NCBI GenBank assembly: GCA_000002445.1
Contig: CM000208.1
Span: 1,216,001-1,280,000, forward strand
DNA length: 64,000 bases
Reading direction: 5' to 3'
Origin: Trypanosoma brucei
Taxonomy: Eukaryota
The position numbers and the translations under genes are program-made. Below the pieces are notes generated by a model, which was given only the letters and a program-made list of their open reading frames with translations, searched no databases and had not been told where the DNA came from. Position 1 is the first letter of the stretch, and every line of letters begins with the position of its first letter. Positions 1-64,000 of this stretch are shown here, in pieces.

Positions 1-401
1 ACACTAAACTTTTTGGGACACCCCATGTTTACGTCGATGCCATCCACGTCGTCTACGCATAGCAGCGCTGCACGCGCACCAATGGCCGGTTCGGCCACAC
101 CCAACTGCAGCACAACCGGCGCCCCCTCCCCTTGCGAGTTGCATCCACCACGCGCCACTGTAGCGAAGGCAATGCTTCGCTTGAACTTATTCTTATATGG
201 TTCATACGAAACAAACTCAACCATGGAACAGGGGCAGCCAGTGTACGTACGGACCTCCCGCTTGCAGCGAATCAGTTTGGAGGCCACCACCTCCTCAGAA
301 AACACAATGTCAGCCCCCTGCGCTGCACAGAAAACTCGGAAACCGACGGTCCCAACACGCACCATTGGGGCAAGAATTGTTTTCCCATTGAAAATGGACA
401 T
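1..401 (-). CDS. tRNA-dihydrouridine synthase (Dus2-like), 5' part of gene; CDS continues beyond left window edge
   Basis: Minus-strand frame, ATG at plus coords 399-401, translates MSIFNGKTILAPMVRVGTVGFRVFCAAQGADIVFSEEVVASKLIRCKREV...GIDVNMGCPKKFS with no stop to position 1. The LAPMVRVGT and DxNxGCPxK motifs are diagnostic of the Dus family (TIM-barrel FMN enzymes), and the N-terminus aligns closely with human DUS2. The ORF track missed it because it is truncated by the window edge; the listed plus-strand ORF 13..450 is its antisense. Confidence 0.75.
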   Translation of the reverse strand, partial: MSIFNGKTILAPMVRVGTVGFRVFCAAQGADIVFSEEVVASKLIRCKREVRTYTGCPCSMVEFVSYEPYKNKFKRSIAFATVARGGCNSQGEGAPVVLQLGVAEPAIGARAALLCVDDVDGIDVNMGCPKKFS

Positions 402-616
402 CCCTCCTCGATCACAACGGCCCCGGACCGTTTCACAAACCCCCTACTGAAAGAGGAATGCGAAACTCAGCGCAGAGGGAGCAACTTGCGGCCTTCAAAT
501 ATCAAGGGAACACAAATCAGGGTAAAGGAAAGGGCAAGGCAAGGGAGGGAATAATAACGTAAACACAGTAAAATTCCGCTGACGAGGGAAGCGGAAAAGC
601 ACGTAAGCAAAAAAAG

Positions 617-637
617 ATATATATATATATATTATAT
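617..637. repeat. (AT)n microsatellite
   Basis: atatatatatatatat followed by tatatg, read directly from the sequence; intergenic between the Dus-like and COX5b-like genes. Confidence 0.8.
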
Positions 638-958
638 GTACAGCTAGCTGACCTTGCTGCCGTTGAGGCTAAGGGTTAAAGGAAAAAATGGTTGTTAAAA
701 CTAAACGGTAGACGAAGAGATACTAGTAGATAACGCGCGTTCACAAGAAAAAAACCCAGGTGGATTCCACAATTATTACCAGTGAACACAGCCCGAAGGA
801 CCGCCACGGAACAAAAACATATAATTAAATGACTATCCCCTACCATACATCTAGACACCCAGTTGCTAATTGCTCTTCTGTGAAGAGAAAAAAAAAATGC
901 ACATTGTCACCTTCCGCTCCATCCCCCCCCCCCATTCCCTATGTTGCCTATTCGATAT

Positions 959-1633
959 CTACTCCGCGTTCAGGTACACCGCGAACTCATGAAAGTCTCG
1001 GTCAAACTCCGCCTCGATCTCCGCAAAGGTGTACGCCGGGCCTTCATCGGCTGCCGGCTCATCTGTCCAGTCAGGGTGCATGACTAACCACGGACGGTTG
1101 TGAATGTAAAACCACTGCTGGCACATTGGGCACTTGTTCTTGCTGTACCCTTTCATCATCATGTAGTAGGTCGACTGTGGCACATGAGGAGCACAATTTC
1201 CAAAGCACATCACGATCTGCTGATCTCCAGGATTGCCCACAGCCTCTACACGGATAGGGCGTTCTTCGCTTCCAATTGGAGGTTCGTATAGGTGGTTCAC
1301 GGCAACGTAGGGTCGTTCGTTCCACTCCTCTCGGTCGTGCTCCTCGAGGATAAGAGTATCATCCGCCTCGAACAAGTGCCAAACCTTCGCGGGCTCCTGC
1401 CAGTAGAGACGCCCGGACCCCGTTACAACATCATCATAAACGGGGAGCGCTTGGTCCATCAGTTTGCTCATAAAGGGACTCTTACGCCATGTGTCGGGTG
1501 GCTGCTGGAACTCATTAAGGTTATGCGGCTGGACTGGGTACGGTTTGTCTTGATACGGTGTAGGTCCAGTGTTACCGCCGGAGAGAGCCGTTCTGGTGGC
1601 AGCAAGAAACGAAACCGAAGATTTGCGTAACAT
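959..1633 (-). CDS. COX5b-like zinc-finger protein (probable mitochondrial cytochrome c oxidase subunit Vb family), about 224 aa
   Basis: The ORF-track start at 1642 is GTG; the first ATG is at 1631-1633 (MLRKSSVSFLAATRTALS, presequence-like). The C-terminal IVMCFGNCAPHV...KGYSKNKCPMCQQWFYI matches the COX5b zinc-ribbon pattern (IVGCxCEE...HKGE..RCPxCGxxYKL), with two Cys pairs about 20 residues apart. The family call is tentative. Confidence 0.45.
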   Translation of the reverse strand: MLRKSSVSFLAATRTALSGGNTGPTPYQDKPYPVQPHNLNEFQQPPDTWRKSPFMSKLMDQALPVYDDVVTGSGRLYWQEPAKVWHLFEADDTLILEEHDREEWNERPYVAVNHLYEPPIGSEERPIRVEAVGNPGDQQIVMCFGNCAPHVPQSTYYMMMKGYSKNKCPMCQQWFYIHNRPWLVMHPDWTDEPAADEGPAYTFAEIEAEFDRDFHEFAVYLNAE

Positions 1634-1968
1634 GTCAGCCACACAACACTTTCTTTTATGCTTATTAACCTATTTATTTCTTGCGAAGACCACACAAGGT
1701 GCAGTGAACAGGAAATAGTGAATGAAAAAGGAAGAATTTAAGCCATTGAGTGGGAAGAGGGTGGTACATAGGGGTGGCATGCGCCCACTGCACGCCGCAC
1801 CCCACACGAATAATTGGCATCCGAACGTACGCTAACACTACCACTTCTGCTTCCCATTCACACCACTATATGTGTAAAGGGCCATAATCGAATGTTCCCG
1901 CTATGAAAATCAAATGCCGGTTAAAAGAAAAGCTCGGGAAAGCAAAAGTGGATGAGCAAGCATATTCG

Positions 1969-1987
1969 AGTGTGTGTGTGTGTGTGA
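1969..1987. repeat. (GT)n microsatellite
   Basis: A gtgtgtgtgtgtgtgtgtg run in intergenic/UTR sequence. Confidence 0.8.
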
Positions 1988-2632
1988 ATGTTAGCCAGAG
2001 TGAGGAGATGTAAGAAGGAAAAAAGACAAGGACTGGGGGGAAGCACTACTCTATTGGTCGCTCCTATATCCACAGTACATAAAAATGATAAAGCGAAGAG
2101 TCAAGACAAACAGAGGGAGAAACCAGTAAACATCAGAGGAGGGCCGATTGAGGCCTCTTGTTTCCCTTTTGCTTTCATTCAAGTATTTTGCTGATGTTGC
2201 CTACTTTACTTTTCGCGGAAACCGTTGGAGGTAAAGTGCGCTAACACTGGAGATTGTGTGTTTACAACATTTGTAGAACACGCTAAACTGCTGTTGATTT
2301 TCTCCACAATCTGAATAGTAAACAAGAGAAAACGGCGTGTACGCGTGTGTGCAGATAAAAAATATTGATGAAAGATTGAACAATGGAAAATGCTTTATGC
2401 GAAGCCGTTTTCACACTGCAATCCCCTGTGTATCAGTATACACTCATAAGCGGGACCATATACATAATTGTATGTTACACAGTATGCATACACAGGTCGT
2501 TTCACGCAGGGCGGATAATCGTGCGGCTCACGGGCTTCTTCGTTCAAAAAGTGGCTCACGCATACGCGACGGTGGTGGGAAGGGGAAGAAAATGGGGAGG
2601 CACCTGTACTTAGTATTTCATAATTATTGGAT

Positions 2633-3538
2633 CTACGCCCTGCCAAATGCCTGCAACATACCGAGGCTTGTTGTGTTGTCATTAGCAATCCTTATCTGGC
2701 CACCCCCGCCACCACCACCTACTCTACCACTCACACGGGAACCAAAGCCCTCACATCGGTTTCCAAATGTGTTTCCGTGCGATGGCCGTGAAGAGGCGCT
2801 GTGAGAGCTTGCCTGCGTCCCCGAAAAGGTGATTCCCATGGGATTTGCTGTTCGCTGCTGTCGCTGCTGCGCCCCTCGTTGCTGCCTCGCGATCGCGGGT
2901 GGGGCACGCGGCTGCCTATTATTTGGACAGGGTTCCTTGGCGCACGGCTCCCCCCACATAGCAGCACTGGTCTGACGCGCCTGTCGTGCCGCGCGCATTG
3001 CCTCAATGAACTCACGGTGTTGTTCACGCCAGCGCGTGCGCGGCACACCCGGAGCAGGTGAAGAAGCACCGGGCGCTGCCTTCTTCCTCCCCTTTGCGGA
3101 AGGCGCACCGAAACAGCCGCCACTGTATTGGCCCTCAATCGCCCGCTGCTTGCTGCTATCAAACACCTTGCGCTTGACGTTGCCCTTGCAGACGCTCTCG
3201 TGATAAGCAATCCGATCAAACAGGAATTTCCTACCACAGCGAGAACATGGGTGTAAATTCATATTTCCCTCCGGGTGCTCGGATCCGTTGGCAAAAGGAT
3301 CGTGCTCGTTTAGCGTTCTTGCACCATTTGCGCCATTGCCACAGGCAACACCACCAGCACTACTTTTCGTTCCCTTATGAGGCGTCGGACTTATATTTGG
3401 CATGACTGGCATAGGCCCATTGGGGTTGAGTTTCCAGCGCTTGAGGGCTTTCTGGTAGCATTGTGGTACGTGTATACCCAGGGAAGCCGATCCGAACCCC
3501 TGTTGACACAAGGGGCAAATGCGAAAGAGAGGCGGCAT
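2633..3538 (-). CDS. C2HC-type zinc finger protein (two zf-C2HC_2 motifs), about 301 aa
   Basis: The track start is GTG; the first ATG is at 3536-3538 (MPPLFRICPLCQQGFGSASLGIHVPQC). There are two CPxC...H...C modules (CPLCQQGF..HVPQC and CSRCGRKF..HESVC), typical of the ZC2HC1/FAM164-type C2HC finger. The C-terminal half is low complexity (Q/R/G-rich, G9 run). Confidence 0.6.
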   Translation of the reverse strand: MPPLFRICPLCQQGFGSASLGIHVPQCYQKALKRWKLNPNGPMPVMPNISPTPHKGTKSSAGGVACGNGANGARTLNEHDPFANGSEHPEGNMNLHPCSRCGRKFLFDRIAYHESVCKGNVKRKVFDSSKQRAIEGQYSGGCFGAPSAKGRKKAAPGASSPAPGVPRTRWREQHREFIEAMRAARQARQTSAAMWGEPCAKEPCPNNRQPRAPPAIARQQRGAQQRQQRTANPMGITFSGTQASSHSASSRPSHGNTFGNRCEGFGSRVSGRVGGGGGGGQIRIANDNTTSLGMLQAFGRA

Positions 3539-4243
3539 TGTGCACACAAGAAAAAAACAAGGACGGAATATGAAACTGTAACTAGTAAAGCGAATGACAG
3601 TTGTATACTTGTACAGAACCTTCTGATCTCCTTTGCTGGTGGCTGCTCACCAGACGAAACAAGGGACTGGGAAAAGACAACGAATGAAGAGTAAAAGAAC
3701 ATCTGCTTTCTCATGGCCGTCCCTACAAAACAAAAAAAAAACACGGCGGAGGGCAGGGAGAAGTAGCTTCAGGTTCATGTTATCTCGGCGACACAGAGAG
3801 GCGGTAAGCACAATCAATGACAAAATCATTATAATCCCCTCCTCCCTCCCTCCCTCCATCAGCCCCCGGAGAGGCTCACAATAGTGTTTAAGAGTTTCTC
3901 AGAACCATTTTCATTGCCTGCAGCACATACCACATCTTTAAAATGTCTACCTTCCAACACTCAACGCACTGGAAAACGAAGCCTCACCTCATGAGTAAAC
4001 AACAAAGTAAAGTCCCGCTCCATAATACAAACCCACTGCACATTCCTTCACACGCCCCGCCTTCCATAGGAGTTTCGTTTGCAGCCAGTAACCCCCAAGA
4101 AGAGATAGGACAACGAAGAAATAGCGGGAACCCATAAGTACGTTTGGGTGTGCATGCATAAACTCGTGACATTTGAGTGGCGTGGTAATAGTTTTCTTAT
4201 TAAGGGGATAGCTGACCTCCGAAGAGGAGACGGCACCGAGTCA

Positions 4244-5743
4244 TCACCTATAGTGAAATGTTTGCTTTTGCCGGCGCGAACGAGGGTCAACCGTGAAAGA
4301 AAATCCTGAGGGCATCCCGCCTTCGCCACAGCCGCCCTGAAACATCATGTTCATCATCTGAAAAATGTCGGCTTGACGTGCCGGAAAGTCACTCGTACCC
4401 CCAGGACTAGATGCATCATCAAGTTGCCCTGAGTCATACAACCTTTTCTTCTGGGGATCTGAGAGAATGGAAAACGCCTCACCTACTTCCTTGAACATCT
4501 TCTCTGCGTGAGCCTTTTCCTCCTCGGTCGCGTGGGCCCACTTATCCGGGTGCCACTGCAAACAACCCTTCTTGTATGCACGTTTAATGGAGGAGTCATC
4601 CGACTCTCCCTGCGGCAGACCCAATATTTTGTAATAGTCCTTCCTTTTTGCTCTCTTGGCACTAATCTTCATTTGCTGCGCCTCACCATTGTACGAAGGG
4701 TCCATCTCTGCCGCCCTTTGGATATCCCTCAGGGCGTCGTCATAGTTCTCGAGGGCCTCGTGGATACGGCTACGACGGGCGTACAACTTCGCACTTTCCG
4801 CGCCGTTTTTGATAGCAAAGTCACAGTCAAGTAAAGCGCTTGAATATTCTTTTAGCTCCATCTTGGCAGCAGCCTGGTTACCCCGTAGAACGGCTGTCAT
4901 TCGAATGTTTGAGGGATCGACTTCTATTGCAGCCTTGTAACAATTAACGGCAGCGGTGAATCGTTTCTCCTTAAAAGCCGCGTTACCCTCGGTCTTTTGA
5001 GACTCCACTGCCCGTATCTTCTTCAAGAGCTCAGTAGCCTTTCGATTGTCGGGATCCAACTCAATCGTGTGACGAAGTATCGACTGTGCGTTATTCAGCC
5101 CGCTTTGCCCACTATAGTAACTGGCGAGTGCCCGAACATAAAGATAGTAGGTATCATCAGCGTGTGCACTGGAAAGAGCCGTCAGCGATCGGATAACCCT
5201 CTCGGGGTACAGTGAAGCTTGAGACTCGCCCAACATAATGCCGACAATGGCACAGTCCGGGAACAGTTGGGCCGCCTTCACTAACTCACGTTCCGCCGCC
5301 AGAAAGTTGCGTTCCTCTAGCAGACGCTGACCAGCTTCAAACCCCCTTTGGCCTTCTTCGGCAGTTCTATGAAGCTCCTGTATCTGCTTTTTGTCTTCCG
5401 GAGACGCGCCACAAGCTTCCAGAACCACGAGGGCTTCCTTTAGTTTTTGCGTCGCTTCCCTAAATCTACCCAGATGACAAAGTGCGTTGTGCAGACGCGA
5501 GTATCCCTTAACAAATGTCTTATCATTGGCGATTGCTGCTTCAGCATCAAGCACTGCCTTCTGATATTCTTTCATTTTTATGTAAGCTGCACTTCTGTTA
5601 GAAAAGAGTGCTGCCTCCTTGGAATTTAACTTAATCGCTTCGGAGTAGAGTTTAACAGCGTTGGCATATGCTTCACTTTTAAACGCCTTGTTTCCTTCCT
5701 CGCGTAGCTCCATCCAAGAAGCAACACCATCATCAGGCTCCAT
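4244..5743 (-). CDS. TPR-repeat DnaJ protein (DNAJC7/TPR2-like co-chaperone), 499 aa
   Basis: ATG start. It has multiple TPR-like repeats (AYxxAIxLxP patterns) through the N-terminal 380 aa. The C-terminal J domain reads DYYKILGLPQGESDDSSIKRAYKKGCLQWHPDKWAH...LYD, with the HPD tripeptide. There is no signal peptide, so a cytosolic TPR-J protein rather than P58IPK. Confidence 0.85.
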   Translation of the reverse strand: MEPDDGVASWMELREEGNKAFKSEAYANAVKLYSEAIKLNSKEAALFSNRSAAYIKMKEYQKAVLDAEAAIANDKTFVKGYSRLHNALCHLGRFREATQKLKEALVVLEACGASPEDKKQIQELHRTAEEGQRGFEAGQRLLEERNFLAAERELVKAAQLFPDCAIVGIMLGESQASLYPERVIRSLTALSSAHADDTYYLYVRALASYYSGQSGLNNAQSILRHTIELDPDNRKATELLKKIRAVESQKTEGNAAFKEKRFTAAVNCYKAAIEVDPSNIRMTAVLRGNQAAAKMELKEYSSALLDCDFAIKNGAESAKLYARRSRIHEALENYDDALRDIQRAAEMDPSYNGEAQQMKISAKRAKRKDYYKILGLPQGESDDSSIKRAYKKGCLQWHPDKWAHATEEEKAHAEKMFKEVGEAFSILSDPQKKRLYDSGQLDDASSPGGTSDFPARQADIFQMMNMMFQGGCGEGGMPSGFSFTVDPRSRRQKQTFHYR

Positions 5744-6585
5744 CTGCTTAAAGAGTACTAGCCCCGAGTCAACAGTTCCACGGATCCTATATGTTAGATT
5801 GCGGGTTCCACCTTGCTATATCCTAATATGCTCCTGAAACCGAAGGGTCCTGTAATGCCTCCGCGGCCTCTGTGACACACCTGAATAACCTCTTGAACAA
5901 CAATGAGAAACAAAACGGAAAAGAATGGGTGGAACCCAGGGAGACTAACTTATATGCACAACCTTTAACAACAACCCCCGATGCAAAGCAAACGTCAAAC
6001 ATCGTTGCGGACCATACCTCTCGTTCTTGTACCTTCCTCCTCCATACACACGCATATACCAAAATGAGGAAAAGTACCGATGATCGATAACCTTTTAGTA
6101 TTTTCCAAATGCGGGGCGGTAAATGTACAGTGACGGTGTCGCCACTGAGAGGAAACTAAAGGAATCCTCCCATACTGAATGGGGCCCTTACGCCACGTAC
6201 AGTATCACCGTCATTAACCGCCCGGGAAGCTCTGCACGACGTTAAAATGTCGTCAACCACTGCTTCGGTTGATGCCCAGTGTGGTCTACATGCAATTACA
6301 AAACACGACACCAATAGCGGCTCTCGCCGCGCTCAGGCACCTCCACAACCGACGGCAGTGCATCAACCACAAACTAGTACCTTAGCACAACCGAACGCAC
6401 AACAATAAACCAGACGACTTGGGGACCCGGCGGTGCAAAACCTGAATGGGGAACTTATGTGGTGCAGAAGTGGGGACTACGAGCTCTTCTGGGTTCAGTT
6501 CCTCTATTACACGTGACAGACAACCATATAAGCACGCAACCTACGATCAAATAGTCCTATATGGCATGCCTCATTAACTGTTGCA

Positions 6586-8700
6586 TTACCTTGTAAAGAA
6601 AATGTCGTGCAAAATCTCCTTCCTCTCCTGGATAACCAAGTCACGACACATATCATTAACAGCAAGCGAAATCCCGAACGTCGTCGCACTGACAGGCCAC
6701 CTCCGTGGCATGCAGCGGCGGAAAGAAGCATAGAATCCAGGTTTTAGACACACACTCTTAGCGTCGACTACGCCAGAAGACGTGAGTTGCTCCACCTGTC
6801 CACGTCGCCTTCCGACATTAATGAAATAGGTAGTGACATGACCGACGAAAGAGGCGAGCACGCCAGCAAAAAGTCGCTGACCGAACGAAGTGCAGTGACA
6901 GTGTTCCTTGAGGAATTCGTAGGTCGCAAAACCGACGCCCCCAACAGGCCCTACACCCATAGCCGCAAAGGTACTCCACTCGCGAAATGATCGCGGAGAT
7001 TGCGCTTTTGCTATATCGTGAAGTAGCCAATAATGTGAATGAAAGTGACGTGGAGTCGTGTGTTTCACTGCTCGGGCGCCCACATGCGCGATAGGGTACA
7101 GCAGAGCCGTTGCCGCCGCCGTCGCCACAGCGCCTGCAACAAAGTTTGTAGCCGGCGTTGGCGTTAGAGAAAATAACAGCCGCTCTGAAGCTGTCTGGCA
7201 TATGTCAAACAGTGAGTAAGTGAGGGCACCATACGAAATAACTCGCATCATTGTGACGTCACCACCGTGGGCTGCAACACCTCTCCAGCAGAGCAAACCA
7301 CTCGACAGGGGACCGTGCCGGCCGGTTGTACGTGAATATAAACGGCCCAAACACACTTGAAACAAGATTTTAAGTTGAAGAAGTGCAGCTGTACATGTTT
7401 GGGCCACACACGCGGCCATCATTCCGCAAACAAGCCCCTCTGGAAGAGACACCAAGTTTCCCCGACGGGAGTATTTCACTACCTCCTCATCGTACTCGCG
7501 CATGCGCCGCTTAACGATATCATTGACAGTAAAAACAGTGCTAACGGCTATGGGGCCTTTAATCCAGTTCATGGAAAGGCCTTTATACCAACCCTGAAGG
7601 AAGCCTTCCTCCTTGTAAATCACACGAAGTGCATGGAAAACACCGCGGTAACGACCTGGCGTCACTTGCATGCGGCGCCGAACAATGTCCAGAGGGTAGG
7701 TAGCGGACTGAGCAACAAGTCCAGCAAAACCACCAGCCACAATCCTCTCATGCACAGAAATGGACTTCTCGGACGAAAGCTCACGCCATCGAACAATATA
7801 GCTCTTCAGAGTCTCGAAGACAGCAAAACTACACCCTGCATAGGGCATAATGCCAATAACAGTAGGAACTAGTCCAGAATATAGCGACCTCCAGCCGTGA
7901 TCGGCCACCAGTGACCTGTAAGCCCGGCAGTAGCTGGGGATCACCCCCTTGTCGAAATTGTGAACAGCAAGTCGCGCCCTCATGAGGTCCAGAGGGTAGG
8001 TGCACGCCGTTGCCGTAGCACCCGAAAGTGAGCCACTCAGGAACCGTATGATAACCATTGTGCCCTCATTCTTTGAAGTACTTGTCCGATCGGCGATCAG
8101 TAAATACTGAAACCCCTCACGATAGTAATCAAACGTTACAAATGTCACGGCGGCATATGGCACAACTCGTATCATCGTTGCGCCATTACCTATCCACAAT
8201 CCAGCTATACCGTGCTTCCTCACTGTTGCCATACCCAGCTTACATGCATTGTAAAGTGAGAAGCGCCGCTGGGAGTCTACTTGGAAGATTATCTTAACCT
8301 TGTCAGCGGGTGCAATTACCGTTTTGCTAACGGCACCAGCGATCCCACCAGCGGCAAACCCTTCTAGGAAACGTACAACTCCCTGGACGACTCGAGCAGC
8401 AGAACTCGGTTCTTCAGTAGCGGAGAACTCGCCGTAATATTGAAATCTTTCGAAGTCGATCTCATATTGTCCTAAGGAGGTAAACCGTTTGTGATGCTCT
8501 TCGCAGAAACGACTCCACTGTGCCTCCGAGAGTCCTCCTTTTCCTTCGTGATCGAAGCACTGTACAAGCTCTCGAATATGTTCAGGCGGAAGGAAAATCA
8601 GTGGGGCCACCTTCTTCACTATGACGTCAGTTGGAATGTACGGTACTCCCGTCGTGGAAGAAGTTGTAGACCGACCTGCATCAACGTCCTTGGCCAGCAT
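6586..8700 (-). CDS. Mitochondrial carrier family protein, unusually long (704 aa) with an N-terminal extension and extra C-terminal membrane half
   Basis: ATG start. The central region shows the three-fold carrier repeats (FLEGFAAGGIAGAVSKTVIAPADKVKIIFQ; PLDLMRARLAV; PLDIVRRRMQV, i.e. the Px[DE]xx[KR] signatures). The N-terminal roughly 100 aa carries a degenerate EF-hand-like loop (FDHEGKGGLSEAQW). The C-terminal roughly 300 aa has further hydrophobic helices with weaker carrier-like motifs. Confidence 0.8.
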   Translation of the reverse strand: MLAKDVDAGRSTTSSTTGVPYIPTDVIVKKVAPLIFLPPEHIRELVQCFDHEGKGGLSEAQWSRFCEEHHKRFTSLGQYEIDFERFQYYGEFSATEEPSSAARVVQGVVRFLEGFAAGGIAGAVSKTVIAPADKVKIIFQVDSQRRFSLYNACKLGMATVRKHGIAGLWIGNGATMIRVVPYAAVTFVTFDYYREGFQYLLIADRTSTSKNEGTMVIIRFLSGSLSGATATACTYPLDLMRARLAVHNFDKGVIPSYCRAYRSLVADHGWRSLYSGLVPTVIGIMPYAGCSFAVFETLKSYIVRWRELSSEKSISVHERIVAGGFAGLVAQSATYPLDIVRRRMQVTPGRYRGVFHALRVIYKEEGFLQGWYKGLSMNWIKGPIAVSTVFTVNDIVKRRMREYDEEVVKYSRRGNLVSLPEGLVCGMMAACVAQTCTAALLQLKILFQVCLGRLYSRTTGRHGPLSSGLLCWRGVAAHGGDVTMMRVISYGALTYSLFDICQTASERLLFSLTPTPATNFVAGAVATAAATALLYPIAHVGARAVKHTTPRHFHSHYWLLHDIAKAQSPRSFREWSTFAAMGVGPVGGVGFATYEFLKEHCHCTSFGQRLFAGVLASFVGHVTTYFINVGRRRGQVEQLTSSGVVDAKSVCLKPGFYASFRRCMPRRWPVSATTFGISLAVNDMCRDLVIQERKEILHDIFFTR

Positions 8701-9156
8701 TCACAGGAAACCAACTAAGGCAGCTACACTGTCCCAGTGCCGACACCGTTGTCTATAACTGGGGTGCCAAACGTCAGGGGAAAAGCGACCAGGGAGTGAA
8801 ATCGCGCACACAACCGAGCGCTTTACGACTTTGGGTGCCGTCGGGAACACTCCTTCCTGATTCAGCTTCAAAAGAAAGAGAAAGAGCATAGGGCGAAAAT
8901 AAAACAGGTGTAAGTCGAAAACATTTAACAACGACCGGTAGTTTTCCCCACCGCATATGCATACATGTATGTGCTCACAGTCGTATAGCAGTCAAGTAAA
9001 CGTAAAATGTACCAACAGAATCACTGCATATTGTGATGTAAGCCTCACACAGAGCAATATATAACCTTGAACCAAGAATACAACCTGACGACACGACCTC
9101 CAGCACATCAGATGCCTGCAGGTACAGCAAAAGAAAAAAGGCTACATCTAGAGAAG

Positions 9157-10497
9157 CTAGTTGATATCTGTTTTGTTCCGCTTCCTTATGTATGAATCGA
9201 GCTCGCCTTTAATGGAACGGAACCCGCACTCGTAATCTTGTCCCTCAAGGCGGTACAGTCGAAGTTGTTCTTCAGCTTCTTCGTACAGCGCCTTTATGCG
9301 TGTCAGCTCCCTTCTTACCACCTTCAGTTCAATATTGTTGGAGTGTTCTTCCTCGGACAACCCCACATAATTTGAGATACCGCGGTTCCAGCAACTTTGC
9401 ATGTTTTCGACGTACGCATCGATCTCCCGCAATGTGGGGACCGCAGAAAGTCCCTGAGGTGATGCCTTGTTAGACCCCAGACGAGGAAGTGACTCCCGTT
9501 TTATCAACAATGGGGGCTCACACTCCTCAATCTTCCTCCAGTAATTTTCATCTATTTGTGACTCAACGGCACCTGGTTCCTCTGTAGTGACGCTCACCTT
9601 CCCCTTCCACCCCCTCCTGGTTGGTTTAGGAAGCCTCTTTTTCGGTTCAAAAGGAGCTAATATGTGTTGAGTTACTGGGTCAAAAAAACTATTAACCCAG
9701 TCCATTTGGGGAAACATTGACATAAACTGACCAATTAACTGAGAAGTTGTTAAAATAACTCCCTCGTCTGACTTACTAAAGGGCATAGTCCCCTGGCATT
9801 TGTTTTCCATGTGAACGACTGCTACAGCTGATTTTCGAGGTGTTTCTGTCGTAAATACAGGAAAAATAAGGAGACTTGAAGTGACACGCGATGAATCAAC
9901 CGTATACTGATTAAGGGCAATCCCGCTACCCAAAACTTCCGCGTCCACAGAGCCTAGGCATCTGTGATGAACCAACTGGGGGGGAAATGCAAGCCTGGCC
10001 GCGCAGTTTGCTATGGAAATCATCTCATCATCTTTGCGAATAAATATATGAGATGAGGATGCTTTCGAAATTCTTGTCGCGCCTTCAAGGATATTATACA
10101 ACGTAGCAGCTATGTACTTTGATACCTCCTTCGATATTTGAAGAGGTCCGCCAGGTACCTTCTCCCTTGGAATGCGATACGCCGTTACACTTGAAGGTTT
10201 GGTAATTACAACCTTCTTCCCTTCGTTAGAACGACGTTGCCCGGGTGTTTGCCTTCCCTCGTTAACTAGCTCAGGTAACCCGTCAGCGCGTTTGGGTCGT
10301 TCCTTCTCCGTGATATCACCAGTCATAGTCCGACCACTCTCCCGTAATGCCGATTCTATCGGCCCTATAGCGTCACGGATTCTATCAGGTAGCGGTCCCA
10401 CTTGGTGATGAAATTCCGGGCGTGTCCTTGCAAAGGTATCAAGCATTTCAGCTATTAGTTTCAGTTCATCAATCTGTTCACGATGAGGAAAGGCCAT
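9157..10497 (-). CDS. Hypothetical protein with a central GAF-like region (about 447 aa)
   Basis: A long minus-strand ORF. The track start (10617, ATG, MSDSNCYCRCRYIYV...) runs through TA-repeat and poly-A sequence. The likely start is the second ATG at 10495-10497 (MAFPHREQIDELK...). No strong family signature was recognised; the central segment is GAF-like (weak). Confidence 0.5.
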   Translation of the reverse strand: MAFPHREQIDELKLIAEMLDTFARTRPEFHHQVGPLPDRIRDAIGPIESALRESGRTMTGDITEKERPKRADGLPELVNEGRQTPGQRRSNEGKKVVITKPSSVTAYRIPREKVPGGPLQISKEVSKYIAATLYNILEGATRISKASSSHIFIRKDDEMISIANCAARLAFPPQLVHHRCLGSVDAEVLGSGIALNQYTVDSSRVTSSLLIFPVFTTETPRKSAVAVVHMENKCQGTMPFSKSDEGVILTTSQLIGQFMSMFPQMDWVNSFFDPVTQHILAPFEPKKRLPKPTRRGWKGKVSVTTEEPGAVESQIDENYWRKIEECEPPLLIKRESLPRLGSNKASPQGLSAVPTLREIDAYVENMQSCWNRGISNYVGLSEEEHSNNIELKVVRRELTRIKALYEEAEEQLRLYRLEGQDYECGFRSIKGELDSYIRKRNKTDIN

Positions 10498-10698
10498 CCT
10501 TTTTTTTTTGTCCTCAGTTAGTAAATACGACCTAGTTACTTTCGATATCGTAGCAAATAAAAAACGTATATGTACGTATATATAGCGGCAACGACAATAG
10601 CAATTAGAATCGCTCATTGGAACGGCAACGACAGACCCTGTATAAAGATGATAATTTTCATCGTATACACAAATTCAACGTACATTTAAAAAAAATGA

Positions 10699-11580
10699 TC
10701 AACGCTCACTACAAAAGAACGCAGGTTTAAATCTTGCTATAACAATGGTCATATTGTCACAGCCTGTTCCTTGTATGCATGGGGCCAGGCACCTATCCAG
10801 AACAGCTTCACACACTAAACCAATATCATCTTCGGTATCCTTAAAACTTTGATGAATCAGCTGACAACAGTCATCATTTGACAAAACATCCCAAACTCCA
10901 TCGCACGCAACAACAACAAAAGCATCTTCCTCTTTTATATCAATTCTAGTCACATCAGGCAAGGCAGTAACTATCTGTTCCTCCCAAGACAACTCGCTAT
11001 TCTCTTTGTAGTCAAAATCACCTATAGCTCTACTAACGGCTAAATTTCCATCGACACGATGGGACTGAACCGTCCCTCCGGCTCGCAAAATACGCTCCTT
11101 TTCACCCGGAGCAGAAGGTTTGTGATCAATACTTAGAGGAATGGCGCGAGTTCCACGGTACAAAACTGCCCTACTATCACCAGCATTTGCGCATATAACC
11201 TCGTTTTGAGTTAACATAACGCAAATGGCCGCAGTTCCACCCTCTGACCTCAGCATCGACATTTTGGACAAATTGGAGTCAATCGCACCAAACGCCTTTT
11301 TGAAAGCCTCATCGTATGAGCCACTGCGATACTCTGGTGTTAGCATCAGCTCATCAAGGAGATGTTCCCTACAATACTTAGCGATTTTGTTACCGTTATG
11401 TCCATCGAAAACGCCGATGAATGTATGATGTTTATTCCCACCTAAATTCAACTGAGCTACGTGAGCATCTTCCATGGTTTTGCGCCACCCCTGCATCGCG
11501 CAACACCCAACATGAATATGGGACGTTTCAAATGTACTGGTGTGCTTCTCTGTGACAGGTTTGGACAGCGTTTCCCCCAT
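10699..11580 (-). CDS. Protein phosphatase 2C (PPM family), 293 aa
   Basis: ATG start. PP2C motifs are present: GCCAMQGWRKTMEDAH, GVFDGHNG, ANAGDSRAVL, GNLAVSRAIGD, VVACDGVWDV. The N-terminus MGETLSK fits the N-myristoylation consensus (G2, S6, K7). Confidence 0.9.
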   Translation of the reverse strand: MGETLSKPVTEKHTSTFETSHIHVGCCAMQGWRKTMEDAHVAQLNLGGNKHHTFIGVFDGHNGNKIAKYCREHLLDELMLTPEYRSGSYDEAFKKAFGAIDSNLSKMSMLRSEGGTAAICVMLTQNEVICANAGDSRAVLYRGTRAIPLSIDHKPSAPGEKERILRAGGTVQSHRVDGNLAVSRAIGDFDYKENSELSWEEQIVTALPDVTRIDIKEEDAFVVVACDGVWDVLSNDDCCQLIHQSFKDTEDDIGLVCEAVLDRCLAPCIQGTGCDNMTIVIARFKPAFFCSER

Positions 11581-11781
11581 ATCTCCTGATAATAAGAAAA
11601 TAAATGTGGCAAAGCTTTCCCTTTAAGGGGACTTGAAAGTTGTGATAAAGAGAAGCCAATTTGATGGTATTAACGAAACGAATGGGATGAATGCAGTGTG
11701 ACATATTCTAAAGGAAGGGTGTCTAAGCAATGTCCACACAAACGCGGTCACACCACAGCAGTCTCTTTTTTTTTTTCTGTT

Positions 11782-11784
<3 letters not shown>

Positions 11785-11815
<31 letters not shown>
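11785..11815. repeat. (AT)15 microsatellite
   Basis: A perfect atatat... run of about 31 nt in the intergenic region between the PP2C and NDR kinase genes, followed by gtgtgtgtctgtgtg. Confidence 0.85.
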
Positions 11816-11817
<2 letters not shown>

Positions 11818-11968
11818 TATGTGTGTGTCTGTGTGTTCATCTTTATATATCATTAAGTACGTAGTCATTAGAGACTTCTTTCCCTGTAGGATATCAACAG
11901 AAGTAATAACATTTGATCAAGTGTTCGTTTTTATCCTCGGACATATATATTCCCTCTCCCCCGTTATA

Positions 11969-13381
11969 TTAATCATCATCTGAAAAATTCTGCAGCTCGT
12001 GGAACCTACCTAGTGCCCTTGACCAAGTTGTGGACTGATTTCTATCGCAAAGTTTTGACGTAAAGCCAACAAAAACAGACTGATCTTCCCTCGACACCGC
12101 AGTCATCGGCTGCTTTTGGATGTCTGCATTGTCGGGTGCAGGCTCAAAATATTGCAAGTCTCTCGGGCTATTCAGCTCCACAGAAAAAGGGGCCTTCTCA
12201 TTTCGGATACTGTCGGTCAGAGGGACACCCTTACAGAATGGGTGGCGGATTATTTCCTCAAACCCGTATCGCTCTTTTGAATCGGCAATAAGGTGAGAAA
12301 TCAAATCAATTGCTTCCTTTGACACCGTCGTTTGATCCTTCGGAAACTCCAAGTGCTCTTTGAACTGTATTATCTTCTTAGCGGTTGCGGTGTTATTATC
12401 GTTGAAAAATGGAGGATATCCAAATATCATTTCATATAGAATAACACCAGCGCTCCACCAGTCACAGGAATAGTCATATCCCCTTCCAATTAGAACCTCA
12501 GGTGCAATGTAGGCGGGTGAGCCGACAGTAGAAAAGAACATGACCTTTCTTTCCTTTTTATCCCTGAAGCGTTTCTTTACGTCATCATCAACGGTTACAT
12601 CCTCCGTTAAATAGCTATCGTCGGCTACGGATGTACTTTCAGCCTGATCCGGATCTCTCTTAGACAACCCAAAATCTGCTAATTTAACATGGCCCTCCCG
12701 ATCAATAAGGACATTATCCGGCTTCACATCCCTGTGAACATAGCCCATCTTGTGCAGCGCATTCAGTGCTAAAACCAACTCAACGAAATAAAATCTTGCC
12801 GTTTCTTCCGGGAAGACATCGTAACGGATGAGCCAAGAAATAAGATCCCCTCCGGAGCAGTACTCTGTTACTATATAAAGGAAGTCTTGATCTTGGAATG
12901 CTACCACCAAATCCGTAATCCATGGACAACTTACTCGCTTCTGCCGTAGTTTTGCGTCAGAAAGAAGATCTCTCTCTGTGTGTACATTAAGTGATTGCTT
13001 CCTTTTCACAATTAGATCCTTTCGTATCTTTTTCATGGCATAGACAATGTGAGGTTCTTCCGGTCTCCAACACTGAAACACCTCCGCGAATGCACCCCTC
13101 CCAATTGCGTCCCCAACACAGAACTCGTTCACTGTGTGCTTCTTCTGTCTACCTCGGGAATGTTCAATAGCAAAACTTTTCTTGTCCCCCACCATTCCTT
13201 TAACGTAGTACTCACCTGTATACTTTTTGGCAACGGCAACCTTTGCGTCAGTGCCAACTTGAGATTTAGGCACATCTGACATCTTGCCTGTTTTTTCTCC
13301 CCCACCAAAGAGCTTGAGGCTCAAAACAGTAGTAACAGTACAAGGCGAATAGAAAAGATGTTCAATAATTAGCAAACACAT
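11969..13381 (-). CDS. PK50: NDR-family AGC serine/threonine kinase (PK50-like)
   Basis: Kinase subdomains GRGAFAEV, AMKKIRK, HRDVKPDN, DFG, then a long insert before GSPAYIAPEV, which is the NDR/LATS-type activation-segment insertion. The ATG at 13379-13381 gives 470 aa; an alternative ATG at 13280-13282 (MSDVPKSQ) gives about 438 aa, roughly 50 kDa. The symbol is from memory of the T. brucei NDR kinases PK50/PK53 and is not verified. Confidence 0.8.
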   Translation of the reverse strand: MCLLIIEHLFYSPCTVTTVLSLKLFGGGEKTGKMSDVPKSQVGTDAKVAVAKKYTGEYYVKGMVGDKKSFAIEHSRGRQKKHTVNEFCVGDAIGRGAFAEVFQCWRPEEPHIVYAMKKIRKDLIVKRKQSLNVHTERDLLSDAKLRQKRVSCPWITDLVVAFQDQDFLYIVTEYCSGGDLISWLIRYDVFPEETARFYFVELVLALNALHKMGYVHRDVKPDNVLIDREGHVKLADFGLSKRDPDQAESTSVADDSYLTEDVTVDDDVKKRFRDKKERKVMFFSTVGSPAYIAPEVLIGRGYDYSCDWWSAGVILYEMIFGYPPFFNDNNTATAKKIIQFKEHLEFPKDQTTVSKEAIDLISHLIADSKERYGFEEIIRHPFCKGVPLTDSIRNEKAPFSVELNSPRDLQYFEPAPDNADIQKQPMTAVSREDQSVFVGFTSKLCDRNQSTTWSRALGRFHELQNFSDDD

Positions 13382-13536
13382 ATCAACTCACGGCTATGTG
13401 CATGCACATACGCTCAAAAATTTTAAAAATCCGATGGGTCATTTTTTAGTCGCACACAGTAAATAAAATAATAGCAGAGGAGAGCGAGGAAGTGAGTCAA
13501 AAAGATTAGATGGAACACAACATCGGAGACAAACAT

Positions 13537-13932
13537 TCATAGGAGTAGCTTTTTCTTTCGATGCTCTAGTTTTGTAGGCTTCATACGTGTTCTTTTTGGC
13601 CATTTATTCTCGCCGCCCTTCGAGGCTTTTAAGCTGCTTTTCAACTGTTTTTGGATAGACAAATTCTTCCAGTCCAGGAACGGTGCCCTCTTCAGATCCG
13701 ATGGAAGGTGCACAAGTCGTACACTTGATCCCTTTAAGAAAACACGACCCTCTACAGAAAGCGAAGAGTCTCGGTGCTGGCACCGCACATCAATAAGTTC
13801 TATGTCCCCACATATTGCATCAAGTTGCATCAGCTTGCCATCATAAACACTGCCATCAGTAGTTTCCACCTTGACGAGGAATCCGGTCGCCTCACAAATG
13901 GCACGTAAGGGAATATCAGCTACACCTTCCAT
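13537..13932 (-). CDS. Sm-like (Sm/LSm fold) protein with basic C-terminal tail
   Basis: Sm1 motif FLVKVETTDGSVYDGKLMQLDAICGDIELIDV and Sm2 motif GRVFLKGSSVRLVHLP. The C-terminal K/R-rich tail resembles SmD-type proteins. The track start (13980) is GTG; the first ATG is at 13930-13932 (MEGVADIPL...), giving about 131 aa. It could correspond to one of the trypanosome U2-specific Sm variants (Sm15K/Sm16.5K-type), but this is unverified. Confidence 0.6.
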   Translation of the reverse strand: MEGVADIPLRAICEATGFLVKVETTDGSVYDGKLMQLDAICGDIELIDVRCQHRDSSLSVEGRVFLKGSSVRLVHLPSDLKRAPFLDWKNLSIQKQLKSSLKASKGGENKWPKRTRMKPTKLEHRKKKLLL

Positions 13933-13980
13933 ATCCCTAATAACGACTACCTCAACGATCAACTTGCCTATTTCTCCCAC

Positions 13981-16900
13981 AATTTTGACAATTTGAAAAA
14001 AGTGCTAGTGGCGACCAAATCATGCAAAAAATCGACTTTCTTTACGTCTTATTACAAATTAATGCACTCACACACGGTGCTCCCGAACACAAAAAAGTTC
14101 AGGGCAAGCCAGAGAGGGAAAAGAGGCGTACGAAAACCACCAAGTGCTATGAAACATAGATGCCAAAAACAAAACCCTATCGCACAACACCACCTTCGTG
14201 GAGTGTCATCGCGGTCCACGCGAGTCCGGGGCCTCCGTGTCGCGCTGCGAGCAGCAACGACATATGGGTGAAGTATGCCCACGCACAATCGTCCTGAAGA
14301 ATAAAGAAAAACTGCTCCATAAGCCTGTTTACAGACACACTTCACAAAGACATAAACAGTAGGATGTCACTGGAATCAACAGACAACTAGGAACAAGGTT
14401 GCAAAAAAAAAGTCCATTTGATTGCTTCTCACATCAAACATTACATACATACACATGCTATACCGCTCTATACCACCTTACGAATCAACATATGGGTGGA
14501 ACCCCCGCACAAAGCGCGTCCTGCACAACAAATCCCCACGACCAATAGCAACCAGAAAATGAGCAAAAGCGGTTACGGCGGCGCCCGCCGCGATGTGCTG
14601 GAAACAGAAGTAAAAGAAAGATGGAGAAAATTCCACAACAACGATCTCCCACATCGGGACGCTGCTCCGCGCTGCAGCATAAGAAAGGGGCTCCTCTCAA
14701 TTTCCATGCTCACACGAGGGGCTGCTAATGACGGGAAGGCTACGAAGATGGTGAAGTAGCCACAGGGGTCCCCCGTCCGCTTCGGATCCGACGATCGTCT
14801 GTCGTACCCCATCGCCTGTGAACAAAATGTCCCAAACCGAAGAAACCCCAGCTCTCTCCGGCGCTCTAGCCCCAGCCTCGCTACGGTTTTTTGGCCCGCG
14901 CCACCGGCAACCACCAGCAAAGAACGGGGAGGAGCACACCCACGAACTCTGGTGCCCCAAGGCACCGAAGCGTAGTGCGACAAACCGTTAGGAAAGAGTT
15001 GTCACGGACAAAAACGAAAAGAAGAGGAGAAAACCCATGGGGTGCCACTCACACCCATACCGCTAACGCCTGGCACCCGCTTAGGTGAATCAGAGGCAAA
15101 GAACCACCTCTCCACCCGTACCTGAAACCCTTGAAGCAACCACTGCCACTTCGGCCTCTGCAGCGATATCCTCGAGCGCTTTGTTTACATGGGACAGACC
15201 GCTGAGCGTAGGTAGGGAGTAAAGTGACTCAATCACAGTGCTTTTGAGCCTGCCGCAAAAGCGCAGATTTTTCACTTTCTTCAAAAGACACCACGGCCAG
15301 CGGTGCCGGCCACCGACCCACTACAAGCATAGTGGTTGCTAAACATGGGGTGGTTTTGCCACCACCGCCACCATACGGATCGGTAACTAGTTCCCGCCGG
15401 CCGCTACTTGTGGCAGTAGCCAGTTGACGGGGATAGGGCGGTAGTGATGTATGTTGACCTTTTGCCACGGCTCGATCCTCCGTCCCACCGATGCGCCGGC
15501 ACCTCCATCAGTACGCTGAACGCGGAGCACTACAAGCTGCGTTAACAACCGGATGAGTTTCCCATTTCGGAAAGTAAGATTTCGCCGATCGGAAGGTTGA
15601 TCATCCCCTTGGTTTTTGCGACTTAATGAGCATGTTGGACGCTCACGATTTGGAAGTCAGTTGTGGGTGCTGCAGCGGAGGCCCTGGAGGGACACGAAAT
15701 CGCGCATTGCATTTCGATAAACGCAGTGCACCATTATAAAAGCGATTATTCACGTTCGGTGGGGAGTCTTCATCACACTTTACTGTGCCGCAAATGATGC
15801 ACCACGGTAAATTCGGGGCGAAATCAAAAGGTACCAGCATACGGTTCCACTGAAGATACAATCCTGAGACTGTAGTATTCAGGAGGGACCCAGCAATATT
15901 TGCAGTGAGAGAAGAACTGACCTATTGGCCCACCGAGACGTCCACCAACACGATTCTGTCCTCCTCATGCGTTACCATGTGAATGCGCGCACTTCCCTCC
16001 CCCCATACACACACCACCCCAGAACTGATGCATGTCTGGTATATCTCGAACAACTTTACACCCCGCTAACGCGTGGCTCCGTTCAACTTCTTTGAAGTGT
16101 GATTTTGCGAAGGCACCCCCACCCCTAATCCAAACTACAACTTTTTACAATCATCTCTCGGTGTCTAAAAGCTCGTTATTCGCTGCAAAGCGTTGGTTAA
16201 GCACAAAATTGTATACGCCTACGGACTACATAGTACCCGAGTTCAAAGAGAACCATCGACAGCTACCGCAGCGTTCCCACTATTCAGCACAACGGGGCAC
16301 TTCCGAAGTACTGTAGGTAACGGCCGATAGTCTGTGGAATTATACACTTTACACAAACAGGGCATATAATTATGCGGTGATTTCCCTAGTGTTCGATGCT
16401 ATTCAAGATGTGAGAATGCATTTCCTACGGTGACTAAAAGTGTGTTATATCGACATAGTTTTCCCCCGCACATACTAATAATATACTATGCGGTGTTATG
16501 TGCACAATATGGGAGGTGTGGCTACTGTATATGTTATTTGTTAACTCTTCCTTCGGATGAAACACTACAGTGTCACACCTCTCCTTCTCACATCATATGT
16601 ATGTGCTTCACCTCACATTATTACTCCATACCATCGTGTTCTAATGGGAAAAATAATGCGGAATGATAGATTAGGTGAAAAAAGAAAAGATCAGAAAGGC
16701 ATGACTATCTCTCTCTATGGTGTGTGGTATACGCTGTTGATGCTTTGAAAGTTCTGCATCATCACGTGATATCGTATATCCACATGCTGTGTGCATGTAT
16801 TCGTGTGATGCATGCTTGGAACAATGGAGAGTGTGACCATGTCAGTTTGTGTTCACCACCGTGCTCTTCATCTGTAGGAGTAGGTAAAACTAACAACAGA

Positions 16901-19566
16901 TCATCAATATTTCAACGAAGGGAAGACAGGGTCGGTTTTAATATGCGGCCGCCGAGTATCGGAGCAACGGTGGAGCCCCAACGTATCCGTAGTGTTCAAC
17001 CCCCTCCGTTGCGGTCTCCGCGTCCCCGCTCCTCATTGTTCGGCCGCTTTTGAAGACGCCACGTTGAGACTGGAACCTGTGTCTTGCCGCTTTTGCTGGA
17101 AAGAGGAAGGAAGATCACTGTGGCCACTAACAGTGGAGGGTCGGGTGTCGTGAGATGTGTCTATCTTCCGTTGGGGTTTTCTTCTTGGGAAAGCGGTTTA
17201 CCTTAGTGGGCGGCGGTAACCTGTTCTATTTGGAAGGATGTCGTGCAGGGGGTGAGTGAGTTTTCTTGACCAAGTTTACGAATTTGTTGTGCACCCCTGT
17301 TTTATCCCACTGCTTGAAGTGTTTCGGAATAGATGATAGGGAGGATGGTATGGCAAGAAACCTGCCGGGACCTTTACCGTTTCACCGCTGACTACATGTT
17401 CCCACAATTTTCTACCATATCCTTCGGGCGGCATTGCAGTGAGAGTGCCATGTGGGACAGGGGACAGATTGGAACTTGATCTTCCGGAGGTCTTCGGAGT
17501 TATAGAGTGATTGCTTCTCTTCTCCTTTCCTTTGGCGTGACTCTCATACGGAGGCTCTTGGTGAGCAGGATACAATTCGCCTGCTGACTTTTTGGTTTAT
17601 TTTTTCCCATATTTCAGTGTTGCGGGGTCACTTTCGGCACCGTTGGGAATCGAGAAGTGACGTATAAAGGTGTTCGCTTCTGCAGCAAAAAGTGGTTCCG
17701 TTTGGTATTCATTTGTGGAGACACTTTCCCTCCTTTCCATTTCGGAAAACTTTTTGTCACGGAAGAAGGGCTTTTGGTATTGTCCCGTCCGATGATCTTT
17801 GCCCCGATCGTTCCATCATGAATAATAGCTACAACTGTGTGTGTCTGTACGGCTGTGGATATTTCCCCAGTCCCCAATCGCTTCGGTCGCTTTTACTCTT
17901 TTATAGCACGGTTTAGAGTTGGTAAACTGGTGCCGTTCTGTGGAAGCAGTGGCCGGAGGAAAGTGTGGGGTGAAGTCGTTAGCTCGTTTGAGTTGACGCA
18001 GGCCTTGGAGAATGTCATGTGGTGACCTCCGTGGGCTGTGGCCGTGTCGCCAATTTGTGGCGGCGCAGTCCTTTGATGTGACTGAATCGGGTGCATAACT
18101 TGTTCTCCGGCCATGCTCACGGTTTTTTTTGTTTTCGCTGCCGCTTCAGCCGTCTTCTCCCCAGCAGATTATGAAATATGGTCCGGCGCGTGGGGGAAAT
18201 GAGTTGGTTCCACCCAAGAACGTTGGAGCCAGAGGCCTATGCTGCCTTTTCCCGTGTGTATTTGTGAAGGGGGGGGGGACGAGGCTCAGAGGAGCGGCAT
18301 GTCCATTTTTTGTGAATCCTCTTTGTCCACTGGGGAAGGAGATTGAAGTCAGGGTTGCCTGGGGGGATGACTCAATGCGCGCCGTCGGATGAGCAAACTT
18401 ATGTTTAGCGGCCCTTGTGGTGATTGCGTCAACCGGTGGGTCGACGGTAGTGGTGAGCTCAACTTCTGTTTTTGAGTTGCCGGAGCTCCGCCGCTGTGCC
18501 GGCAAAGGGGAAGGTTGGTACTGGTTAGCCCTCAGGGTACAGAGTTTGGTCTCAAATACACTGAAGGCGCCCCCTACTCGGCAGCCGCGCCTCTGAGCGC
18601 TGTTCGCCCGGATGAGTTGGTTCGTAGATGCTGCACTGGGCGCTGTGTAAAGCTCGTGGGGGGTTGGAATGGATGTGATAATCGCGTAGCAGTTTAGTGA
18701 GGATGGCGTCGACGGCGACGCCCTTTCGCATCCCTGAAGTCTTTAATATGTCTGTTCTTGTTCGACGAGGGGTTTGCTGCGGATCCCACCAAGAGTTGGT
18801 CTCGCAGTATTTTGGCCGCGGCTCTGCCCACGCTGGGTGAATTGCGCTTTGCCTGGTTTCCCCCGCCAGAGCGGGGTACAGTGGCCGGGCTGCGCGTGTG
18901 GGGTGCCGTCATTGCTGAGTGTGTCGGTGTTGTGCCCGCCCCGTTCCTGTTGCGTTAAGCAGGATTGGGCCCGGTGGGGGTTTGGTGACTCCAACCGAAG
19001 CGTCGGCATGTGGATGCGCCCCATCGTTTCTGGTGGCTGACATGTTTGGTTTCGTCGTATTGGGCCCAGGGTTATAGTGGGCGACAGGGTCTGGCTTGCG
19101 TAACCCGTCGCTTTTTCTTGTTGGCAGTTGGTGCCTTTTATTCGACGGTGGTGGCGTTTTCTGGAAATCGGTCCCCGTTCTGGGGTTCTGTCGTTGAAGG
19201 ACTCCTTGTACTTACCATATTATGATATGCATTTTGTTTGCCACCGTATGGCTTCGTTTTCTGTTTGCGTCCCTAACAGAGCAGGTGGTATCGTGGATAC
19301 CGGCGGTGCGAGGGGTTGTGCATGTTATGGCGGGCTTTGCACGACGAGCCTTGAATCCACCTTTTTTAATTATTTCAGTTCGGATTGCAGGTGATGTGCT
19401 TGCCCACACCCTGCAATTTGTTTAAAGTTTAATGGCAGTGCCGATGCCATTTTTGTCTTGGCGTATGCTAGGCGCGTGAGTTGTAGATGTCTAAGAAAAT
19501 AGTGTTGATATAGCCCTCTGTTTTTTGTTTAAGTGGTGATGTTATTGTTTTTCTTTAATCTTCCTG
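13981..19566. promoter_or_regulatory. Divergent strand-switch region (bidirectional pol II transcription start region) with no protein-coding genes
   Basis: Genes to the left are all on the minus strand and genes to the right all on the plus strand. The 5.6 kb between them contains only short, compositionally driven ORFs. The plus strand is CA-rich at 14.0-16.0 kb (so the minus strand is GT-rich) and GT-rich at 17.0-19.5 kb, with a G10 run at 18269-18278. This outward-pointing GT skew matches the GT-rich promoter elements described at trypanosome transcription start regions. Confidence 0.6.
18269..18278 (+). repeat. G10 homopolymer tract inside the strand-switch region
   Basis: The sequence aagggggggggggacgagg, read directly. 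Confidence 0.8.
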
Positions 19567-19593
19567 GTGTTGTTTAGTGCAAAGCTAGGTGCA

Positions 19594-20205
19594 ATGGAGG
19601 ATATGGGCGACTTGGCGAAGGGCAACTTGGCTTCGTCCAAGTGGCTTGGCACTTTCAGCCTCCTTTATGCCGAAGTGGTTGTTTCGTTTGCGAGTGCCAT
19701 AGTTCTACTTGTTTTGACTGTTGTCCAGTTACTTTATCGAACCAGCTGGCGGGCCAGGAAGTTATGGAGAGTAGGAAACGAGGTGCGCTTCGATGGGGAG
19801 CGTTACCTCGCGAAACCGGAGGGCGACATTGGTCGGAAAATTTTGGAAAGGGGCATAAAATCGCATGAAAATGTTTACTTTGAGCGTCCCTCAGGCACAC
19901 TTCCCCCAATTGTAGCGAATGACTGTGACGCTAGGGTAAATTGTCTCTCTATGATTGCGGAGACAAGGAAGATACTCTACAAGCAGTACGGGGAACCGGC
20001 GCGTTTAATGTCTATGCGTTGTTGTTTGTCGTGTATAGAAAATGTTTTGCCGTCGAGCCAAGCGGAGGATTTCCTTCGCATATATGAGTCTGTCCTTTAC
20101 GGGCAGTATCGCGCGGATGGGGTTCCGGAGGTGATTTCTGACGAAGAGATAAAGTTTTTGCACGTTTTTTACCACAATTCAATTCTCAAAGAGATTCAAT
20201 GGTAG
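19594..20205 (+). CDS. Hypothetical protein with single N-terminal transmembrane segment (about 203 aa); first gene of the plus-strand array
   Basis: The track ORF 19567 starts at GTG; the first ATG gives MEDMGDLAKGNLASSKWLGTFSLLYAEVVVSFASAIVLLVLTVVQLLY (one hydrophobic helix). No family was recognised. Note a possible 1-nt coordinate offset in my local reading here; the frame follows the ORF track. Confidence 0.45.
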   Translation: MEDMGDLAKGNLASSKWLGTFSLLYAEVVVSFASAIVLLVLTVVQLLYRTSWRARKLWRVGNEVRFDGERYLAKPEGDIGRKILERGIKSHENVYFERPSGTLPPIVANDCDARVNCLSMIAETRKILYKQYGEPARLMSMRCCLSCIENVLPSSQAEDFLRIYESVLYGQYRADGVPEVISDEEIKFLHVFYHNSILKEIQW

Positions 20206-20412
20206 CGCGGTGTTAAAACGTGCCAGGGAACATGTTTAAAATATACCCTTCACTTGTATCAAACTGTCAAAAAATGTTGGCTGCTTTCAGTTTTAATATT
20301 TACCAATCGATAATAATATTTTCTCTCTTGCTGTCTATATTTGCATGCAACAATGCATTGAGGTTCGTGTATTTACATTTTTATGCGTATAGACCGTCAC
20401 CCGTAAGGCAAG

Positions 20413-21321
20413 ATGAGCATCACCATAAAGTTGACCAACGGTGATAAGAAGACTGTCGAAGTACCTGACCTAAGTATAACAGTTATCCAGTTTAAGGAAC
20501 TTGCGGAGAACGCTGTTGAGATACCTGCAGCTGAGCAAAGAATTGTTTTGCGAGGAAAGGTTCTTAAGGATACAGATGTTCTCTCCGCGGTGGGCTTGGA
20601 GCACGGACAAGCTGTTCACATTGTGCGCGGACAACAGCCGAAAACTCAAGCAACATCCACGTCTGCACCCGTCCCAGGACCCTCAAACCCGCCTCACGTG
20701 GCGAGTAATTCGTACTCTACCGCGTCTAATGCTCCCATGAATTCAAATTCTGAGAGTTCCAACCCTTATATGCCGCTGGCGGGATATATGCCAACTTCAC
20801 TGAGTGGGGGTGTAAACGCTGCGGGTATGGGAGGATCGTTCCCCCCGTTTTCCAGTGATGCTGCTGCGCAATTGATGCAGTCTCCGTTGTTTTCCCAAAT
20901 GATGCGGGATATGTTGGGAAATCCCCAGTTTATGCAGACAATGATGCAATTTGCTGGAAACCAGTCAAGGGGCAATGATGCAGGAATGCAGCAACTGTTA
21001 AGCGACCCTCTCATGATGCAATACGTCATGCAGTTGGCGTCTAATCCGGAATTTTTGCAGGAGATGACGCGAATGGTGCCCGGAGGAGGCCCCCTTTCCG
21101 CCCCTCAAACTCCCTTTTTTGGACAGCCAATCCCGAACTTGACAGGGGCACCGCAAGGAGGTGGTTTGTCGCAACCTCAGGGAGACCCACGGGTTGTGTA
21201 CCAATCCCAACTTCAACAGTTAAGGGATATGGGGTTTCCGAACGAAGAAGCGAATATTGCGGCATTGCAGCAAACCCAAGGTAATATTCACTTCGCGATC
21301 GAAAGGCTTTTAAATGGGTAA
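20413..21321 (+). CDS. Ubiquilin/DSK2-like protein (N-terminal UBL, STI1-like Met/Gln-rich repeats, C-terminal UBA), 302 aa
   Basis: ATG start. The N-terminal beta-grasp is MSITIKLTNGDKKTVEVPDLSITVIQFKELAE...VHIVRG. The middle has repeated M/Q-rich LMQxPLFxQMM motifs (STI1-like). The C-terminal UBA is RDMGFPNEEANIAALQQTQGNIHFAIERLLNG. Confidence 0.8.
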   Translation: MSITIKLTNGDKKTVEVPDLSITVIQFKELAENAVEIPAAEQRIVLRGKVLKDTDVLSAVGLEHGQAVHIVRGQQPKTQATSTSAPVPGPSNPPHVASNSYSTASNAPMNSNSESSNPYMPLAGYMPTSLSGGVNAAGMGGSFPPFSSDAAAQLMQSPLFSQMMRDMLGNPQFMQTMMQFAGNQSRGNDAGMQQLLSDPLMMQYVMQLASNPEFLQEMTRMVPGGGPLSAPQTPFFGQPIPNLTGAPQGGGLSQPQGDPRVVYQSQLQQLRDMGFPNEEANIAALQQTQGNIHFAIERLLNG

Positions 21322-21570
21322 GCAGCAGAGGCCACTAGGTATATTTTGCGATTAGCTGAAACCGAGGCATTTCTTATGTTAAGTCTCTGTATTTAGCTAT
21401 GATCTCACTATTTCCCTCTTTTCTTCGTTGGGTTGTGTACCTAGCGATGTTTTACCTCGACAATTCTCGGTCGAGGGGGCTAAGGCGGTTTCTACCCCTA
21501 TCAATCTTTGAAAGAAGTTATGGGTGTCTCCTCCTACCTTCATTTATTGCAAGGTGGTTGCTACATAAAA

Positions 21571-21610
21571 TTTTTATTTTTTGTCTCTGCTTTCCTCTTA
21601 AGTTCTTCAG
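21571..21610 (+). promoter_or_regulatory. Polypyrimidine tract + AG (candidate SL trans-splice acceptor) upstream of CRK3
   Basis: The tract tttttattttttgtctctgctttcctcttaagttcttcag ends in AG 26 nt before the ATG, which is the classic kinetoplastid processing signal. Confidence 0.5.
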
Positions 21611-21635
21611 GAAACGTTAGGTTGAAGGAGGAGAT

Positions 21636-22571
21636 ATGACAATGCTTGGGGCGTTAACCGGTCGACAACTTTCCTCTGGTCTTAAGGATCAGTTCGACCG
21701 CTATAATCGAATGGACATACTTGGAGAAGGAACGTATGGAGTTGTGTACCGTGCTGTTGACAGGGCAACGGGACAGATCGTCGCACTGAAGAAAGTGAGA
21801 TTAGATCGCACCGATGAGGGAATACCTCAAACAGCTCTTCGGGAGGTATCTATTTTGCAAGAAATCCATCACCCCAACATTGTTAATCTTCTAGATGTTA
21901 TATGTGCCGATGGGAAGCTTTACTTGATATTTGAGTATGTTGATCATGATCTCAAAAAGGCTCTCGAGAAGAGGGGTGGAGCATTCACGGGAACTACACT
22001 AAAAAAGATAATTTACCAGCTACTCGAGGGACTTTCGTTTTGTCATCGGCACCGCATTGTCCATCGAGACCTAAAACCAGCAAACATACTTGTCACCACG
22101 GATAATTCCGTTAAAATAGCAGACTTTGGATTGGCTCGCGCTTTCCAGATTCCGATGCACACTTACACTCACGAGGTTGTCACACTCTGGTATAGAGCGC
22201 CAGAGATTCTCCTCGGTGAAAAGCACTACACCCCGGCAGTGGATATGTGGAGCATTGGTTGTATTTTTGCTGAACTAGCTCGAGGTAAGGTACTCTTTCG
22301 TGGTGACAGTGAGATTGGACAGTTATTTGAGATTTTTCAGGTGCTTGGCACCCCAATGGATGCTGAGGGGTCGTGGTTGGGGGTGTCGTCTCTTCCAGAC
22401 TATCGTGACGTCTTTCCAAAGTGGAGTGGAAAACCCCTCACTCAGGTGTTACCAGCGCTTGACGGTGATGCCGTTGATCTGCTTTCTCAGATGCTGAGGT
22501 ATAACCCTGCTGAACGTATTTCAGCCAAGGCGGCGCTGCAACATCCATGGTTTAGTGATGCCATGTTTTAG
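21636..22571 (+). CDS. CRK3: cdc2-related kinase CRK3 (CDK1-like cyclin-dependent kinase), 311 aa
   Basis: ATG start. It reads [11 protein letters not shown], the cyclin-binding helix [31 protein letters not shown], and T-loop [13 protein letters not shown]. It is near-colinear with Leishmania CRK3 as I remember it ([20 protein letters not shown]...[48 protein letters not shown], 311 aa). Confidence 0.9.
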
Positions 22572-23022
22572 ATCATTATACATAATTAGACATCATTTGT
22601 TTTCGCTCGTTGTTCCAATCAGATTTTAGATGGCATGCTTTTTCTGTGCAGTTGAGAGCCCAGTAGAGCGTTTTACATGCCCATCCTCGCCTAAGCAGGT
22701 ATGTCTTATAAGAGGATGTGTCGGTCTTTGAGGGTCTTTTCCTTTCCTTAAAAGCTGTTCTGGACGTATTTGTTACAGTAGATCAACCTGTGCGTTCTAT
22801 CTTCGATACTTTTTTCTGGAGGAAACAAGTACAATAACGAGGAGGGAAGAAAATAAAACTTGTTCTGTGCCCAATTCTCTTTCTCCCTTTATAAAAATCA
22901 TCACTATCCTTTTATTTATCTCGATATTGTATTGCTATAATAATTGTTGTTGTTTTCATTTTCTGTCAGTTTTATTTAGCAGACTTGGTGCTTGGTGTCG
23001 GTGTGTTCTACAAGCGAGAGGA

Positions 23023-23760
23023 ATGACAGCACTATCGAATGAAGAAATGTATGTAGCAAAAGCTGCCGTTGAAGAGAACAAAAGGCTGTATAAGCTCCTA
23101 AACGGGTTATCAAAAAGAGATGAAATTGTCGAAGAAAGTGCCGTTGCAAACAGCAATTACGGTATTTTTTCACTACAGCGGCGGAACGAAGTCCTAAAAA
23201 ATGACATCAATGAGCTGGAGAATCAACTTGATGACTGCGATGTCGGATACACGGACACCGTGTTGGAATACAACCGATTAAAGGAGCGGCGAGGGCACTT
23301 ACGCAATGAAACCCAAAGCTTGCGCAATATTTTGAGTCACCAGTTTCCAAAGGTACGAGAGGCTGAAAGACTTGAAATGGAGCGTAAAAAAATTAAGGAA
23401 ACGAGTGAAGAGAAAAATGTGGAGGCAAAAGATGAAGCAAAGCGTTTGAAGGAGATGAAAGAAAAGGAAATGAGCCAAGTTAGTGTGCTGTTGAGAAAGG
23501 AGACCCACCTGCAGGAAAAGCTAGACAAAATGATACTGCCACTAGATACCACCGACCGCCAGGCGATCAGGTCAGCGATCAGTGCTGCTGACAGGACAAT
23601 CCAGAGACTGAAAGTAGAGATTAACAAGTATCAATCCTTTCGCCAGCCACATCAAAGTACAAGGGCTGACGATGCGGACTGTGGTCTAGCAAAGCTAAGG
23701 GAGGAGTACTATGCACTTCGTGAGAAGTTAGATATGTTGCATCAAGATGCGAGTATGTGA
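23023..23760 (+). CDS. Hypothetical coiled-coil protein (about 246 aa)
   Basis: The track ORF starts at GTG (22867) and runs through a pyrimidine-rich tract; the first ATG is at 23023 (MTALSNEEMYVAKAAVEENKRLYK...). It has heptad-like, E/K/R-rich predicted coiled coils throughout. No family was recognised. Confidence 0.5.
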   Translation: MTALSNEEMYVAKAAVEENKRLYKLLNGLSKRDEIVEESAVANSNYGIFSLQRRNEVLKNDINELENQLDDCDVGYTDTVLEYNRLKERRGHLRNETQSLRNILSHQFPKVREAERLEMERKKIKETSEEKNVEAKDEAKRLKEMKEKEMSQVSVLLRKETHLQEKLDKMILPLDTTDRQAIRSAISAADRTIQRLKVEINKYQSFRQPHQSTRADDADCGLAKLREEYYALREKLDMLHQDASM

Positions 23761-24023
23761 TTAGCGATTAGCGGTGCATTGATGTTCACTTGTTGCCGCG
23801 TTTCGATTTTTTTTTTGTGTGGGTATGCAGGCATACATATAATTATTGCTTACGCTGTCAATGTACATCCATCTACGTGGAGGTTCATCATCAGGGAGGG
23901 ATTGCCCAGTAAAAATATATTTATGTATCTGTTTTGGCTGATTTTACTCGCTTTTTCTTTAGCTTCCAGGTTGATTTTGTCTATATACCTATTTTACTGT
24001 GCCTTTTCAATCCGTAGTCTGAG

Positions 24024-26264
24024 ATGAGGAGGTTTTGTGATGTCGTCTTTTATCCGAACCGATTTTACCGATTGGCGTCGTCGGCTTTCTTAAAAAACAT
24101 TGATAAGCTTCGAAATATCGGTATCAGCGCACACATTGACAGTGGAAAGACAACTGTCACTGAACGAATCCTTTTTTATACCGGTAGAATCGACAAAATC
24201 CACGAAGTTAAAGGGGGATCAGAGGTTGGTGCAACAATGGATTCGATGGAACTTGAAAAAGAAAGGGGGATAACAATCCGTTCCGCCGCAACACAGTGCA
24301 AATGGGGTGATCATTTGATTAATATAATAGACACCCCTGGACATGTCGATTTTACTATTGAAGTGGAACGTGCCCTTCGTGTCCTCGACGGTGCAGTGAT
24401 GCTGATGTGCGGAGTCGGTGGTGTGCAGAGTCAGACCCTTACGGTGGACAGACAGATGAAGAGGTATGGTGTGCCCCGTGTTTGTTTTATCAATAAACTA
24501 GATCGTGACAATGCTAACCCTAGGCGTGCATTGGAAATGGCGAGGGAACGCTTGGGGGTGAATGCCGCATTTATTCATCTCAATATGGGAGTTGCACAAG
24601 ACTTTGAAGGTGTTGTCGACGTCATAGAGTCCCGTGCTGTATACTTTGACGGTAAAAATGGGGAAAAGATCCGATTTGAGGATATACCAAGCTACATTGC
24701 CGATGACGTGGTGGCAACACGAAAGGAGCTTATATCAAGATTGGCTGACTGTGATGCCGAAATGGAAGATGTTTTCTTAAACGATGTGGAGCCTACAGCA
24801 GAGCAGATTCACTCAGCGATTCGGCGCACCACGATTGCAAACAAGTTTGTGCCTGTGTTAGTGGGTTCAGCCTACAAGAACAAAGGCATACAACTTCTTC
24901 TTGATGCCGTCTGTCGTTACCTACCTTCCCCAATGGAGAAGCCAAATTCGGGTTACTCGGTGACCAAGGTAAAGGACGATGAAGGTAACGTTGCCAACGT
25001 TAAGGGCGAGATCGTTCCTTTAGCGACTGATGACGAAAAACCTCTCGTGGCAGCTATATTTAAGCTTGAGGAAACGAAGAAAACCGGCCTTCTTAATTAC
25101 ATTCGTGTTTACCAGGGTAAAATGAGAAGGGAACATTTAATGAATGTTCGTAGCGGAAAAACGTTTCTTCCTCAGAAGCTGGTCCGTATGCACGCGAATT
25201 CCACCGATCAGATCGATGAAGTGAGGGCGGGTGACATATGCGCTATCCAGGGTGAAATCGATGCGTCATCTGGAGATACTATCGTGAAGGCAGGTGTGAC
25301 GGCCGGTCAACTAATTACTTGTGAGGACATGTATGTACCACCACGTGTCATTTCCGCGTCAGTCAAAATCAACAATGACCGCGACAGTAGCAAGTTGAGA
25401 GAGCGAATGGGCGCATTCATGCGGGAGGACCCGACTTTCTGTTTTTATCGTAACACGGAAACAAATGAGGATATCGTCGAAGGCATGGGGGAACTTCATC
25501 TCGATATATACATTGAGCGCTTGAAGCGCGAGTATGATCTTGAAGTGGTGTTGGGCAAACCGACGGTCAACTATCGTGAAGTGATCACTGAGAGAAAGGA
25601 ATTTGATTTCGTTTACAAAAGGCAAAGTGGTGGTGCAGGACAGTGGGCCCAACTGAAGGGATTCATCGATGTGCTACCCATTGATATGTCGGTGGAGAAA
25701 GGAGTGAAAAACAAGGTTACCGTAAAGTGTTCCAACGGGGATGTACGTGAGGCCTTACAAAAGTCTGTCGTCAAACAGCTGGAGAGGAAAATTTTTGTGA
25801 AGGGGGAGTTGATGGGCGCTCCTGTATGGGGCGTTCACTTTCACCTTAGCGGGGGTGCGATGCATGAGGTGGACTCGACAGACTTAGCATTCAGGAACGC
25901 AACTCAAGAGCTGTGGGAGACGCTCCTTCCTCAGTTAAAACCTACACTTGTTGAACCCTACATGGTTGTGGAGATTACAGTTCCATCGACTTGCATGACT
26001 GATGTGAGCACTGAGTTTGCAAAGCGTGAAGGCGTTGTTACAGAGACGACTATTAGCGGAACAGATGCTATAATTCGTGGAGAGACAGCTCTGGATACAA
26101 TGTTTGGGTTCATTTCTGATCTCCGCAGACTTACAAAGGGTCAAGGGGATTTTGGCATGCAGTTTAAGGAGTACCGACCGATGCAGCAGTACAAAGCGCA
26201 ATGTCGCATGGACGAGCGGAACAAAGACCTTGGTCGTAAGCTGTACAGGTTGAGTGGACAGTAA
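24024..26264 (+). CDS. Elongation factor G, mitochondrial (mtEF-G1), 746 aa
   Basis: ATG start with an R-rich presequence-like N-terminus (MRRFCDVVFYPNRFYRLASS). GTPase motifs are AHIDSGKTT, DTPGHVDF and NKLD. EF-G domains II-V are recognisable (e.g. GELHLDIYIERLKREY). Confidence 0.9.
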   Translation: MRRFCDVVFYPNRFYRLASSAFLKNIDKLRNIGISAHIDSGKTTVTERILFYTGRIDKIHEVKGGSEVGATMDSMELEKERGITIRSAATQCKWGDHLINIIDTPGHVDFTIEVERALRVLDGAVMLMCGVGGVQSQTLTVDRQMKRYGVPRVCFINKLDRDNANPRRALEMARERLGVNAAFIHLNMGVAQDFEGVVDVIESRAVYFDGKNGEKIRFEDIPSYIADDVVATRKELISRLADCDAEMEDVFLNDVEPTAEQIHSAIRRTTIANKFVPVLVGSAYKNKGIQLLLDAVCRYLPSPMEKPNSGYSVTKVKDDEGNVANVKGEIVPLATDDEKPLVAAIFKLEETKKTGLLNYIRVYQGKMRREHLMNVRSGKTFLPQKLVRMHANSTDQIDEVRAGDICAIQGEIDASSGDTIVKAGVTAGQLITCEDMYVPPRVISASVKINNDRDSSKLRERMGAFMREDPTFCFYRNTETNEDIVEGMGELHLDIYIERLKREYDLEVVLGKPTVNYREVITERKEFDFVYKRQSGGAGQWAQLKGFIDVLPIDMSVEKGVKNKVTVKCSNGDVREALQKSVVKQLERKIFVKGELMGAPVWGVHFHLSGGAMHEVDSTDLAFRNATQELWETLLPQLKPTLVEPYMVVEITVPSTCMTDVSTEFAKREGVVTETTISGTDAIIRGETALDTMFGFISDLRRLTKGQGDFGMQFKEYRPMQQYKAQCRMDERNKDLGRKLYRLSGQ

Positions 26265-28501
26265 GTGCCTGATCTGTGGCGTTAATCACGACGAAAATAA
26301 TAACAAATTATTCGTTTGTTAATCATTAGCTAGGGCAACGTCTTTTTTTTTTTTCAAAGCACGAAGTCGCGTGTTTACAGAGTTTTTTTTAGGTGGTAAA
26401 GGAACTGGACCTAATCTAATATACTGTCGTGGGGAGGCTGTTTTCTCCTCTGACAAAGTTCGGCGCTAAAGACGGTCTCTCTTACCCTCCTTCACACATC
26501 ATGGAAGGAAGTCTACATCGGCTCTGTAATGATTTTGGGTTTGAGCAAGTAAGCCTAGTTTTTCATTTTTTTATCTTCGTAAAGCTACAGCTTCTCTGTA
26601 ACCATTTGCTTCCTTCTATTGTGTCGCGTCGTGTACGTTCTGTTTTGCCCTTACTCTTATGACCGGTATCGTGTGAGATGTCTGTATTCGTGTCGAGGTT
26701 TCTGTGCATGTGTGTTAGATAGCGGTGCCATCTTTCTTTAGTAGTTATCACCGTAGATAATGTGTCTGGTATCGTTGAAAGTCCTCAGTAAATCTCCACA
26801 TCTAGTGGAGAGGAACTACTGATATTGTTCGCACCGCAATTTCTTTTGGGAGGGGTGTCCTCCATCGCAGGTTTTGGAGGAGATGGTTCCCCGCTTGCTA
26901 CACCCCTTGCGGATGTGGGCGAACTGACAATGCCAGATACACCCACCTCAGTGGGGCGACGCCCGGTTGTCGTTATGGTTTCCCCCTCTCACACTCGGTT
27001 GCTGCTGGGGTTTGAAGGCAATCTTGCAACAGGGTGTGCGCTTATTTACGTTTCTTGCGAGGGGAAGTTTGAGTCTGACAGGAAGCTCACCCGGTGGTTC
27101 TCACAGGGACGAGGTGCAAGTTCATTTGTGGAGGGAAAATAGCCTTGGTTTCGCGTAGATGGGCTATGCATTGGCTGGGAGTACACTCTCGATACCGTTT
27201 GTACTTTACCGACGCTACTTGGGCGGCTCTCCCATCCCTTGTGTAGTGTCATTTATTCGCGGCACTGCGGAATGGATATTAGTTTGGCATGCTTTCACAT
27301 ATCAGGGGTGACAACGGGAGTATCGCTTCGGTTTAACGTGGTGACCTCTCCGCTGACCCTATGATGGTACTCGATGCGGTTTGGCGAAAGGCGCGGCACA
27401 CCAACAGGTGCGGCAGTCTGTGAAAAAACGCTATTTTTTTTGATCACCGTAGTAAGCTTGTGATACATTAAGATGGAGTTTCAGGGGAGGTTTTTGCTGG
27501 GGTAAAGGTTTTTCTTATGGTGAAACATTTTCTCTCGGGTTGGCTTCAAATTCGTAGTTCTCCAACTACTGTTCGGTGGTTTACAAAATTGTTTTACAGG
27601 AATGCGGGTACATTGTTCACTTGTCGTAAAAAAAAAAAAAAACTGTCGTGCTTGCTGGTTGCATCGGGGATTTGTGCCTTGATTCTCTTCAGAGCGGTTG
27701 AGTGCGAGCATGAGCACGGAGACCTATGCCACCAAAACGTATGCATACAGGCGACATGTTGATAGTCCTCTGAGAAATCAAAGTTAGCAACACTTACCAC
27801 GGAGTAGGTGTAAAAAGAATAATAGCAGATGGACGCGGTTGCCATTTGCATTTTCGTTCAACGTCTGCAAATAGCAGTTAACAATAAGCTTCTTTTTTTT
27901 TTTCACTTTCCAGGTTCAAAATAGCCCCTTGAATTGCATGCTCCTGCAGCTTGAAGTTCCCGTGTATTTTCTGAGGGCGAGACATTTATAACGTAAAAGT
28001 GGTATTATTTTCAGATACATCGCCTCTTTCCCTCTATCTCTCTCTCTCTCTGGCGGACGTTTATTTTTGTTTTATACACACCTCCAGTGGTAATTTGTTT
28101 TTCTTGTATTCTCTGCGTGCTGAGGTTCCACTTTGTTCCATTCCATGTTATAGAGTAGTGTGAACTCAAATGTGTGAGGGAAATAAGAGCTGTCTGATTA
28201 TCTTCTGTGTGTGTGTTTGTGTGTTTGTGTTTGTTCGGGAAGTTCACGTGCAGAAGTTTATGTGTTACATTATTTTAATATTACCTCCTTGGGTATCGGC
28301 ACCTCAACCTCGGCATGTGCCTCGTGTGTTGTGTTGCATCTGTTATACTTTGCTGTTGTTGCCCCGTCGGATATACGTAATCTCTTCTTCTTTCGGTGTG
28401 ATGGATTTGAACTTGGTTAAGTAAGAAACGACAATTGGGAGAAATAGTTGTGACTGACGGAAACCCTGGCAGGACAGGGAACAAGGGACATTCTTCAGTA
28501 A

Positions 28502-29113
<612 letters not shown>

Positions 29114-29969
29114 GTTTCGACACAGGTGATGTGATTGTAGTTCGTTATGTAGGGTGCGATCCCTGAAGACGCATATTTGCATGTTTGATTGCTGGGGCAG
29201 CAGCTTGTTGCACGGATCAAATGTCACCCGGGATGCGAATTAGATAATGGGATCGACCTCTACCACATAGTAGCTGTTGCAGCTGTTACAGCCAGAAACA
29301 ACTACTTGGTCCTGTTTTCACTCATTCCTCCTTTCAAGCTGGTTTCTAGTGCGACTGTAAACGAAATGGGAATTGCCATTTGGGTGTACCGCAAGTGGGC
29401 ACGGTCGTCACCGTCTCTGCGCACGAATTTGTTGTGGCTGCCGTGTCCCTAGGCAATTTTTTCCTATTTTGTGGAGGCTGCTGCCGGTAACAGAGGGACC
29501 GGAGGAAGGACGCTATCTTGCAGTTTATGCTTGTCATTCCCTTTTTCTTTAATCTATGCGTTTGAAATCCTGTACGGCAGGTGCTGTTTGGTGGTCAATG
29601 TGTGACTATGGTGGGTGTTATATCTGGTGTCTATGCAGGTGAGTAATATCGCGGGGAAGAGGAGGATGGATATCAGAGTGATAGGGGTGAATAAGCTATA
29701 CCAGGGGATCGAGTGGGCAGAGGAGCCCACGTGGGTTTTGTAATTGTTAGTGTTAGTATTGCAGCCGACTTCGTTAATTGTACAGGTGGTGCCACATCTG
29801 AATGTTTGGTAAGGGTACTTGTCCGTGATTTGTTGACAACAGTTGTTCACGTCCCTCTTTCTTTATTTGATATAACTGTGGAATTGGGGACTTTCGTGCA
29901 CCTCGTGTATGCATGATGCTATATTTTTGTTGCTTACTATGTACTTGCTTATTATTGGACAAAGGAAGC

Positions 29970-30425
29970 ATGCTGGTTTTCGTCAAGTTGGCTGGCGGTA
30001 AGACAACCGCTGTACAAACGGCCGCCGACGACACCGTGGCGAGCGTCAGGGCGAAGGCAGGTCTAGGTGAGAATGATCTCCTCTTCTACGGCGGTGAGTG
30101 CCTGTGCGACGGTGCATTGCTGTGCGACTACGCGCTGAAGCGGGAGAGCACCATCCAGGCGATGCTCCCGGTTGAGGGTGGTAAGGGCAAGAAAAAGAAG
30201 AAGAAGGTTTTCACGAAGCCGAAGAAACCCATTCACCGTCACAAACTCGAGAAGATGCGTGCGTTGAAGTACTTCAAAGTCACGGAGAACGACGACGGCT
30301 CATTCAAGGTGGAACGCACGCGTGACGAGTGTCCGAACCCGAACTGTGGCGCTGGCGTCTTCATGGCGCAGCACAAGGGACGAAAGTACTGTGGTAAGTG
30401 TCACCTGACGTACACCATGAAGTAA
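29970..30425 (+). CDS. Ubiquitin-like domain fused to ribosomal protein eS31 (S27a), about 151 aa
   Basis: The C-terminal part matches the S27a zinc ribbon: [31 protein letters not shown]...[28 protein letters not shown]. The N-terminal roughly 71 aa is a divergent ubiquitin fold ([16 protein letters not shown]...PVEGG). The track ORF starts 19 codons upstream ([19 protein letters not shown]) within a pyrimidine-rich tract; the start at 29970 is preferred. Confidence 0.85.
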
Positions 30426-30722
30426 TTCCGAAAAGCAGCTTCAGTGCTCCCTCCTGTTACTTTATATTCATTTTGGTTTCTCTCTCTATATAGCACTCTT
30501 AATGCTGGATATTTGTTGTATTGCCCTTCAGACCTTTCCACAAGGTGGAGGGGGGACAGGTGTTATTTTGGAAACGTCGCTCCTTTTCTACCACTTGTCA
30601 ATGCTGATCTCTTTCCCGTTTCAAAAAAATTTCGAATCGTTAACAAACAAACAAACAAAACGTAGCTTGCCCCTTTTGAATTATACGTGTTGTTGTTGCC
30701 TTCGCGTCGGTTGTCCACAGCA

Positions 30723-31595
30723 ATGGGTTTGGAGGATATTGATGTAGATGACCCACCTCTCACGACGTCTGCGACACCACAGACCCAGAAGCAATGCTCA
30801 TCAACTTTGCCTAACCCGCCTGTTACCAATGTTGTCAAGGGTGCCTCAGCGCCCGTCGATCTCGTCGATTTGTTTGGTGATTTAAATGTTTCAACTGCTA
30901 CCCCTGTGGTGGTAACGGCGGCGACTGTGGGGGCCGCAACCAACAGCAAGAACCAGGCACATTATGCTGGAAATACCGCCGACGATGATTTTGAGTGGGT
31001 TACTGCGAAACCAAGTGTAGCGCCACCATTGGCACCGAAGAGTTATCAGGGAAATGCTGGAACCTCTAACGACCCCCTTGATAGCTTTTTCTCTCAGGCC
31101 GTTCCCACCCCCGCCGCTACAGAGACTGCAAAACCTCCCGACTCTTCTAATGATCTGTTCGACTTCTCGGAGCCGGTTGAACGCGTTAAGTACACAAATG
31201 AGAACACCTTACTAGAGGCTTTCGCAAATCAAGGCAAAGCAAATCAGGGTGGTGGGAGTAAGGGACCGACACTCGCTGACCTTAGCAAAGGGTCTTCCGA
31301 CAATGTGGTGAAGGCTCGCTTGTTAAAGTTGATGAATTACTACGATGTTCTTGGAGTTACGCCTGATGCCACAGAGGCCGTTATACGTCAGAGGTTTAAG
31401 AAGAAAGCACTTGAACTCCATCCTGATCGCGTCGGGCGGGACCAGACACCAGAAGAAGTGGAGTTGTTCAAAGTGATGACGAAGGCACACGAGGTTCTTA
31501 CAGATCCAGAAGAACGGGCGAAGTATGATGCTCAGCTTTTGGGTGGTGTGCCGAGCGGTAGCCCCGATTCTGATTGGTTCTTTCCACCGAGTTGA
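30723..31595 (+). CDS. J-domain protein with C-terminal DnaJ domain and N-terminal disordered region bearing DLF/DPL-type motifs (auxilin/Swa2-like architecture), about 290 aa
   Basis: The track start is GTG (30687); the first ATG is at 30723 (MGLEDIDVDD). The C-terminal J domain is NYYDVLGVTPDATEAVIRQRFKKKALELHPDRV...KYDAQL. The upstream region has DLVDLFGDL, DPLDSFF and NDLFDFS motifs, which resemble clathrin-box/DLL-type motifs of auxilins (inference). Confidence 0.7.
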   Translation: MGLEDIDVDDPPLTTSATPQTQKQCSSTLPNPPVTNVVKGASAPVDLVDLFGDLNVSTATPVVVTAATVGAATNSKNQAHYAGNTADDDFEWVTAKPSVAPPLAPKSYQGNAGTSNDPLDSFFSQAVPTPAATETAKPPDSSNDLFDFSEPVERVKYTNENTLLEAFANQGKANQGGGSKGPTLADLSKGSSDNVVKARLLKLMNYYDVLGVTPDATEAVIRQRFKKKALELHPDRVGRDQTPEEVELFKVMTKAHEVLTDPEERAKYDAQLLGGVPSGSPDSDWFFPPS

Positions 31596-32275
31596 GTGTA
31601 ATATACCCTCTTTGTTTTGTGCTTGCTTCATTTTTTTTTTTGGTATGTAGCGCGAGTGGATAAACTCATATTAGCGGTCACCGTGTATGGTACGCGACGC
31701 GGTTGAGTACATACATGTTTCTTTTGCGAATGCATGGTTTCCTGTATCTCCCACTCTTCATGTTTCTTGGTGTGCGCGTGTGTCCGTGTTCTTTACACCG
31801 CCGTGATCGACTGTCTACTTGTTGGTCCGCAGCAGACGTCCAGTGAGGACGAGGCCTCCGCCTGAGGCATTCCACGAAATCACGGTGTAGAGAAAACGTT
31901 TGAGTGCGCATTTATTAATATGTACCAAAAAAAATGTTTGGTTGCTCTGTGATAATAGAAGGAAAGAGATGATGGCGTGACTCACTTCCTCGTGGTACGC
32001 TTGTGCAGGTTATCGGGGTTTGTGGGTGTTAAACAGTTGGTGTTAGGATGAGGTGAGTTATGGGAACGGGCTTGCTCACTTGGTGTTGGTGGCCATTTGC
32101 ACCCCCCTTTTTTAAAGAAAAGGAATGCGGTGGCGGGTCGCCGTTGTTTGTTGTTTTCGTGAATCAATTGATTAAAATTCCTTTTCCCCCTTGTGGTTTC
32201 AACAACTAATTTCAGAAGTAGTGTTCCAAAGAGGAAGTTGCGTCACAGTCTTCATTAACGCCAAAACCGAAGAAA

Positions 32276-32503
32276 ATGATCCGCCGTAGTTGTGCCCTGT
32301 TAAGCTCGTCATGGAGGGATCATGGCATCAGTTATCTCAAGTATCTGAACGTTTGCACCGAGACACTCCACAGCACCGTAAAGGAGTCACGACGTGCCAA
32401 ATATGAGCGTTGGTCAAAACCATGCTATACGGCGCAGCGACCCGATGGAGCTGGTGGACAGGAAACCATCGACAAGGTTCCCATCCACACCAAGGATTAC
32501 TGA
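32276..32503 (+). CDS. Mitochondrial F1 ATP synthase subunit epsilon (ATP5E/ATP15 family), 75 aa
   Basis: A small ATG-initiated ORF reading MIRRSCALLSSSWRDHGISYLKYLNVCTETLHSTVKESRRAKYERWSK. It carries the family signature W-R-x-x-G-[LI]-S-Y-[IL]-[RK]-Y-x-x-[IV]-C (human ATP5E: [24 protein letters not shown]). It lies alone in a 1.4 kb gap between the J-domain gene and the next gene, which is easy to overlook. Confidence 0.65.
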   Translation: MIRRSCALLSSSWRDHGISYLKYLNVCTETLHSTVKESRRAKYERWSKPCYTAQRPDGAGGQETIDKVPIHTKDY

Positions 32504-32976
32504 GAACTCTTTGATCTCAGGAACGTAGCGGAGAACATCTGTTCATCATGTGTAGGGACGAAGGAACTAGCGAACTGAAAATTAAAGCTGTTAGGGGGTG
32601 TTGAACAGTGCGGAACCTGGTTGAGCCAAATTACAGGGGAGTAGTCCCCGCAAAGCGGGTCGTGGTTCGGTGCGTTGAGCTGCTGATCGGCGTGCAGAGG
32701 TGTTTGTGGCATGTGGACAGTTATGGCGTTTTCGTTTTTGCACGCTTGCAATTTATTTCAACGTCGCCTGTGTTCTATCGTGGTAGATTTCTTTGTTTTT
32801 TTTCGAGGGTGATGTGGCGGAAACGTGTATGTGGGGTTTTCTGTCGTCTTTCCCGTCATCTTTTCTATTTTATTCAAATATTTTGAACTGTTTTTTTTTT
32901 TAGAAATTAGGCGCGACGTGCTTACCGGACGCTAGTTCGGCTTGCTGAGAGTGCAAGGGTAGGCACATCTAGCCCT

Positions 32977-33543
32977 ATGCCGTGGTATTTAAGCACTTTC
33001 AGGGTTTCGTTCTGCGCCATTTACTCGTACTTTGCGTACGCCCAGATGCGATGGATCGTAGATGCTGAGGAGCGCTACCGCCGCTCTTTAACGTGGAAAC
33101 CTGCAGTTGGGACAATATATGATCACAAGATAGTTATGAAACGTGGAGGTTCGAGTCATGTGCAGTATCGATTTGATGTCGACGGCAAGGAGTACCTCGG
33201 GGACCGCTTTCGCAGCGGTGGTGTTCACAAAGAGGAGATGGTTTCAAACCCAGCGCTACTCGGTGCCGGTACGCAACTGGTCGTGTACTATAACCCTTCG
33301 GATCCTAGTGAGAGCGCTATCAAACTTCAAACAGACCGTGCTGCAGAGTCTGCATTTTTAGTGGGCATAACTATTTCACTGCTCGTGGCGTATCGGTCGG
33401 TACGTTGTGAGACAATACTGCCCAATATGTTCTACAGCTTCTTGGCTGTGAACAGACGACTTGGAGGCATCACCGGCCTGCGTGAGGCCAGAACCCACTC
33501 CAAGCAAAAAATGAAATATGGAAAAGGAACAGGGGCCATTTGA
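32977..33543 (+). CDS. Hypothetical membrane protein (188 aa)
   Basis: An ATG-initiated ORF with an N-terminal hydrophobic stretch and a second hydrophobic helix (FLVGITISLLVAY). No family was recognised. Confidence 0.4.
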   Translation: MPWYLSTFRVSFCAIYSYFAYAQMRWIVDAEERYRRSLTWKPAVGTIYDHKIVMKRGGSSHVQYRFDVDGKEYLGDRFRSGGVHKEEMVSNPALLGAGTQLVVYYNPSDPSESAIKLQTDRAAESAFLVGITISLLVAYRSVRCETILPNMFYSFLAVNRRLGGITGLREARTHSKQKMKYGKGTGAI

Positions 33544-33931
33544 CAGGAGGTAATTTGATATCAGGTTTCTCAGGGGGGAAACGTCTTTGCAATACAGTTG
33601 TGCCAGGATGCACTTGAGTGGACATAGTTAGCTTGGTTCATACTACCCCGTGGCACCAACTTGCTCATCTGTTTAGGTTCGCTTGTCAAAAAGAAGTGTC
33701 CAAGGGGTTGCTTGTTCTCTCACTTTCCCCCCATCCGTTGATGTTACATGCATGTAGGCTTGTGTCCATTTCCCCCCGTTTGATTCTTTTGTTGCAGCGG
33801 TGACACTAGAGGCGAGACAACAGTAGTGACAAGTGTCAAATACGTGGGTAAAAGTTGGCTAAATCTTCTAGATTGCCTGGCTAGTTTGATTTTCTTTAAG
33901 TGTAGAAGTATTCAGTAAATTTAGACCCTGG

Positions 33932-33943
33932 CCCTAACCCTAA
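33932..33943. repeat. Interstitial telomere-like hexamer dimer (CCCTAA)2
   Basis: gaccctggccctaaccctaatcc: two perfect CCCTAA units preceded by a degenerate third (ccctgg), about 60 nt upstream of the RNase H2A start. Confidence 0.6.
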
Positions 33944-34002
33944 TCCACTTCTGCGTGTGTGTTTGTGTGAGCGACATTCAGTGGGTACGCAGCAACGGCA
34001 AC

Positions 34003-34983
34003 ATGGCGGAACCTCGGTCTTCCAGTAGTAAGATGCCGAGCGGTGCCAAGAGCAATCGTGCTGGCATCGAGTTCGATGTTTCCGAATTTATGCAGTCAAT
34101 GGAGTGCTCAGAGAATCATTTGGTGATGGGTATTGATGAAGCAGGGAGGGGGCCTGTCGTCGGGCCGATGGTCTATACCGGCGCGATGATTGCCCTGCAT
34201 GAGCACGATAGGTTGGTTGACTACTGCGGCGCGAATGACAGCAAAGTCTTGAATGAGGACCAGAGGAAAAGCGTTGTTAGCAAGCTCCACGAACTCGCCA
34301 CGTTCCGTACATTTACGGTAGTAGTCACGCCAGACGAAATAGCCGCAGCTATGACAGGTGCACACGGTACCAACTTGAACACGCTTAGCCATCAAACAGC
34401 TATTTCCATAATATCCAAGTTGACACTCGAGGGAATGGGGATGCTGACTGCGGCCTATGTTGACACGGTGGGGCCGCCTGAGTCCTATCAGCAGAAACTT
34501 TCGGGTCGCTTCCCGCACCTTCGCGTGACAGTGGCGAAGAAGGCGGAGATAAAGTTCCCCATCGTAGCAGCTGCTTCGGTTGTGGCGAAGGTGGAGCGTG
34601 ACAGTCACATTGAACGTCTCGGCATTGATGTTGGCAGCGGGTATCCCAGTGACCCAAAAGTAATGATGTGGGTGCGCTCACATGTTCACCGCTTTTTTGT
34701 TATGCCGCGCGAATGCAACTTTGTGCGCCTTTCATGGGCCCCCGTCACACAACTTGCTAACGATCCCGAAACCTGCATCCCTATCGTCTTCGAGGAGGAC
34801 ACCACACCCAAAAAAGAGCGGAAGCAATCCAAATGTTCTGGTGATGGTAAGAAACAGAAACTGCTCAGCTTTGTCAAGCCAGCCCCCCGTCGCCATTTTG
34901 TATACACACATCTGTTGAAGCTGAGGACCATTGCGGGCATCCGAGACACCCATCATACAGCTTTGTCGCGGGAAGTCCCTTAG
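34003..34983 (+). CDS. Ribonuclease H2 catalytic subunit A (RNase HII family), about 326 aa
   Basis: The track start is GTG (33955); the first ATG is at 34003 (MAEPRSSSS). Catalytic motifs are GIDEAGRGPVVGPMVY, DSKVL and YVDTVGPPESYQ, with C-terminal GSGYPSDPKV. The C-terminal tail is K/R-rich. Confidence 0.85.
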   Translation: MAEPRSSSSKMPSGAKSNRAGIEFDVSEFMQSMECSENHLVMGIDEAGRGPVVGPMVYTGAMIALHEHDRLVDYCGANDSKVLNEDQRKSVVSKLHELATFRTFTVVVTPDEIAAAMTGAHGTNLNTLSHQTAISIISKLTLEGMGMLTAAYVDTVGPPESYQQKLSGRFPHLRVTVAKKAEIKFPIVAAASVVAKVERDSHIERLGIDVGSGYPSDPKVMMWVRSHVHRFFVMPRECNFVRLSWAPVTQLANDPETCIPIVFEEDTTPKKERKQSKCSGDGKKQKLLSFVKPAPRRHFVYTHLLKLRTIAGIRDTHHTALSREVP

Positions 34984-35655
34984 ACACCCCTGACGCATCC
35001 ATCATTTCTTGGAAAGAAAGTAAAAGAAAACGAGAAGAAAACAACGTGCAGTGTATAAAGTTCTTGAAAACAGCAGCTTCTGCTGTCTTCACAGGACGGA
35101 AACACAACTGTCAAACACCTATGCAGGATGTCCCTCTGGTGTGTTTCATAGAAACAATTTTGCGGCAGGAAATGTTCGATGAGGTGGAGGGACGAATATT
35201 TGTCCTTTTTGGTAATAACAAGAGTTCTACACGCACAGGCATACGTAATACATCGGTGTGAAAAACAATCATTTGTTCAGTTGGACGCTGTTTTGCGTAC
35301 TAACTGGGTTGTTTTATCGTGTTTTTCTCCTATCCCAACATTTTGGTGCGGAGACCGTCTTCACGTTTGATCAGACTCAATCCTTCACGTTTTCTTTTCA
35401 CTGCGTGCATTTATGCATCATTTCAGTCCATACTGTCTCATTAACATGATACTGGCTCACCTAGGAGGACGATCCCTGTGGTACAGTGAAAAGGATTATC
35501 TCCTCTCGCTTTTTAAAATTTTTTAGAACTGTCAAGGAAAGGTATTGAAAAGCCGTTGAAAAGCGTGCTTGACAGCCGAGGGGAGGCAAGAAAGAGCGGA
35601 ACGAAAGAACGAAACTTCAGCTTTGAGCGCGTCGTTACGTTAAGAAGTTAGGGAA

Positions 35656-36888
35656 ATGTTGGGCAACAAAGTCGTGTCTTCGCCACTGGTAGCCGCTCTT
35701 GTGGCGTTAGCTGTACGCTTGCTTGCTCACAATTTTTCCCATCATATTCATCTCCCATATCACTTTGGCATTACAACATCCAAAACTGGTTCGGAGATTT
35801 GGAAGGAGGCCGTATTTTGGAAGCAGCAGTTTGGGGTTGTTCCTGCCTTTCTAACAACAGTGGGGCCATGGTTCATGGAGTATATTCCTCCTGCATCGTC
35901 TGATGCTTATGTAATATTTTTGTGCTTATGTGATGCACTGACGGTTTATATTGTTTCCCGCTGGCCTTCCGCTAAGCCGCAGCTGACTTATGCTTTGTTT
36001 GTCCTGAACCCCATCATGGCTTTGTTGCCCATGTTGGAGTCACTCGCTCCCCTAGAGCACGTACTTCTTGCGGTCATCTTGGAGTGCTGCAGAAAGCGGC
36101 GGATTCACCCCTGGCTTATTTTCGCTGCGCGCCTTCTTGCACCGTTGTTGGGGTTCCATTTCATTGCCATAATTGTTGCATTATGGTATCCCGTCGGAAC
36201 GCCGTGCCCCAAGATTGCACTTGTAGGTGTTGCACTCTGTACTGCTTGTATAGGAGGGTGCGGAATGCTATATCTCCGCTGGTGGGGTGAACATGTGGAG
36301 CGGACGTCCCTTTACTCTCCGCCTGATAATGGCGTGATGTGGTACGTACGGCTTCTCATTATGGCCGCGTTCCACCGCAGTATGGAGGTTGGTCAAATTG
36401 AGCTGCCAGCAGTCTTAACACTCATCTTTTCTACTGGAGTGCCCTGTGAGAAAGAGGCAGCAGCAGAAACCATGAAAGATGGGGGTGCAATCCCCGGTGA
36501 CAGGCGGCTGTTGGTTACACTTCTAGCGATTTGTTTTAGCAAGCTGTTCTGCGAGCATGTGATTCTTGCAGACTACATGATCACTGTGTTTTTCTTGTAT
36601 TCGTTGCTTGAGGTGAAAGGGAGAGGTGGGTTTAAGTCTATGCTTGACCGCGTACGGGGGCTCAACATTTTCCTCCCCATCTGCACGCTTCTGCTCGGTG
36701 TACCATTGCAGTATGCATTCTACACTGGTTGGGTAATGTGGGACATGGCAAACCCCAATTGGGTTTTCTTCCCTCAGGTGGCCTTCGTCACAGGTGGTGG
36801 TCTCTTCCTCCTCGCCTTTGTCAATTCTCTTGTAGATGCCATGAAGGAGGAATGCGTGGCTGGCATTACCAAAGAAAAGCAGGCTTGA
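35656..36888 (+). CDS. Multi-pass membrane protein, PIG-U/CDC91-like (possible GPI transamidase component; cf. trypanosome TTA2) - tentative, 410 aa
   Basis: ATG start with at least 8 predicted hydrophobic helices. There are weak local matches to PIG-U (AVRLLA near the N-terminus; LCDALTVYIV versus PIG-U ITDALTAIALY; FVLNPIMAL versus YLLNPYTIL). The family call is inference only. Confidence 0.4.
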   Translation: MLGNKVVSSPLVAALVALAVRLLAHNFSHHIHLPYHFGITTSKTGSEIWKEAVFWKQQFGVVPAFLTTVGPWFMEYIPPASSDAYVIFLCLCDALTVYIVSRWPSAKPQLTYALFVLNPIMALLPMLESLAPLEHVLLAVILECCRKRRIHPWLIFAARLLAPLLGFHFIAIIVALWYPVGTPCPKIALVGVALCTACIGGCGMLYLRWWGEHVERTSLYSPPDNGVMWYVRLLIMAAFHRSMEVGQIELPAVLTLIFSTGVPCEKEAAAETMKDGGAIPGDRRLLVTLLAICFSKLFCEHVILADYMITVFFLYSLLEVKGRGGFKSMLDRVRGLNIFLPICTLLLGVPLQYAFYTGWVMWDMANPNWVFFPQVAFVTGGGLFLLAFVNSLVDAMKEECVAGITKEKQA

Positions 36889-37544
36889 TGACCTTTCCTC
36901 TCTTTTTTTTTTACTTCAAGTTCCTTGCCACTTTTTCATTTGTTGGTCACCGGACCTCTTCGGTTCGTTTTTAATACCTTTTTGTTTTAACTTTGGAGGC
37001 GAGTGTGGGCGGCTGCCGTGTATATGCGCCCTGTGGCTTCTCTGTGTTTGTCAGTGGTGGTTCTCAGTAAAGAGGAGGTGACCTGTTGAAGTGGAAGCGG
37101 TATTCCTAATAGACTTCAACCGCCATTAACACTGATATTCCCGGTTCGATATGCACTCAGACAATATTCTCACTGCTAAATACGCACAAGATTGTGGGGG
37201 AAAGAAGGTGGACACGTGTGCGTGTGTATGAGTATGGGGGAGTGTCGCCGCATGCCAAGGGGTGGTGCCATGTGTGGCGAAAACGAAAGAAATAAGTGGA
37301 ATAATAATGGTGAGAGGTAATTGAAAAATCGACAACGTGTACAAGCGGACTTCGTACCTGCACTTGCGGAGTGTTGGGAGAGGGAGTGTGTACATCTCTG
37401 CGTGTCACTGCCTCTTTGTTTTTTCATGTGTGTGCTCTCCTTCCCTTCCCGTGATTACGGAATTAAACAAAAAAAACAAACAATGATAGTCAAGCTATTC
37501 AGAACAGGTAAATCGAAAGAACAACTAATCCTTCGTATTGCTAA

Positions 37545-38102
37545 ATGGGTCGCAGGCATGGAGTTATTCGTGGCTTCATATTCGTCCTCTTTCTGCTGCT
37601 ATGTGCCACAGCCGCCGCGAACGTAAGCAGAGAGGAACAAAGTCACGCACGGGAAGGGGGAGGGGCGCAGGCAACTGCTGAGCCTTCCTTTTCCCTCCTT
37701 TCCGTTTGTAAGCAAGAGGCACATAAGCTATGTCCGCGTCAGGAGCATGCGCCTCTCAAGTGCCTTCTTCACCACTTCGCAAGCTCGAGGTCGGGTCCAG
37801 GCATAAACGAAGCAAGAAACCTCGCATCGGCGAATCCTCTCCGGCGCTCGTATCGCAACACCGCATTCTTCAATAGGGAATGCGCCGCTTGGCTGCGGGC
37901 GCGCGAGGAGTGTGTTTCTTTCGTCAGACGCGCCGGATATTGCCGTGATGACGAGACGGCACGCGAATGCCTCCGACGTATCCCCCAGCATGTGCTTCGT
38001 CCCAGCTGCCGTAACAGCGCGTATTACAACAGCGTTTTACTCTATGGAAAGATGAAGCAACAACAACAACAAGAGAGCGTATCACAAGACTCATCCGCCT
38101 AA
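37545..38102 (+). CDS. Hypothetical small secreted-type protein with signal peptide and 10 cysteines (185 aa)
   Basis: ATG start. MGRRHGVIRGFIFVLFLLLCATAAANV looks like a cleavable signal peptide. The mature part is Cys-rich with a C-terminal Q5 run. No family was recognised; it could be non-coding. Confidence 0.4.
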   Translation: MGRRHGVIRGFIFVLFLLLCATAAANVSREEQSHAREGGGAQATAEPSFSLLSVCKQEAHKLCPRQEHAPLKCLLHHFASSRSGPGINEARNLASANPLRRSYRNTAFFNRECAAWLRAREECVSFVRRAGYCRDDETARECLRRIPQHVLRPSCRNSAYYNSVLLYGKMKQQQQQESVSQDSSA

Positions 38103-41439
<3,337 letters not shown>

Positions 41440-41839
41440 TGAATTTGAATATGTCTCGTGGCTTTTTTTGTCGCATAAAAATGATCCATGATCTCTTCTT
41501 TCCTTTGTTTCGTTCTTTTTGTTTGTTGTGAGTTTCGGGCGGTCTCCTTCATTAATTAGGGCTAAACGTCTGGTGGTTCCTTTTCTATCTTTTTTTTTTA
41601 AAATTCGCATTTACTCCCGTATACCCTTTCAATCGTTTACTCACACCATGTTTTAACCACTACTTTGCCTCTTTCCTCCTTGTGTAAGTAGTACTAACTT
41701 TGTGTTTGCCGATCCCTAGAGTGATTGCACCTTGAGAACTGGTGGCAGCAGAGTTGTGGATTACAACTGGTCTAGTGAAGTGAAAGTCTACCATATTGAG
41801 TGAGGGAAGCTTTTACTAAAAAAAAAAAAGGCCACGTGA

Positions 41840-42424
<585 letters not shown>

Positions 42425-42888
42425 TGCCCTTGTGTTTCCGCAGTGTGAAGGAACTGTGATGGTTTTCTTCCTCACAGATGTGGAGGTTTCGTGAAGTGAA
42501 TGGATTGGTGGGGAAATCGCTTTCCTCTGCTTTGTTTCGCGCTTCGGCGATCTTCGGTGTGTTTGGAATGCCGGCGTTGTCAACTAAATTAATGGTGTGT
42601 GACTTTGTGGTGCTTCGGTTGGTGAGTTTAATCGCAGGTCTCTGTGTTTCTATTTGCTCGTTTTTTTTTTCTGCCAGTCCAGAGTTTGAACTGTAACGAA
42701 CGTCGTGGGCAGTTGTCGTGACATTTCCCCCTTTTCACCTTTTTCCCCCTTTTCTTTTTTTTTTAAATGATATAATCTCTCTTTCTCTCTTTGTTGTTTC
42801 GACTTCCTTGTTTTCTCCCTCAGACGGGAGTGAGAAAGACCAAGGGTCGAGAGCATAAATACTTTCTTTCAGGATCTTAGGGGGTAAA

Positions 42889-43716
42889 ATGATCCTTAAG
42901 GAAGAGACCGTACTGCGCAAGACGAACGCAGAAAACTTAGCTGCGGTGCGTAACCTCAACTTATGGGGTGAAGGTCTTACGGACGTGTCTATAGTTTCTC
43001 GGTTACCGAGAATAGAGGTACTCGCTCTCGCCGCGAACAAACTCACCACGTTGAGCCCATTCGCTGCCTGCACGCAGCTGGAAGAACTATATCTGAGGCG
43101 GAACAACGTTGCATCGATGTTGGAGATTAAATATCTTCGTCATTTACCCAAGCTACATACACTATGGCTCATGGATAATCCATGCGCTCGGCACCCGCAT
43201 TACCGTCAAATTGTTATACTGTGCTGTCGCCACCTCCGTCACCTAGATGAGACAGAGGTATCAGAAAAAGAGCGTGCGGAGGCCGAAAAGTTACTTCCCG
43301 AGGGCATGCTGCAGGAAATGCTGGAGAGCGAGTCCGCTGAAGCTGCTGTTGGTACGGCTAACAAGGCTCAACTCCAGAACCGGACTCCGGTGAGTGAGCG
43401 GAAACAACCAATGGGAGAGGTGGTTCAGGGAGGCGCAATTCACGAGACTGGTGCTGGGAGGGAAAGAGGGCATCGAGTAACATCGAGTGACACAAGTGGA
43501 CGAGGTCCGAGTAGCGCCCCTGAACGCCGCCAGGGTTCTGCGGACGATGGACTGGCGCAAACTGCAGTGCAGGTCCAGCGGGCCATGTTCAGTTCGATCA
43601 TGGCGCTTGTTCCGGAGCTTGCAGTGCAAACAATTGAGGCCTTACAGAAGGAACTGGCGGAGGAACTGTGCAGGCGGGGGAAACGACTTCCCCCTGTAGT
43701 GCGGGACCGAACATGA
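42889..43716 (+). CDS. Leucine-rich repeat protein with LRRcap (SDS22/U2A-prime-like LRR class), 275 aa
   Basis: ATG start. It has 3-4 LRRs (LNLWGEGLTDVSIVSRLPRIEVLALAANKLTTLSPFAACTQLEELYLRRNNV...) followed by an LRRcap (NPCARHPHYRQIVILCCRHLRHLDETEVSEKERAEAEKLL), which resembles the U2A-prime/ANP32/Tilb cap. The C-terminus is Ser/Gly/Arg-rich. Confidence 0.7.
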   Translation: MILKEETVLRKTNAENLAAVRNLNLWGEGLTDVSIVSRLPRIEVLALAANKLTTLSPFAACTQLEELYLRRNNVASMLEIKYLRHLPKLHTLWLMDNPCARHPHYRQIVILCCRHLRHLDETEVSEKERAEAEKLLPEGMLQEMLESESAEAAVGTANKAQLQNRTPVSERKQPMGEVVQGGAIHETGAGRERGHRVTSSDTSGRGPSSAPERRQGSADDGLAQTAVQVQRAMFSSIMALVPELAVQTIEALQKELAEELCRRGKRLPPVVRDRT

Positions 43717-44503
43717 GATACGCTACGCCACATATGGTTTGTTCTCGTAGCGCTCGCCCCCTTCTTGTCTTTGTTGCTGTAAACGTTTGTGACCATGCGG
43801 TGTTTGGGGCGTGCGGTGCAAAGTGGGTTGAGCGTGCACTGGTCAGTGACTACGGATATTCCACATTTGGTCTTTACTGTTCCCAGTGATTGACGTGGAG
43901 GAAAAAGCGTGAGGTCGCTCCTTCCATGTGCTCCCTCTTTTTCTTTGCCCATGTGCATCGAGTTATTTGCCCTCCTGTACTTCTCTCCTTCACGCGCGCA
44001 ACCAAGCGATTACTTTCACAACAACTGAATTGTGTCGTGCTCAGCTTCCATCGTGATGGAAGAGAAGATTGGTGCTTCATACGTATCACATTTATTTTCT
44101 GTTCCAAATTCTTATATGCATATTTTTTGACACCTTGAAGAACCATAGTGCTCCACTGAGCGTAGGAAATATTACATAGAACCAATCCGCTTTAAGTTTT
44201 GTCCAAGGAAGGAGAAACGCGGCAACGATTACGACTCCCTCAACATAGGAGAGGAATTGGACACGTTTTTTCTTTTCATTTTTTTTTTTTTGGTGGGGAC
44301 TTATTTCTAACCTCAGAAATAAAATATCAGTTTGTACACGGACGCGGGACACCTCTGAACGTTAGTGCACGTAAAAGACAAATAGGAGGAACTCTGTCGT
44401 TAAGCGGCAACAACAGGAGAGAGAGAGAAAAGAGGTGATTGAAGAGGGCGAAAACAAAAGCAAATAATAAAAGGATACATATATATAAAAAGAGACCGGC
44501 GCC

Positions 44504-45832
44504 ATGTCATCAGAAATAGAGCCACATATCCTCCGGAAATATGAGATACAAGCACAGTTAGGGCAGGGGGCGTATGGCATCGTCTGGCGCGCAATTGACC
44601 GGCGGACGCGGCAGGTTGTAGCGTTAAAGAAGATATACGACGCTTTTCAAAACGCAACTGACGCGCAGCGAACCTTCCGTGAAATAATGTTTCTCCAGGC
44701 TCTTAGTCACCCAAACATAATTAAATTGCTTCATGTGCATCGCGCAACGAATGACAAGGATATTTACCTTGTATTCGAGTACATGGAGACGGATTTGCAC
44801 GTCGTAATTCGTGCCAACATCCTGGAGGATATCCATAAGCAATTCATAATTTATCAGCTTCTGAAGACAATGAAATACCTTCACTCGGCGGAACTGCTGC
44901 ATCGCGACATGAAACCGTCAAACCTGCTTGTAAACAGCGATTGCTCAATGAAAGTGGCAGATTTTGGGCTAGCACGCTCCATTCTATCGCTTGAAAAGGA
45001 GCAAGTGGCGCGTCCCGTACTCACTGATTACATCATGACACGTTGGTATCGGCCACCTGAGGTTCTTCTCGGCTCCACTCGCTACACGAAGGGTGTTGAC
45101 ATGTGGGCCATCGGATGCATTCTCGCCGAGTTACTTCTGGGACGACCCATATTCCCAGGCCGCACCACAATGAAACAGCTAGAACTAATTATCAATGTTC
45201 TAGGTGAACCCACAGCGGAGGAGATTCGGTCGACGAACTCCCAGTTTGCCGAAGCTATGCTGAAGGACACGCGTCGTACGCAAACCACGACGTTCGCGGA
45301 ACTGCTTCCCAAGGCCCCTCCTGATGCCCTGGACCTCGTACAGAAGCTCATGCGCTTTAACCCAAATGAACGACTAACCGCTGAGCAGGCGCTTGAACAC
45401 CCGTATGTGGCGGCTTTCCACAAACCCCAAGATGAGCCATCTGCTCCCGCACCCATAACTATTTCCCTCCCAGACGATACCCGCTTCACCATGCAAGAGT
45501 ATCGTGAGCGGCTATACCAAGAAATTGCTAATGCACGGCGCAAAGTCCGACGAGAGGTATTGGGCTCCGGCGCGCCTACTCGTGGAACGCATTCCTCATT
45601 GGCCACAGGAACGGCTTCTGGAACCTCAGAGGAAAAAAAGGAAAATGCACGTGTGTCGTCGGCGGCCACACGACCGGCGTCATCATCAGCTGCCCGTACC
45701 ACCGCCACCGCGGGCTCATCTTCGGGTGCCGGGTTGCACCGCACGACCGTTGCGTCACGATCAGCGCAGCACCACACGCGACCGGCAGTACACCGACAGC
45801 CCTCTGGAGCCTCTCGTGTGTTGCACAAATGA
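44504..45832 (+). CDS. ERK8: MAP kinase of the ERK7/ERK8 (MAPK15) class with TDY activation loop, 442 aa
   Basis: ATG start. It has the ERK8-specific motif [26 protein letters not shown] (human MAPK15: [26 protein letters not shown]), plus [17 protein letters not shown], the T-loop [14 protein letters not shown], and a C-terminal S/T/A-rich tail. Confidence 0.9.
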   Translation: [442 protein letters not shown]

Positions 45833-48800
45833 AATTAAGTGCGGTCGTTGGGAGGGCGACATGTTAACGCACAGGCGGGTGTTTGGGAGGAAAAAGGGGG
45901 GGAAAAAAAGGAAGAGAGATGGTCGTGTTGTTACGGTTTCTTCTTCCGTATACTCGCTTCTTCCCTTTTGTTTCTGTTTTCCTTTCCTAGTTTTACCAAC
46001 CTGTGAGGGCAGTGGATGTTCGTATGTTCAGACGTGAAGGTTTTCCCCCTTTTCGTCTTCTATTACTGCGTGTCGCAAGTGGTTTTTTTTTTTTTAGGGG
46101 GGGGGTTGAGGGTGTTATTACAGGTGGAATGATAGGGGGAGAGACTAGATAAAAAGGGAATGTTTGGGAGGCTAAAAACAAAAGCAAAAACTGAAAGAGA
46201 TTAAAAATGGGTGGAGAGTGAAATGAAGGGAAGATAAGAAAAATCGAAATGTTATTTTGTTTGGCAAGGCGTTGTGGTGGCGTCATGACGCTGGGAAACA
46301 AAAAAAATTTTGCCAGAGAAATGGCTGTTTCTTTCATGGATTTTGCAGTCTGACTCTGTAGATGTCACTGTCCCGTGCCCCCTATGCTGGCAGCTCCGGG
46401 ACTATTCTTTTCTTTTATGTGTAGCAGTTCGGTTGACTTGCGGAGTCCTTATGTTGACTCTCGTTGTTGTTGTTGTTGTTGTTGTTGTTGCTTCCTTCCC
46501 CAACACAGAGCCTCTGCTTCTGTTGGTTGGTTGATGTGGTGCATAATTTTGTTTGCATTTTTTTTTTTCTGTACCTTCCGATCCCTTTCTTTTCTTTCCT
46601 CAAACACTTCCTATTTCTACATGTCTCCTGTGGGGCCACACTCGGGATGCAATTAACAGTTGTGTCCAATGCTCGTGCAATGGTGGTAACTGCAATTAAT
46701 AAATTAACTAATTTGTTTGAGCAAGGAGAAGGACTTTATGTGACTGTTGCCATGCCGTAAGGAATGTGGAAACGAGTATTTGAGGGAGGTTTGAAAGGAA
46801 TGTGTAACCCGTTCGAATGGGAAATGGGACTAACAGGATGATGAGTGTGACATTACGACATTTGTTAATAAAAGGTCGATGATTTTATAAATTTACGACA
46901 GATTAGGAATGGACGAGCATGTGTGTGAAGTGTGACGTGTGAAGTATGGAGGGTGAATGGAAGAGGTGTCGGAGAAGAAAAAAAAAGATGAAATAAAAAT
47001 AAGCAAGGGATGGGGAACAGAAATGCATAGGTGCAACAGAGAGAGCGCGTGAGAGGTGGTTGGCAACGTTTGTGACGTGCATGAATGGGAAATGGGGGGT
47101 GGAGTGGTTCATAACGTAGGTCGAACGGCCCTTTTTTTTTTTTCCTCTCTGGTCTTTAAATATAGAGGAATAATTGAAGCGGATTCCGTCAAATAGAATT
47201 CAGAGGGAGGGAGGGAGGGGGGAAATTCGCATTTGCCCCGCACTGTCCCTTTATATGCATTTCCCTCTTTCGTTGTACCTGTTGGTTGGCGTCTTTTTCT
47301 TACCATTTGTTTTTTTTTTTTAATCTCCCGGTGCGGTTTGTGTTTGTGTGGCGTCATCATTATGTCGTCCTGTGATTTATTTGGGCAGTGTGCTCGTGTT
47401 GGCGTTTGTTTTTTTCTTTTTTTCTTTTTTTCGCTTTCGCACCCGCGTGTGTCGCTGTTACCGCTTCTACACCCGCCTTTCCTTATATTTTTGGCCATGC
47501 ACCACCCCGTCAGCTGCTGGTTGGCTTCATTCTGACAGAGAACTATGAGCACAGAAGAAAAATAAAAAAAGAAGGAAGAGCAAGAAGAAGTGGAAGAAAA
47601 AGAGGAGGAAGGGGAGCGTGGGCTAGCAAATATTGTATGCTTTGAAGGGGGGGGGGGTTTCTTTCTTCTTGTTATTGTTGTTTAGCTTTGCGTTCCTTTT
47701 CATTTTCTTCCGTCTTGTAAATGGTAGTATGCAAACGAATATATACATATATATATATATGTATATGTGTGTGTTTGTGTGTGTGTTTGTGTAATATGAC
47801 GATACCGGGGTTCACCAAGACCAGTTGGCTGTTGGGCCTGGGCCTGCTCTTTGGTGGACGATAATTATATGACGCACACATATTCCCTTCTGTCAGTTTT
47901 GTGCTCGTGTAATCTTTTTTTTTTTTCGTAGCCCAGCTTTTGTTCTATGCTGTACGGGTGTGTATGTGCGAGCACCATATGTAGCGCACACTGTTTGCCT
48001 TCCACTCTCTCTTTGTATATGTGTGTACATGTGTGTGTTACTTTTTTTTTTGTGTGTTTTTTTTGTTTTCTTATGTTGGTGGTTGCTTTTGTCTTTTTTG
48101 GTCGGTTTCCGTCTATTACTATATTATTATTATTATTTCCACCACAGCTTCCATTGGTGCCTCTTGCCATCAATTGCCGCTTGCTTTCACAATTCAAAAC
48201 CCGCTTGAGCTCACGGTTGTTTCGCCGCGTAGTGTGGACTTTAATGATTTACTCTTTTTATCTATGTTTATTTATTTATCTATATATTTATATCTATTTA
48301 TATTTTTATATATATGTCTGTGTGTTCCTCCTTTAGTTACCCGAAGTCTCCGTCGTTCCCTTTCTTTCTTTCTTCCTAAACCCCTTCTTTGTTGTTGCTC
48401 TTACGTTGGGCATGCTGTATTTTGTGTTGCGTCCTTGCGGCGTGTACTGCACATCTGAAAATGGCTTAAATCTCTTCCAGTACACGTCTTCCCTTTTTCT
48501 TTTTTTCTTTTTCCCCCCCATTCCTCTTTACTTCGTGTGCTTATCGTTCTGATTTCTCGTATTCACGTACTTGTAGCAGGCATCAGTGCTATTAGCGCAT
48601 ACACACGCTATTTTAATGTAACAAAATCAAGTAAAATGCAGCTACCCGATAGAGGGATATCATTTTCTCGAAAGCATCAGCAGTGGAACTGCCATCGAGA
48701 GATATGTGAGGTTTTGGGTTACGCGACACGCAGAAGTAACCGGATGGCGATGCAAAAGAAATAACAAAAAAAAAAAGAAAAAAAACATGTTGATCCGGTT

Positions 48801-49387
48801 GGAGTAAAGTGTGGGGAGCTTCATAATTCGTTTTTTTTTTACTTTCCTCACCTCTTTCTCTTTCTCTCTCTTTTTCACTGCTCTCATATGGAGCGTGAGC
48901 GGGCGGCGTTTGTATTTACTCCAGTTGTGGCACTGCTCTTCCAATTTCTCCTCTTGAGTGTCAATTTATTACTGTGCTGTGTTCTCATATATTCCAATGA
49001 TGTAGTGTGTGTGTATGTGTGTTCTATGAGGCATGCAACTATTTTTATTATTTTTTTTAAAAATAGCCCGTGTGCCATACTGATACCTCCGTTGGTAATG
49101 AATAAAATGTACACTCGCTTATTCGCCCATTGAATAAATTCTCGATGCCTTTTTTTTTCCATATATATCCCACACCCTCATTTAATACACCGAATCTTGA
49201 AAATTTTATTTTATTTTTATGTGCGTGTGAGAGTAAAGGACGAAAAGAAAACAACGCCAGGAGCAGAGGGAGTAATCATAGCTTTAACGTGGCATTTCAA
49301 CATTTGTGCGGGCAATAGCGTCGTGTGAAACAGGGTGTGTATTAGTGGTGTGTTTGTGAGAGGGGCGGGTACTTTTCTAGTTTAAAA
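45833..49387. repeat. 3.5 kb ORF-free low-complexity tract between MAPK and CCCH genes; contains (GTT)9 (46463-46490), G-runs (46096-46104; 47645-47656), (GGGA)4 G4 motif (47205-47222), AT-rich microsatellites (48250-48320)
   Basis: Read directly from the sequence; only low-complexity ORFs occur here. Probably the MAPK 3'UTR plus the CCCH gene 5'UTR. Confidence 0.7.
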
Positions 49388-50932
49388 ATGTATCGGCCAA
49401 CTAACAGATGCGTGGCGGATGTGGGACAGGGAAACCCACCAAACTTACAGCAAGTTATGTATTCAGGTTCTGTGCCGCAGACGGCGCCCGTGCAAATGCA
49501 ACTTCATCCGCATCCGCAGTCGCAGTCGCATATGGTAATGCGGCCGCAAGCGCATACAATGGCGACAGCAGTGAACTCCAAACCCAAAGTTCACGTCGTC
49601 AGTCGAAGCCCACCTTCGCGAAGTGGCGCCTCTCAAGGCGAGCGTAGCGGTACCGTTCGTTTTGTGTGCCCGCGTACGAACACCATTGTGTGTGCAAGGT
49701 ATAATCGTACCGTGCACACACGCGCAAAGCTCCAGCATGGTGCAGTTATTTGTGAGGATTACATGCACAAGTTGCACTGCCCAGAGGGTGATCAATGCCT
49801 TAAGGTGCACGTTGCAGCGGAACACACATGGAACTATATTCTACCACATATTGGTGCCCCACAAGGGATTTTCCAACATGGTTTCACAGTTCGGTGTTTC
49901 CACCCCAGCATGACGGAGTACTTCAACATCCCCAGTGAACTCGTGTACTACACAAAGGGAAGCATGGAGTACATCTACGATTATAATGAGCATGGTGATA
50001 ACTCCAAGAAAAAATTTGTACTGTGTGAAGAAATGATCAATAACAGAATATGCATGTCCGGTATGGCTTGCGAGGACGTCCATGCTGTCATGGACGACTT
50101 TAGTTCCGTAGGTAGAAACAGCACACACATCGTCGATGAGAAACTGCTTCCGCTCTATCCGCGCCTTCGTCCCGATGTTGTGGTGCGTGTGTTTGAGCAA
50201 AACAGTACTGAAGAGTATAAGGACTACACTGGAGATCAGATTCTTGTGACGGATGGTGCGCGGCAGTATTTGTTGGCTCTTGATGTTGAGGGAGCCATCC
50301 CACGCAAAAAGATGCAACACTGCGCCCACTTCCGCACAAAACATCTTTGCCGCATGGGCAGTGGCTGCAACTTCATTCATGTCCTGCAAGGTCTCGTTGC
50401 GAATGCTGAAATCAGCCCACGGTCCACGTCTCGTAGTGATTCGCCAACTTCTGAACTGAGTATCAGCGTGCGCAACCGTCCAATTGCCTTGCGGCAGTCT
50501 GGCAGTCAGGTTGCAGAGATGTTGGCTGAGAAATATGGATTATCCCGGGATGAAAATAGTCAGGTAGGACGTCATGCATCTCCTTTTGTTAAGCAACCAC
50601 CGAATGAAATGGCGTCTCTCCCTCTCTGTGATGGGGGGCTCTTTCAAAGTAATACCAAATCCCAGGGAAATGCTGTTATTAACAGCAACATTAACGGCAA
50701 TTATAACAAAGAATACTGCCGGAACGACGATTTGTTTCCTTGCGGCGCAGCTGATGCCGGGGACGAGAGGGTAACGCAACGTAATCAACAGGGTGAGCAA
50801 ATACATGACGGTACGCAACCCGTTGCCGTATGCTCCAGATTCCGTCAGATAAGTCCACCACGTCGCAATAATCCATACGCTTCACCTGTTCTCAGCCAAC
50901 AGGCATCGCCACACCCTCGTGAAACCATCTAA
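49388..50932 (+). CDS. CCCH-type zinc finger protein with three C-x8-C-x5-C-x3-H fingers (ZC3H family RNA-binding protein), 514 aa
   Basis: ATG start. Three perfectly spaced fingers: CEDYMHKLHCPEGDQCLKVH, CEEMINNRICMSGMACEDVH and CAHFRTKHLCRMGSGCNFIH. The N-terminus is Q/H/P-rich and the C-terminus is N/Q-rich low complexity. Confidence 0.8.
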   Translation: MYRPTNRCVADVGQGNPPNLQQVMYSGSVPQTAPVQMQLHPHPQSQSHMVMRPQAHTMATAVNSKPKVHVVSRSPPSRSGASQGERSGTVRFVCPRTNTIVCARYNRTVHTRAKLQHGAVICEDYMHKLHCPEGDQCLKVHVAAEHTWNYILPHIGAPQGIFQHGFTVRCFHPSMTEYFNIPSELVYYTKGSMEYIYDYNEHGDNSKKKFVLCEEMINNRICMSGMACEDVHAVMDDFSSVGRNSTHIVDEKLLPLYPRLRPDVVVRVFEQNSTEEYKDYTGDQILVTDGARQYLLALDVEGAIPRKKMQHCAHFRTKHLCRMGSGCNFIHVLQGLVANAEISPRSTSRSDSPTSELSISVRNRPIALRQSGSQVAEMLAEKYGLSRDENSQVGRHASPFVKQPPNEMASLPLCDGGLFQSNTKSQGNAVINSNINGNYNKEYCRNDDLFPCGAADAGDERVTQRNQQGEQIHDGTQPVAVCSRFRQISPPRRNNPYASPVLSQQASPHPRETI

Positions 50933-53408
50933 TTTGGAAAACCTGGAGTGTCCCTCTTATTCCACTTCCTTGCGTTTGTGTTTGTTTTGTGGACTTTGTT
51001 GTCTTTTCCGTTTTTGTTTATCTGTCTTTTTTTGTTTTTTTTTTTTACCCATCGTCCCATCATTTCTTTTCGTTTTTTCCCCCTTCCTTTCAGCTCCCTT
51101 TGCCCACGTTCGATTTATTTTCATACCTTTCCCCTTCGTTTTTTGTTTTTTCCTGCTTTTTTTTTAAAAAATATTGTGCCACCTTTTTCCCCCTTTTTTG
51201 TTTGTTTTATTCCGTTGCCGTGAGATGACATTAGTCTTTTACTGTTTTTGTTTTTGTTGTTTCCTCCTTCTTTTTTGCTGATGGCATTACGACTGTGCGC
51301 GGGAGAGAGAAGAGAAAAAAAATGGTAAAGGAGAATGTGACTGATATGTGAGGGGTGTTGAGGTAATTTATTGTTTTTTTTTTAAATAACTATTCTCCTG
51401 TTTCGTCTTATCCCCCACCAAACTCTGCTAAAGTCCTAAAATAGCTGGCGGGTTTGAGATGTGAATAAATTTTGTTTCCTTTTCACCTCCCTTTCTGCAG
51501 CTTTTTTGTCTTTTCAAGTTCCTTTTTTTTTCTTGCTTTCTTTTCCTTTTTTTTCCCCCTTTTCTTGTGCAACTGTGGTGGATGTTTGTTTTATTTGCCT
51601 GTGCGATTTGTGCGCCACTGATTGGGATGGAAAAAAAAAAAAAGGAAAAGAAAGAAAGGCAAGAGGGCGGCGGTGGTGAAAAGGAACGGAATTTGGATGC
51701 GCGTGCTTGTGTGTGTGTGAGAGAGAAAGAAAGAAAGAAAAGAGAAAGGTCATAGTAATGGTGACATCAATAATAATAATAATAATAGTAACAATAAATA
51801 TTATAATCGTAATCATAATCATGGTAATAATGGCAACGACACTAACGGAAGGGGGAAGGGAAAGGGAAAGGGAAAGGGAAAGAGAGAGAGAGAAAAAAAA
51901 AGGCAATACTATACAATTTGGTATGATATTTAATATGTGGTGTTAAGGGAGGGTGTCTTTTTTTTTCTTTTTCTCTAAGTATGTGTGTTGGGAGAGAATA
52001 TCTGAGGCTCCAGTTTTATACATCAATTAGTTTGGAAGTGTGAAATAATCGGGATGGGTAATTTTTCTTTTTTTTCTTTTTTTTTCTTTTATTGCTTGAT
52101 GCAGGAGACGAAATGCGGTGTGTGTGTAGGGGGGGGGGTCATTTTTTTTTCCCCCTTCCGTTTTCTCTTCTCTTCTCTTTTTTTTTAAATCTTGAATGAG
52201 CCGTTGTGCCGCATGTTTTGTGTTTGGTTTCCTCATTTCCATTTGAAGGACTGGGGCCGCTTTTTGTTCATTTTTTTCATTTTTTCATTTTTTCATTTTT
52301 TCATTTTTTCATTTTTTTTATTTTTCTTTTTTTTTTTTTTCATTTTTTCATTTTTTCCTTTTTTTTTTATTTTTCTCATTTTCTGGTCTTCATTTGAGGT
52401 ATGTGCGCCTCCCTTTTTTTTTTGTTTTTTTTTTTTGAACATGAGAGTTAACTGACGGATTGAAGACAAAAGACGCCAAACATTACAAGAGGGGAAGGGA
52501 AATGAATACGAGGGAGAAAGCGAAAAAGATTAAAAAAAAAAAAAGTCATTATCATCAGCAGTTGCGATGGAAAAAAAAAGGAGTGAAAAGGAAAAAAAAA
52601 AGACGAAAGCAAAAGAAGAAACCAAAAAAATAAATAAATAAATAGATAAAATGAGTAAATAAATATAAATATAAATGTGCGCGTGTATGTCAAGGGCAGA
52701 GAAAGGTGAATGCACAAAAGCTGATGTGCGCACCATGTTCTGTGATGGGGACGGAGGCTTAGATTGTATAAGTGCAAATGTATGTATGTTTTTCTTTTTT
52801 TCTCTTTTTTTCTTTTTTTACCTGGCCATGTTTCTTTGTTTTCATTTTTGGGACAATAAGCAAAAAAGTATACATATATTTATATGTGTGAAAGGTACAC
52901 AAGCAAAGAAAGAAAGAAAGAAAAATAAAAAGAAAAAAAAATATATATATATGTACACGTGTGTCTTTGTGTGTGATCCGTTGTCGAGGGGTTGTGGCCG
53001 CCTCTTGGAGCGGTTGCTTTTTTTTTTTTCTCTCTTCTTCTTTGAATTAACAAAATTTTCCGTACTTATATATTTAGAGCCCTCGTCTCGCTCAGTTTAT
53101 ATATGCCCAATTAGTGTGTCCATTGGGGGATATATTTGCTTGTGAGTTACTTAATTATACTTTTGTTTTTTGCAAAAAAAAAAACAACAATAACGGCAAC
53201 AGCTAACAAACGAAAAAGGAGATGAATGAACTGATAGGGGAGGAGCAGAAGGGAGCATCTTTTAGTTCTTTATGCCGTCAAACCCCAAATTTTATTTGTG
53301 TATTTTTTCTTTTTTCCATTTTGTTGTTTCTTTTTCTGAGATTTTTTAAAAATTAAAAATGATCGTGATAGGCGGAGGAAGGGTAAAACATAAATACATT
53401 TACATGCA

Positions 53409-53440
<32 letters not shown>

Positions 53441-56400
53441 TATATGCATATAATTGTATACATATGTGCCCACCTCCCCTTCCCTCCCCTCCCCCCAAAA
53501 TAAAAATAAAAATAAAATAAAATCATCCCTATCACACTTTTTTTTCTTTTTCTTTTTCTCACTTTCCTTTCTTTACGGGCTCCTCTATTCGGCATGCTTT
53601 CCTCTTATTTTCACCAATTAAGGGGAAGATGGAGGGGAGTGGTGGGGCTTGTTTTATTATTATTATTATTTTGGCAATTTGCTTTCATTCAATTTCATTT
53701 TATTTGCAGTTTCTTCTTTTTTCCCCCTTGTGTGTGTGTGTGTGTCTTATCGTTATTATTATCATTATTATTATTATTATAAATATTCCGGTTCTTTTCC
53801 TATTTATTCCGGCGCGTTACATATATATATATGTTTTGTGTCCTTTTACATTGATGTTCATGTTTTTTATTTTCCTTTTCTTTTCTTTTTTGCCACTGTG
53901 ATGATGACCGATGGCGCCAGTAATTATTATTATTATTATTATTTTTACCACTAGCGCTACCACCATAATTATTTTTGATATTATTCTTGATGTGTTTCAC
54001 GAAGGAGGAGAAATAAAACGAAAAATTTGTTTTTTTTTCTTTTAAGAGAGGTAAAAGGTAAGCGAATATAATTATATAATAGGAAGTGTACATCACAAAT
54101 GAAGGTTTAGAGTTGAGGAGTGCGTGTGGTGACGGCAAAAAAGAAAAAAAAGAAATAAATGCAAAATCCAAAATGTCACATAAAGTAAGGTAAAGAGATA
54201 AGGTAAGAAGTGAAATGGAAAAAAAAAAGAAGAAAAGAAACCAATGGACCGTGGGCTACACGCAAAGCGACAGTGGAGTTGCAGTGCAGGGAAACGGAGT
54301 GGGAATGAGAAATGTGTCTACTTTATTTTTATTTTTATTTTTCGTCTTTTCTCAATTTAAAAGACAAAAAAGAAAAGAAATATTTTTATTTTGTTCTTTT
54401 TATTATCTTACCTTACCTCACTTTTTCTTTTTGTTTCCTCTTTATCCTTAATGACAGTTTATCGTATCCTTTACGTTTCCCGCTCCAGAGCCAAATCCTT
54501 AAATCCCTTTTCCTTTATATGTTTATTTATATATTTATTGTTTTTTTTATATGTTTTCTCCCCTTTGCTTCAACACTTAGAAGGTATGATGTGCGAGGAT
54601 GTTGGTGTGGTGTAAAACGAAATCAAAAAAAATATAATAATAATAAATGAAAAAAATGAAGAAAAAATAAAAGATGAAAAACTGGTGGAGTTGTACAATA
54701 GAAATAAATAAAAAAAAATATATATATATATAAGCGGGTTATAGTTGTCTTCATACGTTGTCTTGTATATCCGCTCTTTATACGTTTACTATTTTTATTT
54801 TCATTTTTTTCTTTCGTTTTCAATGAATGAGCACATTTATATATATATATATATATATATAGATATATATTTCTATTTATATACACACAAACAGTCATGC
54901 AGTTATACACTTATGTCTTATATACTCTCTTTCACACACCATAAATTATATACACATGTCACATTTTTTTTCATTTTTTTTTTTGAACTGGAGATCTCTC
55001 TTATTGATTTCATTATATACTTCTCATTTTTTTTCTTTTTAGTGGTGTTATGCTGATGTTTGTGCTTGTGTATTTGTATTATTGTGCCCGTGATTTTCTT
55101 TATTATTAACATTATTAATAGTAATAATATTAATATTATAATATTATTATTATTTGATTTTATTCGGATTTATACTCTCCTCCTTTTTCTTTCTTTTCTC
55201 TTTTGTTATATGAAAAAAAAAATAACAAGAAAAAAGTTGTTTTTCGTCAACTGCTTGAAGCAACCACCACAACAACGGCAAATGTTTTATTGTTGTTGAA
55301 GTCGGAAATATTTTTCCGTAACCCTATCGTATATGATGTTGTAGAGATTTAGGTGCCAACTTTTTTTTTTTAAATTTAATTATTTATTTAATTAATTGTT
55401 TATTCTCCTCCTACTTTCACTTTTCTTTAATTTTGTTGTGATGCAAATTTTGGAAAGTAGATTTCTGTTGGGACAGAAAGAAGAAAAGTGATAGAAAGAC
55501 ACGAGAAAATAAAAATAAAAGAAAATAAAAAGAGACTTCAAAAAGGCAAGAAAAAAAAAGAGAAAAAAAGAAAGAGAAAAAGAAGAAAAGTAGAGAGAAA
55601 CAAGAAACATGAAAGATATGTTGAATGGTACCGTTTGTTTTTTTTTTTTGCCGCGGTGGCATTTCAAATATATCTTTTTTTTTCAATTTTTCAAAACTTT
55701 AATAGAGAGAAGCAAAAAATGAAAGAAAATCAAAAGAAATGAAAGAAAATAAAAGAGAACAAAAACGGAAGGGAATTGGACAAGTTGTTACGAAGTTGCG
55801 CTGAAAAAAAAAACCCATAGGAGAACATTTGCGGGGTGATTCTTTTTGTTTTTTTCTAGAGAGAAAATGTTTTTTTTTCTGGTATGATCGTAATAGTAAT
55901 AATATTGACAATAATAATAATAATTGTTTTTTTTGTTATTGTGTATTTACTTTTGAGTTTATTACTGCTGCAATTAAAAAAAAAAAAACACCACCAACAA
56001 CAACAACAACAACACACACACACAGGAAGGGAGAGGAGGGATGAGAAGAAAAAGGGAGAAAGAAAAGAAAAGAAACCGTTATGAGGTAAGACCTCGGATT
56101 TACCAAGCGTTTTTTTTTCTTGTTTGCTTGCTTGCTTGCTTAATCAATTAATCAAATTTTTATTTTGCTTTGTTTTATTCCACGCGTTTGCTACGATTTT
56201 TTTCTTTTTTTTCTTTTATTGTCATCATTTGTCATGATGATTCTTACTATTAATATTCTGTTGAACCCACATCCTTCCTCTATTCCATTATCTTATATTC
56301 CTCTCTCTTATGTTATGTTATGTTTCTTTTTTTTTTTTACTTTGCTCAACTTTAATTCGCAAACAAAAAAAGAATGAGGGGGGGGGAAAAAAAAAAATAC

Positions 56401-58339
56401 TCCCCTACTGGTCGTTATTTCTCTCATCTCGGTCGCACAACGCTAATGGTTTAGAGGCCGATTTGAATGAATGAATGAGGTGAAATCATTTTGCTTTTTT
56501 TTTCTTTTCGTTTTCGATTTCGATTTTGTTTTTTTTATTCATTTAAATTTATATACCCACGTGCGTTTACGCACGATTATACTGACGAGGATTTGTTGTC
56601 GTGTTATATAACCCTTCTTTTTTTTTTCGTGTGTGTGTTACCTCTAGTATTATTATTATTATTCCTGTCATTCCCATTATTATTATTATTGTTGTTATTA
56701 TTATTATTATTTCAAAATTCATGGGATGTGAGACAGTCGGTAGCACTAAATTTCAATATTTGCTTACTTTTATTTTATGTTTATGTTTAACTTTTTGTTT
56801 TTTTAAAAATTTGATAGGGATGTGGTTAAGTTGGTGGTGTGGGGCATCGATTAAATGAAATATGTTGTTGCTTTGTAGATGCTCTGCTCCTTCTACCTTT
56901 CACCTTCCCTTTTCTTTTCTTTTTTCTTTTTTCTTTTTACTATTATTATTATTATTTGGTTGGTTTCACTGTGCGTGTTATTACTTTAAGGTTTTTTTTT
57001 CCTTTTGTCACTGTAATTAAATTCTTGTTAAACAGTTGGGCTACTTAATATTCTTTTCTTTTTTTTTTCTCTCCAACCAAAAAAAGAAAAAAAAACGTTA
57101 TAAATGGCTACAGAAATGGAAGAAGAGGTGTTAGTTGTGCTTTTGTTTTGTAATGTAAGCAACTCCCCCTCCCCCACCTTTCAAAAAAGAAAAAAAAGAA
57201 AAGAAAAAAATATATACAAAAGGGACCGCGTGTTTGTGTTTTTGTGTCTCTTTTTTTTTCTTTTTTTTCTTTTTTGAAAGGTGGGGGAGGGGGAAGGGGG
57301 CGGGGCGGGGAAGGGAAGGGAAATTGAAAATTAAGATGAGGCAAAAGAAGACACTTTTTTTTTTAAAAAATTTCTCGTGTTTAACTTTATAGTTTCTGTT
57401 TGTCATTTGCATGCAGTTGCACATTAATAAATGTATAAATACACACCAATATGCATACGAATGTGAATATCATCTTCATTTCTCTTTTTTCCTTTTCTTT
57501 TCTCTATCTATCTTTTGTTTTTTTTATTTCAAAAAAAAAAAAAAACTACCTTCATTAGTTTGCGTAGAGGACGTGTGTGGCTTACTACCGTCTTCATCGC
57601 CGTACAGGTCAGGCGCACAACGGAAAGAAATTTGAGGTTCGTTACTTTTTTGCTCTTTTTTTTTTTAAAAAAAAAAAGATATTGGTTATATTTGGATAGG
57701 GCGAATATCACAAACTATTTTCGTTTTTGGTTTGCTTTGCTTGAGAAGAACGCACACATTTATTTATATAAATACATATAAATAAATAAAAAAAGGAACG
57801 AAAGAAAGAGTGAAGGAGTAGTGGGAAGGACAGGAGTAAGAAGACGATATATATATATACACGCACACAAAAAACAAAAGCAAAAGCAAAAGAAAAAAAA
57901 GAAAGAAAAAAAAGAAAGAAAGAAACAAGGAAGGGAAATTAGACACTCTCTTCCCCCCAAGGGGTACCCGCTTCATAGATATTATAAAGGAGCGAGAAAC
58001 CAAAGGTTGGAAGTGAAAGAAAGAGGAGGAGGAGTAAAAGGGGAGGGGGAAAAAAAAGAAAGAAAGCGAAGAATACAATCAAACAAACAAAACAAGGCTG
58101 GGAGAAAGTGAAAAATAGCCCGTAATCGTACGACTTACAATATTTGTTCCAGAGGCTCGCACATCTCCACTCCTCGTCCGCTTTGTTGAGTGACAAGGGA
58201 AGGTTAACAAAAACATACCGCTTCAAAAGGAGGGGAGGGAAGGGAAAAGAAAAGGCGACAATATTTAATTTTCCTTCAGAAGGGAGGACACCGTGTCCGG
58301 TAGCGCAGGCCTCTTTTTTTTTTTTTCTCCAAATTTTGT
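50933..58339. repeat. 7.4 kb ORF-free, extreme low-complexity tract (poly-T/poly-A blocks, (AT)n, (ATT)n, (CAA)n, (GAAAGG)n, (CATTTTTT)n, G/C homopolymers); candidate very long 3'UTR of the CCCH gene
   Basis: There is no ORF beyond translations of simple repeats (FFFFF, YYYYY, LLLLL, KKKK). Examples read directly: (CATTTTTT)5 52268-52313; (AT)13 53411-53436; (GT)9 53728-53745; (ATT)n 53640-53670 and 53915-53945; (CAA)6 56000-56020; (ATT)n 56651-56715; (GGGAAA)n 51841-51875. Confidence 0.75.
57164..57294. repeat. Perfect 35-bp inverted repeat (extendable to about 44 bp with one G-U) separated by about 60 nt: hairpin/cruciform element
   Basis: Left arm 57164-57198 tccccctcccccacctttcaaaaaagaaaaaaaag; right arm 57260-57294 cttttttttcttttttgaaaggtgggggaggggga, which is its exact reverse complement (verified base by base). 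The right arm runs into a G-quadruplex-prone tract ggtgggggagggggaagggggcggggcggggaagggaaggg (57280-57320). Confidence 0.85.
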
Positions 58340-58354
58340 TTGTACGAAGTGACG

Positions 58355-61300
58355 ATGCCTACGGCCGATTCAACCTCTTCTGTTTTCCTGAAGACCCCAG
58401 CGGGAAGGAAATACATTCTTGAGCCGCCCATTACTATTGGACAGTTGCTTGACGTAGCGGCAAACCAGCTTCTTCTTGAAGTCAGCAATGCAAAATTCTT
58501 TTTAAATGGCTCTCTACTGTACGCTGCAGGAAAAGATGATACGGGCGCAAATGCAAATGTACTTCAAGAGGAGATCATCATTCCTGGTGGGAGATCCATT
58601 ATTGTTGTGGCAAAACCACTCCAATGTGTGGCAAAGTGGGCCGCTGCAGAGGCAATGCGTAAAAAGGTTGACATAAAAAATAGCAGAGAACCACCTGACC
58701 AATCATCCCCGAAACGGTCGTGTGCTTCACCCCTTTCACCTTCTGAAAATGCTTCCCCACAAAGTGGCGGTGCAGACGAGCTCGCCAACGGTCCAAGTTT
58801 ATATGAATTTATGAAGCAGTTTATATTTCTTCAGGGACGCCGCGGGCTCCGACAAATGCTTTACATTGCCAGAAATCAGTACGGTGACTTCCCACGAAGC
58901 CTCCAAGATCACCAAACTATGGTGTCGATTGTAGAATATGTAGATCGAGATCCAACGCGACTGAGGGATGTTCTTCGTACCATCCTTGAGGAGGAGCCGG
59001 ATCTTTTTAGGTGGATTGAGGCAAATTCTGAGGTGTTTCTCGCGATAATTAACGGCCCTGTGCACCGACAGGAAGCGGCTTCTCCCGTATGGCTCATACG
59101 CAACATGACGGAGGCGTACCACAGACAAAATTCGAAGTGTGGTTTACCCCGTCGATTTGGCCAGCCAGAGAACCCCCAGCCGTTTCATGGCAGTGAGAGT
59201 CCTCAACAGAATGGTGAGGTCCCTGCATTGCGTTTGGTTGCTGCAACGCGGCCCCGCAACTTAGAGACGACCCACAACGCGGCGGCAAAATCGTCTTGCC
59301 AATCAGATATCCTCGTGGACGCTAAATATCGGAACGCTGCGGCGGAAAACACACTTGGTGCAGATGAGGAGGGTCGGCAACTCGTTGACGAAAGCATTGA
59401 GGCGGTTCAAACAACTTGCAATGCCTGGGAAGTTGCAAAGGATCGCTGGATGGTACCTGCTGAAGGTAACACAAATGTACAAGTAGTAAACCACCTGATG
59501 TGCTCTCGTCTTCGAGAGGCACAGGAGTCTCTACTGCAGAGCATGGAAGGTTACATGGTGTCACAACCGCCGTTATCTATGCTACAGAAAGTCTGTGAGC
59601 TTGGACAACAGTTGTGGCAGGACGGTGAACAATGGCTCATCAAACAAAACGATGTATTGGGTGCCTTTCAACACGCGTTGGCCTGTTTACTGTTTGAAAC
59701 AGGGAGGGATTTGCTTACAGACTTTATTGACGCGAATAGCAAAAGTCCCCGTGGTTCACTGCGAAAGAAGATTCCAGCACGGGAAGGTGTTGAATACCAC
59801 CCCTTGCTGGATCCGTCTGTTAGCTGGATCACACCCAATGGACCGGAGTCTCTTGCCAACAAGTTACGGGACTATACTGTGCGTGAGGAGGTAACCGTTG
59901 TGGTTTACACTAAGCTGTCGCCGAACCATGCCAACGCCTACGTTATCCACACGGGGCGGGTTTATGTTGAACCGCTGATAGTCGACGATACGGCAAGGTA
60001 CGAGCTGGAGGATTTGGAAGTGTTATATTCTCTCATCTCATCAAGGGAATTTTTATTGCAGGACCCAGGAATGCGGAAGGTAACAGAAAGCAACTGGAAC
60101 GACCTTATGGTCAAGTTGTACAAAAGATTCATAAGCCCTATTGGGATGCTTCTTCCGCAACCTGCCCATGATGTTAGTTCTCCCTTGTGTGAGGTGAAGC
60201 AGGTTTGCTTTATTCACACGTGGTCCTCCAGGCACATTCCGATCCCATTTCACGCGTTACTCAACCCAGTGGACTCAAAACCATGTGTCTTACGGTGGGC
60301 ACCATTCGTTGCAGAGCGGCCTTGGCACCTTTTGGTAAGCGAGGGGATACCATGGTCCACTCCAGTTCCGCAGTCTCCCGTGATAACACGGCTTACCGCC
60401 CCTATTGCCTTTAGGCGGGAACCTCGGGAACCGGACAGTTGCTTAGTTTCGAAAACAAATATGGTAACGTACGTGAATGTTAACGGTACGCATTGCTCAT
60501 CATTTGGGGAAAAGGAGTTGAATCAACCCTTGGGGGTGCTAAACAATGGACCAGTAGCGGATGAAGGGGGCATGTGGCAGGATGTACCATGGAAAACGTG
60601 GCTGACTGACGCGTTAGGGGACGTTCGCGCCGGTATTCCGACTCATGCTTCTATGTTTGGCCGTGATGAGCGTCACTTTAAAAATACCGCACTTCTCATT
60701 CATGAGGTGACGCGCGGCTCCGGAGATGACGCCAATTGTGAAGCCAACGGAGCGGATGGATCGGCGGAGGTAATCCGCGCAAAAACTCACTCAGTGATGA
60801 TGGACAGACGAGTGCCGTATAATCAGGGTTCTGATCTGTTTGTTTCTCACGTCTGTGGTCGTGAGAGTGGTGTGGGCATTCACCGCTGTGCACTTTTGCC
60901 CGCCTTTAAAGTAAGTGAATATGAGCCGATAGAGGTGTACAATGCATTCTTCAGGCTTCTTGTTGAGACTGAAAACGCAACCACTGCACAGGCGTATCGC
61001 ATGGCGTTGTTAGAATCATGGAGCTCTAATTTCAAGGAGGAGCCCTGGCGCTACACATCAGTAATGCTTTTTAACTACGGAGGTCCCATGAAAACGCTCG
61101 AGCACCTCTGTGGGGAGGGATCCGAGCCGCTCTCTGTAGTCAGTGAGGAGACAATAATAAATAATGTATCGGAACAAGCTGAGGTGCCTAGAACTCATAC
61201 AGTTGGGAAGAGAACGAAGCGACTTTCTGCTCACCGTGACACAACGAATGGACGCTATGTGGAGGGCCGCGCCATCGACGTTATTTACGATGTCGTATTG

Positions 61301-61636
61301 CATGGCCTTTCCACCAGTCGTCCGGAGGGAATGGTTGCTATCCTAGATTGTATGATTGGTTGCATTGAGAAAAACCGTATAAGCCTCGAAAAATCTATAA
61401 AGAGACGACAGAAAAAACAGGACAAGGCATCGAAACAACTCAGTCTCTATTTGTGCTCCCGTTCATCACCAACTGGGGGCCACTCCGCCCGTGGCTCGCC
61501 TGGAACTGCGTCCGCCAGAGGAAAGGCTCATGCATCAAGAGGGAATTGCAACAAAGCTAATGATGAGATCCAAGAGGGAGTTATCTCACCACCTTCGGGA
61601 CGAGGAGGGAAACGATCTCCATTCAAGCGGCGCTGA
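58355..61636 (+). CDS. Large hypothetical protein (about 1093 aa) with N-terminal ubiquitin-like domain and a Rad23 XPC-binding/STI1-like helical motif
   Basis: The track start is TTG (58340); the first ATG is at 58355 (MPTADSTSSVFLKTPAGRKYILEPPITIGQLL...). VFLKTPAGRKYILE aligns with ubiquitin IFVKTLTGKTITLE. A later segment, LYEFMKQFIFLQGRRGLRQMLYIARNQYGDFPRS...DLFRWIEANSEVFLAIINGP, resembles the Rad23 XPC-binding domain (..FIQMLNEP). The remaining roughly 800 aa has no recognised family. Confidence 0.55.
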   Translation: MPTADSTSSVFLKTPAGRKYILEPPITIGQLLDVAANQLLLEVSNAKFFLNGSLLYAAGKDDTGANANVLQEEIIIPGGRSIIVVAKPLQCVAKWAAAEAMRKKVDIKNSREPPDQSSPKRSCASPLSPSENASPQSGGADELANGPSLYEFMKQFIFLQGRRGLRQMLYIARNQYGDFPRSLQDHQTMVSIVEYVDRDPTRLRDVLRTILEEEPDLFRWIEANSEVFLAIINGPVHRQEAASPVWLIRNMTEAYHRQNSKCGLPRRFGQPENPQPFHGSESPQQNGEVPALRLVAATRPRNLETTHNAAAKSSCQSDILVDAKYRNAAAENTLGADEEGRQLVDESIEAVQTTCNAWEVAKDRWMVPAEGNTNVQVVNHLMCSRLREAQESLLQSMEGYMVSQPPLSMLQKVCELGQQLWQDGEQWLIKQNDVLGAFQHALACLLFETGRDLLTDFIDANSKSPRGSLRKKIPAREGVEYHPLLDPSVSWITPNGPESLANKLRDYTVREEVTVVVYTKLSPNHANAYVIHTGRVYVEPLIVDDTARYELEDLEVLYSLISSREFLLQDPGMRKVTESNWNDLMVKLYKRFISPIGMLLPQPAHDVSSPLCEVKQVCFIHTWSSRHIPIPFHALLNPVDSKPCVLRWAPFVAERPWHLLVSEGIPWSTPVPQSPVITRLTAPIAFRREPREPDSCLVSKTNMVTYVNVNGTHCSSFGEKELNQPLGVLNNGPVADEGGMWQDVPWKTWLTDALGDVRAGIPTHASMFGRDERHFKNTALLIHEVTRGSGDDANCEANGADGSAEVIRAKTHSVMMDRRVPYNQGSDLFVSHVCGRESGVGIHRCALLPAFKVSEYEPIEVYNAFFRLLVETENATTAQAYRMALLESWSSNFKEEPWRYTSVMLFNYGGPMKTLEHLCGEGSEPLSVVSEETIINNVSEQAEVPRTHTVGKRTKRLSAHRDTTNGRYVEGRAIDVIYDVVLHGLSTSRPEGMVAILDCMIGCIEKNRISLEKSIKRRQKKQDKASKQLSLYLCSRSSPTGGHSARGSPGTASARGKAHASRGNCNKANDEIQEGVISPPSGRGGKRSPFKRR

Positions 61637-62532
61637 AAACAACAACAACAACTGCAACAGCAACAAATTTTCAACCGGTTTCTCTGTACGACGCAAAAGA
61701 AAACAAAAAAATATTCCAACGGATATACCGCGCACCCGCGCTTGAATGGGGAATATATTATTCACCTCTTCAGCCAAATTCACCCCCGTTTTGTATATGG
61801 TTGTGTTGTAACGTCGTTGCTTTGTTTTTTTCCTTTGTAGATCCACTTAGCGGGTCTATCCGATACGCAGCACGTTTTTCGTTTTCCCTTCTTTTACTAT
61901 TATATCACCGAGTTCATATATATATATATACATGTATATTCTTTTGTTTTCCGGGACCCCCTGTCATTAGGCCCATTCTGCCCTTGCATTTGTATTTTTC
62001 AAACCGTTCACTCTCATGTTCGGTGAGGGAATATTTCAATGGTGGGTACCGAAAGAGCCAAAAGAAAAAAAAAGAGGAAGAGGGGGACGATCCTCCCCTT
62101 CCCTGCCGCAGGCGGGGTATTCTTCTCAATTGTGATATATCTTCACTTTTGCTCTTTGATCTGCCATTCTTTTGCGTGTACACATTTACGCGTCTCACTA
62201 TCCCGTTGTATAGTTAAGCAAGCGGAAAGGGATAGTGAATTACGCAGGGGCTTTTGTGTTGTGTATTCTTTTCTTGGCCCCTCCTCATCCAGTAGTGAAG
62301 GTTTTTGTTTGTTTGTTTTTAATGTTCTCCACGGTATGTGGATCCCCGTAGCGGATGTTGCGACTTGTTTTCCTTCTACTTCCTCCCTTATTCTTCCCCT
62401 TCCCCCACGCCCCTGTGTTTCCTTATAAATATATGTACATTGTTCTCATAAAGTTATTTTTTGTCCTCTAAAATAAGGGTGTACTATTTTTAATTAGAAC
62501 TGTTATCGAATTTGCCCCTCCCTTATTGGAGA

Positions 62533-64000
62533 ATGAGTGTAAGGCACCTGTTTGGAGCCTTGCAATGGGTTACGACAGGGTCAGTTGCTGGACGCCCTCG
62601 GGATATAGAGGAGCGCGTTGAGCTGAACGGCCTCTCAGTTGGACCAAAGGACTGTGGGCGTGTTGTGGGTGTCGTCAATCCGCATCAAATAACAGAGGAA
62701 CCGTGCGATAGTTTAGAGGGTCGAAGTGAGGGCGAACACGACCACCAAATATTGATGGACAGCACGCGTGAAAACTGCGTAAATGGGAATGATAACGTGC
62801 CGGTGCATTGTGGAGAGAAGCAATCAACGTATAAGCGTGGTGGGGGTTTCAACAATGAACAAGTGTTGCTTCAGTGGAAGCTGCGCCAGTTCGATCAGCT
62901 GAGCGCTAAAATCGAGGCAAACATGGCCCGGTATCGTCAATCAGGTGACCGACGGCGCTTGAACGAGATGGAAAAAGAACTCCAGGTTATACGAATTCTT
63001 AGGGGTAGTGCGGTGCGCTGCCTAAAAGATGTAGATAATGCAAACAGCCAAACAAGCGAAAGTGGCGCGCAAAGTCCGGGAGGCGTGTCGCCGTCACCAG
63101 TGCTAAGTGCTAGTCCCTCCGAAAGTGCTTCCCATCCAGCTGATAGTGTCTCCGATAATTGTGTATTTGACACGCGTGCGCCAGTTGAGAATGGGCTGTT
63201 CCAAACTCCATTGGCGGCTCCGTCAGGCTTGCCAAGTGGCGCGACTGCCACGGACGCTGTTTTAAATGAGGCAACACCAGTTCCCTCAACGGGCGTTTCC
63301 GCTCCACCAGTGCCCCTGGCGCCACAATCCCGAGAATCGTGTAAGGCCGACTCCGACGATGCCGTTCATGCACAAGATGCGCTGCAGCAACCAAAGTCGT
63401 ATGATACCCGGTGCCCTCGTCGCCCCGAGCACCCGGCCGCAACCGCTGTGAATAATTCCATTAGGAAGCAAGGGATCCATCCCGCGGGGTCACATTCTGC
63501 AACTCCTGTAAACCGTTTTAGCAGTGCAGGTGGTAATTCCGAGGGTTGCGGGCCCACAACGAGGGAGGGGTCACCAACAGTTCAGTCTTTCATGCATCCG
63601 CGCGGAAGTGTGGGTCAGGCACCGACAGCAGCAGCAGTGCAAAATAAAAAGCCTAAAGAATGGCATGGAGATTATTTTGAGCCGTGTGACATAGGCGGGG
63701 GTGAGTCTACTTTACGTGATAAAGCGAGACGCGCTTCAGCAATAGCCACACCGACTAGTGAAGTTATTGATTCAGCAGCGTACCGCGGCTCCAGTGGAAC
63801 ACAATCTTCAGTTTCAGCGGTTGTTCACGAAATGTTTAATCGGTTAAAAAACCGTGGTTCACACTTACATGGGAAAGTTGCACCACCAGCAGCTCCTATA
63901 GTTCCTCGAAGCGAGGCAGCAGCAGAGGTGTCGGACGGCTTGTCCTCTGCAGCCCAAGCTGTATCGGTTCTTCGAAAACGTGGCAATGACCTTGTGAAGA
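62533..64000 (+). CDS. Hypothetical protein, 5' part (Ser/Pro/Ala-rich low complexity); CDS continues beyond right window edge
   Basis: A stop codon lies at 62491-62493. The first in-frame ATG is at 62533 (MSVRHLFGALQWVTTGSVAGRPRDIEERVELNG...), and the frame stays open through position 64000 (checked codon by codon). It is not in the ORF track because it is truncated. No family was recognised; one coiled-coil-like stretch reads QWKLRQFDQLSAKIEANMARYRQSGDRRRLNEMEKELQVIRIL. Confidence 0.45.
   Translation, partial: MSVRHLFGALQWVTTGSVAGRPRDIEERVELNGLSVGPKDCGRVVGVVNPHQITEEPCDSLEGRSEGEHDHQILMDSTRENCVNGNDNVPVHCGEKQSTYKRGGGFNNEQVLLQWKLRQFDQLSAKIEANMARYRQSGDRRRLNEMEKELQVIRILRGSAVRCLKDVDNANSQTSESGAQSPGGVSPSPVLSASPSESASHPADSVSDNCVFDTRAPVENGLFQTPLAAPSGLPSGATATDAVLNEATPVPSTGVSAPPVPLAPQSRESCKADSDDAVHAQDALQQPKSYDTRCPRRPEHPAATAVNNSIRKQGIHPAGSHSATPVNRFSSAGGNSEGCGPTTREGSPTVQSFMHPRGSVGQAPTAAAVQNKKPKEWHGDYFEPCDIGGGESTLRDKARRASAIATPTSEVIDSAAYRGSSGTQSSVSAVVHEMFNRLKNRGSHLHGKVAPPAAPIVPRSEAAAEVSDGLSSAAQAVSVLRKRGNDLVK

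What the first reader, a model, noticed from the sequence alone, without database searches (positions are those of the whole stretch)
13981..19566. Gene-free divergent strand-switch region with outward-pointing GT skew: candidate bidirectional pol II start site
All genes left of about 13.9 kb are on the minus strand and all genes right of about 19.6 kb are on the plus strand. The 5.6 kb between them has no credible ORF. The plus strand is CA-rich from 14-16 kb (so the minus, sense-for-the-left-array, strand is GT-rich) and GT-rich from 17-19.5 kb, with a G10 run at 18269. This mirrors the GT-rich promoter elements reported at trypanosome transcription start regions, which direct H2A.Z deposition. 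The exact skew switch point (about 16.3-16.9 kb) coincides with a compositionally odd TA/CATATG-rich core.
Basis: partly seen in the sequence, partly recalled or inferred. Interest (0 to 1): 0.5.

Follow-up and report, generated by a model that had tools for sequence, protein, structure and literature searches.

The report
Known trypanosome divergent transcription start region
This 5.7-kb gene-free gap is the divergent strand-switch region on Trypanosoma brucei chromosome 10 where two long gene arrays start in opposite directions; it was already listed as a putative RNA polymerase II start region in 2010, so it is an ordinary example of a known feature.

Summary
The window is T. brucei TREU927 chromosome 10, v4 coordinates 1,216,001-1,280,000; several gene coordinates match exactly. 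All real genes left of 13932 are on the minus strand and all right of 19594 are on the plus strand. The 5661 bp between them show no coding signal, tRNA, Rfam hit, repeat or homologue. The cumulative (G+T)-(C+A) curve reaches its minimum for the whole window at 16359.

The anatomy has three parts:
- a left arm (13.7-15.1 kb), GT-rich on the minus strand;
- a skew-neutral centre of 1.9 kb (15.1-17.1 kb);
- a right arm (17.1-19.8 kb), GT-rich on the plus strand, carrying G10 at 18269.

Kolev et al. 2010 (Table S14) list this gene pair as the first genes of two "Divergent" putative Pol II transcription units.

Corrections:
- The skew is only slightly stronger than in ordinary intergenic DNA inside the arrays, so it does not identify a promoter by itself.
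- The arms stand out by high GC and high sequence complexity.
- CATATG occurs once in the core.
- The one annotated ORF in the gap has no detectable transcript.

The strand switch is conserved across Trypanosoma but is about 13 times longer here than in T. cruzi. Verdict: already known, low interest.

The parts
13537..13932 (-). First gene of the leftward polycistronic unit: the U2-specific Sm protein SSm2.2 / U2-16.5K (Tb10.70.2250 = Tb927.10.4950), 131 aa
   Evidence: LSM domain. Orthologues are named 'small nuclear ribonucleoprotein' in T. congolense and T. vivax. Computed mass is 14743 Da against 14732 Da listed for Tb927.10.4950. The poly(A) site plus 3'UTR of Tb10.70.2250 places the stop codon at window 13537. 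It is the first ORF of a 'Divergent' minus-strand unit in Kolev Table S14.
13933..15140 (-). Left skewed arm: non-coding, GT-rich on the minus (sense) strand, GC-rich (0.556 at 14501-15300). Inferred to be the transcribed 5' leader and dispersed start region of the leftward unit.
   Evidence: Segment mean GT skew is -0.22 on the plus strand. Sense-strand skew is 0.19-0.22. Seven Wedel 10-mers lie on the minus strand and none on the plus. Divergence from another strain is 1.7-1.9%, like other intergenic DNA, against 0.7-1.0% in CDS.
14573..14812 (-). Annotated but unsupported ORF Tb10.70.2240 (79 aa, 'hypothetical protein'); by numbering it is probably Tb927.10.4960
   Evidence: Coordinates 1230573-1230812 match exactly. 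It appears in Kolev Table S2, 'annotated ORFs not producing a detectable transcript'. No Pfam hit for the enclosing frame, no period-3 signal, and 4 of 4 substitutions against contig L007 change the amino acid.
15141..17080 (.). Skew-neutral centre between the two arms. Inferred to be the gap, or zone of overlap, between the two outward-facing start regions.
   Evidence: Mean GT skew is -0.02. Absolute skew is lower than in the arms (p=0.0008). The cumulative-skew minimum of the whole window lies at 16359.
15992..16021 (-). G-run / GT-repeat element on the minus strand (TGGGGTGGTGTGTGTATGGGGGGAGGGAAG); a second one lies at 16114-16125. A candidate 5'-most GT-rich element of the leftward start region.
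   Evidence: C6 run at 15999-16004, CA-only stretches at 16007-21 and 16114-25. Wedel 10-mers TGGTGTGTGT and TGTGTGTATG lie on the minus strand at 16007 and 16004.
16301..16900 (.). AT-richer core with many TA, TG and CA steps; function unknown
   Evidence: GC 0.40, TA observed/expected 0.98 (96th percentile), TG observed/expected 1.53. Purine/pyrimidine alternation 0.575 against 0.472 +/- 0.044. Only one CATATG.
17081..19593 (+). Right skewed arm: non-coding, GT-rich on the plus (sense) strand, GC-rich (0.572 at 17901-19100; 18001-19000 is the GC-richest 1-kb window of the 64 kb). Inferred start region and 5' leader of the rightward unit.
   Evidence: Segment mean GT skew +0.23. Eight Wedel 10-mers lie on the plus strand and none on the minus at 18-20 kb. 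All G runs of 5 or more in the gap lie here on the plus strand. GC by 1-kb window.
18269..18278 (+). G10 run on the sense strand of the rightward unit
   Evidence: GGGGGGGGGG is the most strand-biased 10-mer in the first fifth of T. brucei start regions (132 coding against 17 non-coding; Wedel Dataset EV1).
19594..20205 (+). First gene of the rightward polycistronic unit: conserved 203-aa hypothetical protein (Tb10.70.2230; by numbering Tb927.10.4970)
   Evidence: Orthologues at 61-73% identity across Trypanosoma. It is the first ORF of a 'Divergent' plus-strand unit in Kolev Table S14.

Best explanation
The interval is the divergent strand-switch region of T. brucei chromosome 10 between SSm2.2 (Tb927.10.4950) and the 203-aa gene Tb10.70.2230. 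It most likely holds two outward-facing dispersed RNA polymerase II start regions.

Proposed mechanism. Pol II starts at many sites in each arm, mainly in the direction whose sense strand is G/T-rich. It transcribes the non-coding arm as a leader. That leader is discarded when the first gene is trans-spliced, after which Pol II continues down the gene array. The 1.9-kb centre with no skew separates the two start regions.

What is shown here: gene orientation, absence of genes, the skew anatomy, sense-strand placement of the published GT-rich 10-mers, the identity of the locus, and its published listing as a divergent Pol II unit pair.

What is inferred from published work on this class: H2A.Z/H2B.V chromatin, the exact start sites, and the role of the centre.
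For: - Locus identity. Five or more gene coordinates from Kolev 2010 match window ORF ends with a constant offset of 1,216,000.
- Published listing. Kolev Table S14 lists both flanking genes as first ORFs of 'Divergent' putative Pol II units. The text says 5'-triphosphate reads were enriched at every divergent unit.
- Gene order. Five genes on each side are collinear with T. cruzi, T. theileri and T. melophagium, and the switch falls between the same two genes.
- Skew. The flip is the global minimum of the cumulative curve. The orthologous switch regions of three other species show the same outward flip despite having no sequence similarity.
- 10-mers. All 15 Wedel 10-mers counted at 14-16 kb and 18-20 kb are on the sense strand, including G10.
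- No gene or RNA family in the gap.
- Published model. Wedel 2017 shows that T. brucei start regions act as dispersed, orientation-dependent promoters. They show a 4:1 sense bias, with initiation at the 5' end of H2A.Z domains, and a non-transcribed gap lies between divergent units.
Against: - No chromatin or nascent-RNA data for this locus could be read here, so start sites and H2A.Z limits are inferred.
- The skew and the Wedel 10-mers are no denser here than in ordinary intergenic DNA inside the arrays, so they do not prove promoter function.
- The left arm has no long G run (longest is G6 on the minus strand, at 15999-16004).
- The 75-bp sequence-specific promoter reported by Cordon-Obras et al. 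2022 could not be tested because the paper is not held.
Confidence: 0.9

Rival explanations
1. The region is where transcription starts, but the GT skew is a passive footprint rather than a promoter signal. It would come from transcription- or replication-coupled mutation bias, plus the T-rich, polypyrimidine make-up of all transcribed non-coding RNA. The flip would then only mark where the sense strand changes.
For: - Sense-strand G>C skew runs through nearly all CDS of both arrays (mean 0.094).
- T>A skew runs through nearly all intergenic regions inside the arrays (mean 0.177).
- Intergenic regions at 39-40.5, 46-48.5 and 51.5-52.5 kb reach a GT skew of 0.23-0.27, equal to the arms.
- Wedel 10-mers are 3-4 times denser there.
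- The arm diverges between strains at the intergenic rate.
Against: - Synthetic GT-rich sequences built from such 10-mers drove orientation-dependent transcription and H2A.Z deposition in T. brucei (Wedel 2017).
- The arms have a more uniform and slightly higher skew than other intergenic DNA (0.224 +/- 0.049 against 0.144 +/- 0.136, p=0.028) together with much higher GC (0.52 against 0.395, p=3.6e-6). They are therefore a distinct compositional class.
Confidence: 0.35
2. The skew inflection and the odd AT-richer core mark a replication origin. Leading- and lagging-strand asymmetry would diverge from an ORC1/CDC6-bound site in the centre, with transcription co-oriented with the forks.
For: - Published statements say ORC1/CDC6 binds all T. 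brucei strand-switch regions and that about 45 of them fire as origins (Briggs 2018, citing Tiengwe 2012).
- The centre is AT-richer and rich in flexible TA, TG and CA steps.
Against: - No origin coordinates for chromosome 10 could be retrieved.
- Only a minority of switch regions are active origins.
- The skew is concentrated in non-coding DNA and drops to about 0.04 in CDS within a few hundred bases of each first gene. That pattern fits transcript composition better than fork polarity.
Confidence: 0.1
3. The extra 5 kb, relative to other trypanosomes, is a decayed gene, a retroelement relic or an unannotated non-coding RNA gene. The skew would then be inherited from that element.
For: - The orthologous gap is only 438 bp in T. 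cruzi and 1.4-1.5 kb in T. theileri and T. melophagium, so DNA was gained in the T. brucei lineage or lost in the others.
- There is a 357-codon frame with a single stop on the minus strand at 18149-19219.
- GeneDB v4 annotated an ORF at 14573-14812.
Against: - No period-3 signal.
- No Pfam hit in the 10 longest frames.
- No homologue of the 198-aa frame among 1.84 billion representatives.
- No translated similarity to the other species' gaps.
- No copy elsewhere in the window.
- No internal or tandem repeats.
- No Rfam match.
- Long open frames are expected on a strand depleted in T and G.
- Kolev 2010 lists no novel transcript there and no transcript for the annotated ORF.
Confidence: 0.04

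Closest known systems
T. brucei divergent transcription start regions (dTSRs) at strand-switch regions (Siegel 2009; Kolev 2010; Wedel 2017)
   Same: Two long gene arrays diverge from a gene-free gap of several kb. The sense strand is rich in G and T, with a G10 run. There is no conserved motif. This locus is itself listed among the divergent units in Kolev Table S14. Its 5.7-kb size fits the '5-10 kb' quoted for T. brucei divergent switch regions.
   Different: Nothing different was found. H2A.Z/H2B.V occupancy and start sites at this locus were not checked here. The left arm lacks a long G run.
Orthologous divergent strand-switch regions in T. cruzi, T. theileri and T. melophagium
   Same: The same two first genes, the same neighbouring genes, the same outward GT-skew flip and a GC-rich block of 0.54-0.65.
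   Different: They are 438 bp, 1497 bp and 1412 bp long, against 5661 bp here. There is no detectable DNA or translated similarity. In T. cruzi the gap falls in the '<750 bp' class, which carries a single H3K4me3 peak. In T. cruzi the H2B.V domains extend over the first genes.
Synthetic GT-rich promoters GT_210 and GT_416 of Wedel et al. 2017
   Same: G/T-rich on the sense strand and dependent on orientation.
   Different: The synthetic elements are dense concatenations of the most biased 10-mers. The natural arms here carry only 7-8 such 10-mers per 2 kb, fewer than ordinary UTR-rich DNA downstream.
Dispersed CpG-island-type Pol II promoters of metazoans
   Same: Broad initiation zone, elevated GC, no TATA-type core motif, H2A.Z chromatin (an analogy drawn by Wedel 2017).
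   Different: CpG observed/expected in the arms (0.87-0.95) equals the window median of 0.92. Initiation in T. brucei is reported as strand-biased 4:1 rather than symmetric.

Membership tests
Trypanosomatid divergent strand-switch region / Pol II transcription start region | Two polycistronic gene arrays pointing away from each other, with no gene between them | tested here: met
   ORFs, Pfam and synteny. No coding signal, homologue, tRNA or Rfam match in 13933-19593.
Trypanosomatid divergent strand-switch region / Pol II transcription start region | Experimentally mapped as a Pol II initiation region (5'-triphosphate RNA) | tested here: met
   Checked by looking up the published table. The locus is identified by exact coordinates. 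Both first genes are listed as 'Divergent' putative Pol II units in Kolev 2010 Table S14. The text states enrichment at every divergent unit. Read-level data for this locus were not seen.
Trypanosomatid divergent strand-switch region / Pol II transcription start region | Enrichment of H2A.Z, H2B.V, H4K10ac, H3K4me3 and BDF3 | not testable with these tools
   No ChIP-seq data are accessible. No table of start-region coordinates is present in the Wedel supplements.
GT-rich dispersed promoter (Wedel et al. 2017) | Strand-asymmetric G/T-rich 10-mers on the coding strand, strongest at the 5' end of the start region; G10 is the top 10-mer | tested here: met
   14-16 kb: 0 plus / 7 minus. 18-20 kb: 8 plus / 0 minus. 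G10 at 18269 on the plus strand. Caveat: density is below that of ordinary intergenic DNA at 46-52 kb (29-36 per 2 kb), so the feature is met but does not discriminate.
GT-rich dispersed promoter (Wedel et al. 2017) | Orientation-dependent reporter activity and H2A.Z deposition | not testable with these tools
   This needs an experiment. The locus is not one of the two regions tested in that paper (regA and regB primers are absent from the window).
Sequence-specific 75-bp Pol II promoter (Cordon-Obras et al. 2022) | Match to the reported promoter element | not tested
   The paper is not held. Only second-hand descriptions were available.
Replication origin at a strand-switch region | ORC1/CDC6 binding and an MFA-seq peak | not testable with these tools
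   No coordinates in the held supplements of Tiengwe 2012.
Protein-coding gene, pseudogene or retroelement relic inside the gap | Coding periodicity, a family or homologue match, or repetition elsewhere | tested here: not met
   Consensus sequences of T. brucei retroelements were not available for a direct comparison.

The most novel reading that the evidence does not exclude
The 13-fold expansion of an ancient strand-switch region in the T. brucei lineage may not be neutral filler. The two GC-rich, high-complexity, uniformly skewed arms could be lineage-specific 'landing pads' that set the width of the H2A.Z domains outside the genes. In T. cruzi these domains lie over the first genes. The AT-richer core at 16.3-16.9 kb, rich in TA, TG and CA steps, could be a discrete boundary or ORC-binding element that keeps the two start regions apart.
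Probability: 0.12. Interest if true: 0.45.

Novelty: already known. Interest (0 to 1): 0.12.

Why it matters
The finding matters little as a discovery. The class has been known since 2009-2010, and this locus appears in a published table of divergent Pol II transcription units.

It is still a clean worked example of two points. First, the skew flip can be located from sequence alone, to within a few hundred bases. Second, the skew by itself does not separate promoter DNA from any other transcribed non-coding DNA in this genome.

Two by-products may interest specialists if they hold genome-wide. The arms combine CDS-like GC content with UTR-like skew and contain no low-complexity repeats. And the same ancient strand switch is 438 bp in T. 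cruzi but 5.7 kb in T. brucei.

Tried and rejected
- **Inverted duplication as the source of the mirrored skew.** No long inverted repeat joins the arms, and no self-similarity appears with sensitive blastn.
- **Hidden gene or pseudogene.** Rejected on period-3 signal, Pfam, a search of 1.84 billion representatives, and translated comparison with four other species. The striking frame of 357 codons with one stop (18149-19219, minus) is explained by depletion of T and G on that strand, and its translation looks non-coding.
- **ncRNA.** ARAGORN and Rfam at gathering threshold and at E<=1 found nothing.
- **Phylogenetic footprinting.** There is no DNA similarity to the T. cruzi, T. theileri, T. 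melophagium or T. vivax gaps. Even T. theileri against T. melophagium keeps only the gene-proximal edges. T. congolense DNA could not be retrieved. The T. brucei-group contigs are too close to be informative, at 98.4-99.7% identity.
- **CpG-island character.** CpG observed/expected is not elevated.
- **Canonical G-quadruplex motifs.** Only one lies in the gap (19062, plus strand).
- **CATATG enrichment.** Not present.
- **The pair ACATATGGGTG...CGTCCTG at 14259 and 14487.** An 11-mer plus a 7-mer is within chance for 5.7 kb.
- **The 75-bp promoter of Cordon-Obras 2022.** The paper is not held.
- **Origin coordinates** and **a table of start-region coordinates in Wedel 2017**: not available.

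Full report
**What the window is.** The first plus-strand gene right of the gap (19594-20205) is 100% identical to a T. equiperdum protein and 61-73% identical to orthologues across Trypanosoma. Coordinates in the supplements of Kolev et al. 2010 (PMC2936537) match window ORFs with a constant offset of 1,216,000:
- Tb10.70.2260 (serine/threonine kinase) at 1229381..1227969 equals ORF 13381..11969.
- Tb10.70.2280 at 1226617..1225157 equals 10617..9157.
- Poly(A) site plus 3'UTR length puts the stop codon of Tb10.70.2250 at 13537, of Tb10.70.2220 at 21321 and of Tb10.70.2190 at 26264. All three are exact ORF ends.

The window is therefore T. brucei TREU927 chromosome 10, v4 coordinates 1,216,001-1,280,000. 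Current names follow from the literature. PK50 is Tb927.10.4940 and CRK3 is Tb927.10.4990. SSm2.2/U2-16.5K is Tb927.10.4950, listed at 14,732 Da. The 131-aa Sm-like protein at 13537-13932 computes to 14,743 Da average mass.

**Checking the observation.** Genes with Pfam or orthologue support are all on the minus strand left of 13932 and all on the plus strand right of 19594. Opposite-strand ORFs of 150 aa or more overlap these genes, which suggests they are not real. The gap is 5661 bp (13933-19593).

Evidence that the gap is gene-free:
- It has no three-base periodicity (0.5-2.5, against 3-6 in neighbouring CDS).
- The ten longest open frames have no Pfam match.
- The longest frame has no homologue among 1.84 billion representative proteins.
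- There is no tRNA and no Rfam match at gathering score or at E<=1.
- There are no tandem repeats, no internal repeats and no copy elsewhere in the window.

GeneDB v4 did annotate one ORF there, Tb10.70.2240 (window 14573-14812, minus strand, 79 aa). Kolev's Table S2 lists it among annotated ORFs with no detectable transcript. All four substitutions against a related strain change the amino acid. 'No credible ORF' therefore stands.

**The skew.** The cumulative (G+T)-(C+A) curve reaches its minimum for the whole 64-kb window at 16359. The best single change point in 13-21 kb is 16361, with means of -0.12 and +0.15. A five-segment fit gives a clearer anatomy:
- 13721-15140: -0.22
- 15141-17080: -0.02
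- 17081-19800: +0.23
- about +0.04 beyond 19800, inside the genes

The flip is real and highly significant. It is best described as two skewed arms around a 1.9-kb neutral centre, not as a point. G10 is at 18269-18278.

The core at 16301-16900 is unusual in composition. GC is 0.40. TA observed/expected is 0.98 against 0.70 for the window. TG observed/expected is 1.53. Purine/pyrimidine alternation is 0.575 against 0.472 +/- 0.044. CATATG occurs once there and is not enriched in the window.

**How special the skew is.** In 300-bp windows, sense-strand GT skew is 0.224 +/- 0.049 in the arms, 0.144 +/- 0.136 in intergenic DNA inside the arrays, and 0.036 in CDS. The arms are only modestly above ordinary intergenic DNA (p=0.028). 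Several internal intergenic stretches reach 0.23-0.27.

I scored the 157 strand-biased 10-mers of Wedel et al. 2017 (Dataset EV1). Their placement is perfect for direction: 0 plus / 7 minus at 14-16 kb, and 8 plus / 0 minus at 18-20 kb. Their density is lower than in UTR-rich DNA at 46-52 kb, which carries 29-36 per 2 kb.

What separates the arms from other non-coding DNA is GC content (0.52 against 0.395, p=3.6e-6) and the complete absence of low-complexity arrays. The blocks at 14.5-15.5 kb and 17.9-19.1 kb reach 0.57. CpG observed/expected is ordinary. The skew is thus a property of the sense strand of transcribed non-coding DNA in general. Its flip marks the strand switch, and it does not by itself identify a promoter.

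**Comparative evidence.** The switch lies between the same two genes in T. cruzi, T. theileri and T. melophagium, with five collinear genes on each side. The gap is 438 bp in T. cruzi, 1497 bp in T. theileri and 1412 bp in T. melophagium. Each shows the same outward GT flip and a GC-rich block. None has DNA or translated similarity to the T. brucei gap. T. vivax contigs end inside the gap, and T. congolense DNA was not retrievable. Against a related T. brucei-group strain, the left arm diverges by 1.7-1.9%. That is the rate of other intergenic DNA and about twice the rate of CDS. The position and the composition are conserved. The sequence is not. This fits a dispersed promoter without a motif.

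**What it is.** Kolev et al. [quoted passage not shown] These are the two genes flanking this gap. The paper states that 5'-triphosphate reads were enriched at every divergent unit, in sense and antisense. Its list of novel transcripts has none in the gap.

Wedel et al. 2017 show that T. brucei start regions behave as dispersed, orientation-dependent promoters with a 4:1 sense bias. Initiation occurs at the 5' end of each H2A.Z domain. GT-rich elements can drive transcription and H2A.Z deposition. The DNA between two divergent units is not transcribed.

The most likely mechanism follows. There are two outward-facing start regions in the arms. Leaders are transcribed through the arms and discarded at the first trans-splice site. 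The neutral centre separates the two regions. H2A.Z occupancy, the exact start sites and the role of the centre are inferred, not shown.

**Rivals.**
- The skew may be a passive footprint of transcription rather than a signal. This is compatible with the region being a start region and is favoured by the similar skew elsewhere. It is disfavoured by the reporter results of Wedel 2017.
- An origin-driven asymmetry cannot be excluded, because ORC1/CDC6 is reported at all strand-switch regions. No locus data were available, and the skew collapses inside CDS.
- A decayed gene or mobile element as the source of the extra 5 kb found no support in any test.

**Verdict.** The feature is an already catalogued, typical member of a well-known class, so interest is low. 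The residual open points are why this ancient switch region is about 13 times longer in T. brucei than in T. cruzi, and whether the AT-richer core has a function.

Noticed in passing
window 26265-28513: A 2.2-kb ORF-poor gap lies between mitochondrial-type EF-G and the eIF4E-like gene. T. cruzi, T. theileri and T. melophagium carry a CAP-Gly/CRAL-TRIO gene at this position (L002 17284-18471), but tblastn finds no trace of it in the window. Kolev 2010's novel transcript Tb10.NT.51 maps to window 26678-28271 on the plus strand.
   Followed up: partly
window 53146-58339 (and 51.5-53 kb): A 5.2-kb stretch has no ORF of 150 aa or more. GC is 0.25-0.31 and the stretch is dense in low-complexity arrays, including a T-rich 8-mer array at 52262-52382. 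G-quadruplex-type motifs lie at 57283-57303 and 51851-51858. Kolev Table S14 places this inside the plus-strand unit, so it is probably long UTRs and not a unit boundary.
   Followed up: no
window 11969-13381 (-): The PK50 (NDR kinase) ORF is longer than the likely CDS. The T. cruzi orthologue aligns only from 13282. Kolev Table S1 places the splice acceptor inside the annotated ORF, at 1229326 = window 13326.
   Followed up: partly
window 17894; L004 1-819; L005 1-497: Short-read assemblies break inside this strand-switch region. The T. equiperdum contig L001 starts at window 17894. The two T. vivax contigs stop 819 bp and 497 bp upstream of the first genes.
   Followed up: no
window 23761-24023: This 263-bp intergenic stretch differs at 21 positions (8%) from T. 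equiperdum, while the neighbouring genes and spacers are identical. It is likely a hypervariable or indel-rich spacer.
   Followed up: no
L006 8875-9780 (+): The T. melophagium annotation places a 195-aa gene call inside its 1.4-kb strand-switch region. It has no similarity to the T. brucei gap, and T. theileri has no such call.
   Followed up: partly
window 18149-19219 (-): A frame of 357 codons with a single stop lies antisense to the right arm. It has no homologue and no coding periodicity. It illustrates how strand skew creates long spurious ORFs on the CA-rich strand.
   Followed up: yes

What the first reader, a model, noticed from the sequence alone, without database searches (positions are those of the whole stretch)
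50933..58339. 7.4 kb ORF-free, repeat-saturated tract downstream of a triple-CCCH RNA-binding protein gene: candidate giant regulatory 3'UTR
Typical intergenic spacing elsewhere in the window is 0.2-1 kb, but no gene is found for 7.4 kb after the ZC3H stop. The tract is built from T-runs, A-runs, (AT)n, (ATT)n, (CAA)n, (GGGAAA)n, (CATTTTTT)n and G/C homopolymers. In trypanosomes, developmental regulators (RNA-binding proteins, kinases) characteristically carry multi-kilobase, low-complexity 3'UTRs that mediate stage-specific mRNA stability and translation. The same pattern, on a smaller scale, surrounds the ERK8 and OB-fold genes (2.7 kb and 3.5 kb tracts). Alternatively the tract could hide a non-coding transcript or a small-RNA cluster.
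Basis: partly seen in the sequence, partly recalled or inferred. Interest (0 to 1): 0.5.

Follow-up and report, generated by a model that had tools for sequence, protein, structure and literature searches.

The report
Long repeat-rich spacer after trypanosome ZC3H31
The 7.4 kb repeat-filled, gene-free stretch is real and is most likely the very long 3' untranslated region of the Trypanosoma brucei RNA-binding-protein gene ZC3H31, an already well-known kind of feature in this parasite, though the public annotation gives this gene a 3' UTR of only 114 bases.

Summary
The window is Trypanosoma brucei TREU927 chromosome 10. The upstream gene is ZC3H31 (Tb927.10.5150, three CCCH fingers) and the downstream gene encodes a 1093-aa protein with an XPC-binding domain.

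- The gap is 7,422 nt, 31.8% GC and 28% simple repeats.
- It has 49 polypyrimidine and 39 polypurine tracts of 15 nt or more, about three times the shuffle expectation.
- No ORF is credible, and there are no tRNAs or Rfam families.

Sequence is not conserved.

The literature shows that multi-kilobase, low-complexity 3' UTRs are typical of trypanosome RNA-binding-protein and kinase mRNAs. That proximal site looks mechanistically plausible.

I could reach no direct transcript data. The giant-UTR reading is therefore the best explanation (about 0.6) but is not shown. The main rival is proximal polyadenylation with the rest released as non-coding RNAs.

Verdict: an ordinary new member of a known kind, of low interest.

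The parts
48489..48576 (+). Polypyrimidine tract (48489-48560) and the first downstream AG (48575-48576). This is the trans-splice acceptor implied by the annotated 811-nt 5' UTR of ZC3H31.
   Evidence: The annotated transcript of 2,470 nt minus the 1,545-nt ORF and the 114-nt 3' UTR leaves an 811-nt 5' UTR. 49388 - 811 = 48577, which is the base immediately after that AG.
49388..50932 (+). ZC3H31 (Tb927.10.5150) coding sequence: 514 aa, three C-x8-C-x5-C-x3-H fingers and a C-terminal NNPY motif.
   Evidence: Exact match to TREU927 EAN77933.1. ORF length of 1,545 nt matches the published table. NNPY motif. Invariant CCCH columns.
50933..51046 (+). The 114-nt 3' UTR as annotated in the database. 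It ends at the last T of a T12 run.
   Evidence: PMC5842037 supplementary table; sequence.
51126..51165 (+). A 40-nt polypyrimidine tract starting 80 nt downstream of the annotated proximal poly(A) site; the first AG follows about 57 nt after it. It is a candidate internal processing signal that would explain the proximal site.
   Evidence: In T. brucei the poly(A) site lies about 100 nt upstream of the active polypyrimidine tract (PMC6597758). The link between this tract and the proximal site is inferred.
50933..58354 (+). The low-complexity, gene-free tract itself: the candidate long 3' UTR of ZC3H31.
52263..52384 (+). The (CAUUUUUU)n array, which forms the longest internal polypyrimidine tract (114 nt, 79% U), with an AG 12 nt downstream. 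By length it is the strongest cryptic splice signal in the tract.
57164..57294 (+). Near-perfect hairpin with 44-nt arms and a 43-nt spacer. The spacer is inverted in other strains.
57788..58255 (+). Purine- and A-rich block just upstream of the last polypyrimidine tract: the predicted zone of distal polyadenylation. It would give a 3' UTR of about 7 kb and an mRNA of about 9.5 kb.
   Evidence: Polypurine tracts. The distance rule and the preference for strings of A. The position is inferred, not measured.
58310..58348 (+). Polypyrimidine tract (58310-58330) and first AG (58347-58348): the predicted trans-splice acceptor of the downstream gene.
   Evidence: Inferred.
58355..61636 (+). Downstream gene: a 1093-aa protein with an XPC-binding domain, probably Tb927.10.5160.
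   Evidence: Pfam PF09280. Exact match to TREU927 EAN77934.1, whose accession is consecutive with that of ZC3H31. The Tb927 identifier is inferred from gene order.

Best explanation
The tract is the spacer between ZC3H31 (Tb927.10.5150) and the next gene on T. brucei TREU927 chromosome 10. It contains no gene.

It lies inside a unidirectional polycistronic unit, so RNA polymerase II transcribes it with its neighbours (inferred from gene orientation).

In trypanosomes a poly(A) site is placed about 100 nt upstream of whichever downstream polypyrimidine tract is used for trans-splicing. The tract nearest the next start codon is usually preferred. The default product should therefore be a ZC3H31 mRNA of about 9.5 kb:
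- an 811-nt 5' UTR
- a 1,545-nt ORF
- a 3' UTR of about 7 kb, ending in the A-rich block near 57.8-58.25 kb

The 49 internal polypyrimidine tracts are cryptic processing signals. Nuclear RNA-binding proteins such as DRBD18 and DRBD3 presumably mask them. When one is used, it gives a shorter isoform, including the annotated 114-nt UTR, plus a non-coding by-product.

The long U-rich, A/G-rich, (AU)n and (UAU)n stretches would act as a redundant platform for many RNA-binding proteins. These keep the mRNA scarce and make its level depend on life-cycle stage and stress. This function is inferred by analogy with RBP10 and ZC3H20-22.
For: Identity and context.

No gene or structured RNA:
- ORFs are within chance and are broken between strains.
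- None of the seven largest ORFs exists in the protein collection.
- TREU927 protein accessions for the flanking genes are consecutive.
- No Rfam family reaches threshold and there are no tRNAs.
- tblastx between species finds nothing.

Conserved architecture:
- The gap after the ZC3H31 orthologue is 7.3-7.6 kb in three T. brucei strains, 5.6 kb in T. cruzi and 5.5 kb in T. melophagium.
- It is at least 4.0 kb in T. rangeli, where the contig ends.
- In every species, neighbouring gaps are 0.3-0.9 kb and the ERK8-ZC3H31 gap is 1.8-3.6 kb.

Known biology:
- The longest 3' UTRs are in RNA-binding-protein and kinase mRNAs; the RBP10 3' UTR is 7.3 kb (PMC8982893).
- The DRBD12 mRNA is 8.4 kb, and DRBD18 masks internal polypyrimidine tracts (PMC9380746).

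Indirect evidence for a long mRNA: ZC3H31 ORF reads are 4.3-fold lower after poly(A) selection (log2 2.1, padj 6e-14). The authors attribute this behaviour to long mRNAs.

Weak sign of sense-strand selection: the RBP10 destabilising motif UAUUUUUU occurs once on the sense strand against 6.2 expected, and nine times on the antisense strand. ZC3H31 mRNA is enriched in the bloodstream/slender form.
Against: - The database-derived annotation gives a 114-nt 3' UTR. That site sits 80 nt upstream of a 40-nt polypyrimidine tract, so it is a plausible real processing site.
- With 49 internal polypyrimidine tracts, heavy internal processing is possible.
- No Northern blot, long-read or poly(A)-site data for this gene could be reached.
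- The poly(A)-selection effect is not specific. RBP3, annotated at 3.4 kb, shows a similar ratio.
- No primary-sequence block is conserved between species.
- Within T. brucei the tract diverges at least as fast as other intergenic DNA: 1.2-1.9% mismatches plus about 5% indel columns. Base-level constraint is therefore not evident.
Confidence: 0.6

Rival explanations
1. Proximal processing dominates. Most ZC3H31 mRNA ends about 114 nt after the stop, as annotated. The remaining 7 kb is cut at internal polypyrimidine/AG sites into one or more trans-spliced, polyadenylated non-coding RNAs, or into unstable by-products.
For: - Annotated 3' UTR of 114 nt.
- A 40-nt polypyrimidine tract at the right distance downstream of that site.
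- 49 polypyrimidine tracts, most with an AG within 60 nt.
- T. brucei has about 1,400 AT-rich, intergenic, spliced-leader-capped and polyadenylated lncRNAs (PMC9200285).
- Such by-products are documented (PMC6597758 figure 3; PMC9380746).
Against: - Annotated 3' UTRs are known to be underestimates, and many 'lncRNAs' are segments of longer mRNAs.
- The polypyrimidine tract nearest the downstream AUG is usually preferred.
- ZC3H31 ORF reads behave like those of a long mRNA on poly(A) selection.
- A by-product gives no obvious reason for a gap of more than 5 kb to be kept across the genus.
Confidence: 0.25
2. Neutral spacer. The tract is transcribed, but it is only accumulated microsatellite slippage with no sequence- or length-dependent function.
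For: - No conserved blocks between species.
- Fast indel turnover between strains: about 360-380 gap columns in 7.4 kb.
- Its composition resembles other intergenic DNA, only longer.
Against: - The relative gap sizes along this syntenic gene array are reproduced in T. brucei, T. cruzi and T. melophagium although the sequence has turned over completely.
- Strand-asymmetric depletion of the RBP10 motif.
- Dissected long 3' UTRs of the same class contain several regulatory elements (PMC8982893).
Confidence: 0.12
3. The gap is a head-to-tail boundary between two polycistronic units (RNA polymerase II termination and re-initiation) or some other chromatin-level element.
For: Only its unusual length and its mild G+T excess on the plus strand.
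Against: - Both flanking genes are on the same strand.
- No tRNA or other small RNA genes are present.
- GC content (32%) and texture differ from the window's real strand-switch region, which is about 50% GC and has few simple repeats.
- Long 3' UTRs of RNA-binding-protein genes are a far more common cause of such gaps.
Confidence: 0.03
4. A hidden protein-coding gene or a small-RNA (snoRNA) cluster lies in the tract.
For: The T. b. gambiense DAL972 annotation has three 'hypothetical' genes here. The window has a 156-aa ORF.
Against: - All of these ORFs are low-complexity translations interrupted by stops or frameshifts in the other strains.
- ORF length is within chance.
- None exists in a collection of 15 billion proteins.
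- No gene is called here in the Lister 427 annotation, and the TREU927 flanking-protein accessions are consecutive.
- No Rfam family reaches its threshold. The sub-threshold hits are only hairpin-like matches to microRNA models from plants and animals.
- No tandem unit is longer than 24 nt.
Confidence: 0.02

Closest known systems
RBP10 (Tb927.8.2780) 7.3 kb 3' UTR of T. brucei
   Same: - It lies downstream of an RNA-binding-protein gene expressed preferentially in bloodstream forms.
- It is about 7 kb long.
- It is dense in low-complexity sequence, including (AU)n and polypyrimidine tracts (PMC8982893; PMC9380746).
   Different: - The RBP10 UTR has been shown by Northern blot and single-molecule imaging to be one mRNA, and it has been dissected into at least six regulatory fragments.
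- For ZC3H31 none of this exists, and the database says 114 nt.
- There is no sequence similarity.
Other long-UTR regulator mRNAs: ZC3H20/21/22 (3' UTRs longer than 4 kb), DRBD12 (8.4 kb mRNA), ZC3H32 (about 10 kb mRNA), ZC3H8 (6.6 kb)
   Same: - The same gene class: CCCH or RRM regulators.
- The same architecture.
- Some are lost on poly(A) selection in the same way.
   Different: - ZC3H20-22 carry two to nine RBP10 motifs and are repressed in bloodstream forms.
- The ZC3H31 tract has a single UAUUUUUU on the sense strand, and its mRNA is enriched in bloodstream/slender forms.
Intergenic spliced-leader-capped, polyadenylated lncRNAs of T. brucei (the KS17gene set, e.g. grumpy)
   Same: They are AT-rich and non-coding, lie between protein genes, and are made with ordinary polypyrimidine/AG signals (PMC9200285).
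   Different: - Those are defined by their own mapped spliced-leader and poly(A) ends.
- I could not find whether any is annotated here.
- Many such lncRNAs turn out to be pieces of longer mRNA UTRs (PMC12592628).

Membership tests
Long low-complexity 3' UTRs of trypanosome regulator mRNAs (RBP10 type) | Lies directly downstream of an RNA-binding-protein or kinase ORF, on the same strand, inside a polycistronic unit. | tested here: met
   ZC3H31 ends at 50932. All long ORFs from 19567 to 61636 are on the plus strand.
Long low-complexity 3' UTRs of trypanosome regulator mRNAs (RBP10 type) | No other gene or structured RNA lies between the stop codon and the next gene's splice signal. | tested here: met
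Long low-complexity 3' UTRs of trypanosome regulator mRNAs (RBP10 type) | Multi-kilobase length, rich in polypyrimidine, (AU)n and other simple sequence. | tested here: met
   7.4 kb, 27.6% simple repeats, 49 polypyrimidine tracts against 16 expected.
Long low-complexity 3' UTRs of trypanosome regulator mRNAs (RBP10 type) | One mature mRNA runs from the spliced leader through the ORF and the tract to a distal poly(A) tail. | not testable with these tools
   - No RNA data are available here.
- A published table gives a 114-nt 3' UTR, and its authors warn that such values are often too short.
- Loss on poly(A) selection (log2 2.1) is consistent with a long mRNA but is not specific.
Long low-complexity 3' UTRs of trypanosome regulator mRNAs (RBP10 type) | Confers stage- or stress-dependent expression on a reporter. 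| not testable with these tools
   Only correlative evidence: ZC3H31 mRNA is 2.1-fold higher in bloodstream than in procyclic forms and rises after heat shock, and it is a marker of slender forms.
Independent spliced-leader/poly(A) lncRNA locus | Transcript longer than 200 nt with no coding potential. | tested here: met
   No credible ORF.
Independent spliced-leader/poly(A) lncRNA locus | Has its own mapped spliced-leader addition site and poly(A) site inside the tract. | not testable with these tools
   The signals are plentiful but their use is unknown. The supplementary tables I could read did not list a lncRNA next to this gene.
snoRNA or other small-RNA cluster | Matches to known RNA families, or reiterated units of about 70-150 nt or more. 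| tested here: not met
   No Rfam hit reaches its gathering score. The best sub-threshold hits are low-complexity hairpins. The largest tandem period is 24 nt.
Protein-coding gene | An ORF longer than chance, intact in sister strains and conserved in related species. | tested here: not met
Boundary of a polycistronic transcription unit | A strand switch, tRNA/snRNA genes, or histone-variant and base J marks. | tested here: inconclusive
   There is no strand switch and no tRNA. Chromatin marks cannot be tested here.

The most novel reading that the evidence does not exclude
The length and low-complexity make-up of this spacer, rather than any sequence in it, is what selection maintains. A gap of more than 5 kb after ZC3H31 has persisted from T. 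brucei to T. cruzi and T. melophagium while every base has turned over.

That would mean the real ZC3H31 mRNA is about 9.5 kb, not the annotated 2.5 kb. The UTR would work through bulk properties:
- delay between transcription of the ORF and 3'-end formation
- low abundance
- multivalent protein binding or granule recruitment
Probability: 0.2. Interest if true: 0.45.

Novelty: new member of a known kind. Interest (0 to 1): 0.2.

Why it matters
If confirmed, the ZC3H31 mRNA would join RBP10, ZC3H20-22, ZC3H32 and DRBD12 as a regulator mRNA with a giant 3' UTR. A roughly 60-fold under-annotation (114 nt against about 7 kb) would also be corrected. That error affects motif searches, UTR-length statistics and 3'-biased single-cell RNA-seq counting for this gene.

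ZC3H31 is a marker of slender bloodstream forms, and its T. cruzi orthologue is listed as needed for differentiation. Its control elements are therefore of practical interest.

The cross-species conservation of gap size without sequence conservation is a small but testable pointer to selection on UTR length. Nothing here changes current understanding of trypanosome gene expression.

Tried and rejected
1. Hidden genes. ORF statistics, strain-to-strain integrity, exact look-up in a 15-billion-protein collection and tblastx between species were all negative.
2. Small RNAs. Rfam at gathering and at E<=1, and tRNA scans, gave nothing beyond low-complexity hairpin look-alikes.
3. Conserved sequence blocks between the T. 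brucei tract and the T. cruzi, T. melophagium and T. vivax tracts. blastn with word size 9 gave only low-complexity hits.
4. Dispersed repeat families shared with the 2.7 kb and 3.6 kb tracts. Only poly-T/poly-A-like families appeared.
5. RNA structure scan. The mean z-score is only slightly below that of coding sequence. The outliers are the 44-bp hairpin and an (AT)n palindrome.
6. Direct transcript evidence.
   - Supplements of seven papers were queried.
   - Only two had the gene with useful values.
   - Four had no supplements held or no entry.
   - No paper in the library discusses the ZC3H31 UTR.
7. Extending synteny to Leishmania and other genera. A profile search with ZC3H31 orthologues and a search with the 1093-aa protein returned no further species.
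8. In a differential-expression table of PMC12592628, Tb927.10.5150 and Tb927.10.5160 both rise (log2 3.25 and 1.96). I could not establish which knock-down the table describes, so I draw no conclusion from it.


Full report
**What the window is.** The 514-aa ORF at 49388-50932 matches the T. brucei TREU927 protein EAN77933.1/XP_822761.1 exactly. The 442-aa kinase upstream matches EAN77932.1 exactly, and the 1093-aa protein downstream matches EAN77934.1 exactly. All three lie on a 4,054,025-bp record, so the window is TREU927 chromosome 10.

The kinase is ERK8 (Tb927.10.5140). The 514-aa protein is ZC3H31 (Tb927.10.5150), on three grounds:
- Published tables give that gene an ORF of 1,545 nt.
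- They also record an NNPY motif. The window sequence has it near the C terminus.
- An alignment of 12 orthologues shows three invariant C-x8-C-x5-C-x3-H fingers.

The downstream protein carries an XPC-binding domain.

- The stop codon ends at 50932 and the next gene's ATG is at 58355.
- The 7,422-nt gap has the lowest GC content in the window: 31.8%, against 45-57% in coding sequence.
- It also has the highest simple-repeat content: 27.6%, against 2-20% in other gaps and 7% or less in coding sequence.
- Homopyrimidine and homopurine tracts of 15 nt or more number 49 and 39. Local dinucleotide-preserving shuffles give 16.3 +/- 3.0 and 13.4 +/- 2.8.

**Is anything hidden in it?** No.
- The longest ORF (156 aa, 52675-53145) lies within the range given by composition-matched shuffles. 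It translates to low-complexity peptide and is interrupted in Lister 427 and in T. b. gambiense DAL972.
- The DAL972 annotation places three 'hypothetical' genes of 122-129 aa in the gap. They are poly-N, KG-repeat and poly-F/Y/I translations and are broken by stops or frameshifts in the other two strains.
- None of the seven largest ATG ORFs exists in the 15-billion-sequence protein collection.
- The Lister 427 annotation has no gene in the gap, and the TREU927 accession numbers of the flanking proteins are consecutive.
- tblastx against the orthologous gaps of T. cruzi, T. melophagium and T. vivax finds only low-complexity matches. Those gaps contain only low-complexity ORFs.
- No Rfam family reaches its gathering score anywhere in the window. 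At E<=1 the tract gives only weak matches to hairpin-shaped microRNA models from plants and animals. There are no tRNAs.
- The largest tandem period is 24 nt. This argues against a reiterated snoRNA cluster.

**Comparative evidence.** The gene order OB-fold protein, LRR protein, ERK8, ZC3H31, XPC-binding-domain protein is conserved. The table gives the two gap sizes of interest.

| Species or strain | ERK8 to ZC3H31 gap | ZC3H31 to next gene gap |
|---|---|---|
| T. brucei TREU927 | 3.6 kb | 7.4 kb |
| T. brucei Lister 427 | 3.6 kb | 7.3 kb |
| T. b. gambiense DAL972 | 3.6 kb | 7.6 kb |
| T. cruzi | 1.8 kb | 5.6 kb |
| T. melophagium | 3.1 kb | 5.5 kb |
| T. rangeli | 3.1 kb | at least 4.0 kb (contig ends) |
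| T. vivax | 2.9 kb | at least 1.9 kb (contig ends) |
| T. grayi | not covered | at least 1.5 kb (contig ends) |

- The other gaps in the array are 0.3-0.9 kb in every species.
- The pattern of gap sizes is thus kept across the genus, yet no sequence block is shared.
- Between T. brucei strains the tract shows 1.2-1.9% mismatches and about 5% indel columns. That is at least as fast as other intergenic DNA.
- So selection, if any, acts on length or composition rather than on specific bases.

**What the literature says about this kind of sequence.**
- It also says the poly(A) site is placed about 100 nt upstream of the polypyrimidine tract actually used for trans-splicing, with a preference for runs of A.
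- The tract closest to the downstream AUG is usually preferred.
- Use of only the distal signal gives the upstream mRNA a long 3' UTR that contains unused tracts (PMC6597758).
- The longest 3' UTRs belong to RNA-binding-protein and kinase mRNAs. Examples are RBP10 (7.3 kb UTR), ZC3H20-22 (longer than 4 kb), DRBD12 (8.4 kb mRNA) and ZC3H32 (about 10 kb mRNA).
- DRBD18 and DRBD3 suppress internal cryptic sites. Their loss gives truncated mRNAs plus non-coding RNAs.

**What is known for this gene.**
- A supplementary table of PMC5842037 lists Tb927.10.5150 with an ORF of 1,545 nt, a transcript of 2,470 nt and a 3' UTR of 114 nt.
- These numbers map exactly onto the window. The implied 811-nt 5' UTR starts at 48577, the base after the first AG (48575-48576) following a 70-nt polypyrimidine tract.
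- The implied poly(A) site is at 51046, the last T of a T12 run.
- That site lies 80 nt upstream of a 40-nt polypyrimidine tract (51126-51165). This is close to the distance the processing rule predicts, so it may be a genuine alternative site.
- Against it, the same paper warns that database 3' UTR lengths 'are sometimes too short'.
- In the same table, ZC3H31 ORF reads are 4.3-fold depleted by poly(A) selection (log2 2.1, padj 6e-14). The authors trace this behaviour to mRNA length, especially above 4 kb.
- This evidence is weak, because RBP3 (annotated at 3.4 kb) shows a similar ratio.
- No paper in the searchable library discusses the ZC3H31 mRNA length.

**Sequence hints about function.**
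- The RBP10 binding motif UAUUUUUU destabilises mRNAs in bloodstream forms. It occurs once on the sense strand (6.2 expected) and nine times on the antisense strand.
- This fits an RNA that must survive in bloodstream forms. ZC3H31 mRNA is 2.1-fold higher there and is a marker of slender forms.
- The numbers are small, so this is suggestive only.
- (UAU)3 occurs 24 times and (AU)5 25 times on the sense strand. (AU)n elements affected expression in the RBP10 UTR.
- A structure scan finds little beyond trivial palindromes and one striking hairpin.

**Most likely mechanism.**

Shown:
- The tract is gene-free and low-complexity.
- It is flanked by same-strand genes.
- Its size is conserved across species.

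Established for the organism:
- Transcription is polycistronic.
- Poly(A) site choice is dictated by the downstream splice signal.

Inferred:
- The default mRNA uses the last polypyrimidine tract (58310-58330, AG at 58347-58348).
- That mRNA is polyadenylated in the A-rich block at 57.8-58.25 kb.
- This gives a 3' UTR of about 7 kb and an mRNA of about 9.5 kb.
- Internal tracts are masked and are occasionally used.
- The UTR acts as a multivalent, redundant protein-binding platform that keeps the mRNA scarce and stage-regulated.

I put this at about 0.6. The main rival, at about 0.25, is that the proximal site dominates and the rest is released as non-coding RNA. A functionless spacer (about 0.12), a transcription-unit boundary (about 0.03) and a hidden gene or small-RNA cluster (about 0.02) are less likely.

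**Verdict.** The finding is a new member of a known kind and a probable annotation correction, not a new phenomenon. Interest: 0.2.

Noticed in passing
window 57164-57294: A near-perfect hairpin inside the tract, with 44-nt arms that are 98% complementary and a 43-nt spacer. As RNA it folds at -80.5 kcal/mol with a z-score of -9.8. The arm sequence occurs nowhere else in the window. In Lister 427 and DAL972 the spacer is the reverse complement of the TREU927 spacer (0 mismatches when aligned in reverse, 19 when aligned forward). This is a small inversion polymorphism between inverted repeats. Its function is unknown; T. brucei has RNAi, so a 44-bp duplex could in principle be a Dicer substrate.
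   Followed up: partly
window 13382-19566: A 6.2 kb divergent strand-switch region with few ORFs. Long ORFs are on the minus strand up to 13381 and on the plus strand from 19567. GC is about 50%, simple repeats are few, and the GC and AT skews flip across it. It is probably the transcription start region of the unit that contains ZC3H31.
   Followed up: partly
L002 (T. b. gambiense DAL972) 8316-8774, 12194-12562, 13107-13496, 14247-14624: Four annotated 'hypothetical protein' genes lie in the long spacers around ZC3H31. All are low-complexity translations that are broken in TREU927 and Lister 427, so they are probably spurious gene calls.
   Followed up: yes
window 48577-49387: The annotated 5' UTR of ZC3H31 is 811 nt. 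[quoted passage not shown] ZC3H31 may therefore be controlled at both ends.
   Followed up: no
window 50933-58354, sense versus antisense strand: The RBP10 motif UAUUUUUU occurs once on the sense strand and nine times on the antisense strand (6.2 and 2.4 expected). This is a strand asymmetry consistent with selection on the RNA, but the counts are small.
   Followed up: partly
L005, L006, L007 and the T. equiperdum contigs listed: Draft assemblies of several species end inside or just after this spacer. The T. rangeli contig ends 4.0 kb after the stop codon, T. vivax 1.9 kb after and T. grayi 1.5 kb after. The T. equiperdum ZC3H31 contig is only 3,032 bp. The repeats evidently break short-read assemblies, which may be why the locus is poorly annotated.
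   Followed up: no
window 38103-40774 and 45833-49387: Two more long low-complexity spacers of the same type (2.7 kb and 3.6 kb, 17-19% simple repeats). The second would give ERK8, a kinase, a 3' UTR of up to about 2.7 kb. This fits the rule that kinase mRNAs also have long UTRs.
   Followed up: partly
PMC12592628 supplementary file 1: Tb927.10.5150 (log2FC 3.25) and Tb927.10.5160 (1.96) rise together in an RNAi differential-expression table, alongside PUF4, DRBD12, ZC3H45 and many lncRNAs. I could not determine which knock-down the table belongs to.
   Followed up: partly
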